From Nemertoderma westbladi (taxonomy: Eukaryota > Animalia > Xenacoelomorpha): DNA of 64,000 nt. The notes under the pieces were generated by a model. The model ran no database searches. It saw nothing but the letters and a program-made list of their open reading frames with translations, and had not been told where the DNA came from. This document shows positions 1 through 64,000 of the stretch, piece by piece. The stretch lies in NCBI GenBank assembly GCA_032718475.1, contig JAUCBJ010009106.1:1-64000 (forward strand). Direction: 5' to 3'. How positions within the stretch are numbered: the first letter of the stretch is position 1; every line of letters starts with the position of its first letter. The translations under genes were made by a program, and so were the position numbers.

Positions 1-540
1 CTGATCACTGAAGAACAGTTCTGGACAAAATAGAAAAACGAGGTTGCAGCTGTTACGCATTCAATTCATATGAATGTATGAATGCATGAATGTGCAACAT
101 GGACTGAGATACGAGACAAAAGCTTTAGGCAGTGTAACAAAACATGGAAACCTATTTATATCAAACAACACACTCAGACAAGCCAGCCAATATACTCAGA
201 CAATATAAATATTCGCATAGGGGGATGATGGAGGGTTGGGGGTTAGATGAATATTGATGGGTGTGAATTTGTTTTCTGTTTTCTGTTTGCTGTTGCATTT
301 ATATTTTTTGGAATTTTTATTAAAGTTATTTCACAAATCCTAATAGAAAATTTCCCCGGGCCCCCATTTTTCGCCGGCCCCTAGGCTCAAGCCTCTTAGG
401 CCTATTGGGTAATACGGCACTGGACGGGTGGATGTCTAACCTTTCTTGAAGACAATTACTCAATGATCCCCGAACTGCAAGAATGGACTCAAGGATACTT
501 CTTACTTTCTTTCAACCGATTTGTCTCACATGAGATTTTA

Positions 541-1716
541 CTGTACACTGTCACACACTGTACACGTACACTGTACACTGTACACTGTACACATACACTG
601 TACACTGTACACATACACTGTACACTGTACACATACACTGCACACGTAAACTGTACACTGTACACATACACTGCACACGTAAACTGTACACATACAATGT
701 ACACGTACACTGTACACTGTACACATACACTGTACACGGACACTGTACACGTACACTGTACACGTACACTGTACACGTACACTGTACACATACACTGTAC
801 ACTGTACACGTAAACTGTACACTGTACACATACACTGTACACTGTACACGTACACTGCACACTGTACACATTCACTGTACACTGTACACATACACTGTAC
901 ACATACACTGTACACTGTACACATACACTGTACACGGACACTGTACACGTACACTGTACACGTACACACTACACGTACACTGTACACGTACACTGTACAC
1001 TGCACACATACACTGTACACGTAAACTGTACACTGTACACATACACTGTACACTGTACACGTACATTGTACACTGTACACATACACTGTACACGTACACT
1101 GTACACTGTACACATACACTGTACACGGACACTGTACACATACACTGTACACGCACACTGTACACGTACACTGTACACTGTACATATACACTGTACACAT
1201 ACACTGTACACTGTACACGTGCACTCTACACTGTACACATACACTGTACACTGTACACTGTACACATACACTGTACACTGTACACTGTACACATACACTG
1301 TACACATACACTGTACACGTACACTGTACACTGTACACATACACTGTACACATACACTGTACACTGTACACGTACACTGTACACATGCACTGTACACTGT
1401 ACACTGAACACGTACACTGAACACGTACACTGAACACGTACACTGTACACGTACACTGTACACTGTACACGTACACTGTACACATACACTGTACACTGTA
1501 CACGTACACTGTACACGTAGACTGAACACGTACACTGAACACGTACACTGAACACGTACACTGTACACGTACACTGAACACGTACACTGAACACGTACAC
1601 TGAACACGTACACTGAACACGTACACTGTACACGTACACTGAACACGTACACTGAACACGTACACTGAACACGTACACTGAACACGTATACTGTACACGT
1701 ACACTGTACACTGTAC
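541..1716. repeat. Low-complexity tandem array of 7- and 13-bp units built on the TGTACA palindrome (CTGTACA / CACGTACACTGTA; TGAACA variants at right end)
   Basis: Direct reading; ORFs over it are repeat translations (VYSVQC...). Confidence 0.95.
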
Positions 1717-2374
1717 AACAGTCTACATTTAATCATCATGTGACAGTTACATGCCAGTTAAATATTCGTTGATAACTTATGATCTCGGGTAATCATAAAT
1801 AATTGGTCGGTGCGTGATGTGGATCAGAGAAGTAATGCACCAGCAATCTTCTGCACAAAGGTATCTGTAGCAGTAGCATTACAGTTGACTTAAGGTTCTG
1901 TTACTATATTAAATTGAAATCTGCTACTGTCATTTGATGTCACGCCCTATTGGAAGTAACACCTGATAATTGGATTGATAATTAGTCCAATTTTGAGGAA
2001 TATTCACAACGCTTCACTGACCGTTTTCAGTCTTGTGGATTTTATAAGAGGAGTCAAGGTGTTCAGAGATGAGAGGAATGTTTAGTTAGTGACAGGGGTG
2101 TAAAATATGTTCCTTTCCAACCAATATTTAATATATTTTTTACTGATTAAGACTGATTTTACTGATAATTGATACTTACTCTTTAAAAAAAATAAAAAAT
2201 AAAATAACTATTAACCAGAATATTTTTAACAAAAGTAGAAAAATAAAAAAAAAATGTTTAAGTTTAACAATAATAAACATGCAATATATTCCGTATACCT
2301 TTTTCATCCTATTCAGGCTGTTGATCCTCCATCCACATCCTCTTATACAGCAAAACTAAAAATTTCAGTTGGTA

Positions 2375-3298
2375 ACGGGGGTAAACGTTACGCCTACACC
2401 TGCGCCAACACGCGTCTACACATACCAGCTCTGCCGGTATGTGTAGACGGGGTGTTACCTACGGGGGTAAACGTTACGCCTACACCTGCGCCTACACGCG
2501 TCTACACATACCAGCTCTGCCGGTATGTGTAGACGGGGTGTTACCTACGGGGGTAAACGTTACGCCTACACCTGCGCCAACACGCGTCTACACATACCAG
2601 CTCTGCCGGTATGTGTAGACGGGGTGTTACCTACGGGGGTAAACGTTACGCCTACACCTGCGCCAACACGCGTCTACACATACCAGCTCTGCCGGTATGT
2701 GTAGACGGGGTGTTACCTACGGGGGTAAACGTTACGCCTACACCTGCGCCAACACGCGTCTACACATACCAGCTCTGCCGGTATGTGTAGACGGGGTGTT
2801 ACCTACGGGGGTAAACGTTACGCCTACACCTGCGCCTACACGCGTCTACACATACCAGCTCTGCCGGTATGTGTAGACGGGGTGTTACCTACGGGGGTAA
2901 ACGTTACGCCTACACCTGCGCCAACACGCGTCTACACATACCAGCTCTGCCGGTATGTGTAGACGGGGTGTTACCTACGGGGGTAAACGTTACGCCTACA
3001 CCTGCGCCTACACGCGTCTACACATACCAGCTCTGCCGGTATGTGTAGACGGGGTGTTACCTACGGGGGTAAACGTTACGCCTACACCTGCGCCTACACG
3101 CGTCTACACATACCAGCTCTGCCGGTATGTGTAGACGGGGTGTTACCTACGGGGGTAAACGTTACGCCTACACCTGCGCCTACACGCGTCTACACATACC
3201 AGCTCTGCCGGTATGTGTAGACGGGGTGTTACCTACGGGGGTAAACGTTACGCCTACACCTGCGCCTACACGCGTCTACACATACCAGCTCTGCCGGT
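2375..3298. repeat. 86-bp minisatellite, ~10.7 copies, each with an internal 14-bp hairpin
   Basis: Unit starts at 2375, 2461, 2547 ... 3235; CGTCTACACATACC-9nt-GGTATGTGTAGACG in each unit; inverted partial copy at 3439-3473. Confidence 0.95.
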
Positions 3299-3596
3299 AA
3301 GCCTATACATCTGACTATTCCATAAGTTGTTGACTCTCAATTCATTCCCTACATATTCCAATCTCTCGTTTATTGTCTTGGTTCCTTTCAACCCGCTCTG
3401 TAACCTGCTCCTTCACTAACCTGCCTACAAGTAGTTGTAGGTGTAGGCGTTGCGTTTACCCCCGTAGGTAACAGAGTAAACAGAAGGTACCTTGAAGCGA
3501 CGGTAATACCATCTCGAGAAGTATCGTGATCTTGTGGAAATTTTGTGAGCTGTTGTGTGACTTGTTTGTATCTCTGGTATCACTGATTGATAATGT

Positions 3597-3720
3597 TGTA
3601 GGCCCTATGGTTAAACTGTGTATGATTTGATGTTAACCTTGTAGGCCCTATGGTTAAACTGTGTATGATTTGATGTTAACCTTGTAGGCCCTATGGTTAA
3701 ACTGTGTATGATTTGATGTC
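3597..3720. repeat. 43-bp tandem repeat, ~3 copies
   Basis: TGTAGGCCCTATGGTTAAACTGTGTATGATTTGATGTTAACCT repeated. Confidence 0.9.
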
Positions 3721-4125
3721 ACCGACTTGGTCTTGATTATGTATATGAATTGGGGATTTCCAAGTAATATATGTCCCTCTTGATATCAATGGCATTGCTC
3801 TGTCTGCTACTGCTGTTGTATTTTAGAAGCTGTGCGCCACAATTTAAAAACAGCATAGAAAATCGATTATAAATTACCAAACCAAGACTATTGTTTCTTC
3901 TCGAATTTCATGGCCTAGGGATTTGAGAAGCTGTTTACCCACCATGACTTTCTGTGTTCTCAGTTATTCCTTTAGAAGACAAGAAACTAATCTTTAAAAT
4001 AATTACTTACCAGCCAGATGAGTAACTTTATACATAAACTCCATCGGCTTCTCCATTAGCTATTGTGGATTCTGATTTAAACATAGTAAATGTAAGGATA
4101 AAATGATAGCATATGTTTGACTTAC

Positions 4126-4222
4126 CTCCATCTGAGGTGTATTTGGAAAGGGCATCTAACGAGTCAACAGCAATCAGCATGCATAGCAATAAGCAAACCA
4201 ATCGGAATCCTGATCGCATCAT
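4126..4222 (-). CDS. Possible first coding exon of a secreted protein (signal peptide), unidentified; may be a pseudogene
   Basis: MMRSGFRLVCLLLCMLIAVDSLDA looks like a signal peptide and ends at a phase-1 G|GTAAGT donor; the nearest downstream candidate exon hits a stop. Confidence 0.3.
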
Positions 4223-6370
4223 TAAAATTTATATCCTTCAAAACAATAAAAAGAATTGAAAATCATCAAATTGAAATTCAATTTTTTGAAATTGTATATA
4301 ATATACTTAGTGAACTCTCATATAAAATTTCAAAAAAATCATCAATTTGAAATTATTAAAGAAAGGATTAAATAAAATAAATCATTAATTATTGTAAAAA
4401 TTGCTCAATTTATTTCAAATGACTCTTCAAAGTAAATGTCCACAGGATACATACTTATACCTGTGGAACAGATTTGATAGTGAACAGCCTGATAAACTGG
4501 ATAAGCGGGATTAAAATGTTCATCCTTGAAATTAGTTTACGGTCTCATCAGCTCATCATCATTATACACACAAAATCTTATACGTAAAACTTTCACAAAC
4601 GTTTACAAAAACAATTTAATTGTTCATTTCACATCTGTAATGTTCTCTGATAAAACAGATAAAACGGACAGCTTCACCGCGATTGAAGCACTTGATCCCG
4701 GGGGGGGGGGGGGGGGGGGTGACTGCTCTAAAGGAGGCTAGGCTAGAATTCTTAGTTGGCTTGATAATAAGGCCCAGTTTAGCTGCTTCCCTGATGACTC
4801 TCTTCAAGTGGTCGATAACAGAATGACTGGACCACCCATAGAGCCATCATTAACACATCAAGAAAATATATGTTAAGGGGTGTGTTAATCATTTCCGCAA
4901 TCCCATGTATATCACATTGAATAAATAAATCACCTCCAATGACCAAATCCCTCATAACAACACTTAGTACTTAAATATGAATAATTCATACCGATTTAGC
5001 TACATTTTTAAAGCTGGTTACATCAAGTTCCTGAAAATTTCGCAGGTTTATCCGGACAGGTAGGTTAGGTACCGGCACAGGACAGATCAGTCGGCACATG
5101 ATCTTGCTCCATTGTAGATTGTTGGATACTATAGATACTGGTAATGATTGTTCATTATTTAATTTTGGGATTTACAATATGTCAGCTGGTGAACTATGGC
5201 TAAGCCAATGTATGAAGGTAGAACGTCAGACAGATGGGAAGGGAAGGAACATAGTCTTCTTCTAGAATGTAGACGGTATAATAATACTGAAGCGACCGAT
5301 AATACACCTGGTTCTATCTATATAAAGTTAACATACACCGACAGGAATACGGAGAATGTTTTAATAGATTAAACGACCTATATGATAATCCTAACATAGA
5401 AACCATAATAAAGTAATTGTTATAGCAATGATTTCCGAATGCTTCCTTTGAAACTATTTCATCTCATGTAATGACTTTGTTTCATAGTTTCATACAAGAT
5501 ATTTACTACACCTGTGCGACAATTTATTCTAATTTACAACTGATGAATAAATTAATTGCAAGTTGTTCTCATAAATAAACTACATAGTAAGCTAGTGTTA
5601 TGCGTTTAGTTAAGAATTTAAATTATGCATTATAGCTAGTTGGTTTCAACTTGTAAATGCCGTCCGTCTGAATGAACTTTACTGTTGCCAATGAATAACT
5701 AACTATACAGCACAGATAATAGAACATTTTGTAACTGGTTGTGATTTTTTTAATTATGGACGATTTTATTTATTAATTTTATTAGAGATAATCTCATATA
5801 TTATTTGCAGATTTTTTTGATTTTATTTGTAATTATTTAAGAGTAGGTAATGAGATTGAAAGAGAAACATTTTCTTTTTGAGGAGGCCAAAGTATTTCGC
5901 ATCCTTATTAAATTATCACGGAGATTACTTGCTTGCGACTCGTACAAGGTGTTATTCTTGATGAAGCGACAATGGGAATGCATTAGGCTCGGGGCGCACA
6001 CAGAGAGCTGTCTAATAATAATTATACCCCTATCTCATTACAGGTCACATCTTGTAATAAGTAAGGAAATGAGAGATTCCATAGTCCTATTGTGCCAGTT
6101 AGTGATCACTCTGCGCATCGTAGGACCGCATACTAATGGATATACCAGCAGCGCCGCAACCCATTTATAAAGTGCACTTCACATCCAATAATGAAATGTG
6201 AGGTAGAATTACAAATACAGAGTTCATGGAAAATATATCGCAGTGCCATTCGGCTTCAGGGCTTCAACTCAGATGATAATGGGATCCGGCGCACGCAAAC
6301 AACAGTTGGTCTAAAGGCTGAAATTTAGTCTAGAAATAATCTAGATGTAATGTAATATGTAATAAATAAA

Positions 6371-9300
6371 TGTATGTTTTGGACTGTTGGTGTATGTTTT
6401 GGACTGTTGGTGTATGTTTTGGACTGTTGGTGTATGTTTTGGACTGTTGGTGTATGTTGGACTGTTGGTGTATGTTTTGGACTGTTGGTGTATGTTTTGG
6501 ACTGTTGGTGTATGTTTTGGACTGTTGGTGTATGTAGGACTGTTGGTGTATGTTGGACTGTTGGTGTATGTTTTGGACTGTTGGTGTATGTTTTGGACTG
6601 TTGGTGTATGTTTTGGACTGTTGGTGTATGTTTTGGACTGTTGGTGTATGTTTTGGACTGTTGGTGTATGTTTTGGACTGTTGGTGTATGTAGGACTGTT
6701 GTTGTATGTTGGACTGTTGGTGTATGTTTTGGACTGTTGGTGTATGTTTTGGACTGTTGGTGTATGTTTTGGACTGTTGGTGTATGTTTTGGACTGTTGG
6801 TGTATGTTTTGGACTGTTGGTGTATGTTTTGGACTGTTGGTGTATGTAGGACTGTTGTTGTATGTTTTGGACTGTTGGTGTATGTTTTGGACTGTTGATG
6901 TATGTTGGACTGTTGGTGTAAGTTTTGGACTGTTGGTGTATGTTTTGGACTGTTGGTGTATGTTTTGGACTGTTGGTGTATGTAGGACTGTTGTTGTATG
7001 TTTTGGACTGTTGGTGTATGTTTTGGACTGTTGATGTATGTTGGACTGTTGGTGTAAGATTTGGACTGTTGGTATATGTTTTGGACTGTTGGTGTATGTT
7101 GGACTGTTGGTGTATGTTGGACTGTTGGTGTATGTTGGACTGTTGGTGTATGTTGGACTGTTGTTGTATGTTTTGGACTGTTGGTGTATGTTTTGGACTG
7201 TTGATGTATGTTGGACTTTTGGTGTATGTTTTGGACTGTTGGTGTATGTTTTGGACTGTTGGTGTATGTTTTGGACTATTGGTGTATGTTTTGGACTGTT
7301 GGTGTATGTTTTGGACTTTTGGTGTATGTTTTGGACTGTTGGTGTATGTTTTGGACTTTTGGTGTATGTTTTGGACTGTTGGTGTATGTTTTGGACTGTT
7401 GGTGTATGTTTTGGACTATTGGTGTATGTTTTGGACTGTTGGTGTATGTTGGACTGTTGATGTATGTTGGACTGTTGGTGTAAGTTTTGGACTGTTGGTG
7501 TAAGTTTTGGACTGTTGATGTATGTTTTGGACTGTTGGTGTATGTTGGACTGTTGGTGTATGTTTTGGACTATTGGTGTATGTTTTGGACTATTGGTGTA
7601 TGTTTTGGACTGTTGGTGTATGTTTTGGACTTTTGGTGTATGTTTTGGACTGTTGGTGTATGTTTTGGACTTTTGGTGTATGTTTTGGACTGTTGGTGTA
7701 TGTTTTGGACTGTTGGTGTATGTTTTGGACTATTGGTGTATGTTTTGGACTGTTGGTGTATGTTGGACTGTTGATGTATGTTGGACTGTTGGTGTAAGTT
7801 TTGGACTGTTGGTGTAAGTTTTGGACTGTTGATGTATGTTTTGGACTGTTGGTGTATGTTGGACTGTTGGTGTATGTTTTGGACTGTTGGTGTATGTTTT
7901 GGACTGTTGGTGTATGTAGGACTGTTGTTGTATGTTTTGGACTGTTGGTGTATGTTTTGGACTGTTGATGTATGTTGGACTGTTGGTGTAAGTTTTGGAC
8001 TGTTGGTGTATGTTTTGGACTGTTGTTGTATGTTTTGGACTGTTGGTGTATGTTTTGGACTGTTGATGTATGTTGGACTGTTGGTGTAAGTTTTGGACTG
8101 TTGGTATATGTTTTGGACTGTTGGTGTATGTTGGACTGTTGGTGTATGTTGGACTGTTGGTGTATGTTGGACTGTTGGTGTATGTTTTGGACTGTTGGTG
8201 TATGTTTTGGACTGTTGATGTATGTTGGACTGTTGGTGTATGTTTTGGACTATTGGTGTATGTTTTGGACTGTTGTTGTATGTTTTGGACTGTTGGTGTA
8301 TGTTTTGGACTGTTGATGTATGTTGGACTTTTGGTGTATGTTTTGGACTGTTGGTGTATGTTTTGGACTGTTGGTGTATGTTTTGGACTATTGGTGTATG
8401 TTTTGGACTGTTGGTGTATGTTTTGGACTATTGGTGTATGTTTTGGACTGTTGGTGTATGTTTTGGACTTTTGGTGTATGTTTTGGACTGTTGGTGTATG
8501 TTTTGGACTGTTGGTGTATGTTGGACTGTTGATGTATGTTGGACTGTTGGTGTAAGTTTTGGACTGTTGGTGTAAGTTTTGGACTGTTGATGTATGTTTT
8601 GGACTGTTGGTGTATGTTGGACTGTTGGTGTATGTTTTGGACTATTGGTGTATGTTGGACTGTTGGTGTATGTTTTGGACTATTGGTGTATGTTTTGGAC
8701 TATTGGTGTATGTTTTGGACTGTTGGTGTATGTTGGACTGTTGATGTATGTTGGACTGTTGGTGTAAGTTTTGGACTGTTGGTGTAAGTTTTGGACTGTT
8801 GATGTATGTTTTGGACTGTTGGTGTATGTTGGACTGTTGGTGTATGTTTTGGACTTTTGGTGTATGTTTTGGACTGTTGGTGTATGTTTTGGACTGTTGG
8901 TGTAAGTTTTGGACTGTTGGTGTAAGTTTTGGACTGTTGATGTATGTTTTGGACTGTTGGTGTATGTTGGACTGTTGGTGTATGTTTTGGACTGTTGGTG
9001 TATGTTTTGGACTGTTGGTGTATGTTGGACTGTTGGTGTATGTTTTGGACTTTTGGTGTATGTTTTGGACTGTTGGTGTATGTTGGACTGTTGTTGTATG
9101 TTTTGGACTGTTGGTGTATGTTTTGGACTGTTGGTGTATGTTTTGGACTGTTGGTGTATGTTTTGGACTATTGGTGTATGTTTTGGACTGTTGGTGTATG
9201 TTTTGGACTATTGGTGTATGTTTTGGACTGTTGGTGTATGTTTTGGACTGTTGATGTATGTTGGACTTTTGGTGTATGTTTTGGACTGTTGGTGTATGTT

Positions 9301-12300
9301 TTGGACTGTTGGTGTATGTTTTGGACTATTGGTGTATGTTTTGGACTGTTGGTGTATGTTTTGGACTATTGGTGTATGTTTTGGACTGTTGGTGTATGTT
9401 TTGGACTTTTGGTGTATGTTTTGGACTGTTGGTGTATGTTTTGGACTTTTGGTGTATGTTTTGGACTGTTGGTGTATGTTTTGGACTTTTGGTGTATGTT
9501 TTGGACTGTTGGTGTATGTTTTGGACTGTTGGTGTATGTTGGACTGTTGGTGTATGTTTTGGACTGTTGGTGTATGTTTTGGACTATTGGTGTATGTTTT
9601 GGACTGTTGGTGTATGTTTTGGACTTTTGGTGTATGTTTTGGACTGTTGGTGTATGTTTTGGACTGTTGGTGTATGTTTTGGACTATTGGTGTATGTTTT
9701 GGACTATTGGTGTATGTTTTGGACTGTTGGTGTATGTTTTGGACTTTTGGTGTATGTTTTGGACTGTTGGTGTATGTTGGACTGTTGGTGTATGTTTTGG
9801 ACTATTGGTGTATGTTTTGGACTGTTGGTGTATGTTTTGGACTTTTGGTGTATGTTTTGGACTTTTGGTGTATGTTTTGGACTGTTGGTGTATGTTTTGG
9901 ACTTTTGGTTTATGTTTTGGACTGTTGGTGTATGTTTTGGACTGTTGGTGTATGTTTTGGACTGTTGGTGTATGTTGGACTGTTGGTGTATGTTTTGGAC
10001 TGTTGGTGTATGTTTTGGACTATTGGTGTATGTTTTGGACTTTTGGTTTATGTTTTGGACTGTTGGTGTATGTTTTGGACTTTTGGTTTATGTTTTGGAC
10101 TGTTGGTGTATGTTTTGGACTTTTGGTGTATGTTTTGGACTTTTGGTGTATGTTTTGGACTGTTGGTGTATGTTTTGGACTTTTGGTTTACGTTTTGGAC
10201 TGTTGGTGTATGTTTTGGACTGTTGGTGTATGTTTTGGACTGTTGGTGTATGTTGGACTGTTGGTGTATGTTTTGGACTGTTGGTGTATGTTTTGGACTA
10301 TTGGTGTATGTTTTGGACTGTTGGTGTATGTTTTGGACTGTTGGTGTATGTTTTGGACTGTTGGTGTATGTTTTGGACTATTGGTGTATGTTTTGGACTA
10401 TTGGTGTATGTTTTGGACTGTTGGTGTATGTTTTGGACTTTTGGTGTATGTTTTGGACTTTTGGTGTATGTTTTGGACTGTTGGTGTATGTTGGACTGTT
10501 GGTGTATGTTTTGGACTGTTGGTGTATGTTTTGGACTATTGGTGTATGTTTTGGACTGTTGGTGTATGTTTTGGACTTTTGGTGTATGTTTTGGACTGTT
10601 GGTGTATGTTTTGGACTTTTGGTGTATGTTTTGGACTGTTGGTGTATGTTTTGGACTGTTGGTGTATGTTTTGGACTGTTGGTGTATGTTGGACTGTTGG
10701 TGTATGTTTTGGACTGTTGGTGTATGTTTTGGACTATTGGTGTATGTTTTGGACTTTTGGTTTATGTTTTGGACTGTTGGTGTATGTTTTGGACTTTTGG
10801 TTTATGTTTTGGACTGTTGGTGTATGTTTTGGACTTTTGGTGTATGTTTTGGACTTTTGGTGTATGTTTTGGACTGTTGGTGTATGTTTTGGACTTTTGG
10901 TTTACGTTTTGGACTGTTGGTGTATGTTTTGGACTGTTGGTGTATGTTTTGGACTGTTGGTGTATGTTGGACTGTTGGTGTATGTTTTGGACTGTTGGTG
11001 TATGTTTTGGACTATTGGTGTATGTTTTGGACTGTTGGTGTATGTTTTGGACTGTTGGTGTATGTTTTGGACTGTTGGTGTATGTTTTGGACTATTGGTG
11101 TATGTTTTGGACTATTGGTGTATGTTTTGGACTGTTGGTGTATGTTTTGGACTTTTGGTGTATGTTTTGGACTTTTGGTGTATGTTTTGGACTGTTGGTG
11201 TATGTTGGACTGTTGGTGTATGTTTTGGACTGTTGGTGTATGTTTTGGACTATTGGTGTATGTTTTGGACTGTTGGTGTATGTTTTGGACTTTTGGTGTA
11301 TGTTTTGGACTGTTGGTGTATGTTTTGGACTTTTGGTGTATGTTTTGGACTGTTGGTGTATGTTTTGGACTGTTGGTGTATGTTTTGGACTATTGGTGTA
11401 TGTTTTGGACTATTGGTGTATGTTTTGGACTTTTGGTGTATGTTTTGGACTGTTGGTGTATGTTTTGGACTGTTGGTGTATGTTTTGGACTTTTGGTGTA
11501 TGTTTTGGACTTTTGGTGTATGTTTTGGACTGTTGGTGTATGTTATGGACTGTTGGTGTATGTTTTGGACTGTTGGTGTATGTTTTGGACTGTTGGTGTA
11601 TGTTTTGGACTGTTGGTGTATGTTGGACTGTTGGTGTATGTTTTGGACTGTTGGTGTATGTTTTAGACTGTTGGTGTATGTTTTGGACTGTTGGTGTATG
11701 TTTTGGACTGTTGGTGTATGTTTTGGACTGTTGGTGTATGTTTTGGACTATTGGTGTATGTTTTGGACTGTTGGTGTATGTTTTGGACTTTTGGTGTATG
11801 TTTTGGACTGTTGGTGTATGTTTTGGACTGTTGGTGTATGTTTTGGACTGTTGGTGTATGTTGGACTGTTGGTGTATGTTTTGGACTGTTGGTGTATGTT
11901 TTGGACTATTGGTGTATGTTTTGGACTTTTGGTTTATGTTTTGGACTGTTGGTGTATGTTTTGGACTTTTGGTTTATGTTTTGGACTGTTGGTGTATGTT
12001 TTGGACTTTTGGTGTATGTTTTGGACTTTTGGTGTATGTTTTGGACTGTTGGTGTATGTTTTGGACTTTTGGTTTATGTTTTGGACTGTTGGTGTATGTT
12101 TTGGACTGTTGGTGTATGTTTTGGACTGTTGGTGTATGTTGGACTGTTGGTGTATGTTTTGGACTGTTGGTGTATGTTTTGGACTATTGTTGTATGTTTT
12201 GGACTGTTGGTGTATGTTTTGGACTGTTGGTGTATGTTTTGGACTGTTGGTGTATGTTTTGGACTATTGGTGTATGTTTTGGACTATTGGTGTATGTTTT

Positions 12301-15300
12301 GGACTGTTGGTGTATGTTTTGGACTTTTGGTGTATGTTTTGGACTTTTGGTGTATGTTTTGGACTGTTGGTGTATGTTGGACTGTTGGTGTATGTTTTGG
12401 ACTGTTGGTGTATGTTTTGGACTATTGGTGTATGTTTTGGACTGTTGGTGTATGTTTTGGACTTTTGGTGTATGTTTTGGACTGTTGGTGTATGTTTTGG
12501 ACTGTTGGTGTATGTTTTGGACTATTGGTGTATGTTTTGGACTATTGGTGTATGTTTTGGACTTTTGGTGTATGTTTTGGACTGTTGGTGTATGTTTTGG
12601 ACTGTTGGTGTATGTTTTGGACTTTTGGTGTATGTTTTGGACTTTTGGTGTATGTTTTGGACTGTTGGTGTATGTTATGGACTGTTGGTGTATGTTTTGG
12701 ACTGTTGGTGTATGTTTTGGACTGTTGGTGTATGTTTTGGACTGTTGGTGTATGTTGGACTGTTGGTGTATGTTTTAGACTGTTGGTGTATGTTTTGGAC
12801 TGTTGGTGTATGTTTTGGACTGTTGGTGTATGTTTTGGACTGTTGGTGTATGTTTTGGACTATTGGTGTATGTTTTGGACTGTTGGTGTATGTTTTGGAC
12901 TTTTGGTGTATGTTTTGGACTGTTGGTGTATGTTTTGGACTGTTGGTGTATGTTTTGGACTGTTGGTGTATGTTGGACTGTTGGTGTATGTTTTGGACTG
13001 TTGGTGTATGTTTTGGACTATTGGTGTATGTTTTGGACTTTTGGTTTATGTTTTGGACTGTTGGTGTATGTTTTGGACTTTTGGTTTATGTTTTGGACTG
13101 TTGGTGTATGTTTTGGACTTTTGGTGTATGTTTTGGACTTTTGGTGTATGTTTTGGACTGTTGGTGTATGTTTTGGACTTTTGGTTTATGTTTTGGACTG
13201 TTGGTGTATGTTTTGGACTGTTGGTGTATGTTTTGGACTGTTGGTGTATGTTGGACTGTTGGTGTATGTTTTGGACTGTTGGTGTATGTTTTGGACTATT
13301 GTTGTATGTTTTGGACTGTTGGTGTATGTTTTGGACTGTTGGTGTATGTTTTGGACTGTTGGTGTATGTTTTGGACTATTGGTGTATGTTTTGGACTATT
13401 GGTGTATGTTTTGGACTGTTGGTGTATGTTTTGGACTTTTGGTGTATGTTTTGGACTTTTGGTGTATGTTTTGGACTGTTGGTGTATGTTGGACTGTTGG
13501 TGTATGTTTTGGACTGTTGGTGTATGTTTTGGACTATTGGTGTATGTTTTGGACTGTTGGTGTATGTTTTGGACTTTTGGTGTATGTTTTGGACTGTTGG
13601 TGTATGTTTTGGACTGTTGGTGTATGTTTTGGACTATTGGTGTATGTTTTGGACTATTGGTGTATGTTTTGGACTTTTGGTGTATGTTTTGGACTGTTGG
13701 TGTATGTTTTGGACTGTTGGTGTATGTTTTGGACTTTTGGTGTATGTTTTGGACTTTTGGTGTATGTTTTGGACTGTTGGTGTATGTTATGGACTGTTGG
13801 TGTATGTTTTGGACTGTTGGTGTATGTTTTGGACTGTTGGTGTATGTTTTGGACTGTTGGTGTATGTTGGACTGTTGGTGTATGTTTTGGACTGTTGGTG
13901 TATGTTTTGGACTGTTGGTGTATGTTTTGGACTGTTGGTGTATGTTTTGGACTGTTGGTGTATGTTTTGGACTGTTGGTGTATGTTTTGGACTGTTGGTG
14001 TATGTTTTGGACTGTTGGTGTATGTTTTGGACTGTTGGTGTATGTTTTGGACTGTTGGTGTATGTTTTGGACTGTTGGTGTATGTTGGACTGTTGGTGTA
14101 TGTTTTGGACTGTTGGTGTATGTTTTGGACTGTTGGTGTATGTTTTGGACTATTGGTGTATGTTTTGGACTGTTGGTGTATGTTTTGGACTTTTGGTGTA
14201 TGTTTTGGACTGTTGGTGTATGTTTTGGACTGTTGGTGTATGTTTTGGACTATTGGTGTATGTTTTGGACTGTTGGTGTATGTTTTGGACTATTGGTGTA
14301 TGTTGGACTGTTGGTGTATGTTTTGGACTGTTGGTGTATGTTTTGGACTGTTGGTGTATGTTTTGGACTGTTGGTGTATGTTTTGGACTGTTGATGTATG
14401 TTTTGGACTGTTGGTGTATGTTTTGGACTTTTGGTGTATGTTGGACTGTTGGTGTATGTTGGACTGTTGGTGTATGTTGGACTGTTGGTGTATGTTTTGG
14501 ACTGTTGGTGTATATTTTGGACTGTTGGTGTATGTTTTGGACTGTTGGTGTATGTTTTGGACTGTTGGTGTATGTTTTTGGACTGTTGGTTTATGTTTTG
14601 GACTGTTGGTGTATGTTTTGGACTGTTGGTGTATGTTTTGGACTGTTGATGTATGTTTTGGACTGTTGGTGTATGTTTTGGACTTTTGGTGTATGTTGGA
14701 CTGTTGGTGTATGTTGGACTGTTGGTGTATGTTGGACTGTTGGTGTATGTTTTGGACTGTTGGTGTATATTTTGGACTGTTGGTGTATGTTTTGGACTGT
14801 TGGTGTATGTTTTGGACTGTTGGTGTATGTTTTTGGACTGTTGGTTTATGTTTTGGACTGTTGGTGTATGTTTTGGACTGTTGGTGTATGTTGGACTGTT
14901 GGTGTATGTTTTGGACTGTTGGTGTATGTTTTGGACTTTTGGTTTATGTTTTGGACTGTTGGTGTATGTTTTGGACTGTTGGTGTATGTTTTGGACTGTT
15001 GGTGTATGTTATGGACTGTTGGTGTATGTTTTGGACTGTTGGTGTATGTTTTGGACTGTTGGTGTATGTTTTGGACTGTTGGTGTATGTTGGACTGTTGG
15101 TGTATGTTGGACTGTTGGTGTATGTTGGACTGTTGGTGTATGTTTTGGACTGTTGGTGTATGTTTTGGACTGTTGGTGTATGTTTTGGACTATTGGTGTA
15201 TGTTTTGGACTGTTGGTGTATGTTTTGGACTTTTGGTGTATGTTTTGGACTGTTGGTGTATGTTTTGGACTGTTGGTGTATGTTTTGGACTATTGGTGTA

Positions 15301-15976
15301 TGTTTTGGACTGTTGGTGTATGTTTTGGACTATTGGTGTATGTTGGACTGTTGGTGTATGTTTTGGACTGTTGGTGTATGTTTTGGACTGTTGGTGTATG
15401 TTTTGGACTGTTGGTGTATGTTTTGGACTGTTGATGTATGTTTTGGACTGTTGGTGTATGTTTTGGACTTTTGGTGTATGTTGGACTGTTGGTGTATGTT
15501 GGACTGTTGGTGTATGTTGGACTGTTGGTGTATGTTTTGGACTGTTGGTGTATATTTTGGACTGTTGGTGTATGTTTTGGACTGTTGGTGTATGTTTTGG
15601 ACTGTTGGTGTATGTTTTTGGACTGTTGGTTTATGTTTTGGACTGTTGGTGTATGTTTTGGACTGTTGGTGTATGTTTTGGACTGTTGATGTATGTTTTG
15701 GACTGTTGGTGTATGTTTTGGACTTTTGGTGTATGTTGGACTGTTGGTGTATGTTGGACTGTTGGTGTATGTTGGACTGTTGGTGTATGTTTTGGACTGT
15801 TGGTGTATATTTTGGACTGTTGGTGTATGTTTTGGACTGTTGGTGTATGTTTTGGACTGTTGGTGTATGTTTTTGGACTGTTGGTTTATGTTTTGGACTG
15901 TTGGTGTATGTTTTGGACTGTTGGTGTATGTTGGACTGTTGGTGTATGTTTTGGACTGTTGGTGTATGTTTTGGAC
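6371..15976. repeat. 20-bp satellite (GTTTTGGACTGTTGGTGTAT)n with 18-bp variants and higher-order structure; runs into the assembly gap
   Basis: About 9.6 kb visible; rare variants recur at fixed spacings (e.g. TTTTAGAC at 11665 and 12777). Confidence 0.98.
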
Positions 15977-16076
15977 NNNNNNNNNNNNNNNNNNNNNNNN
16001 NNNNNNNNNNNNNNNNNNNNNNNNNNNNNNNNNNNNNNNNNNNNNNNNNNNNNNNNNNNNNNNNNNNNNNNNNNNN
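15977..16076. other. Assembly gap (100 N)
   Basis: Run of exactly 100 N. Confidence 1.
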
Positions 16077-16144
16077 TCAGTCCACATCCCAGGACAGATA
16101 TGTCAGTCTACAGTACTCCTATGAAGCTTGGTTAAAGTATTTCC

Positions 16145-17846
16145 TGTGGGGCGGGCCATGAAGTGAGTGAGCCTTAGCGTAGGGGTACCATTAATCAACC
16201 TGTCATTCTATCATTCTGTCATTCTGTTGATCTGTTGCTTTTTTTGACGTTAATAACTCGATCAATCCTCGATGAAATGTAACCAAACTTGGTAGACAAA
16301 TAGTCTGTCAAAAGTTTAGAAATTTTCCAAGTTGAATTTGCTTGGGGCCTTCGTGCAGCACCAGTGTAACTGCGGATGTCTTACAGTTATAATAAATTTA
16401 TTTATCCAAAATTATAACGCTTGACTTCAGCGGGTTGCTAGGAGACTAAATCAGCTAGGTTTCTGGCAAATTCCGAAATTACAGTAATACCATTGTGTCC
16501 TGTCTGCCTGTACCGGTACTATACTCAATCCCTGAATCCAGGAATCAAGAATCCTGCAATCAGACAATACTGCAATACCATACTGTGTTCGGTGTTTTAC
16601 GGTACTGGCTGACTGGTATCGCGGTACCGGTGCAGTGATTATAGATCACGTATACTGGTACAGGACAGGCAAAATTCTGTAGGCCCTAATTAGCCATATG
16701 CACTGCAGTGCGGACTGCTGGGCTGCGGTCCTGAATTAGTTTAGAGAGTCTGTTCTGCCATTGGCGCCGTCCGCCATACCGCCCTACCTGCCTACTCCTA
16801 CTACTGTCATATTGTAGAACCGGACTGGTAGCAACTGCCAACTACAGAACTACCGGTACGGTACTGAACTACGACAGCACTATACCGCATTTCTACGCTC
16901 CTGTCAGCGATGAAAGAAAATTAATTTCTTCATTTACGGTTTCTGCTCTTGTTAACACGGATTAATATGTTAATTAAAGACTATGTACCGGCATACGACG
17001 GCACTGGCCAACGTATACTATGACGGCACCGGCAACTGGTATAATCAGATGTAGATGTACCGGCACATACCAATCTGCCAAGACAACAATAGCAATAGGC
17101 CTACCCCTACAAACCATCCATCGACTCTGGACTCGGCAACTGCAACCATGGAAGTTATGCGGACTAACCAGCTGACTGGCATTCTTAGTTCAGGTTCCCA
17201 CTACCACCAGAGTCTACCCAGCCTGCCAGCTACCCAGAAAAGTGTTGGAATTGAAATCAAACAACTCACCACCAAGACCACCTCTGTCTGTTACCTCTAC
17301 TTTCGGTATCGCTGCCACTACGGGCAAACTGGACTAACCGTAACCGAGGATGAAATAATTCGGTTTTTTAATCTCACTCTGCCATCACCCAGTGCCCGGC
17401 GGTGTTGAAATTGACACGCATTGTACAAGCAGTAGGCCTATTGCTCCGAGTTTCCAGCTGGCGGCAGTAATGAAGATGAGTACTGCGTTGACTATACTCC
17501 TATTAAACACCCGGCTTCGCATATTGAATGCATCGATAGTTATAAAGATCGATAGTCTGCGTTTAGGAATATATTTAAATACAAATCAGGGTGAGCACAA
17601 CGAGGATTATAATGAAGATGAGTACTGCGTTGACATACTCCTATAAAACACCTGGCTTCGCTATTGAACGCATCGATAGTTATAAAGATCGCAAGTCTAC
17701 GTTTAGGAAAAAAATTTAAATGCATATAAGGACGAGCGCAACAAGGCTTATAATGAAGACGAGTACTGCTTTTATTATATTCTAAATTTTAATTTGTGTC
17801 ACATAACTGAGCCTCGTGCTGCGCGAAGTCCCCACAAACGTGTTAC
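16145..17846 (+). mobile_element. Non-autonomous Helentron/HINE (DINE-1)-like element with central ~141-bp tandem repeats
   Basis: Ends TGTGGGG... and ...GAAGTCCCCACAAACGTGTTAC shared with 20601-21232; (CATTCTGT)n microsatellite near the 5' end; internal repeats start at 17468, 17610, 17750. Confidence 0.55.
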
Positions 17847-18289
17847 CCTCACTTACTTCACTACTCTTCTCGAGGTACAGTATTAAGGCTCTCCATACCC
17901 AGGTTTTTCCTGGCTGTTTAATTTGTCCGATGTGATCAATGTGGACTTTGTTCTAAATTGCTTGCGCTGTAATATTACTTTTCCCAGCAAAGTCAAATGC
18001 ATCCAGGAATTCCTCAATCAATCACTCATGGTGTAATCTGCATCATCATTTTTATAGTTTCTGATTTATGACTTACTCCCCAATGGTGATCCCACCCCTC
18101 ATATCATATTTTATGGTGGTGCACTTTGTTTATAGTTTCACTTAATGACCAACCCTTATACTATGTTTTCAATGTGTCTTGAATTTTACTACCATATGTA
18201 TGTACAGAAGTAAGCCTTCTATTCCATTGGTGCCATTAGATTTGATCTTTTAATTTTAATTTGCCGGCAATGACTGGATTATTTTTGTA

Positions 18290-19402
18290 TATTCCTTTAA
18301 CATTTCTGTATATTCCGCATTTCTAGATGCATCCAAAGCATTTGATCGTGTAAATCTATAAACCACTATAAATTGTTTAGGAAATTGCTTAATATTCATG
18401 TCCCTGTATGTATCGTGCGCATTCTTACCTATTGGTACAGTGAGCAATTAGTTTCATTGTGTTGGGGGCAATCAATCTCAGACACTTTTCATATATCAAA
18501 TGGTGTCACACAGGGTAGCTTGCTAAGCCCCTTGCTTTTCAATATTTACATTAATGACCTAAGTAAAGGACTTACTCAACTGAGTGTTGGCTGCTCCCTA
18601 GGAACATTGTTGTTAAACCATTTATTTTATGCAGATGACCTCTGTTTAATATCTCCAAGTATTTTTGGATTACGATTTTAGAATTTGACATAGTATTTAA
18701 CCCTACTAAGTCTCATTGCGAGTATTTTTGCCAAATTGTTTAGGTCGAGCTGGTGACGTTTTCATTAATGGTAAATTACTTTCCTTTGTTAAAGAGATAT
18801 CTTACCTAGGACATACTATAAGCATAAGCTGTAATCTTTCTGATGAATCTGACATTATGCACATGCGCAGTAATATGTATTGTCGAGGAAACCAATTAAC
18901 CCGACACTTTTCGCATTGTTCATTCTCTGTTAAAGTACAGCTCTTCCAATCTTTTTATTACTTACAGTTTATATTGTTGCTCATTATGGTCGATTTTTCG
19001 AGTAGAATGTTTGCATCAGATGAAGGTTTCATATAATACTGCTTTCTGTCTGATGTTCAAATATTCTAGAACTGATGATACTGATACTTTGTCTGTACTC
19101 AATAGGGTGAATACTTTTAAGTCAGTTCTGCGCTCCAACATTTATTCTATTTTTAACCGTGTACGTAAATCAAACAATGTTTTAGTTAGAGAATGCTACA
19201 ATAAGTGTTGTGATTCCTCAATTCTAATTGAGCGTTGGAATATTTTGATGGGCACCTTTGAGGTGATATTATGTAATGTTTGTAATCTATTACAATAAAA
19301 TTGTGCCATATGTATGTAAAATATATCTACAGTATATGTACTATGGGCTGAGTTCCCGAATATATAAATCAAATTATTAATAAATAATAATAATAATAAT
19401 AT
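18290..19402 (+). mobile_element. 5'-truncated, frameshifted non-LTR retrotransposon RT fragment (RTE-X-like) with (TAA)n tail
   Basis: FLDASKAFDRV, GVTQGSLLSPLLFNIYINDL, LFYADDL; TAA repeats at ~19378-19402. Confidence 0.8.
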
Positions 19403-21935
19403 AGGTAGAGTCTTGTCATATATTTTCCTTGTAGGGCTGATCTCGATGTTTGGTGGCTGCCCGAGCAAGTTGCTGAAATGATTTTTCCACTTTCCAACAC
19501 GTTCTTCAGGACTATCTGCTTTGAGGCGCCCCTTTGCACAACTTTTCCGACCAGATACCTCATTTACAGTTTACCAGGTAAGTCTTGATTGTTGCTGTAC
19601 GTGAGCAGTTGTAATTTCTCCAATCTTGTCCTGTTGTACTTCTCCTGGCTGATGTTGTAGGCCAATTTAAGATCTTCCTTAGTTTCTCAACCTTGTTCAT
19701 GTTTTCGGTTGTTGGTTGTTCGGTTTTAACTTTGTAGGCTATCTTAAGATCTTCTCTCTTACAAGTAACCTCAGAGTTTTGCTATGGCACATATTGTTTT
19801 CATTTGGGTTTCTGGGGAATATTGGCTCATTCCTTGTGGGCCTTTATTATAATCTGGTATATTGAATCGGTGGACTGGTCTTCATTCATTGACTGAAGTA
19901 CCTCAAAGCGATTTTGAACTTCTACTGTGTAAGCATCCTTTACTGCATTGTTCTGAGTAACTCTCAGTTCTGAGTTTCTCCCAGTCATAGTTGATTTGCT
20001 TGCTTGTCCTGGGTTTGCTGGCTCTCAAACTGAGTCTGATCTCTACAGTCACAATTCTGTGGTCCGAACCAATTAGGTTGAACGAGCCGTATGCCTCGCA
20101 GTTGATCATACTGTTTCTCCACTTTTTGTTTATAAGGATGTAATCCAGCTGTGCTTTGGTTCCTTTAGGGTATTGAAAGGTCCATAATTTCCCCTTACTC
20201 TTTTCGAATGAGGTGTTTGTTGGTATCAATTCACATTCTTCCATTAGGTCTAACAACAGAAAGCACCCATTTCTGTTCGAACTGTTGTTATAGGTGTAAC
20301 CCTTGATGTCTTCTGGGCCAATTTGAGCATTCAGGTCACCAGAAATTATTATGATTCGGAATGTCCTTTATAAGTCCAGTCAGATCTTCATAAAACTTGA
20401 CTGCTTCTTCTGGGTCTGAGGCATTGGTTGGACTGTAGCAACATATTACTGTTGTCTTGGGATTCCCATCAAATTTTGCAATCATGACCCTGGAATTTAT
20501 AGGTTCGATGTTGTTTAGGATCTCCAGTGCAAATGGGCTTAGCAGAATTCCACCAATTGCCACCAATTGATGCATTGGCCGAATTTCTTTCTGCTGAGCT
20601 TGTGGGGCGAGACACGTAGTCGGCGAGCCTTGGCATACGGTTCATATAGGGTAAATGGGGCATGTCCGTCTGTCTGTCTGTCCGTCTGTCTGTCTGTCCG
20701 TCCGTCTGTCTGGTAAATGTTTGAACGCGAATTTCTCGGCATCGCTGGTTCGGAATTGAACCAAACTTAGTAGGCAAGTAGTAGAGAGAAAGTTTAGAAA
20801 GTTTGTAAAGTTTGGTGAAAAATCATGCAGTCTGACGTCAGCTACGACAGATTTTGTGGTTTTTAGAAAATGTTAAATTTCTCGGGAAGGCCTCATTTTC
20901 CTGAGCTGAAATTTTGGTGGCCTGTAGAGAATCATGAAGTCTATCTTTTACGAAATTGAAAAGTTAAGACATTTAATTGGGGATCCGCTAGAGACTCAGA
21001 AGTAATGACATAGGCCTACCGGTACGGTACTGCTGTACAGTGCTGCACTGGTAAGTACAAAATTGCAGAATAACAATTTGACACCACCTAGCGGATTAAC
21101 ATATGATTGTATATCGAATGAATACATTTATAGCATGGGATATGGGGTTCAAACTAGACATGCCCCATTTGCTCTATATGAACCGTATGCCAAGGCTTGC
21201 CGACTACGTGCTGCGCGAAGTCCCCACGAACGTGTTACTAATGTCCATCTATTTCCAATGTCATTGTACTTCATGACAGTGTCGACAAGATAAATCCTAT
21301 GTTCTTGGATACAGATGATGTCGATGTTATATCCCATCGCCAGTGCTACCATATCACCCTGTTTGCTGTGTGCTTTCAGTGTGGGTGCATTCATTGTGGT
21401 AATCTTTAGTGTCTTTTTACATTTCAACAAGTGAGTTCTTCTTTCATCTCTGTCTTCTGTCCCAGTAGCTGATTTTTCGACCCTAGCCTGGTGTACCACT
21501 GGGGGACGCGGTCCTTGTTGACCCGGGCGATAACCGAGCCGGTATTTCTCATGGAGGGTTCTCATACTCATATCTTTCAATTGCGGGAGTAAATCGCTTG
21601 TGGTCGCAACTCCTATAAGACAAGCATCCTTGCAGTAGGCCGCCATTGGTTGATTACCTTCCGCCGACCTTGTCTGCATGGTTAGCCATTGGTTCATTAC
21701 CTTCAGCCTATCCATGGCCTACAGCCCTGCTGCCGACTGTAGGGATCCTTTTGTTACACCCTGAACCAAGTGTGCCTCCTGGGTTACGTTACCTAACACT
21801 GGTAGAGGAGCATCCAGTATAGACAGAGGGGCATTGCAGATGTATGCTCAATCCTTTGCCTTCAATGCTGCCCTAGGCACCATAGCCCTTACTTAGTTGA
21901 CGGGGGCTTACCAACCCACTCTTGATCAACTAAAT
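19403..21935 (-). mobile_element. RTE-clade LINE copy A: 5'UTR, APE endonuclease and linker; decayed, RT missing, interrupted by the element at 20601-21232
   Basis: IDIICIQEHR, CCYSPTN, QLDYILINKKWRNS, GSDHRIV; closely similar to 43540-44680. Confidence 0.85.
20601..21232 (+). mobile_element. Helentron/HINE-like non-autonomous element nested in the RTE copy
   Basis: ~60-bp subterminal inverted repeats (20602-20666 vs 21158-21227) and a (GTCY)n microsatellite; removing it restores the RTE frame WTLVT|SSAERNS. Confidence 0.7.
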
Positions 21936-22051
21936 AATGAATAGGCTACTGGCGCTGATCGGGCTGCCGGGCTGACAGCTACAGGCAGTACAACATTACT
22001 GCCATAGTGGTAGCAGGATCTGGGGACCCTGACCTGACCTGAAATTATACA

Positions 22052-22170
22052 CAATGAAATTCATCCCCTCTACAGGGGAAAATCAACGCAAATAGCATCT
22101 GATAACTCTTGAAAAAATAAATTTGTAACCTATATACTTTAGTTTATTGTTTTGGTTGGAATAACGTCAC
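22052..22170 (-). repeat. Interspersed repeat family member (other copies 25003-25135 +, 42014-42070 +, 62423-62560 +)
   Basis: Shared GTGGCACGTTATTCTAACCAAAACAATAAACTAAA...AGGTTACAGTTTTATTTTT...CCCCTG core. Confidence 0.7.
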
Positions 22171-25002
22171 ACTTTAATCTGTTCGTTCAATTAATTGATA
22201 ATTTAACATTAAGAGGAGCAGATTTCCATACCTACATTAAATTTATGAAAATCAAATTGCCGAATTTGTGCTCAAAAATGTGCTCAACAATTTGGATAAG
22301 CCCCCAAATGTAAAGTAAAAAACGTTAAGTAAAGCCTCGCCCATGGTATTTTTGTATTACTACATTGACTTAAATTTGAATCTAATGCTAGTTAGTTGGA
22401 CAGGAAAAGTCAAGCCCGTTATCAGCTATCTTACATCCCATTTATAGTTATTGAAACAGATATGTCAGTGATTTTTTATGGCAGAAAATACCATAGAATA
22501 CTAATATAAACAATAAATGAGAAGTAATGGAGGTTGGAGTGGATTATACAATTGTAATTCCTTTTACCAGGAAATTTACTAGAAACCAGCAAAATAGACA
22601 ATCCTGCAGCAAGCACATATTCCATGAATGCACACAAACTTAGTAAGAAGAGCTAAAAAGGGTCACGCCTTCTCAATTAATCTATTTTGAACCATGGTCA
22701 ACACTGATACATTGAGCAGACAAGAGCAGGACTGCAACACTGATCATATGAGGCAAACAGTATAAAGGGATGACATTTCGGCGCTGGAAAAATAATTATT
22801 TGTTTACCTAACACCTAAGGCAGTATTCAGTGAAACCAATCCCCTTTTTTCACGCATTGTACACCCATTGTTTGGAATGGCAGCTTTACAACTCGAGAAT
22901 CAGATAATTGGAGATTCTTTATCGCAGCCGCAACCGCAACATATTTTCGCTACTCTTCATAAGATTTTACGCTCGGGTGATGATAATTACAGGCGGTGCT
23001 CACTATACCGGCACGAACATTGGCCTTCTAGGATTCATTTGTAGTCAGTAGGGCTTTTTGGGTCATTTGTCACATTATCTACTTGGCATATCCATTATCC
23101 AATCTGTACTATAGTGATTTATTGATGGATCGTTCAGTTTTTATACATCCTGATACCGCCTTGTATAATTTGCTTACGTTTGTAGCTTACAGTTCCAACC
23201 CAGTAACTCAATATTAACTAATGATGACAAATCACTTTGTTGTAAAATAAAGGCACTTTATCCGGACGGAAATACTGCAGATTCACTCGCGGCACACGAA
23301 GAAAAAAGTACAAAAAAATATTCCAAAATACAGTTTACGGGGACATAATTAATAATATAATTAGACTGTGACAGACATACTGATACCCTGTATATTGGTG
23401 CTCACTCAAATGTAATTTAGGAACACATTTTATTGTGCTTTGATTAATGTTTAAAATTAATTAATTTTTAATTTAATTAATTTTAAAAAAGTTTTTATAC
23501 AATTATTAAATACTTAACTAAATATAAAACAATCCAATTAAATCGCATCGACTAAACAGAATAATTAAAATAATTAATGATCTAATTTTAGCGAAAATTG
23601 CGAGAAACTCTCCCTATTGAAAATACTAATTAAATCTTTGTTTACAGAAATAGAAGGAAGATAATTTACTTATTACAAATATAATTTATTATCATTGGGG
23701 AAGGGCAAGTGCTCCTTTTGGAAGCAGAATAATGTAATATGTGCCATTGTAGAAGAAAAATAATGTAGTATGTGCCATTGTAGAATAAAAATAATGTAGT
23801 TGTGCCATTATGGGGAAGCGATCAGGATTGGATCACCCTTAAGTGTAACGTGATACCAAACTAATTACCTACTTGAGGAAAAACATGTTAATTGTATTTC
23901 AAGTTTCTAATGTAATACCTTAATTAAAATATTTTTAAATGGTAATTTTTTCATAAAAGTTCAAAAATAAAATTGTCTGGGGAACCTGAAGTGGACATCC
24001 AATTTAAAAAAATAACAAGAAAAAACGTTTATTTCATTTTTTGATGGGAAACTTTTTATCATCATTAGAAATCGAAAATCGTAAAAATAAGATTTTTCGG
24101 CCACATCAATACAGAGCTAGAAAATTAAAATCAAAAAAATATTTTCATGAACAATAAATCTACATTCGACATATATTGTACTCACCTTAAACGAGCAATG
24201 GGGTGGTCAGATATATCATTATTACCGCACACTGGCAACATACTTACGGAATTTATATCCCCACCTGCTGCCCCAGGAAAACATCTCATTATGGAGTCTA
24301 TCTGGAATACCCAGGCATAAATATTGGTGTTCATGTTGGACTAATTATTGGTTAATTGATATTCCAAAGAGCCAATAAACTAATCGCAATGCGTCGTTAG
24401 CCACTGCAAATTGGTTTAGTACGGGGACCTTTGTATAATTATAAGTTGCTCTCGAGTTGCTGAGACGAGTACCCCTGGCTGTTAACTATGTCATATCTAA
24501 GATCAAAACTGATAGTAATCCAAGTGGCTACATGCCTGGAATTTAATATGGGAAGTTCGTTATATTTGGAATTCGCGTCAGGGGCAACCGCTGTTTAAGG
24601 AAATAGGAGCCGATAGAAACATCGATTATCTCTGTTCAAATGTTACTTTTATGTCTTTCATTATTAAATTCTCGCGTAACATTCCCATAATAGACAAGTT
24701 TTGTGTTTGGAATTATATTAAATGCTGATAAAACGTAAACGTATTAATAGATTATCTACTCCTCAATATTTTGCCTGACAGAGATTATAATATAGTCTCT
24801 ATAATAATATATATAAATTCACCATGTTATGGTGAATTTCATTAGCCTGCAGTTCCTAGTTCAGGTAAGTCGTCTACCATAAACATTGGTGATCTACATC
24901 CTAGATTTCGATCGATTGTCCACAAACTCAAGACTATTATTTTATTACAATTAATCCAGAATTCGGATAATTACAATCTGACACATCGATTTATAGAACT
25001 AT

Positions 25003-25135
25003 ACAGTGGCACGCTATTCTAACCAAAACATTAAACTAAACTCAATAGAACAGGTTACAGTTTTATTTTTTGTTGTAATCAGTTGTTATTTGCGTAGTTG
25101 TTCCCCTGTTGAGGAGTGAATTGTGATGGTGTTTC
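25003..25135 (+). repeat. Interspersed repeat family member
   Basis: Aligns by eye with 62423-62560 and the reverse complement of 22052-22170. Confidence 0.7.
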
Positions 25136-25816
25136 AAATCCCCCCCCCCCCCCCCAAATTCCCCCTCTCTCTCTCTCTACATGGGGGATTGGCCCCAAGA
25201 ATATTCTGCGGAGAAACCGTCAGAGTTACAATTGACCTGTTGATATTTCTTGTGATTCCCTATAAACACTACTGTGTCGCCCCCATGTAAACCGGTGATT
25301 TAGGATAAAGTTGTTTACATGACACCTGCTTCTCCAACTACACCATTAACATCAAAAAGATGTTTTCAGTAACGTGTCTTGTTAAGGTAGCGGTTGAGAT
25401 GTTATGACTCACCGCAGTAACTATCTTTCCCTATCACAACTGACACTTAAACTGAAGACACACACAGTGCATTAGTTAGCGTTAAACGGTTTTGATATGC
25501 CCCTACGAATTTAGCTTTATCAGCATGCGCCATCCATTACCGATTAATTTATTGATCGCTAACACATCTCGCTGAACAGAGCGATTGCTGAAGAGATACA
25601 AAAACTCTGTAACTTGATAATACAACGGGATCACAATGAAAGTTCCCAACATCAACAAAATAAGTGCGGATTCTTTGTATAAGTATGTAGGCCTGTATGA
25701 TTTGGAGCAGGACAGTGGGTTTCATTAGATATCTATTATTATTTCATAAAAAAAAACATAAAATTAACTATATTAGTTGCACACAGCACGAGAAATATAA
25801 ATTGTTGCCAAAAACT

Positions 25817-26355
25817 TTAAACCCGTTCGTTCGTGTCCCTACCCCCCTAAACAAGTTCGTTCGTGTCCCTACCCCCCCTAAACAAGTTCGTTCGTGTCCC
25901 TACCGACCCTACCCCCCTAAACCCGTTCGTTCGTGTCCCTACTGACCCTACCCCCTTTAAACCCGTTCGTTCGTGTCCCTACCCCCCTAAACCCGTTTGT
26001 TCGTGTCCCTACCCCCTTAAACCCGTTCATTCGTGTCCCTACCCCCTTTAAACCCGTTCGTTCGTGTCCCTACCTCCCTTAAACCCGTTCGTTCGTGTCC
26101 CTACCGACCCTACCCCCTTTTAACCCGTTCGTTCGTGTCCCTACCCCCCTTAAACCCGTTCGTTCGTGTCCATACCCCCCTTAAACCCGTTCGTTCGTGT
26201 CCCTACCGACCCTACCCCCTTTAAACCCGTTCGATCGTGTCCCTACCCCATTTAAACCCGTTCGTTCGTGTCCCTACCCCCCTGAAACCCGTTCGTTCGT
26301 GTCCCTACCCCCTTTAAACCCGTTCGTTCGTGTCCCTACCCCCTTAAACCCGTTC
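25817..26355. repeat. ~31-bp minisatellite (AAACCCGTTCGTTCGTGTCCCTACCCCCTT) with ~41-bp variants
   Basis: Direct reading. Confidence 0.93.
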
Positions 26356-26835
26356 TGTCAATTGGAATATCCTTAAAATATTGTCAGTGTGTTGACACTT
26401 TAAGAGTTGAGAATTGGTAGAGACGATGCACCTTGGGTTGGTTTTTATCTCTGTGTTCTATAGATAAGGGATTCCTTCCCAGGCGGAGTAACTCTGGATC
26501 AATTATCCCCGGTTTTAGTCTTCCTTTGTCCTTTCCTGTATTAATTCATTCCACTAATATTGAACTCCTCAACTCTGTCGAACCATCTGTACTGTTGTAC
26601 TACCGAAGCAGAAAGCAATTACGACAAGGTACATGGACTGGTGGAGTTTCTGTCAGTAATAGCAGGAGATCAGTAAGATATATGGTACTACTGGAGCTAC
26701 TGAACGAGTTTATATAAAAATTACGAACTGCAAAATAGCGAATAGCGCACAGGTTTAAAGATGTCATATTGATTCGTGTATAAATGGCTGCGAATCAATT
26801 CGGTATTACTGAACCATGTTGTCCATACATGTGTC

Positions 26836-26975
26836 TGTGGGCGAGCCACGAAGTAAGGTGTGCCTTAGCGTAGGGGTACCTTTAGTCGATCTGTCGTTCT
26901 GTTGATCCCAATATTTAAACTTTAATAACTCGATCAATCCTCGTACACAAATAGCCTGTCAAAAGTATAGAAATA
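26836..26975 (+). mobile_element. Partial third copy of the HINE-like family (5' end)
   Basis: GCCTTAGCGTAGGGGTACC...TAATAACTCGATCAATCCTCG matches 16145-16320. Confidence 0.6.
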
Positions 26976-27309
26976 CGTACTTCACTTGTCGGAACAAATA
27001 AGTAAATATTTGCCCGTTTTTATGGCCCTCCTTTGAATATTCGGTCACCTAAACTTTAAGTAATTCGCTATATAACAAAGTGTAACTTATGACCAAATTG
27101 GGGACAATTTCATTCTGCCAATCAACCGTTACTAAGTAGTCTTTGTTGTCATGGTAACAGGATACCAATGATATTCAGACGTGGTTCCCTATCTTAAGGC
27201 ACTCGCCCTTATATGGACTATCTTTGGGTAAGTTTTGGTGCTTTTATCACAAAATACAGAATTCCTCCAAAATATAGTACTTAACGTCCCTACTGTTAAT
27301 CTACAGGAG

Positions 27310-28530
27310 CTAATAAACCAACAGGTTGATGCCATCAATGATGCTGACGACAGCAGGCAATCATCCCAGGCATGGAAATCGATCAACTTGCTTACTGGGC
27401 GGAAAAGCCAACCAACCACCAAGGTTAAGGCAGAATCACCTGCCGATCGCCTCAATGGTTGGAAGGCCCACTTTGAAAAGCTCCTCAATAATGACAGGGT
27501 ATTGCCTGATAACTTTATAGAAGTAAAAGAGTCTGAGTCTGTACTCCCAGATATTCCCATTGGCGATATCTAATTTGCAGAAGTGAAGGCTGCTGCAAAG
27601 AGCATTAAGACCAATCGTTCCAGTGGAGTAGATGGTGTTCCCCCTGAGGTCTTTAAAATACCTGAGTGTTTAAAGCTCATCTATCCCATCATAGTGGACA
27701 TGTACAGAACAACAAGAGTCCCACAAGAAATGAAAACAAATAAGTTGGTACCAGTTCCCAAGAAGGGCAACCTAACACTCTATGGTTCTCTTCGGGGAAT
27801 CTCATTGATATCGATTGCTGCAAAGCTATACAATAGAATTCTATTAAATCGCATCAGGGATCCCATTGAGAGACTGCTCCGTGAAATCAGAATGGGCTCC
27901 GTAAAGGTCGTGGGAACATGGAGCCCATTTTGGCACTTAGAAGGATAATTGAAGAGTTACCAAAAAAGAAAGACAGTCATCTGGCTGTTATCTTTGTTGA
28001 CTTCTTCAAGGCCTTTCATTCATTCTCTCGCTCACGTATGTTCAGCATACTTTCATTATATTGAATTCCTGATGAAAGTATTGCAGCAATCAGATCAGTA
28101 TACGATGGTTCGACAACATTTGTGTCTACAGTTGACGGTGACACATAACCATTTGAAGTGTTATGTGGCGTCCTCCAGGGAGACACACTTGCGCCATTCT
28201 TGTTCATAATTGTGGTTGACTATTTTCTACGCATGTCCTTAGATCATCATAATGATGATGGGGTGATGGTAACTCCGCCTACTGGCTCCATAAGTCGAGG
28301 AAATCCTGCCAAGTACCTAACTGATCTAGACTTTGCTGATGACTTAGGAGTACTCTCAGAATCACTAGAGGGAGCCTAACGGCTCCTCATCTCATTAGAA
28401 CAGGCTGCTTCTAGTGTTGGTCTTTTTGTTAACTCCAAAAAGACCAAAATTTTCAACGTTTTTTCAAAATCGTTGCCCTAATGCGTGAGGACCAGCCTGT
28501 GCACAATCTTATGCTTTGGCAGCCTCATGG
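27310..28530 (+). mobile_element. Decayed RTE-clade LINE RT region (related family)
   Basis: GVDGVPPEVFK, PVPKKG, RGISLISIAAKLYNRILLNRI, GVLQGDTLAPFLFIIVVDY, LDFADD; stops and frameshifts. Confidence 0.85.
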
Positions 28531-28596
28531 AGAAAATAAGTGTTAAGCCTAATGGAAATAATAAGTCTTAAAAGTGTTAAACAATTATTGTTAACG

Positions 28597-28793
28597 TTAG
28601 AAAAAGCCGTAAACTGCTCCTTTCCCTCAATTGGTAACTAAAATAGTTACTAACAGGAATCACTGAATCACTGCATGTGACGTGGGGTAACAGGAATGGG
28701 GGGGGGGGGGGGGGGGGGTAACAGTAACAGCACGGTAAATTTTAGTTACAAATTGTGGGAAAGAAGCAGTTTACAGAGACAACTTTTTCTAAC
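28597..28793. mobile_element. Small palindromic MITE-like element
   Basis: GTAAACTGCTCCTTTCCCTCAATTGGTAACTAAAAT is inverted relative to ATTTTAGTTACAAATTGTGGGAAAGAAGCAGTTTAC. Confidence 0.5.
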
Positions 28794-29001
28794 CAAAACA
28801 ACTAATATACTCTACACACATTGGCTACATTACTAGGGTCCCAGCCAGCCGAACAGCCACGCAACATCTACTCAGTTCACCAGTAGCAATATAACTCCCT
28901 AATCCATCACATCGTAACATATCTCTGATGAGTTCTGCAATAACAGTGGCCGGCAAAGAGCCATAAAGATACTGGAGTATAGCTGTACAGGCTCAACTAC
29001 T

Positions 29002-29318
29002 GGTACAAACTTAACTAGAGGGAAGGTTTGATCCCAGATTTGGTACAAACTTAACTTGAGGGAAGGTATGATCCCAGGTTTGGTACAAACTTAACTTGAG
29101 GAAGGTTTGATCCAAGATTTGGTACAAACTTAATTTGAGGGAAGGTTTGATCCCAGGTTTGGTACAAACTTAACTTTAGGGAAGGTTTGATCCCAGGTTT
29201 GGTACAAACTTAACTAGAGGGAAGGTTTGATCCCAGATTTGGTACAAACTTAACTTGAGGGAAGGTTTGATCCCCGGTTTGGTACAAACTTAACTTGAGG
29301 GAAGGTTTTATCCCAGAT
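29002..29318. repeat. 40-bp satellite, left block (GGTACAAACTTAACTTGAGGGAAGGTTTGATCCCAGGTTT)
   Basis: About 8 units, interrupted by a LINE insertion. Confidence 0.95.
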
Positions 29319-32300
29319 CCAATATATAATACTATAATTTGTAATGGCGATCATCAAGCTGTAGGCCTGCCGACAATAAGACCAAGAAAGATACCGGTAC
29401 TAGGCCTATACAGTTTTTATCCCTGAGTCAGACTACAGCCAGACAGCACAATGTCCCCGCTCTTAATCTCCACAGTTTTCATCGTTCTGGGTCGTTTCGT
29501 TGTGGCAGAACCATCCGATCCGCGGGGTAACCCTGCAACCCACCCAATACCCGTATTGGACTGGTTTGCGGAACACCCTGTCGCTACCGTTTCGAACTGC
29601 CGCGCCGAATCGACGGAGATGTGGTCGACGAGTGGATTTAGCCTCTACTGCTCTCGTCGGGGAAGAAGATCTTGGGTCTCCTCTCCACGATCTAGAGGCC
29701 TAATCGCTAAACTCTGTCTACTGTCTCTGGCTGGGGATATTGAGACCAACCCAGGACCCAGCAGGACGCGGGCCCCGAAGATCAACTGTCCCGTCTGTCA
29801 ACGAGGAACAAACTCTCGGAGTAAGATCGTCCAATGCGAGAGTTGTGACACATTTGTACATTTAAAATGTTACCGTAGGAAACGCAGTAATTTATTCTCC
29901 ACCAGAAACAATCTTGAACCAAGTTTTCTCTGCAATAGCTGTATTTTTACCGAACTTCCCTTCCATGATACAATTTTAGAATCAGAAACCGACGATTCAT
30001 TTCTCACATCGCCTCTGCAAACTCCAAGTGATGCTGAGAGTGAAACTTTTAATTTTTTTAAGAAAAAAGGTCTGCATTTTTTGCACTTAAACGCACGATC
30101 TCTGCTTCCAAAACTTTCCGAAATTCGTATTTTAATCAATAAATCCAACCCAGCAGTTTTAACAATCTCTGAAACTTGGCTCGATGATAGTGTTTCTGAT
30201 GGAGAAATTTATATTGATAATTACGTAGTTTTACGTAAGGATAGGGACAGACACGGTGGTGGTGTCTGTACTTACATTCGATGTGATTTAGCTTTTAATC
30301 GTAGGGAAGATTTAGAGTATTGTGACGAAGTTTTACTGGTGGAACTTTTACTTCCTAAAACTAAACCTATTTTAATCGGTACTTTATATCGGCCCCCTAA
30401 ACAATCAGATTTTTTGCCAAATTTTGAAAATACAATTTTATGTAATCTTAGGTCAGACTGTGAAATATATTTCTTAGGTGATTTTAATATCTGTTACCAT
30501 CACAAAGCATCCCCCATCTGTAAACAGTACCAAAGTATTTTAAATTTGTTTGGTTTAAAACAAATTATTCGAGATTCTACCAGAATTACCAGTAAAACTT
30601 CTACTTTACTAGATCACATCCTTTGTAATAATACCGATATTATTTCTCAATCTGGGGTTTTACCTATAGGTCTAAGCGATCATTTTATAGTTTTTTGCAC
30701 AAGAAAGACACAAAAATCTTTTTTCGGGGATCATAAAACAGTAACAGTTAGGTCTATGAAAAATTACAGCAAGGAATGCTTTTTAAGTTTGTTAGTTAAT
30801 TCTGACTGGGAACCCTGTTTTAAGGCCGCTGACATTAACCTTGCGTACACTGTTTTTAAAGATATATTTTTAAAGGCACTTAATACTGTAGCACCAATTA
30901 AAGAAATTAGTCTTAAACAACGCACTGAGCCCTGGATGACCTCGGGTATTCTTAGTAATATCAGAGAAAGAGATAACTATTTGTATAAATTTAGGAAATA
31001 CCGTGTTTTAGCTGACTATAATAATTACTGCAAATATAGAAACCTTGTCCAACGGGAAATAAAAAAAGCTAAATCTGAATATTTGTACAACAAAATAAGT
31101 GAGAATAAAGATAATCCAAAAAGTCTATGGTCTACCCTAAAATCTTTAGGTTATAAAAACCTTAAATCTAAATCGAATATTGTTCTGCAAGATAACGGTG
31201 AGCTGATTCATGATCATACTCTAGTTAGTAATTTATTTAATAATTATTTTACTAATGTTGCCTCTAATTTAGTTAAGAAATTACCGTTATCAAGTAATAA
31301 ATATAGTATAGGGTCCGAAACTCTAAATAATTTTTATTTAGAAAAGTTACAAAGTTCAGAAAAGTTATTTTTAAAACCCGTTTCTGAGGATTTCGTTTTT
31401 AAAAATCTACTTAGCCTATCAGCCTCAAAAGGTACCGGTCTAGATCTAATACCTGCCCGTTTTCTTAAGGATGGTGCTGAAGTACTTAAAGTGCCTATTA
31501 CTTTTATTATTAATTACTCTATCGTAGATAATGTAGTACCAGACGAACTGAAATTAGCTAAGGTTGTTCCTCTGTATAAAAAGAATAGTAAAGTAGAACC
31601 CTGTAATTACAGACCTGTTAGTATCTTAAGTATTGTATCTAAAATTCTAGAACGTTCTGTTTTTCTACAGCTGGAAGCACATCTTAGTAGGCTAAATCTG
31701 ATCTATGAACTTCAGTCTGGTTTTCGTAAATCATATTCTACAGACACCTGCCTTATTAACTTAACTGATACAATTAGATGTAATAACGCAAAGGGTTTAT
31801 ATACTGGTATGGTAATGTTGGACCTACAAAAGGCTTTCGATACTGTAGATCACGAAATTCTGCTTGGTAAGTTAGGCCTGATGGGTGTAGGTTCTATAGA
31901 CTGGTTCAAGTCCTACCTGTCAGACAGAGGTCAAACTGTAGTCATTAGCAAATCGCTGTCTACTGTACAAGAGATTACCTGTGGTGTACCGCAAGGTAGT
32001 ATATTAGGTCCTGTGCTTTTTGTATGCTATGTAAATGATATGATAAGTAGTATAGATCCCGATTTTAAACTCATTTTATATGCCGACGACAGTGCTCTTA
32101 TTTTCTCTCATAAAGATCCTATCCATATTTCCCAAAAGTTAAGTGCAGTTCTAGAATCCTGTAATGAGTGGTTGGTTGATAATAAGCTATCCATTCACTA
32201 CGGTAAAACTGAAAGTATTTTGTTTGGTTCCAAAAGAAAGTTAAAGAAGGTAACTAAGTTTGAAGTCACTAGTAATGGACATAAGATTGAAAATAAAAAG

Positions 32301-33272
32301 GAAGTTAAATATTTAGGCGCCACATTGGATAACTGCTTATCAGGAGAAAGTACAGTGAAAAATATTTTCACGAAAGTTAACAGTAGGCTAAGGTTTCTAT
32401 ACAGAAATAAAAATAGTTTGAACACCGACTCCCGCAAGTTACTTTGCTCTTCTTTAATACAGTGTCACATGGACTATGCGTGCTCTTCTTGGTATGAAGG
32501 CTTAACCAAACAGCTTAAATGTAAATTACAAGTAGCTCAGAATAAAGTAGTACGATTTATTAAAGACTACAAACCTAGGCACCACCTAACTCCAGATGAC
32601 TTTTCTGAATCTGGACTACTTAACTTAGATAGTAGAGTTAAGCAGCTACGCCTTAACCATGTGCATAAAGTGTATAATGGTAAATGTCCCAATTACCTAA
32701 AACAAAAATTCAACAGAGTACGCGATACACACTCTTACAGTACCAGAGCTAGTGCTTCAAACTTCTACCTCCCGAATTGTAAATCCTTTGAATCTGATAC
32801 TTTCTTTTTTAACGGCATAAAAAATTGGAACGCTCTGCCTAATGAAATTAAAAACCTAAATAATCAACATTCTTTTAAATCTGCTGTTAAATCTCACCTC
32901 CGTGTGCAATGTAAAAATAGGTACAATAGTCCTACAGTAAGTTATTAGTTTATTAATTATTTACTATTTATACTGTAATTACGTTTTATAATAAATTGTT
33001 CTGTACATTACATCTTTATCGTTGAGTCGGGCATTGTCACGCTCTCGGTAAAGTTGTACATGTACATAGTGTAATTACGTTTTATATTGGTTTTAGGTTA
33101 GCGTAGTGTAATATTGTATTTGTAACCAAGTAACATAAAGGACCCCCTTGGAAATAAGCTGCAAAGCTTTAGGGGTAATCCTATATGTTATGTTGGACAA
33201 TACCTTTATACCGGTACATTGTTTGGTGTATTTGTTATTGTTTTTACATAATGTATAAATAAATCTATCTAT
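29319..33272 (+). mobile_element. CR1/L2-group (Crack/L2-like) non-LTR retrotransposon with intact single ORF
   Basis: Flanked by CAGAT at 29314-29318 and 33273-33277 (probable TSD); AATAAA at 33258 plus (TCTA)n tail; 3'UTR stem-loop at 33140-33181. Confidence 0.9.
29451..32948 (+). CDS. LINE polyprotein, 1165 aa: hydrophobic leader, 2A-like StopGo motif, PHD finger, APE endonuclease, reverse transcriptase
   Basis: [14 protein letters not shown]; CPVC...[12 protein letters not shown]...CNSC; HLNARSL, ISETWL, GDFN, LDHI, SDH; [29 protein letters not shown]. Confidence 0.93.
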
Positions 33273-35560
33273 CAGATTTAGTACAAACTTAACTTGAGGG
33301 AAGGTTTGATCCCAGGTTTGGTATAAACTTAGCTTGAGGGAAGGTTTGATCCCATGTTTGGTACAAACTTAACTTGAGGGAAGGTTTGATCCCAGGTTTG
33401 GTACAAACTTAACTTGAGGGAAGGTTTGATTCCAGGTTTGGTACAAACTTAACTTGAGGGAAGGTTTGATCCCAGGTTTGGTACAAACTTAACTTGAGGG
33501 AAGTTTTGATCCCAGGTTTGGTACAAACTTAACTTGAGGGAAGGTTTGATCCCAGGTTTGGTACAAACTTAACTTGAGGGAAGGTTTGATCCCAGGTTTG
33601 GTACAAACTTAACTTGAGGGAAGGTTTGATCCCAGGTTTGGTACAAACTTAACTTGAGGGAAGGTTTGATCCCAGGTTTGGTACAAACTTAGCTTGAGGG
33701 AAGGTTTGATCCCAGGTTTGGTACAAACTTAACTTGAGGGAAGGTTTGATCCCAGGTTTGGTACAAACTTAACTTGAGGGAAGGTTTGATCCCAGGTTTG
33801 GTACAAACTTAACTTGAGGGAAGGTTTGATCTCAGGTTTGGTACAAACTTAACTTGAGGGAAGTTTTGATCCCAGCTTTGGTACAAACTTAACTTGAGGG
33901 AAGGTTTGATCCCAGGTTTGGTACAAACTTAACTTGAGGGAAGTTTTGATCTAGGTTTGGTACAAACTTAACTTGAGGGAAGGTTTGATCCCAGGTTTGG
34001 TACAAACTTAACTTGAGGGAAGTTTTGATCTAGGTTTGGTACAAACTTAACTTGAGGGAAGTTTTGATCCCAGCTTTGGTACAAACTTAACTTGAGGGAA
34101 GGTTTGATCCCAGGTTTGGTACAAACTTAACTTGAGGGAAGTTTTGATCTAGGTTTGGTACAAACTTAACTTGAGGGAAGGTTTGATCCCAGGTTTGGTA
34201 CAAACTTAACTTGAGGGAAGTTTTGATCTAGGTTTGGTACAAACTTAACTTGAGGGAAGGTTTGATCCCAGGTTTGGTAGAATCTTAACTTGAGGGAAGT
34301 TTTGATCCCAGGTTTGGTACAAACTTAACTTGAGGGAAGGTTTGATCCCAGGTTTGGTACAAACTTAACTTGAGGGAAGGTTTGATCCCAGGTTTGGTAC
34401 AAACTTAACTTGAGGGAAGTTTTGATCCCAGCTTTGGTACAAACTTAACTTGAGGGAAGGTTTGATCCCAGGTATGGTACAAACTTAACTTGAGGGAAGT
34501 TTTGATCTAGGTTTGGTACAAACTTAACTTGAGGGAAGGTTTGATCCCAGGTTTGGTACAAACTTAACTTGAGGGAAGTTTTGATCTAGGTTTGGTACAA
34601 ACTTAACTTGAGGGAAGTTTTGATCCCAGCTTTGGTACAAACTTAACTTGAGGGAAGGTTTGATCCCAGGTTTGGTACAAACTTAACTTGAGGGGAGGTT
34701 TGATCCCAGGTTTGGTACAAACTTAACTTGGGGGAAGATTTGATCCCAGGTTTGGTACAAACTTAACTTGAGGGAAGTTTTGATCCCAGGTTTGGTACAA
34801 ACTTAACTTGAGGGAAGGTTTGATCCCATGTTTGGTACAAACTTAACTTGAGGGGAGGTTTGATCCCAGGTTTGGTACAAACTTAACTTGGGGGAAGATT
34901 TGATCCCAGGTTTGGTACAAACTTAACTTGGGGGAAGATTTGATCCCAGGTTTGGTACAAACTTAACTTGAGGGAAGTTTTGATCCCAGGTTTGGTACAA
35001 ACTTAACTTGAGGGAAGGTTTGATCCCATGTTTGGTACAAACTTAACTTGAGGGGAGGTTTGATCCCAGGTTTGGTACAAACTTAACTTGAGGGAAGGTT
35101 TGATCCCAGGTTTGGTACAAACTTAACTTGAGGGAAGTTTTGATCCCAGGTTTGGTACAAACTTAACTTGAGGGAAGGTTTGATCCCATGTTTGGTACAA
35201 ACTTAACTTGAGGGGAGGTTTGATCCCAGGTTTGGTACAAACTTAACTTGGGGGAAGATTTGATCCCAGGTTTGGTACAAACTTAACTTGAGGGAAGGTT
35301 TGATCCCAGGTTTGGTATAAACTTAACTTGAGGGAAGTTTTGATCCCTGGTTTGGTACAAACTTAACTTGAGGGAAGGTTTGATCCCAGGTTTGGTACAA
35401 ACCTAACTTGAGGGAAGGTTTGATCCCAGGTTTGGTACAAACTTAACTTGAGGGAAGTTTTGAACCCTGGTTTGGTACAAACTTAACTTGAGGGAAGGTT
35501 TGATCCCTGGTTTGGTACAAACTTAACTTGAGGGAAGGTTTGATCCCAGGTTTGGTACAA
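33273..35560. repeat. 40-bp satellite, right block
   Basis: Same unit as 29002-29318, resuming in register after the LINE. Confidence 0.97.
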
Positions 35561-37782
35561 ATTGTGAAAGCGAAGTGATTACAAGCATGTATTTTCCACT
35601 CCAATCGATAGAATAAATTACAACAACAAACTGTTCTATAAGTAATAATTGTCCCTAAATATAAATACACCAAGTTTGCTGTCTAAGAAACTTTCGAACA
35701 TAATATAAAGTATCACTTCAGTTTCATATAATAAATGTATAACTCACCAAAATAATGTATAATTTGTAATAATAAGAGAGGTACTTGAATGTTTGATAGT
35801 TGTTTCTTGTTATTTCCCAAGTACCAAAACCCAGAACAAGAAAATAAATATTCAAAAATAACAATTCAAATATATGTTTGTTGAACTTATGTGTTCAGTT
35901 TTTTTTATATCAAACCAGTATCAGCCCGCAGATCAATGCACGAACTTTACTGAATTCTTATTGGAAATTTTAGAGATTCTCAGAAATGCTTCATCAAAAC
36001 TGCTCAGCTATTGGCTACCTGCGTGTAGCTAAACCGTAATACCAAAGCAAAAGAAAAATCAGACGTCACCGTTTTATCGGCAACTACGTGGGAAGCCATA
36101 AATAATTTAATATATTCAATAATATTATTTCTCCCTGTCTTAAAGAGAGTGTTTAAAAGTTTCATTCAATTAATCTGAAATTCTGATGAATTTTAATATA
36201 AGCCATTTGTGTTGCCCACCAATACATTTGTGGGTTCGAATTTATTCAGAATCATAATATATTAGCTATAAATGATTCAATCAACAAATGGATATTTTGA
36301 TAATTCAGTGACACATAATCGAGTGAGACACTGATTGTGGATTGTGGAAGCATGCTCACTTAAATACTACAGTATTGAGAGTTCGGATCTTCTGCAAAGA
36401 ATCATCAAACCTATTTAGTCCAGAAGGTAAATGATATGTTGCCTACAACATGGAAAGTGGTCCATTGTCTTCACGCTCCGCGGTTTTTTTTACGTTTACT
36501 TTATAAAACTGCACGATGGCAATCCATCGATGACGATGAAAATTTAAGCAATTTTTATAAAAGTGAACGAATTATACAGTAAAATATACACGGCATTGAA
36601 TGTGAAAACCCAATACGACTTCCGATGTTCTATGGGTGGTGTTCCAGAACGTTTTTACTTAGTATTGTTCCAATTTCCGAAGAGCCCTATTAACGATAAT
36701 AGTAAATTAATATAAAAAGTCCATATATACCATACCATATTGTATCGATTCAAATCATATACACCATGAACCGTAATATAGTGTCATTTTCTGATGACAC
36801 GGACCCCTCAAGCAATTTGATAGAGATTTGTAGAAAAATCTGGGGGGGGGGGGGGGGGGGGGGCGTCCGTCACGGGTGATGGTGTATTGATTGTCGAATC
36901 TTAAAATAAAATAAAAACCTATCCACAAATGGATTATTGGGATTAAACTCTAAGCCAAACTTCCAATATTGACTATATTTTACATAATCATCTCCATCAG
37001 AGGTTGACTTTTTTGAATTTAGACATTTTTTGATAAAGAGATTGTTGCTTCTGACCGAAATGAAAAATGTAACAACTGTATCATTATTTGCGTGGGTTGT
37101 GGCATTATGGAACTGAAACACCACCGGGCGGAATTATAACAATTCCATTTCCAGGATCAGGATCGTCTTACACATTTAATATGCCACCCCCCCCCCCCCC
37201 CCCGGGTCCTTTTAATTTCTCGAGATTATTACTGATGTTACTCCGTGGGCTACTATGATAAATATGTATAGACTATGGTGCTACCTTGTTTTACTTAGAC
37301 GATTCGCCACCCCAAGAAATAAATATATATGAGGCTAAATTATCGAACCAGTAGCAACTCGTCTCCTCCCATCAACATACTACAGTAATTAACATTCAGC
37401 GACGCCAAAGTAATTAATTTAACCTCCCCAAGAATCGAACATTTGGCAAAGATTATCTTAGAAGCCGCCATACTTCCGAACTCTTATGTAAATCAGAATA
37501 ACAAATGATGGGGTTTTGCATTTATGAATATACTGCACACTTTGTAGAAGATACTGCCTCTGACTGCAACACTGCAACGGTGCCCCCGTAGTACTTAAAT
37601 AGAGTTCAAGGATTACGTATTTTGTAATAATTGAAATAATGATATACTTAACTTAACGAGTTAAATTTTTATATACATGTAGTACATACAGGTATCTTAT
37701 TATGGATCATCCACCCATAATACTGTACCATCTAAAACCACAAACGAAGCCTCGTCCCAACAAAGTTATCAGTCTATCCCTT

Positions 37783-37975
37783 TCAGCGAGAAGCCTTCGT
37801 GAGATCTCGTACCATACGTTCAACCAACTGCTGATGACAAGAATAACCTTTACTTGGCAGTATCACCAGCTCAGATGATTAACAACGCATTAATAATCTG
37901 TTTGAGGTCCTGGTCAGAGACATCTAAACGTATTGGAGGTTCAGTGATCTTTAGCTTTTCATCCCACCACAATTT
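37783..37975 (-). pseudogene. Fragment of a hAT-superfamily-like transposase C-terminus
   Basis: WDEKLKITEPP.../...YSCHQQLVERMVRDLTKAS (one frameshift) resembles the recalled TEPP...PCHTQAVERCVKLVTEAS motif. Confidence 0.45.
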
Positions 37976-38454
37976 CTAACACATCCCACCCGGGTGGGTA
38001 GTTTTATTTCCCGAGCAACGGTCGCAAACTTTAATCAACTCAAGGTGAGTAGGCCTATGATGGAGTTAGAATGAAATCTGGCTTGAGTTAGTGGATGCGC
38101 GAGAATCTTTACATTATAGTTATGTGGGAAGAGAGACGGTTATTGAGAACAAACTTTTTATGTCGGGTTTAAAAGAAAATAGATCTTAACATTCAATGCC
38201 GATCTTGTGCGCGAGACAAATTAGACAGATTATTGGAAACCCACGATTATTTTTTAGAAGGGAGCATGTTGGGCTTTATTATAAACAAAATGTATTATAA
38301 TATCCTGGAGATTTTACCAGTATGCAGCCAACCAAATGTGGATAATCTAATTGTTATCCATAAGAAGGACAGCAGCTAACCGCTATCGAGTTCTTGTGTT
38401 ACGAAAGATAGCACAAAAAACTAAAAAGCATGAATAATCAATTTATTTATTATT

Positions 38455-39462
38455 GCTGGAGATGGGGGTGCTGGGGATGGGGTGCTGTGGATGGGGGTGC
38501 TGGGGATGGGGTGCTGTGGATGGGGGTGCTGGGGATGGGGTGCTGTGGATGGGGGTGCTGGGGATGGGGTGCTGTGGATGGGGGTGCTGGGGGTGGAGGT
38601 GCTGTGGATAGGGGTGCTGGGGGTGGAGGTGCTGTGGATAGGGTTGCTGGGGATGGGGGTGCTGTGGATGGGGGGGGTGCTGGGGGTGGAGGTGCTGTGG
38701 ATGGGGTTGCTGGGGTGGCTGGGGTGGAGGTGCTAGGGATGCTGTGGATAGAGTGCTGTGGGTGGGGTTGCTGGGGTGGGGTGCTGGGTTGCTGGGGGTG
38801 GAGGTGATGGCAGCCAGTTTCAGGTCAATTCTGTCACCATGTCTGTATGTGTGCGAGTTTATAGGGATGGGGGGATGTGGTTGCTGGGGTGGGGGTGCTA
38901 AAAAAAGTAAAAAGTAAAGTAAATTTTCTTCGGCCACTTGGCCACGGATTACGCACAAAGTCTGACGACTTATTTCCAGTGCGGACCCCAAGAACTACAA
39001 GCAGGTGCTGGGTTGGAGGTTCTGGGTTGGGGTGTTGGGGGTGCTGGGTTGCGGTGGATGGAGGTGCTGGGGATGGAGGTGCTGGGGATGGGGGTGCTGG
39101 GGATGGGGTGCTGGGGGCGGAGGAGCTGGGGGTGTTGTGGGTGGGGTTGCTGGGGTGTGGGTGCTGGGGATGGGAATACTGGGGTGGGGGTGTTGGTGGT
39201 GTTGGTGCTGTGGATGGGGGTACCGGGGTTGGGGTGCTGGGGATGGGGGTGCTGGGTTGGAGGTTCTGGGTTGGGGTGGTGGGGGTGCTGGGTTGCGGGG
39301 GGTTGAGGTGCTGGGGATGGAGTGCTGGGTTAATGGTGCTGGTGGTGGATGTGCTGGGGCTGGAGATGGTGGGGATGGGGTGGTGGTGGTGGTGGTGGCG
39401 GGGGTACTTTGGGTGGGGTGCTGGTGGCGGGGGTACTTGGGGTGGGGTGCTGGGGTGGGGGA
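38455..39462. repeat. G-rich low-complexity tract (GGGGTGCT/GGATG), G-quadruplex-prone on + strand
   Basis: Direct reading. Confidence 0.9.
38900..39003 (-). mobile_element. 3' fragment of a SINE (or LINE) with (TTTAC)n-like tail inserted in the G-rich tract
   Basis: Reverse complement of 38946-38987 nearly equals SINE tail 60917-60958; flanked by GGTGCT on both sides. Confidence 0.7.
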
Positions 39463-39815
39463 GGGTTGTGTTCGGCAAAAGTACCGTTTTTCACATTTAT
39501 ACTTTCTGTATTTGAATGCTTAGCTGCCATTCTGAGTGAATATTTGGGCCGCAAGTTTTGTTCGAACGGATAACCGCTATGTTCGAGGTCACCAGTTCGA
39601 TCCCACCTCGGAGTATAAACCCGACTTTGCTAAGAGCCGTTTTTCTCTCCGATATATACCCGGGGGACGATTTTATATTCATAGAAGTAAATAAGGAATG
39701 TCATTAGTTTTATACCAACTATATATTATTATAGTCATAACATTTAAACGGAAACAATAAAATATATACGTCAACCGAATTCCTGCTGTTATTCATTGGC
39801 GAACAAATATTAGTG

Positions 39816-39821
39816 TTTATT
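39816..39821 (-). promoter_or_regulatory. Probable RBM39 polyadenylation signal AATAAA
   Basis: TTTATT on + strand ~120 nt past the stop codon. Confidence 0.55.
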
Positions 39822-39942
39822 TAATTAGTAGGTCTATAAGGGTAAATAAAACGCCGATTCTGTACAAAAACCAAAAACCAGTAGAAATAATTACACAGTT
39901 AGGTAATAGGTTGGTTGTATTGGAGTCAGTCATTGGTTGATA

Positions 39943-40037
39943 TCAGGTGGGTCGGAGAATCGGATTGGATAGTGCAGCTTGGGGGAAGTTCATATGGTAG
40001 TTGTTTAAGGTAATGTAAGCAGCGCGAATAGTCTTAC
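39943..40037 (-). CDS. RBM39: RBM39 last coding exon (UHM C-terminus, KTIRAAYITLNNYHMNFP...RPT*)
   Basis: ttttccag acceptor, phase 1, TGA at 39943-39945; similar to human KMITAAYVPLPTYHNLFP. Confidence 0.9.
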
Positions 40038-40288
40038 CTGGAAAATAGAGACAATACAATTAATTATTATTAGCGATAAATTAATAGAATATATTGTATC
40101 GACGCACATTGCCAAAACAACAGACAAAGTCTAAAATAAGTATTACGAACTTCAGTTTTTTGGAATATTCCGTGATTTATCTGTAATGTGTCGTAAACAT
40201 ATTATTATAATCAAGAAATATAATTATAAAAATTAAACAAGATATAAAACTGCACCAGCTTCCCATCACCCATACAGTTAATAATGTT

Positions 40289-40670
40289 GCACCAGGGATG
40301 AACATCGGTCTGCGAGGTCATTGGCCCGGTGCACCAGGGATGAATATCGGTCTGCGAGGTCATTGGCCCGGTGCACCAGGGATGAATATCGGTCTGCGAG
40401 GTCATTGGCCCGGTGCACCAGGGATGAACATCGGTCTGCGAGGTCATTGCCCCGGTGCACCAGGGATGAATATCGGTCTGCGAGGTCATTGCCCCGGTGC
40501 ACCAGGGATGAACATCGGTCTGCGAGGTCATTGCCCCGGTGCACCAGGGATGAATATCGGTCTGCGAGGTCATTGCCCCGGTGCACCAGGGATGAATATC
40601 GGTCTGCGAGGTCATTGCCCCGGTGCACCAGGGATGAACATCGGTCTGCGAGGTCATTGCCCCGCAGACC
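40289..40670. repeat. 42-bp minisatellite (~9 copies) in the last RBM39 intron
   Basis: GCACCAGGGATGAAYATCGGTCTGCGAGGTCATTGSCCCGGT; array ends in a hairpin. Confidence 0.95.
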
Positions 40671-41032
40671 CGCACCATCGTGTATATTTGGATTATTTTT
40701 AATCAATATTTTTTTATGATTTAAAATTTATTTTAAAAAATTTTTACACAGTTGACTTTATTCTAACGCGGCCTTATAATAATATTGTAAAAAAAGTACA
40801 ACCAGACAATAATACCATAAACCCATAAACAGAATTCATAGTTAGTCAGTGACACGTAATATATTGAAACTAGTCTGGAATGTAATATCCTTCAGCGACT
40901 TAAAAAATAGTTCTAATGAAACAGATGTCAAAGTCTACCTAATAGTTCGCACTAAGTCTGGGGAGATACAATTGGTGATTATAAAATAGAATAGAATATA
41001 TAAGGATATAAGTTGTTAGACTCTATACTGAC

Positions 41033-41217
41033 CTCCGAAATAGCGACCGTTCAATGCAGCTACTATGCTAAGTGCGACACTCGGTGTAGGGGCCTTGCAG
41101 TAGACATTGCCTTCGGTAGAGTTTTTATCCACGTATATGTGTACCAGTCCGCCGTGGCTCACACATTCTTCTATGACGTCATTGGCGATCGCCTGATCCC
41201 AATTGGGTCCAGATTCC
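41033..41217 (-). CDS. RBM39: RBM39 exon (UHM/RRM3: WDQAIANDVIEEC...HIYVDKNS..GNVY...LNGRYFG)
   Basis: AG/GT boundaries, 185 nt, phases 2->1. Confidence 0.93.
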
Positions 41218-41709
41218 CTAATAATGTTCACAAAAATTAATATAAATCAATTAAACAATTAATCTATTTTGTCAATAAAGCAGTACTTTATGGCATTTTG
41301 CGCTCGAAGTGATCTTATTTAACGATCGAGCGTAAAGAGGGAGGTTAATGATATAACGATTATGGGAATGCAAGAAGTAGGTATACTACTTAATCTACTA
41401 AAGTTCTAGAATATAATTATTTTGTTTTATATTTGACGTTTAAGTTACAAGAATTACATACTAGCCAGTTAAAACAAATCATTTTTGAGTGTCATATAAT
41501 TTTGGAGCGCCACGCAATTAATACAGCGGGAGATACAATAAGTTGTACTTAAATGCATTACCCAAATAGAATGGAATGCAATTAAAGTTGGCGTATAATA
41601 AATATCAATATGACATGAAGGAAAAAAACTACGTATACAAAAAATAAATACAATAAAACGACATATCGCGTCGTCTACACGGTAACCATAGCAACATCAT
41701 CAAACTCAC

Positions 41710-41914
41710 TCGTTTGGGTCGAACATATTGCTGAGCATAAAACACTGCTGGGGGTCTGATCGCTGAGACTGTTGGAGTTGTTGGGGGTTGTCCCCGTAAG
41801 AGGTGATCCCACCAGCACCGCCCAGACCACCAGGACCTCCAGGCGTCAATGTCTGTTGGTTCTGGTTGGTAATCAATGCCTGCGCTGCCGCTGGAGGCAT
41901 CTCCATTCCTGTAC
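41710..41914 (-). CDS. RBM39: RBM39 exon (linker: TGMEMPPAAAQAL...QCFMLSNMFDP)
   Basis: AG/GT boundaries, 205 nt, phases 1->2. Confidence 0.93.
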
Positions 41915-42099
41915 CTAAATGGGCAAAAACATAAAGTTGTATGAATGACTAATGATGCAAAAACGGCGAGATAATACCTCGTTACGATCTTAAATTATAA
42001 AGTTAGAAAAAAGAGCAGGTTTCCGTGGCACGTTATTCTAACCAAAACAATAAATGAAAATTAATAACACAAAATCTTGGGACCTGAATTCGTAAGAGA

Positions 42100-44680
42100 G
42101 TCAACCTTTTCAGTATCCCTTTCAAGTTGATCTACATACAGTATGTTATGGCCGGTCGTCCACGACTACGCTTCCCATGAGTTGGTTGCCAGAGAAGTAG
42201 ATCTGGTATGACCTCGTCTTTACTTCGCCAGCAGTGCCCACTGAATCTTAATCAGCGTTCACGGAGGGTGGTTGATACAGGTGGTATTGTACCATAAAGC
42301 TCGGCATTTGTCATGTGTTGCCTCCAGCTGATGTTTAGGGCTGCCCTTAGTAGTCTTGTGTACCAACCATCAATTCGTTGTTCAAGTGATTTAGTCAGTG
42401 TCCAGGTCTCACCCCCGTATAAAAATACACTTTCCACTGTGGCTCGAAATAACTTAGTCAACAGGTGTCTGGAGAGATCTGATTTCCAGATGGTATCCAT
42501 TTTTGATAGAGCTACCCAAGCCTTTGCTTTCCTAACTTCTATGTCCTTTTTGCTACTCTCTATCCATGATCCAAGGTACTGGAAGTCGTCAACCTTCCTT
42601 AGTTGATTATTATAAATGGTTATCAAGCTTCCATCAACATTAAAGGTCATGAATTCGGTCTTTGTAGCATTTATATGCAATCCAACCGCCTTAGCAGCCC
42701 TCTCCACTTTATTTAGTAGAAGCTGTGCATCTGCTAGCGTATTAGGGAGCAGGGCGATGTCATCCGCAAAGTCGGTGTCTGTGACTGTAGTTGCCGGATA
42801 TCTACTACTTCAGCGTTCTTGAAGTGTGAATCCCAGATCTTCACCCTTTGTGGCCGTCCTCATTGCGTAATCCAGCACAATTACAAATAGTAATGGTGCT
42901 AATGTGTCACCTTGCAGTACGCCAGCCAGGATTGAGAAAAACTCAGTTTTACCATCTGGTGAGAGTACCTGCGCTTCTGTGTCACAATATAACAATCCAA
43001 TGCCAGCAACAATTACTTTTGGTATTCCATAAGCTCTTAGGATTTCAAGCATTTTACCTCTATGGATGGAGTCGAATGCCTTCTTGAAGTCCACAAAAGT
43101 CATGACTGCGGGGAGATTCTTTGACTTAATTCCTTCCATCAGTCTCCGTAGTGCAAGTATCTGAGCTATTGTTGATCTACTTGGTCGAAATCCGTTTTGG
43201 CTCTTACGCAGTAGTTTCTCTATGTGAGGCATAATCCTATATAGAATCATTTTATTGTATATTTTGGCAGCTACCACAAGCAGACAGATCCCACGATAGT
43301 TTGTTGGTATGCCGAGGTCTCCTTTCTTGGGGAGAGGCTTTATTAGTTGACCTTTAGTCCAAATTGGTGGTGGCTTTTCCCCTTTTAACATCCGGTTGCA
43401 AACATTCAATAATGGTCTGTTTAGCACTCCGGTTTTCCATACCTCCGCTGGGATTTCATCTAATCCACTCGCTTTATTATTGGACATGCTTTTAATGCTT
43501 CTTCGGAGTTCGGCAGGTGTGAAGTCCCCTGTTTCTATAGATAGTGTCTTGTCATATATTTTCCTTGTAGGGCTGACCTCGATGTTTGGTGGCTGCCCAA
43601 GCAAGTTGCTGAAGTGAATTTTCCACTTCCAAACACGTTCTTCAGGACTATCGGCTTTGAGGCGGCCCTTTGCACAACTTTTCCGACCAGATATCTCATT
43701 TACAGTTTGCCAGGTAAGTCTTGATTGTTGCTGTATGTGAGCAGTTGCAATTGCTTCAGTTTTATCCTGTATGTACTTTTCCTGGCTGATGTTGTAGGCC
43801 AATTTAAGATCGTCCTTAGCTTTCTCAACCTTGTTAATGTTTTCGGTTGTTGGTTGTTCGGTTTTAACTTTGTAGGCTATCTTAAGATCTTCTCTCTTAC
43901 AAGTAACCTCAGAGTTTTGCCATGGCACATACTGTTTTCGTTTCGGTTTCTGGGGGATATGACCCTTAGCTGATTCCTTGTGGGCTGTTATTATATTCTG
44001 GTATATTGAATTGGTGGATTGGTCTTCATCCATTGACTGAAGTGTTTCAAAGCGGTTTTGAACTTCTACTGTATAAGCATCATTTACAGCATTGTCAGTT
44101 CTGAGTTTCTCCCAGTCATATTTGATACTGGGTTTGCTGGCTCTCAAACTGAGTCTTATCTCTGCAGTCACAATTCTGTGGTCCGAACCAATTAGGTTGA
44201 ACGAGCTGTATGCCTCCCAGTTGATCATGCTGTTTCTCCACTTTTTGTTTATAAGGATGTAATTCAGTTGTGCTTTTGTTCCATTAGGGTATTGAAAGGT
44301 CCATAGCTTCCCCTTACTCTTTTCGAATGTGTTGTTTGTTGGTATCAATTCACATTCTTCACAAAAGTAAGTACCCATTTCTGTTAGAACTGGTGTTTTA
44401 GGTGTTACCCTTGATGTCTTCTGGGCCAATTTGGGCATTCAGGTCACCAGCAATGACTTTAACATTGTGTTTCGGAATGTCCTTTATAAGTCCAGTCAGT
44501 TCTTCATAAAACTTGACTGCTTGTTCTGGCTCTGAGGCATTGGTTGGACTGTAGCAACGTATAACTGTTGCCTTGGGATTCCCATCAAATGTTGCGATCA
44601 TAACCCTGGAATTTATAGATTCAATGTTGTTTAGGGTCTTAAGTGCAAATGGGCTTAGCAGAATTCCTACTCCACCAAAT
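42100..44680 (-). mobile_element. RTE-clade LINE copy B (partial APE plus RT), inactivated by stops and frameshifts, inside the RBM39 intron
   Basis: NYRGICLL, FVDFKKAFDSI, GVLQGDTLAP, DFADD, FQYLGS; in-frame TGA at 42810-42812. Confidence 0.9.
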
Positions 44681-44691
44681 ACTATACATTA

Positions 44692-45499
44692 CACCTTGTC
44701 CTGGAATATAGTGTCGTTATTCTGGTACATGGACCACCCCCCCCCCCCAAAAAAAAAAATTTTTTTACAAATCTTAATGAGATTGCATGAAATTTGAAAC
44801 AGAGTTAGTTTCATCTCCATCATCCTTAGTGGGTAAGTCAGAATTTTATTTTTGCTTTCAATCTTTAGTTACAAGCGTTTAAAAAAAGTGTATCCGTCGA
44901 TCTTGCACCAGTTACCGCACAGTTATTCTTCAACCTTATAGTGATTTGTAGATACTCGTGGAAAGCTGGACATGCAAGGATTCAAAATATGTAAAAATAT
45001 TTGAATTTGGTTGGGAAATAGCTGAGATAGGGGCATTTGAATGTTGCATGTATTTACTTGCGCTGCAGGCTATTTATTCCATTTAATAAATACACAATTT
45101 TCTAGAACATTTTGCTTATCTCATAAGTAGCTTGGCAACAATGCAATGCCTACATGATGATACTAGTATATGGATATTCCCACATAAGCAAAATGTTCTA
45201 GAACATTGTGTATTTATTAAATAGAATAAATTGCCATCAACGCAAGTAAATACATGCAACATTCAAATGCCCATATCTCAGCTATTTCCCAACCAAATTT
45301 AAATATTTTTACATATTTTGAATCCTTGCATGTCCCGATTTCCACTAGTACCAACAAATCACTGACTCACCCAGTAAGGAGGAGGGAGGTGAAACTAACT
45401 CTGTTTCAAATTTTATGCAATCTCATTAAGATTTGTACAAAAATTTGGGGGGGGGGGGGCAGGTACCTGAATAACGACACTATATTCCAGGACAAGGTG
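44692..45499. mobile_element. Foldback MITE, Tc1/mariner-type (TA target duplication)
   Basis: TA|CACCTTGTCCTGGAATATAGTGTCGTTATTC ... GAATAACGACACTATATTCCAGGACAAGGTG|TA; most of the element is palindromic; related fragment at ~63100-63245. Confidence 0.85.
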
Positions 45500-45765
45500 T
45501 ATGTGCATAGGCCTACTTAGTGTAATTTTATGGTAAATAATTTTTAAATACTGTAGATCAGTAGTTTTAAACAATTTTTTAAATGGCAGAAAGTCACCTA
45601 AAACTTTAACCTAAAAATGTATTTATTTTTAATCTGTACGGTGGCTGATTTTTATTTAGGCTATTGATTTTTTTTATTTTTAAGAATAATTTAAATTATT
45701 ACATTCTGTAATATTTTAGCGGCAGACTGGAGAACTGCAAAGTACCCCTACGCATATTATTTTCT

Positions 45766-48700
45766 AAACGATTAACACACTACGTGTGTGTACAAACGAT
45801 TAACACACTACGTGTGTGTACAAACGATTAACACATTACGTGTGTGTACAAACGATTAACACACTAGGTGTGTGTACAAACGATTAACACATTACGTGTG
45901 TGTACAAACGATTAACACATTACGTGTGTGTACAAACGATTAACACATTACGTGTGTGTACAAACGATTAACACATTACGTGTGTGTACAAACGATTAAC
46001 ACATTACGTGTGTGTACAAACGATTAACACATTACGTGTGTGTACAAACGATTAACACATTACGTGTGTGTACAAACGATTAACACATTACGTGTGTGTA
46101 CAAACGATTAACACATTACGTGTGTGTACAAACGATTAGCACACTACGTGTGTGTACAAACGATTAACACACTACGTGTGTGTACAAACGATTAACACAT
46201 TACGTGTGTGTACAAACGATTAACACATTACGTGTGTGTACAAACGATTAACACACTACGTGTGTGTACAAACGATTAACACACTACGTGTGTGTACAAA
46301 CGATTAACACACTAGGTGTGTGTACAAACGATTAACACATTACGTGTGTGTACAAACGATTAACACATTACGTGTGTGTACAAACGATTAACACATTACG
46401 TGTGTGTACAAACGATTAACACATTACGTGTGTGTACAAACGATTAACACATTACGTGTGTGTACAAACGATTAACACATTACGTGTGTGTACAAACGAT
46501 TAACACACTACGTGTGTGTACAAACGATTAACACACTACGTGTGTGTACAAACGATTAACACATTACGTGTGTGTACAAACGATTAACACATTACGTGTG
46601 TGTGTGTACAAACGATTAACACATTACGTGTGTGTACAAACGATTAACACATTACGTGTGTGTACAAACGATTAACACATTACGTGTGTGTACAAACGAT
46701 TAACACATTACGTGTGTGTACAAACGATTAACACACTACGTGTGTGTACAAACGATTAACATATTACGTGTGTGTACAAACGATTAACACATTACGTGTG
46801 TGTACAAACGATTAACACATTACGTGTGTGTGTGTACAAACGATTAACACATTACGTGTGTGTACAAACGATTAACACATTACGTGTGTGTACAAACGAT
46901 TAACACATTACGTGTGTGTACAAACGAGTAACACATTATGTGTGTGTACAAACGATTAACACATTACGTGTGTGTACAAACGATTAACACATTACGTGTG
47001 TGTACAAACGAGTAACACATTACGTGTGTGTACAAACGATTAACACATTACGTGTGTGTACAAACGATTAACACATTACGTGTGTGTGTGTACAAACGAT
47101 TAACACATTACGTGTGTGTACAAACGATTAACACATTACGTGTGTGTACAAACGATTAACACATTACGTGTGTGTACAAACGATTAACACATTACGTGTG
47201 TGTACAAACGATTAACACATTACGTGTGTGTACAAACGATTAACACACTACGTGTGTGTACAAACGATTAACACATTACGTGTGTGTACAAACGATTAAC
47301 ACATTACGTGTGTGTACAAACGATTAACACATTACGTGTGTGTACAAACGATTAACACACTACGTGTGTGTACAAACGATTAACACATTACGTGTGTGTA
47401 CAAACGATTAACATATTACGTGTGTGTACAAACGATTAACACATTACGTGTGTGTACAAACGATTAACACATTACGTGTGTGTGTGTACAAACGATTAAC
47501 ACATTACGTGTGTGTACAAACGATTAACACATTACGTGTGTGTACAAACGATTAACACATTACGTGTGTGTACAAACGAGTAACACATTATGTGTGTGTA
47601 CAAACGATTAACACATTACGTGTGTGTAAAAACGATTAACACATTACGTGTGTGTACAAACGAGTAACACATTACGTGTGTGTACAAACGATTAACACAT
47701 TACGTGTGTGTACAAACGATTAACACATTACGTGTGTGTGTGTACAAACGATTAACACATTACGTGTGTGTACAAACGATTAACACATTACGTGTGTGTA
47801 CAAACGATTAACACATTACGTGTGTGTACAAACGATTAACACATTACGTGTGTGTACAAACGATTAACACATTACGTGTGTGTACAAACGATTAACACAC
47901 TACGTGTGTGTACAAACGATTAACACATTACGTGTGTGTACAAACGATTAACACATTACGTGTGTGTACAAACGATTAACACATTACGTGTGTGTACAAA
48001 CGATTAACACACTACGTGTGTGTACAAACGATTAACACATTACGTGTGTGTACAAACGATTAACACATTACGTGTGTGTGTGTACAAACGATTAACACAT
48101 TACGTGTGTGTGTGTACAAACGATTAACACATTACGTGTGTGTACAAACGATTAACACATTACGTGTGTGTGTGTACAAACGATTAACACATTACGTGTG
48201 TGTGTGTACAAACGATTAACACATTACGTGTGTGTGTGTACAAACGATTAACACATTACGTGTGTGTACAAACGATTAACACATTACGTGTGTGTGTGTA
48301 CAAACGATTAACACATTACGTGTGTGTGTGTACAAACGATTAACACATTACGTGTGTGTGTGTACAAACGATTAACACATTACGTGTGTGTACAAACGAT
48401 TAACACATTACGTGTGTGTGTGTACAAACGATTAACACATTACGTGTGTGTACAAACGATTAACACATTACGTGTGTGTACAAACGAGTAACACATTATG
48501 TGTGTGTGTGTACAAACGATTAACACATTACGTGTGTGTACAAACGATTAACACATTACGTGTGTGTACAAACGATTAACACATTACGTGTGTGTACAAA
48601 CGATTAACACATTACGTGTGTGTACAAACGATTAACACATTACGTGTGTGTACAAACGATTAACACATTACGTGTGTGTACAAACGATTAACACATTACG

Positions 48701-49915
48701 TGTGTGTACAAACGATTAACACATTACGTGTGTGTACAAACGATTAACACATTACGTGTGTGTACAAACGATTAACACATTACGTGTGTGTACAAACGAT
48801 TAACACATTACGTGTGTGTACAAACGATTAACACATTACGTGTGTGTACAAACGATTAACACATTACGTGTGTGTACAAACGAGTAACACATTATGTGTG
48901 TGTACAAACGATTAACACATTACGTGTGTGTACAAACGATTAACACATTACGTGTGTGTGTGTACAAACGATTAACACATTACGTGTGTGTACAAACGAT
49001 TAACACATTACGTGTGTGTACAAACGATTAACACATTACGTGTGTGTACAAACGATTAACACATTACGTGTGTGTACAAACGATTAACACATTACGTGTG
49101 TGTACAAACGATTAACACATTACGTGTGTGTACAAACGATTAACACATTACGTGTGTGTGTGTACAAACGATTAACACATTACGTGTGTGTACAAACGAT
49201 TAACACATTACGTGTGTATACAAACGATTAACACATTACGTGTGTGTACAAACGAGTAACACATTACGTGTGTGTACAAACGATTAACACATTACGTGTG
49301 TGTGTGTGTACAAACGAGTAACACATTACGTGTGTGTACAAACGATTAACACATTACGTGTGTGTACAAACGATTAACACATTACGTGTGTGTGTGTACA
49401 AACGAGTAACACATTGCGTGTGAGTACAAACGATTAACACATTACGTGTGTGTACAAACGATTAACATATTACGTGTGTGTACAAACGATTAACACATTA
49501 CGTGTGTGTGTGTACAAACGATTAACACATTACGTGTGTGTGTGTACAAACGATTAACACATTACGTGTGTGTACAAACGATTAACACATTACGTGTGTG
49601 TGTGTACAAACGATTAACACATTACGTGTGTGTGTGTACAAACGATTAACACATTACGTGTGTGTGTGTACAAACGATTAACACATTACGTGTGTGTACA
49701 AACGATTAACACATTACGTGTGTGTACAAACGATTAACACACTACGTGTGTGTACAAACGATTAACACACTACGTGTGTGTACAAACGATTAACACATTA
49801 CGTGTGTGTACAAACGATTAACACATTACGTGTGTGTACAAACGATTAACACATTACGTGTGTGTACACATTACGTGTGTATACAAACGATTAACACATT
49901 ACGTGTGTGTACAAA
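45766..49915. repeat. 28-bp satellite (AAACGATTAACACATTACGTGTGTGTAC)n with +GTGT variants, ~4.1 kb, intronic
   Basis: Direct reading. Confidence 0.98.
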
Positions 49916-51472
49916 GGTTGGTTACATTTAAAACGATGATTGACCGAGTTATTAACGTTCAACTATTCGGCAGTACAGAAATATTAAGGCTCAACTTACT
50001 TTGTGGCTCACCCCACAGTAATATATGTCCAACAGCTGTAGTTGTGGCAGTCTGTAGTTCAGATAAAGAAAGCTAATACTGTAATAATCTACAAATTACA
50101 AAAACACGTACAGTACTACTTACCGGTACGTTACAGTTTTGCACATTACGGTACAACATGTAACAGGTATGTATACCTGTTGCCTGTTGTACCGTACCTG
50201 TAGGTATACCTGTTGCCTGGTATAACTATGATATGTTGTATACAGTACAAAAATATTGCATAACCTACAACACACCATCAACCCTACAACACTATAACTA
50301 CTAAACTAAAATATTGCACAGTACATAATACTTCCCTATATAGTACGCTTGGAATATATGTAGGCCTACTCATAATTATAAACGTCGTATACGCATGGTT
50401 AAGGATAGAACCTACGCGTAGTTATGTGAAGCACCTACGCGTAGTTATGCGAAACATATATGTGTAGTTTGCGTAGGACGACTAGGACCTATGCGTAGTT
50501 CATGTTAGAACTCTGAACTGGTGATATGTGTCGAACTACGCGTAGGTTGAAAATATTTACACGAACTGCGGTCTGCCTCAGAATTGTTTGCTGTATAATA
50601 TCCTACTGCGCTATACTGGTTGCTGGTTGAGGTTGATGCTGGATGCTGAGTACCGGTGCTGACAGACTGACTCGGCAACACATGGTAGGTATGCAGCAGT
50701 GTATGGCAGTACAGCAGTACCAGTAGCATGGCCATGCCAGTAGTAGTTCAGGTCCGTTATCCCTACCGCTGTACCGGTAGGCCTACTGCTGTACCGCGGT
50801 ATTGATTTTGTTTGTGGTAGGTAATACTGTCTGACTGTAATAGGTATATCCAGATATCTTAGTATCTGAATATACCTGTATCTGTGTATACCGTTACTTC
50901 AGTAGGCCTACTTTACTACCGGCAACCTCTGGGTACCATATTATAAAATACTTGGCTTGTTTCGTTGGCTGCATACCACTGTATCTGTACCATGCATTTA
51001 ATAACTGAATAATAATAACTGACAGACTGAATAATGCAGTCTGTGGTCTGCTTCATACTGTCATACGTGTCACACACACACAGACACACACTGTCATACG
51101 GTTAGTTAAGCACCATTTTAGGCCCTATTTCATAATTTGTTTGAGTACAGGACAGCAGGAGTAATGAGCTGATGAGTAGAGTCTGAGAGTACAGGCAGAC
51201 AGGAGTATCCTACCTGTCTGCCTGTACGCGTAGCGTACGCTGTACACTGTAGGCCCTATCAACTGACCAATATTTTCTGCACATCCTGACATCTGTTACC
51301 AGGTAGTGAAGTAACCTAACCTATGGCTGTATGGCAGGCCTACCGGTCAGCCGGTAGTTGGAATTTGAGCTGATCGTCTGATCAAGCTTTAAAATGTACG
51401 GCGCGTACTTGATAAATGCGCTAGCCGTACCGGAATTAATTACTGGTACCTATACAGCTATAGGGCCTATGC

Positions 51473-52239
51473 CAGGGATGGCAAAAACCATGGTTTTTTG
51501 AAAAAAAATTTAAGGTTTTGGTTTTATTGTTTGGTTTTTTATGGTTTTTTTCGGTTTTTTATGGTTTTTTATGGTTTTTCTGTGGTTTAATTAAATCCAA
51601 TACCTGAATACAGCAATACATACAAATGTAGGGCCTACCCTACATACAACAGTCTGACAGTTGACAGTACAGCAGTACAACCCTTGCGCTTGCCCAATAG
51701 AACAATTTTTTTTGTTAACATTGAACAAACTTTTCATTAACATTGCAAAATGAACAGATGAAAAAGTCAAAACTCAAAGTGAGAGAAATTTGTCCATTCT
51801 AACAGCTGAAGCTGAACAGTGCAAAATGATAAGATAAAGAAACGCAAGCAAAACTCAAAGTGAGCGAAATTTTTTCCTTCTAACAGTGCAAAATGAAAAA
51901 GAAACGAGAGCAAAAACTCAAAGTGAGTGAAATTTTTTCATTCTACATAGGCCCTATCCCCTATGTAACATCTGAACATGGCAAAATGAAAAAAAACGCG
52001 AGCAAAACTCAAAGTGTTCGAAATTTTCTCATTCTAACAGCAGAACAGTGCAATAAAAAAAAGAAACGCGACTACCAGTCTGCTTTATATTATTTAGGCC
52101 TACAGCGTTAATTGTAAAATTTTATGAAAAACCATAAAAAACCATAAAAAACCAATTTTTTCGCCTTTTTTTAAAAGTTGGTTAAACCAAAAAACCATAA
52201 AAAACCAATGGTGAGAAAAACCATTGGTTGCCAACCCTG
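51473..52239. mobile_element. Non-autonomous hAT element (MITE)
   Basis: TIRs CAGGGATGGCAA / TTGCCAACCCTG; perfect 8-bp TSD GCCTATGC (51465-51472, 52240-52247). Confidence 0.9.
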
Positions 52240-53220
52240 GCCTATGCAGATAAAGCATATGGCGCAAATTTTTTTGCTGTACCGGTCTGCCGGCAGGCCT
52301 ACACCTGCACAATCAGACAAGAACGGATAAATAAATAAAATATGAAAATAAACGCAACTCTTGCTGTCTTGACGCAAGGCCTTTGTCCATAGTCTGATAG
52401 TCCATGTATGTCTATGGTCTATGTCTGTATGTCGCTAATTGTAAAAGGCCCGTCCTTCACAACCGGCACGCATTCAGCAGACAATTGATCCCAGATTTTA
52501 CATAGACACAGAGCAGCAGAGACATTCTTGGAATTGGAATCGATAGCCTAAAGCTTAAAAAACCGTAAGTGGTTTATAATGCAGCATCATACAGTCATAG
52601 CAGCATAGGGTAATCGACGAACTATGAAAAACGCATTTTAAGTGGTTTTACCACAAGCAAAGGGCTGATGGGGGGTAGGGCCTCTAGAGGAATCAACAAA
52701 TTGTGAACCGGACCGGTAAGTGCTGAAGTGGTTTACCACGGCACACCGGACAGGCATAGGGAGAAACCAACTAGGCAACTACCCGTACCCACCGTATGCC
52801 GCAAATGTGAAATTACCTTGTTTCCGAATCCTACATTGGTGTTCCTGTAATAAGACGGCACTAGTGTCAAATAGGGGACCCTCCTAATCGAAGTAATCTG
52901 CTAACTGAAATCACCTGCTAATCCTGATATTTACCAAGGTGATAACAATATTCCTAACTCTCGTTTATTGTTTTGGTTCCTTTCAACTCGCATCCCCTAT
53001 TTGACACAAATTCCAATAAGACATTGTCAATGTCAGACTGTAGGCTATTCTGGAACATGTTGTATATTTGTGTTGTCAGGCTTAAGGGCGAAGGTTGCAG
53101 CCAACCTTTACCTGTACTTATTTAGGTTACCGGTACCTACTATTATGCTTGCCATTCAAAACATTCTTTATTTTTCTATAAACATGATTGTAGTTTAACA
53201 TAATATATTTTATAATTATC

Positions 53221-56200
53221 ATGTCAGAAGGAATTAATATACCACAAACGGGTGTATCTCACACTGGAGAGAATTCACTACAGAGTTCATCCAATACCTC
53301 ACCAGTACATGCAGCAGCAGCGCCGAGTCAACAGGGCCTATCGAACACCTCATCAGCCAATACTGCGTCAGGTCCACCCAACACCACCCCAAGCCATGTT
53401 GCACCAGGTCAGCAGTACCAGCGACAGGCTAACCAAAGCAACAGGACCAGAGGCACTGGTATGCCTGGTTACCAACAACACAACCCACGACCAACTTTGG
53501 AGCAAATGAAACGCATCCATGAATCACAGCAGAGAAACGCCAACATCAGCCGACGTACCATAGACTATAACTCATCCATAACTCTACTGTTAGAGAACCG
53601 CATCTGGCAGAGATCATGTAGCGATCGGCACATTATTCAGCCATCTGGGATGTATGCACCACTTATAACAGTACCAGCGGGATATTTAGAAAACCCATCT
53701 AATGCCATTGCAACAAAATTCTGCAGACAGAGTGTTAATAAGTTTCGGTGCCCAATATTCTGTGTGTCATGGACACCAGATGGCAAACGGCTAGTAACTG
53801 GAGCAAGCAGTGGAGAATTTACCCTCTGGAATGGTATTCAGTTTAACTTTGAGACAATATTACAAGCCCATGATGGTCCCATAAGAGCTTTGAAGTGGAG
53901 TAATGATGCCCAATGGATGATATCAGGTGATCACAATGGTTTCATAAAATACTGGCAAAACAATATGAATAACGTAAAGATGTTTCAGGCTCACAAAGAT
54001 GTCATTCGTGATGTTACTTTTTGTCCTCTTAACAGCAAATTCGCATCTTGTTCAGATGATGGAACAGTGCGAATTTGGGATTTCTTTAGATTTCATGAAG
54101 AACGTATTCTACGAGGACATGGAACTGATGTGAAATGTGTGGACTGGCATCCAACTCTCAGTGTTCTTGTTTCAGGGAGTAAAGATGCCCAACAACCCAT
54201 GAAATTGTGGGATGGCAGGACTGGGACACCACTGGCAACTCTTCATGGTCACAAAAATACTGTTCTTAAAACACTGTGGAACCGTAATGGTAACTGGCTT
54301 CTGACAGCCAGTCGTGACCATTTGTGTAAAATATGGGACATAAGAATGCTAAAGGAGATTCAGACTATGAGAGGACACCGCAAGGAGGTTTACAGTGCTG
54401 CATGGCATCCAATACATGAAACATTATTCTCATCGGGTGGTCTAGATGGTAGTATTTACTATTGGATGGTTGGCACTGACAAGGAGATTGCATGCATGGA
54501 AGAGGCACATGAAAACATTATATGGGATATGGACTGGCACCCTCTGGGTCATGTTCTAGCAACTGGATCTAATGACCACAATACAAAATTCTGGACTCGC
54601 AATCGCCCTGGTGATTCAATGCAAGACAGATATAACCGACCTGCTGTTGGCCCTATGCGCCCATTTACAACAGCCATACCAACACCGACTGAGGATGGGT
54701 TTGAAGATGGCGAAGTGGAAGCAGATGTGTCTATACCAGGAATGGGGCTGGAGGATGGTCAAGTATGGGATGAGCATGAAAGGTTCGGAGGTACAGGACA
54801 GGAAAGTATTCTTCCTGGATTACAATTCAGTAAGGAGGATTTGCAAGAGCTCGAACTACAGAGAGAGGTAGCCAGTGGATTGAGGCACAATAAGTTAATT
54901 CCATCTAGGGAGAGAGGCAGACCCAGACAATTCAGACAACCAAAACTGGACCCACGATTCCAAGCCATGTGGAATCAGTACAAACAACCACATCTTGAAA
55001 GAACGGGTGTGCCTCAATTTGAGTCAGGGCCTTCGCTACCTTCCTTATTAGATCTTGAATTTGATGCTGATGCCGATGACATGTTTTCAGGAAAAGGTGT
55101 TGGGATTGATGGTGGTGGTAGTATAGATATGCTGGGGAGACAATCAGCTTGGGAACCTAGTGGTGAGCTAATTCCAGAATATCAACATGGCGGAGAGGAA
55201 TTTGGGTTACCAGTATTTGGGAGTACAGTGCCTCCTTTTAGATCACAAGGAAGGGGCAGACTTGGGCATATGCGAGGGAGGGAACATGATCAGGATGATA
55301 GCAGTGGCAGAGGGGGTAAGCGCGGACGATTTGGCGATGTGGATAGAGATATAGTAGATCCAGTGGATGTGGATGAGGATGGGATATATCCAGAACAAAA
55401 TGTTCGAGTCATGCGCGGATCTGGAGATCAGCAAAGAGGTTTCCGTGGAGGTCGTTTTCGAGGTCACAGAGGGGAACGAGGTAGAGGGGCATTTGGGGAA
55501 GGAGGAATGGGTAGAGGAATGTTTGGAGATGAAAGTGCAGGAGTGCATGATGAACGAGGAGGTGGTGAGTATATTAGAGGAATGGGTGGTGATAGGGGTC
55601 GATTTATGCGTGGAGATAGAGGAAGAGGTCTGCTTGGAAATATGGGGGGAGGTATTGGAAGGGATAGAGGTAGGGGGTATGGTGGAGAGAGAGGTAGGGG
55701 GGTGGGGGGAGAAAGGGGCAGGGGGTATAGTGGAGAGAGAGGTAGGGGGCTGGGGGGAGAAGGTGGCAGTGGGATGGGGGGAGAAAGGGGTAGGGGTTAT
55801 AGTGGAGAGAGAGGTAGGGGGTTGGGGGGAGAAGGGGGTAGTGGGATGGGGGGAGAAAGGGGTAGGGGTTATAGTGGAGAGAGAGGTAGGGGGTTGGGGG
55901 GAGAAGGGGGTAGTGGGAGTGGGGGGAGAAAGGGGTAGGGGGTATAGTGGAGAGAGAGGTAGGGGGTTGGGGGGAGAAGGGGGTAGTGGGATGGGGGGAG
56001 AAAGGGGTAGGGGGTATAGTGGAGAGAGAGGTAGGGGGTTGGGGGGAGAAAGAGGCAGGGGGATGGGGGGAGAAAGGGTTAGGGGGGTGGGTGGAGATAT
56101 CAGAAGAGGCACGGGAGGAATCCGGGGTAGAGGAATGGGCAGACAAACCGGAGATGGATTACCTACAGGTAGTTCAGAAGATATGACCGAGAGAGGAAAT

Positions 56201-56299
56201 GAAAGCGTCGAATTTAGTACTGAAAGAGGAGGAAGTGCTAGAGGTATAAGAGGACGCGGTGGAAGGGACAGGGGTCCTAGAGGTAGATCTGGAAGATGA
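53221..56299 (+). CDS. WDR33: WDR33/Pfs2, pre-mRNA 3'-end processing WD40 protein; intronless CDS with RGG-repeat tail. One apparent +1 frameshift near 55919 (as assembled it stops at 55938; corrected length ~1025 aa)
   Basis: [98 protein letters not shown]. Confidence 0.95.
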
Positions 56300-56470
56300 T
56301 AACAAATATTGTGGTTATGTGCTGTGTAAAACCAAAACTCGGAACTTATGTCAATATTTAGGAATTCCTATGCCATTTGTATTGTATTTAGTATATAAAT
56401 ATACATATTATAACATTACATACATATTTGTTTATTGTTGCATACATATTTTGCCATTTCGGAAATGTTC

Positions 56471-56765
56471 AGGCTGACCAGGTGCATAGAGCGTTGGTCT
56501 TACAACCGGAGGGTAGTGAGTTCAACACCAAGAAAATGTACAGCCCAGTTTTCGTTAAGCTGTTCACTCTAAGGATCTAGCTTAGGCACACCCAGCTGTA
56601 ATGGGAACATGGCATATGCCTTTGGAATAAAGATAAGGAAGTGGTAGTGTATTCGAACTGAGAGTGAGTGTAGCGCCCTCCCTGCTTTAAAGGTAACAGG
56701 CAAGAGAGAGGAGTCTTCGGATTGCCTCCGGTGGTTTGTGTTTTTCACGTTCGCCGATTATTTTA
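56471..56765 (+). mobile_element. tRNA-derived SINE (degenerate)
   Basis: tRNA-like head with B-box GAGTTCAACACC; CACCCAGCTGTAATGGGAAC resembles a conserved SINE central domain. Confidence 0.55.
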
Positions 56766-56867
56766 GGTAGTACTTCACTCAATGTAACCGTTGACTTGCA
56801 GTGAGGCGCCTACTAACAAACTACACATGGAGTTTACTCGCTGTAAGTTACCAGTATTTCTACTTAC

Positions 56868-57069
56868 CTTCAGCTAACTTTGCCATCAGCTGTAAGCGAC
56901 CAGTGGTATTGAGTTCTATTCCACCCCTATCCAGTTCATCGTGGTCCAGAGATCCACCAAATACGCCATCGGTTCTTTCTGTCACATTGTTCACCTTCAT
57001 GGCTCGCCCCGCTAGTTCGAACCCGTTTAGTTGCTCCATGGCTCGCTTGGCACAGTCCCCCTCGAAGAA
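56868..57069 (-). CDS. RBM39: RBM39 exon (end of RRM2: AMEQLNGFELAGRAMKV...TGRLQLMAKLAE)
   Basis: ttgcag acceptor, G|gtaagt donor, 202 nt, phases 0->1. Confidence 0.95.
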
Positions 57070-57428
57070 CTGCAACAAAGAGTAGACGTAGACCACTAAT
57101 TACAATAGCGCAAAATAGTAAGAACTGAAACAAAGAGTAGATGTAGACCACTAATTACAATAGCGCAAAATAGTAGAACGTTTATTTCAATATCTAAAAA
57201 TAAATATTATATATTATACTATCTATAAATATTAAGTTTCACTTTCAATTAAATCGGGCCAAACAACCGTTCCGAAAAATAAATAAAAATAATAATAAAT
57301 AATCCACACTTTATTGTAGTCTTATAAAGTAATGTAATCTTGAAAAAACTTTACTCATCCGCTTCTTACAAAGTGATATAAATGCCGGTATAAACACGGT
57401 AGATCTTTACAAAGTTAAAGTAATGAGA

Positions 57429-58600
57429 ATACGGGTTGAGTGACCCGAGTATTTTCTACTACGGGTTGAGTGACCCGAGTATTTTCTACTACGGGTTGAG
57501 TGACCCGAGTATTTTCTACTACGGGTTGAGTGACCCGAGTATTTTCTACTACGGGTTGAGTGACCCGAGTATTTTCTACTACGGGTTGAGTGACCCGAGT
57601 ATTTTCTACTACGGGTTGAGTGACCTGAGTATTTTCTACTACGGGTTGAGTGACCCGAGTATTTTCTAATACGGGTTGAGTGACCCGAGTATTTTCTACT
57701 ACGGGTTGAGTGACCCGAGTATTTTCTACTACGGGTTGAGTGACCCGAGTATTTTCTACTACGGGTTGAGTGACCCGAGTATTTTCTAATACGGGTTGAG
57801 TGACCCGAGTATTTTCTACTACGCGTTGAGTGACCCGAGTATTTTCTAATACGGGTTGAGTGACCCGAGTATTTTCTACTACGCGTTGAGTGACCCGAGT
57901 ATTTTCTACTACGGGTTGAGTGACCCGAGTATTTTCTAATACGGGTTGAGTGACCCGAGTATTTTCTACTACGGGTTGAGTGACCCGAGTATTTTCTACT
58001 ACGGGTTGAGTGACCCGAGTATTTTCTACTACGGGTTGAGTGACCCGAGTATTTTCTAATACGGGTTGAGTGACCCGAGTATTTTCTACTACGCGTTGAG
58101 TGACCCGAGTATTTTCTACTACGGGTTGAGTGACCCGAGTATTTTCTACTACGGGTTGAGTGACCCGAGTATTTTCTACTACGCGTTGAGTGACCCGAGT
58201 ATTTTCTACTACGGGTTGAGTGACCCGAGTATTTTCTACTACGGGTTGAGTGACCCGAGTATTTTCTACTACGCGTTGAGTGACCCGAGTATTTTCTACT
58301 ACGCGTTGAGTGACCCGAGTATTTTCTACTACGGGTTGAGTGACCCGAGTATTTTCTACTACGCGTTGAGTGACCCGAGTATTTTCTACTACGCGTTGAG
58401 TGACCCGAGTATTTTCTACTACGCATTGAGTGACCCGAGTATTTTCTACTACGCGTTGAGTGACCCGAGTATTTTCTACTACGCGTTGAGTGACCCGAGT
58501 ATTTTCTACTACGCATTGAGTGACCCGAGTATTTTCTACTACGCGTTGAGTGACCCGAGTATTTTCTACTACGGGTTGAGTGACCCGAGTATTTTCTACT
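57429..58600. repeat. 30-bp minisatellite (~39 copies) starting at an RBM39 5' splice site
   Basis: ACGSGTTGAGTGACCCGAGTATTTTCTACT repeated. Confidence 0.97.
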
Positions 58601-58603
58601 CAC

Positions 58604-58963
58604 AGTTATAAATCCATATCCTTTTGATCTTTTAGTCTCTGGATCGTATATCAACTGGATGCTTTCTATACGTCCGAACGGCTCGAATATATCTCGAAGC
58701 ATCTTTTCGGTGATATTAAAGTGAAGAGAGCCAACGTACAATCTCATTGGTCCTGTAACACCCCGTTGAAGACTCAGTGTACTAGAAGCGGTTCTGTTTT
58801 TCTCAGCTTGGGTCGCCTGTACTTGTATGGGGACCCCCAGTAAACTCTGACCGGCTAGACCGATAGCTAGAGGTACACTCTCTGGTTCCTCGAATTCAAC
58901 GTAACATATTCCCTTGTGGGTTCGGCGAACGTTCTTATCTCCAATAAGTCGCACATCAAACAC
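58604..58963 (-). CDS. RBM39: RBM39 exon (RRM1 second half and RRM2 first half)
   Basis: KGICYVEF, QATQAEKNR, GPMRLYVGSLHFNITE, RSKGYGFIT; 360 nt, phases 0->0. Confidence 0.96.
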
Positions 58964-59172
58964 CTTAAAAATAAGGGGAAAAAACAAAATAAAAAGGTGA
59001 ATTCAGCTTCTCGGGTTTAAATGAAATTGAAAATACGATTATTTATTTAGATTGCGTCTGAACGATTATTAGCTTTTCCAGTTGTCATGGTTTTCTTCAC
59101 AACCCATAAACACAAAAATATAACCAACAGTAAACAACCTCCTGAATTAGCCGACATGCAGTAATTCAATTA

Positions 59173-59482
59173 ATCCACTCAGAGTAGATGTGAAATCAAC
59201 GGAAACTAGCCGTTTCATCTATACCAGCGGGAGTGTATCGGTAGTGCAGGGATACAATAATGTCGTAGGTGTGTATGAATGGAGATGGGTTTATTAGTGA
59301 GAGAGAATAAGGGGTGGGTGAGGGGGGGGGGAGTGGGTAAGGGGTGGGGGGGGGGGGGGTGAGTGGGTGGGGGGGGTGTTGGAGGAATACAGTCATTGAG
59401 GGGATCTGGATGCAGGTCGGCCGCGCTGGTTTAGAACAAAACGACAGTCTGCTAATATTCGCCTTTGTTCATCACTGTGGAT
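59173..59482 (-). ncRNA. Candidate long box C/D scaRNA; predicted guide for U5 snRNA Gm37
   Basis: 6-bp terminal stem ATCCAC/GTGGAT, box C GTGATGA, box D CTGA; AAAGGCGAA antisense to U5 loop I; long internal stem with G-U pairs on the minus strand. Confidence 0.65.
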
Positions 59483-59577
59483 AGGCTGACAACGTGGCGA
59501 GCAGCTAATCATCCCACTGACCAATCAGAGCTCTGTGTCTACCCTCACACAAACAACACGGACCCGTTCGTAAAGGG

Positions 59578-59672
59578 AGCGATTCAGATTGAAAACTAAG
59601 TATCATATCCCAATGTTCGGAGGAACGAATTCATCCTGGGATTATCAGTTTTATTGTTATCCACACACCGCT
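59578..59672 (-). ncRNA. Candidate box C/D guide RNA (scaRNA) for U4 snRNA Am65
   Basis: AGTTTTCAAT-CTGA: 10-nt antisense to U4 AUUGAAAACU, fifth nucleotide opposite A65; D' CTGA, stem, C' ATGATAC; box C degenerate, so the 5' end is uncertain. Confidence 0.65.
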
Positions 59673-59780
59673 GCACCAATACACCACAACACACCGCTGC
59701 ACCAATACACCAGACACACTCAGTAGATACGGGGATTCTGATTGGTTAGCAGGATAACAGCTACTTACCACTAACAGCCA

Positions 59781-59865
59781 GGCATCAGAATATTGCTACT
59801 TTAGTAACAATTGCAGCCAATCACGAGACTAATTATAATCCCAAAGCTAGCTTTCATCATTTGCC
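59781..59865 (-). ncRNA. Candidate box C/D snoRNA (85 nt), no target identified
   Basis: GGCA-A-ATGATGA ... CTGA-TGCC: canonical boxes, spacing and terminal stem; sense to the host pre-mRNA. Confidence 0.65.
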
Positions 59866-60123
59866 GAAATACAAACTAGTGAACACTAGTTAATAAAAGT
59901 TAATTTTTTCCGCTCGATTTGCTATAGAGTTGGATCATTCAAAGTCCTGTTTAAATTACTTAATACTAATAAACAAATTTTGTATAAATATAACATTACT
60001 CGATAAATATTAAATATTTTCTCATATTTCTCGAGATATTGTATTTTAGAAGCTGAATTGTGGGTACCATTCAGTGCCTCAGCTGGAATGTAATAATAAT
60101 ATCGGAATGATCACTATGGTTAC

Positions 60124-60376
60124 CTTTCCGACAGAAGAGAAGAACTCGTGAATATCCTTGGAGGTAATCCTGGCAGCCAACTGGAAACAGAACACAGTCC
60201 TTGCGTCGCGTTCCTCTTGGCTGAAGTGGATGTTGGGACCGTCCTTCCGACCCATAGGGGAAGGACTGCGGCGTTGCCAGCCGCCACCACCCCCGCCACC
60301 CCACCCGGGGCGATACGGGGCGCCACCCCCACGACGCCACTGTGGCGGCGGAGATCTGCGCCACCCTTGGGGGGAC
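60124..60376 (-). CDS. RBM39: RBM39 exon (G/W/R-rich linker and RRM1 start: EERDARTVFCFQLAARI...EFFSSVGK)
   Basis: Frame absent from the ORF track, translated by hand; 253 nt, phases 2->0; matches human EERDARTVFCMQLAARI. Confidence 0.95.
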
Positions 60377-60728
60377 CTACGGAGATAGATAATGGAAATA
60401 ATATCTTATAACTGAGTGAATAGTTAATATAGAAATGTACGTATAAAGGCAATATTAACCGTCAGTGGTTAAATTGAGGATGTGCGTATGAACACCCGCC
60501 AGAGACTATATCTATTATTACACTTGGAAGGTTTTTATTCAAATTTTGGTCCATCGAAATCAATGTGACACTTTTCGATTTGATTGTAAAACTTCCAATT
60601 TTTTGAACTAAAAGCTTTTTGAACTATGGTTAATATATTGATGTCAGTTTTTCAACAATAGTTCTCCCTCCTGCACCACTCCCTCCTGTACCGGAACCTT
60701 GTACACCAAGGTGAGTTAGGTTCCACCT

Positions 60729-60965
60729 TGGTGTAGTGGTTGCGTTGAATTCACATCTCCCGTAGGTCGTGGGTTCGATCCTTACACAGGCCAGGGCAGT
60801 TTTCGTTTCGGCACGAATGCTTTAAAGGGACCAGCCAGGGCGCATCTCTGCCTTGCATCCTTTAAGTGGTAGCTAAATGAGTACTGGAGTTTCCTCTGGG
60901 GAGTAAAGTTCTGGGGGGACCGCACTGAAAATAAGTCGTCAGACTTTGTGCGTAATCCCCGAATG
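60729..60965 (+). mobile_element. tRNA-derived SINE with conserved central domain and LINE-like 3' stem-loop
   Basis: A-box TGGTGTAGTGG, B-box GGTTCGATCC, GCCTTGCATCCTT...AAATGAGTAC core, tail at 60917-60958. Confidence 0.75.
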
Positions 60966-60992
60966 GTTTATATATTATGCCTATGTAATAGG

Positions 60993-61434
60993 ACATTTTG
61001 ATAATGCTCTCCATAGCGAAAAATATCAACCGCCCCTGGTCCGGTTATCATCAGTCGGGTGGGTGTCCTAAGACAACTGAGCTACCAGAATGAATGAATA
61101 TTTATTCGCTATGGAGTGGGCTATCATATTTTGGCCTTTTACAGATACTCAAAGTGAAGTACAACACGGAATATAGTTATTCTTTGAGGCATGGTTGCCA
61201 TTTCTGGATGAGCACGGGAATAACGTTGTACTTACCTTTCAGTGACTGTAAAAGGCCACGATATTGTAGCCCACTCAATTGCGAATAAATACTCATCCGC
61301 CCTGGTAGCTCAGTTGTATTGCAGTAGGACACCCACCCGGGTGATGATAACCGGAAGTTTGAAATCTAGATACCGGGTCGAGCCCCAATAGGGGCGGTTG
61401 ATATTTTTTGCTATGGAGAGCATTATCATAATGT
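60993..61434. repeat. Inverted pair of tRNA-like repeats (60993-61110 vs 61281-61434)
   Basis: Arms are reverse complements; the right arm has GGTAGCTCAGTTG and GGGTCGAGCCCC motifs. Confidence 0.7.
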
Positions 61435-61955
61435 AATATAACATATATTTAATTTGCCGTCACCCACCCCACAACAATTCATTTATAATTCCAACCTTTT
61501 ATTCTTCGGGAGATTCAAAAAATCCAAGCGCCACCATGTATTGAGTAGTCAGTCAAGTCATAAAAAGTGTTGAGATAAGTTCATTTTATTCAGGAAAATT
61601 GACATTGTAGTGCCGTGAAATAAAGTGACAGAATATGCGACAAAGTACGTGATGTTATTCGACACTTGGGACAAAATACACGAAGGTCGGGCAAAGATGC
61701 CAAAATAAATCCTCAGTTAAAAATCCATTTAGTTGTGTAAAATAAAGTGTAATTTCTGGAATGATTAGCAATGCAATCCTAAAAGATAATCTGAATTAGT
61801 TACGGTGAACTATTAGCTGAATATAACCTCTCGCCATAATCGCAATAAATTTATTGTTAATCTGTAATTGTGTATTATACTCTGTATATTTGTTCCTTTT
61901 GAAATTGACCCCGCCTGGGGGTGTATATTATAATATTATAAGTTGAAGTACTTAC

Positions 61956-62204
61956 CGTCTTCCGGAGCGGTATGGGCTCCGTCTTCTGGGCGGAGTTCGG
62001 GATCTCCGTCGACGTCCCGGGGACGAACGCCTTCGACCGGGGCTGCGAGACCGTCTACGGTGGGGACTCGAACGTCTGTGAGGGGAAGGGGACCGGCGTC
62101 TGTGCGGGGAAGGGGACCGGCGTCTGTGTGGGGAAGGAGACCGCCGCCGGGAACGGGAGGGCGATGTGCGACCTCTGGGAGAGTGGGAACGCCGTGTAGA
62201 CCGT
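61956..62204 (-). CDS. RBM39: RBM39 RS-domain exon (RSTRRSHSPR...RRRSPSPHRRRSPSPH...)
   Basis: tttctctag acceptor, CG|gtaagt donor, 249 nt, phases 2->2, open Arg/Ser/Pro frame joining the next exon. Confidence 0.9.
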
Positions 62205-62422
62205 CTAGAGAAACAAACAAATCCGGAGTTAGAGGGAGGGGAAAAGGCAGGTCAGTACCGGTAGGTGAACGGTGCAGCACAGTGAACAGGGAGGCCAATT
62301 GGGTTGTCGTTTCAGCCTATTTTAACGAGACGGGGGGGGGGGGGGGGGGGGGGGCTGGACGCAAATCCTATATTGGCGAATTAATATCCCGCCGCAATGT
62401 TAAATTCTCAATTTAGGGAAAG

Positions 62423-62560
62423 GAGCAGGTTACAGTGGCACGTTATTTTAACAAAAACAATAAACTAAACACAATAGAACAGGTTACAGTTTTATTTTTG
62501 AGAGTTATCATCTGTTATTCGCGTCCAATTTCCCCTGGAGAGGGATGAATTTTTATTGCG
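62423..62560 (+). repeat. Interspersed repeat family member
   Basis: Similar to 25003-25135. Confidence 0.7.
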
Positions 62561-63248
62561 TCCAGTTTATATTCTTATTTTAAAATAAACTTTATTTCGC
62601 GAATATTTAATTTCGATATTCACCATTTAAGGTACCTTTTAAAGGAAAGTAGCAGTTTATGATGGCAGGCCTTTCCAACCAAAACAATAAACTAAGTTTA
62701 GGAACACAGGGTACAGTAAAACTTCTAGGCACAAATTTTTCAATATTAATTTAACATTAACACTATGCGAAGGCTGAAACGGCAATACCAGTACCGGTAC
62801 CCATTGGTCAGTAACGATAGGCCAGTACTGGTACCGGGAGGACAGTACCGTCATGATTTTGGTGTAGCACAATCACTCTCCAGTGCAAATGCCATATGAA
62901 AACAGCACTATTTGCTGTATGGTTTGTTTTCAAATATAGTTTCATTTCTTTCAAGAAGACCTACAACAAACTGTACAAAGGCCCCGGAATATAATGTCAT
63001 TAATTAGTCCTGTAGTTCTTCCGTAACCATAGTGATTCTTCTGTTATACTGATAGAAATCATGACGTTGCAGGAATTTCAAATGTGTTGTAACACAATCT
63101 CAGTTTCGATGAAATATAGCTGAGATATGGGCGTTCGAAAGATGCAATATCAGAATATACTTGCTTCCGCTGCAGGCCACTTATTCTATTTAATAAATTC
63201 ACATAATTCTGGAACACTTTATTTATTTGATCTGACTTGGCAACAATA

Positions 63249-63465
63249 CGGGGCTAGCTCAGTTTGTTGAACGCTGGGTTAACAAGCTGTTGGTGTTTGG
63301 TTCGAGTCCCAGCCAGGGTCCACTCGCAGCCTTTCATTCATTGGGGGTTGACAAAGTGAGCTGGGAGAAAAACAAGCGATAGGAGTGGCGCCCATCCCTA
63401 GGCTACCTTGGGTAGGAGCTATTGAAAGAAGAGCCGTAAGAGTCGCAACCGGCCTCATGCTTTTA
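63249..63465 (+). mobile_element. tRNA-derived SINE following a fragment of the foldback MITE family
   Basis: GGGGCTAGCTCAGT A-box, GGTTCGAGTCCC B-box, CAGCCTTTCATTC...GACAAAGTGAG core. Confidence 0.7.
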
Positions 63466-63879
63466 CAATGGCATTTGCACTGATCATTTGATTAATTCAT
63501 TAGTATTTCATGCTATGTACTGGTACTGGTACTGATTTAAATTCTCAGTACAGAAGCCACGATTAGTTGGGTTGGTACAGCTTACTATGCTCCAGACCAC
63601 AATGATGTATCAGTATCAGTCAACAGAGCTCTGCAAAAAACAATATACGGAGTCAGAAAGCTACCGAGACCGAGTAACTGTTAGTATTTTCTACTTATTT
63701 TTACAACACTATCGCATACAATCTGAATGTGCACGATTGTTGCTTTACTTTCAGTATATGTATGTATACTGTATGACAAAGCCCCGATGAATGGAAAGGA
63801 TAAAGAAGCTTTCAAATACATATAGATACGGGGATAAAATCAGTAACAAGTGGTTGTCAAGAAACTCCAACCTTCTGAC

Positions 63880-63900
63880 CTCTCCATTTTCGAATGGTGT
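63880..63900 (-). CDS. Possible 21-nt upstream RBM39 micro-exon, perhaps containing the start (AAA ATG GAG AG|A CGG)
   Basis: tacag|ACACCATTCGAAAATGGAGAG|gtcaga; phase-compatible with exon 62204; no homology support. Confidence 0.3.
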
Positions 63901-64000
63901 CTGTACCCAATTAAAGTCAATGTATATGTATAAAATGTATGTTTGGCAATGTGAGAAGGAAAGCTTGATTTCCATTGATACTCTAATATTAATCTACATA

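What the first reader, a model, noticed from the sequence alone, without database searches (positions are those of the whole stretch)
59173..59865. Cluster of three box C/D guide RNAs, two aimed at spliceosomal snRNAs, in one intron of splicing factor RBM39
Seen: three C/D-like modules in tandem, all sense to the RBM39 pre-mRNA, within a 1.16-kb intron. Known: animal intronic C/D RNAs are usually one per intron because release relies on debranching and exonuclease trimming. Inference: this is either a polycistronic cluster needing an extra release step (alternative splice sites or endonucleolytic cuts) or one multi-domain scaRNA, coupling U4/U5 methylation to RBM39 splicing.
Basis: partly seen in the sequence, partly recalled or inferred. 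Interest (0 to 1): 0.82.

Follow-up and report, generated by a model that had tools for sequence, protein, structure and literature searches.

The report
Tandem methylation-guide RNA in RBM39 intron
One intron of the splicing-factor gene RBM39 in an unidentified animal holds two complete snoRNA-type (box C/D) domains joined by a long hairpin, with short stretches complementary to the spliceosomal RNAs U4 and U5; it is likely made as one guide RNA of about 690 bases that is predicted to methylate them, a new variant of a design known from human SCARNA9.

Summary
Real, but two full modules and one half module rather than three equal ones. The 1160-nt RBM39 intron (60123-58964, minus strand) holds the only two stem-closed canonical C/D motifs in the 64-kb window: module 1 (85 nt) and module 3 (about 310 nt). 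Between them, with spacers of 1-2 nt, lies a 296-nt hairpin (z -5.6) that carries a G.U-rich wobble stem and an 11-nt U4 antisense element directly before a CUGA box; its fifth base faces U4 A65, a known methylation site (6 of 20000 shuffles). That middle unit has no convincing box C. Module 3 has a 9-nt match to U5 loop 1 pointing at G37 through a degenerate AUUA box (132 of 20000). Module 1 has no firm target. The layout matches SCARNA9 (tandem C/D domains, GU-rich spacer, partial cleavage), whose Xenopus locus spans 717 nt. Most likely one composite scaRNA of about 690 nt, perhaps partly cut into monomers. Expression and cross-species conservation could not be tested. A perfect, stem-buried 5' splice site 13 nt after module 1 is an untested lead for feedback on RBM39 splicing.

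The parts
60124..60376 (-). RBM39 exon upstream of the host intron (first part of RRM1); donor AAG|GTAACC
   Evidence: contig of X5 covers it
58964..60123 (-). Host intron, 1160 nt, GT..AG
   Evidence: skipped by a contig of run X5 (table 5)
58604..58963 (-). RBM39 exon downstream (rest of RRM1, start of RRM2)
   Evidence: (72-76% identity to RBM39 of fish, frogs and a crinoid)
59781..59865 (-). Module 1: canonical box C/D domain, 85 nt; stem GGCA/UGCC, C 59860-59854, candidate D' AUUA 59833-59830, C'-like GUGAUUG 59824-59818, D 59788-59785
   Evidence: weak generic C/D Rfam hits E 3-9
59835..59849 (-). Candidate guide in module 1: 15 contiguous pairs (11 Watson-Crick, 4 G.U) with 18S rRNA near position 155; weak
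   Evidence: 70 of 3000 shuffles of the first 30 nt, 178 of 3000 of the whole interior
59484..59779 (-). Middle domain: 296-nt hairpin; outer stem arms 59779-59737 and 59529-59484
   Evidence: z -5.6, 0 of 100 shuffles; arm duplex -56.7 against -20.6 +/- 3.6 kcal/mol, 0 of 500
59763..59769 (-). Consensus 5' splice site G|GTAAGT, 13 nt after module 1, predicted paired inside the outer stem; use not shown
   Evidence: 7 such heptamers on the minus strand of the window, 2 of them at RBM39 exon ends
59663..59719 (-). GU-rich 26-27-nt duplication folding into a 12-bp helix (59709-59698 with 59683-59672) with 6 G.U pairs, 4 of them consecutive; candidate Cajal-body signal
59600..59648 (-). D'-like CUGA 59648-59645, 7-bp stem, C'-like AUGAUAC 59606-59600; a C-like AGGAUGA (59637-59631) lies at the top of the stem
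59584..59598 (-). U4 antisense element UAGUUUUCAAU (59598-59588) and box D CUGA (59587-59584); fifth base faces U4 A65
   Evidence: 28 of 5000; 6 of 20000
59173..59482 (-). Module 3: canonical box C/D domain, about 310 nt; 6-bp terminal stem, C 59475-59469, inner stem 59449-59424 with 59229-59204, long C/A-rich loop, D 59182-59179 (D-side guide without a target found)
59453..59466 (-). U5 loop-1 antisense element AAAGGCGAA (59466-59458) and candidate D' AUUA (59456-59453); fifth base faces U5 G37
   Evidence: 476 of 20000 without, 132 of 20000 with a box filter

Best explanation
The intron likely yields one composite box C/D scaRNA of about 690 nt (59865-59173) that is predicted to guide 2'-O-methylation of U4 A65 and U5 G37. 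Shown by sequence: two canonical C/D domains at the two ends, a strong hairpin between them with 1-2-nt spacers, a G.U wobble helix in it, and the two antisense elements in the right register to a box. Inferred: after splicing and debranching, exonucleases trim to the 5' end of module 1 and the 3' end of module 3, where core C/D proteins stop them, so no extra cut is needed to make the full-length RNA; the wobble helix would hold it in Cajal bodies; the U4 guide works from inside the linker, held by the D'/C'-like motif and the enclosing stem instead of an own terminal box C; a Drosha-type cut in the long stem would release part of it as monomers, as for SCARNA9. Module 1 is an orphan or a weak 18S guide.
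For: Two stem-closed C/D motifs, unique in the window, 0 of 5000 shuffles with two. U4 duplex of 10 Watson-Crick pairs plus one G.U against both U4 sequences fetched by family search and against the Rfam U4 consensus, fifth base on A65, 6 of 20000 shuffles; A65 is a listed methylation guided by SCARNA5 in human and by mgU4-65 in fly (PMC7960923 table; PMC3884663 passage). U5 duplex of 9 pairs, 3 nt after a canonical box C, fifth base on G37 (132 of 20000); fly has mgU5-38. The same AUUA tetramer falls at the D' position in module 1 if its 18S candidate is read at the second A. Linker fold z -5.6. SCARNA9 is two tandem C/D domains with a 175-nt GU-rich spacer, intron-encoded and partly cut into monomers (PMC4041459 passage; Drosha/DGCR8, PMC7648615); its Xenopus locus is annotated over 717 nt with four domains.
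Against: No RNA evidence: no small-RNA data were found, and nothing shows the ends or the length of the product. No orthologous intron could be fetched, so conservation and covariation are untested. The middle unit lacks a box C in canonical register, so its activity is not assured. The U5 duplex is short (9 bp) and needs a D' with two mismatches; without the box filter the chance level is 2.4%. Targets are from other eukaryotes, not from this animal. Variation within the species is not significantly lower in the cluster than in the flanking intron (4 of 473 against 8 of 468 sites, p 0.26). The whole 711-nt stretch does not fold better than shuffles (z -1.0, 3 of 20), and the wobble helix may be a by-product of a tandem duplication in a genome rich in minisatellites.
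Confidence: 0.55

Rival explanations
1. True polycistronic cluster: the long stem is only a processing signal that an RNase III-type enzyme cuts to completion, and three separate RNAs (85, about 95 and about 310 nt) are the functional products.
For: Modules 1 and 3 each have their own terminal stem in canonical register. A 6-bp helix AGCGGU/AUCGCU can close a 95-nt middle unit when that stretch is folded alone. The outer stem is long enough to be a cleavage substrate, and Drosha/DGCR8 releases C/D fragments from human scaRNA 2, 9 and 17 (PMC7648615).
Against: The 95-nt unit has no box C with 2 or fewer mismatches next to that helix, so its 5' end would be poorly protected. In the human precedent the full-length RNA persists and cleavage is partial.
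Confidence: 0.2
2. Alternative splicing separates the modules and feeds back on the host: the consensus donor at 59769/59768 is used when the outer stem is open, which puts module 1 into a stop-containing exon extension (a decay substrate) and starts a shorter lariat holding the U4 and U5 guides, like SNORD86 in NOP56.
For: G|GTAAGT lies 13 nt after module 1 and is a closer match to the consensus than the donor in use, AAG|GTAACC; the extension reads into a stop after 14 codons; most of its bases are predicted paired. Module 1 has no firm target. SNORD86 is an orphan C/D RNA that switches splicing of its host (PMC11028025 passage); human RBM39 autoregulates by a poison exon (PMC10477243, search listing only).
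Against: The heptamer occurs 15 times in 128 kb of the window's two strands, about 8% chance somewhere in the cluster, and was noticed after the fact. The only joint seen in contigs is the full 1160-nt skip; contigs drop rare forms, so this is weak. Burial in a stem may simply silence a chance site.
Confidence: 0.1
3. A sno-lncRNA-like remnant or a decaying cluster: only the two end domains are functional, and the U4 element in the linker is a relic of an older guide that has lost its box C.
For: No box C for the middle unit; a low-depth contig of X4 carries 3 substitutions and a 2-nt deletion in the 3' half of module 1, and X2 has a change at position 6 of the D-side guide of module 3; no significant drop in variation in the cluster.
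Against: The U4 element is perfect and in exact register (6 of 20000), which a relic would not keep for long; none of the 4 X2 variants or 6 X4 substitutions in the cluster hits the U4 guide, the U5 guide or a C or D box, though few hits are expected by chance; the X4 contig has depth 3.9 and may be in error.
Confidence: 0.12
4. Chance motifs in an intron, with no RNA product.
For: No Rfam family at gathering score; no expression data.
Against: 0 of 5000 shuffles give two stem-closed C/D motifs; 6 of 20000 give the U4 register; 0 of 500 give the outer stem; these three signals are largely independent.
Confidence: 0.03

Closest known systems
SCARNA9 (mgU2-19/30), vertebrates
   Same: Intron-encoded, tandem box C/D domains at both ends, GU-rich spacer, snRNA targets; the Xenopus locus spans 717 nt with four domains.
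   Different: Targets U2, lies in CEP295; spacer of 175 nt without a reported guide. Here the targets are U4 and U5, the host is RBM39, the spacer is a 296-nt hairpin that itself carries a guide and D box, and the 3' domain is about 310 nt. No Rfam similarity.
SCARNA5 (U87), vertebrates
   Same: Guides U4 A65 and a U5 loop-1 position from one RNA.
   Different: A C/D plus H/ACA composite of about 280 nt that targets U5 U41. Here no hairpin-hinge-hairpin-ACA domain folds between the candidate boxes, and the U5 register points at G37.
Drosophila mgU4-65 and mgU5-38 scaRNAs
   Same: Same predicted target positions (fly G38 taken as human G37 from the names; the one-base offset is recalled).
   Different: Listed as separate scaRNAs; fly C/D scaRNAs use a cgaGUUAnUg Cajal-body box, which is absent here. 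Their sequences and host genes could not be read (papers not held), so orthology is untested.
U90/SCARNA7 and mgU2-47/SCARNA28
   Same: Long C/D scaRNAs with an apical hairpin; G.U/U.G wobble stem as Cajal-body signal.
   Different: Single C/D domain with the wobble stem inside it. Here the wobble helix lies in the linker, and the long hairpin of module 3 ends in a C/A-rich loop instead.
sno-lncRNAs and SNORD86/NOP56
   Same: Two snoRNAs in one intron give one RNA capped by both; an orphan C/D RNA can steer donor choice in its host.
   Different: sno-lncRNAs are described as protein decoys from mammals, without a guide in the linker; donor switching is not shown here.

Membership tests
Box C/D guide RNA (modules 1 and 3) | RUGAUGA and CUGA closed by a terminal stem in kink-turn register | tested here: met
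   4-bp and 6-bp stems; unique in the window
Box C/D guide RNA (middle unit) | Own box C pairing with box D | tested here: not met
   no box C with 2 or fewer mismatches forms a stem of 4 bp or more with CUGA 59587
Box C/D guide RNA | Antisense element of about 10 nt or more, fifth base on a methylated residue: U4 A65 | tested here: met
   site from PMC7960923 table; numbering agrees with n.56T, n.63T, n.65A in PMC13253345 passages
Box C/D guide RNA | Same for U5 G37 | tested here: inconclusive
   9 pairs and a D' with two mismatches; 132 of 20000 shuffles
Box C/D guide RNA | Same for module 1 | tested here: inconclusive
   15 pairs with 4 G.U to 18S, 70 of 3000 shuffles; the matching human site A159 is listed as human-specific and not modified in Xenopus
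Box C/D guide RNA | Stable RNA bound by fibrillarin, Nop56, Nop58, 15.5K | not testable with these tools
   no small-RNA or immunoprecipitation data
scaRNA | Cajal-body signal (CAB box or G.U/U.G wobble stem) | tested here: inconclusive
   12-bp helix with 6 G.U pairs predicted; no fly-type CAB box
scaRNA | Cajal-body localisation and WDR79 binding | not testable with these tools
   needs FISH or immunoprecipitation
SCARNA9-type tandem scaRNA | Two C/D domains in one intron joined by a GU-rich spacer | tested here: met
SCARNA9 family proper | Sequence homology and U2 G19/A30 guides | tested here: not met
   no Rfam hit; no box-adjacent U2 duplex
SCARNA5/U87-type composite | H/ACA domain between D' and C' | tested here: not met
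   no second hairpin with a free ACA tail; no Rfam hit
SCARNA9-type tandem scaRNA | Full-length RNA plus released monomers | not testable with these tools
   needs northern or end mapping

The most novel reading that the evidence does not exclude
A three-guide, 690-nt intronic scaRNA in which a U4 guide works from inside the linker without its own box C, a U5 G37 guide sits in the 3' domain, and the linker stem doubles as a switch that hides a consensus splice donor, so that assembly or cleavage of the guide RNA sets the level of the splicing factor RBM39 by alternative donor use and decay: a feedback loop from snRNA-modification capacity to a core splicing regulator.
Probability: 0.08. Interest if true: 0.8.

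Novelty: new variant of a known kind. Interest (0 to 1): 0.46.

Why it matters
If expressed as predicted, it extends the tandem C/D scaRNA design and the G.U wobble signal, both described for vertebrates in the papers read, to an animal that is likely not a vertebrate, with a different host and different targets. It also offers a testable guide for U5 G37, a methylation with no guide listed for human in the review table read or in the human and Xenopus table searched, and a search key (guide plus AUUA) for finding one. U4 A65 lies in the U4 region where variants cause ReNU syndrome, so guides for it are of some wider interest. The parts and the general design are known, so this is not a new kind of system unless the buried donor proves regulatory.

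Tried and rejected
No assembly is held for the window. Rfam at gathering score: 0 hits in 64 kb. Orthologous introns: the one metagenome scan gave 3 of 111 candidates, all distant RRM proteins at 44-47% identity; the 12 contaminated genome bins gave only 5 weak RRM matches at 37-47%. Sequencing runs: no RNA holder listed; X5 behaves as spliced RNA but shows no contig over the modules, which is no evidence either way. The animal's own U2 and U5 could not be read, and its U4 and rRNA were not obtained. Motif scans of viral contigs gave 6 loci, 0 with an Rfam hit. U4 was not found above cut-off in 63 further bins or by motif in 20; U12, U6atac and U3 were found in 0 of 5 bins each, so minor-spliceosome RNAs, U3 and tRNAs were not tested as targets for module 1 or for the D side of module 3. 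Rejected: long-range pairing of the GU repeat with the C/A-rich loop of module 3 (20 of 300 shuffles as good); a 10-nt match to 28S at 59564-59555 and a 10-nt match to U2 at 59651-59642 (neither is followed by a box in fifth-base register); a 7-bp match of the module 3 D side to 18S; a U87-type H/ACA composite; an outer C(59860)/D(59182) pair (no stem). The 11 U5 sequences all carry the target, but they were fetched by a motif that contains it, so this count is circular; the Rfam U5 consensus is the independent support. Literature: searches returned no paper describing sno/scaRNAs hosted by RBM39 or Caper; Caper, CG11266 and Rbm39 had 0 occurrences in the fly C/D supplement, which omits scaRNAs, and rbm39 had 0 in the Xenopus supplement. 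The library lacks most subscription papers, and the two fly papers most likely to give host genes were not held. Earlier findings of this scan: none returned.

Full report
Host and intron. The minus strand carries RBM39: the exon at 58963-58604 gives a 120-residue piece 72-76% identical to RBM39 of fish, frogs and a crinoid among the best 120 of 1676 hits, and tblastn places further exons from 60270 down to 39949. No hit is close, so the animal is of undetermined group and likely not a vertebrate (inference). The intron runs 60123-58964 (1160 nt, GT..AG). A contig of run X5 skips exactly this stretch; the run is not on record as RNA, so a retrocopy is not formally excluded. The cluster starts 258 nt after the donor and ends 210 nt before the acceptor.

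Boxes. Two canonical C boxes and nine CUGA lie in the intron. Requiring RUGAUGA, a downstream CUGA within 45-400 nt and a stem of 4 bp or more in canonical register gives exactly two motifs on both strands of the whole window, 59860/59785 and 59475/59179; intron shuffles gave one in 8 of 5000 and two in 0 of 5000. Rfam has no family match, only generic C/D hits on module 1 at E 3-9. The middle unit is different: CUGA 59587 is preceded by a C'-like AUGAUAC, a 7-bp stem and a D'-like CUGA 59648, but no box C with 2 or fewer mismatches closes a stem with it. A C-like AGGAUGA at 59637 would give a 54-nt unit without a terminal stem. Which, if either, is used is unresolved.

Structure. The three elements abut: module 1 ends at 59781, the middle hairpin spans 59779-59484, module 3 starts at 59482. 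The middle folds at -111.7 kcal/mol against -85.0 +/- 4.8 (0 of 100 shuffles), and its outer arms pair at -56.7 against -20.6 +/- 3.6 (0 of 500); modules 1 and 3 are weaker (4 and 1 of 100). A 26-27-nt GU-rich duplication forms a 12-bp helix with six G.U pairs at probability 0.98. Module 3 has an inner stem of about 25 bp around a long C/A-rich loop. The whole 711 nt do not beat shuffles (z -1.0), and pairing between the GU repeat and the C/A loop is not significant (20 of 300).

Targets. Target RNAs came from eukaryotic DNA in public genome bins, confirmed by Rfam: two U4 sequences, 11 U5, several U1, U2 and U6, and three rRNA sets, one of them likely animal. None is from this animal. The element 59598-59588 pairs with both U4 sequences over 11 nt (10 Watson-Crick, 1 G.U) and with the Rfam consensus; its fifth base before CUGA faces the A that is A65 in human numbering, consistent with n.56T, n.63T and n.65A in PMC13253345 (passages). 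Chance: 28 of 5000 shuffles for 10 pairs to any of five snRNAs, 6 of 20000 with the fifth base on one of 20 listed methylation sites. The element 59466-59458 pairs over 9 nt with U5 loop 1; the letter pattern G37, U41, 43, C45, 46 in the table of PMC7960923 (passages) fixes the numbering, and G37 is fifth before AUUA. Chance given the two real C boxes: 476 of 20000, or 132 of 20000 with a box of at most two mismatches. That table lists no guide for U5 G37, and the human and Xenopus table has no U5-G37 entry (PMC6984369 supplement); fly has mgU4-65 and mgU5-38 (PMC3884663 passages and introduction). Module 1 has no box-adjacent duplex of 9 or more Watson-Crick pairs in a row. Its best candidate is 15 contiguous pairs with 4 G.U to 18S near position 155, which again puts AUUA at D' if the second A is the target; chance 70 of 3000. 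The position falls in the range that aligns with human A159 (SNORD45; exact equivalence recalled), a site listed as human-specific (PMC11014333 supplement) and unmodified in Xenopus, so this stays a weak lead. The D sides of modules 1 and 3 have no target found.

Variation. Against the window, the X2 contigs differ at 4 of 473 covered sites in the cluster and 8 of 468 in the flanking intron (p 0.26). No change hits a C box, a D box, or the U4 and U5 guides, but few would by chance. One X2 change lies in the D-side guide of module 3, and a contig of X4 at depth 3.9 has three substitutions and a 2-nt deletion in the 3' half of module 1; both fit unused D-side guides, and the latter may be error. 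Conservation between species could not be tested.

Mechanism. Established: intronic C/D RNAs are trimmed from the debranched lariat up to ends shielded by core proteins, and two in one intron give one composite RNA (PMC11028025 passages). SCARNA9 is two tandem C/D domains with a GU-rich 175-nt spacer that carries the Cajal-body signal and is partly removed (PMC4041459, parts 1-2 of 6 and passages); Drosha/DGCR8 can make the cuts (PMC7648615, part 1 of 5 and passages); the Xenopus locus is annotated over 717 nt with four domains. Inferred for this locus: the default product is a 690-nt RNA capped by modules 1 and 3, held in Cajal bodies by the wobble helix, guiding U4 A65 from the linker and U5 G37 from module 3, with optional release of monomers by a cut in the long stem. 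I give this 0.55, complete polycistronic release 0.2, a relic middle unit 0.12, donor-driven separation 0.1 and chance 0.03.

The buried donor. G|GTAAGT at 59769/59768 lies 13 nt after module 1, inside the 5' arm of the outer stem, with 6 of its 7 bases predicted paired; the donor in use is AAG|GTAACC, and reading into the intron meets a stop after 14 codons. This recalls SNORD86 in NOP56, and human RBM39 autoregulates through a poison exon (PMC10477243, search listing only). The heptamer occurs 15 times in 128 kb, it was noticed after the fact, and no such joint appears in contigs. It is a lead, not a result.

Comparison and novelty. It works like a SCARNA9-type tandem scaRNA but is not a SCARNA9 family member (no homology, other targets), and it shares the U4 A65 target with SCARNA5 without the H/ACA domain (PMC6298559 part 1 of 3). 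Searches found no paper on RBM39- or Caper-hosted guides (PMC4053861 and PMC13736004 passages added nothing), but the fly papers that give host genes were not held, so the fly RNAs could prove to be orthologs in the same host. Verdict: a real feature, new variant of a known kind, interest 0.46; expression, conservation and the regulatory reading remain open.

Noticed in passing
window 53221-55935 (+): An intronless 905-residue ORF for the 3'-end processing factor WDR33 (E 8e-181 to WDR33 chains; WD40 repeats) lies nested on the opposite strand inside an RBM39 intron; possibly a retrogene.
   Followed up: partly
window 59798-59791 (-): The D side of module 1 has 8 bases complementary to the Rfam U4 consensus immediately 5' of the A65 guide's target (alignment); it could be accessory pairing if modules 1 and 2 are one RNA, but it is short, lies in a predicted hairpin, and the X4 contig deletes 2 nt at its edge.
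   Followed up: partly
window 61236 (-): A second G|GTAAGT in the upstream RBM39 intron, 10 nt after a pyrimidine-rich AG and inside an inverted-repeat element (about 61430-61000); possible microexon or chance.
   Followed up: no
window 57430-58600: A 30-nt minisatellite of 39 copies begins at the donor of the next RBM39 intron and includes part of it; the window holds many other arrays, such as 6371-15976 (20 nt) and 45766-49868 (28 nt).
   Followed up: no
window 29451-32945 (+): A 1165-residue LINE-type ORF with PHD finger, endonuclease and reverse transcriptase; broken LINE-type pieces also lie at about 42255-44688 (-) inside RBM39.
   Followed up: partly
L083, L084, L080, L098 (genome bins G007, G001, G005, G043): Public bacterial genome bins contain eukaryotic snRNA gene clusters (U1, U2, U4, U5, U6, SRP, 5S) and rDNA arrays as contamination.
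   Followed up: partly
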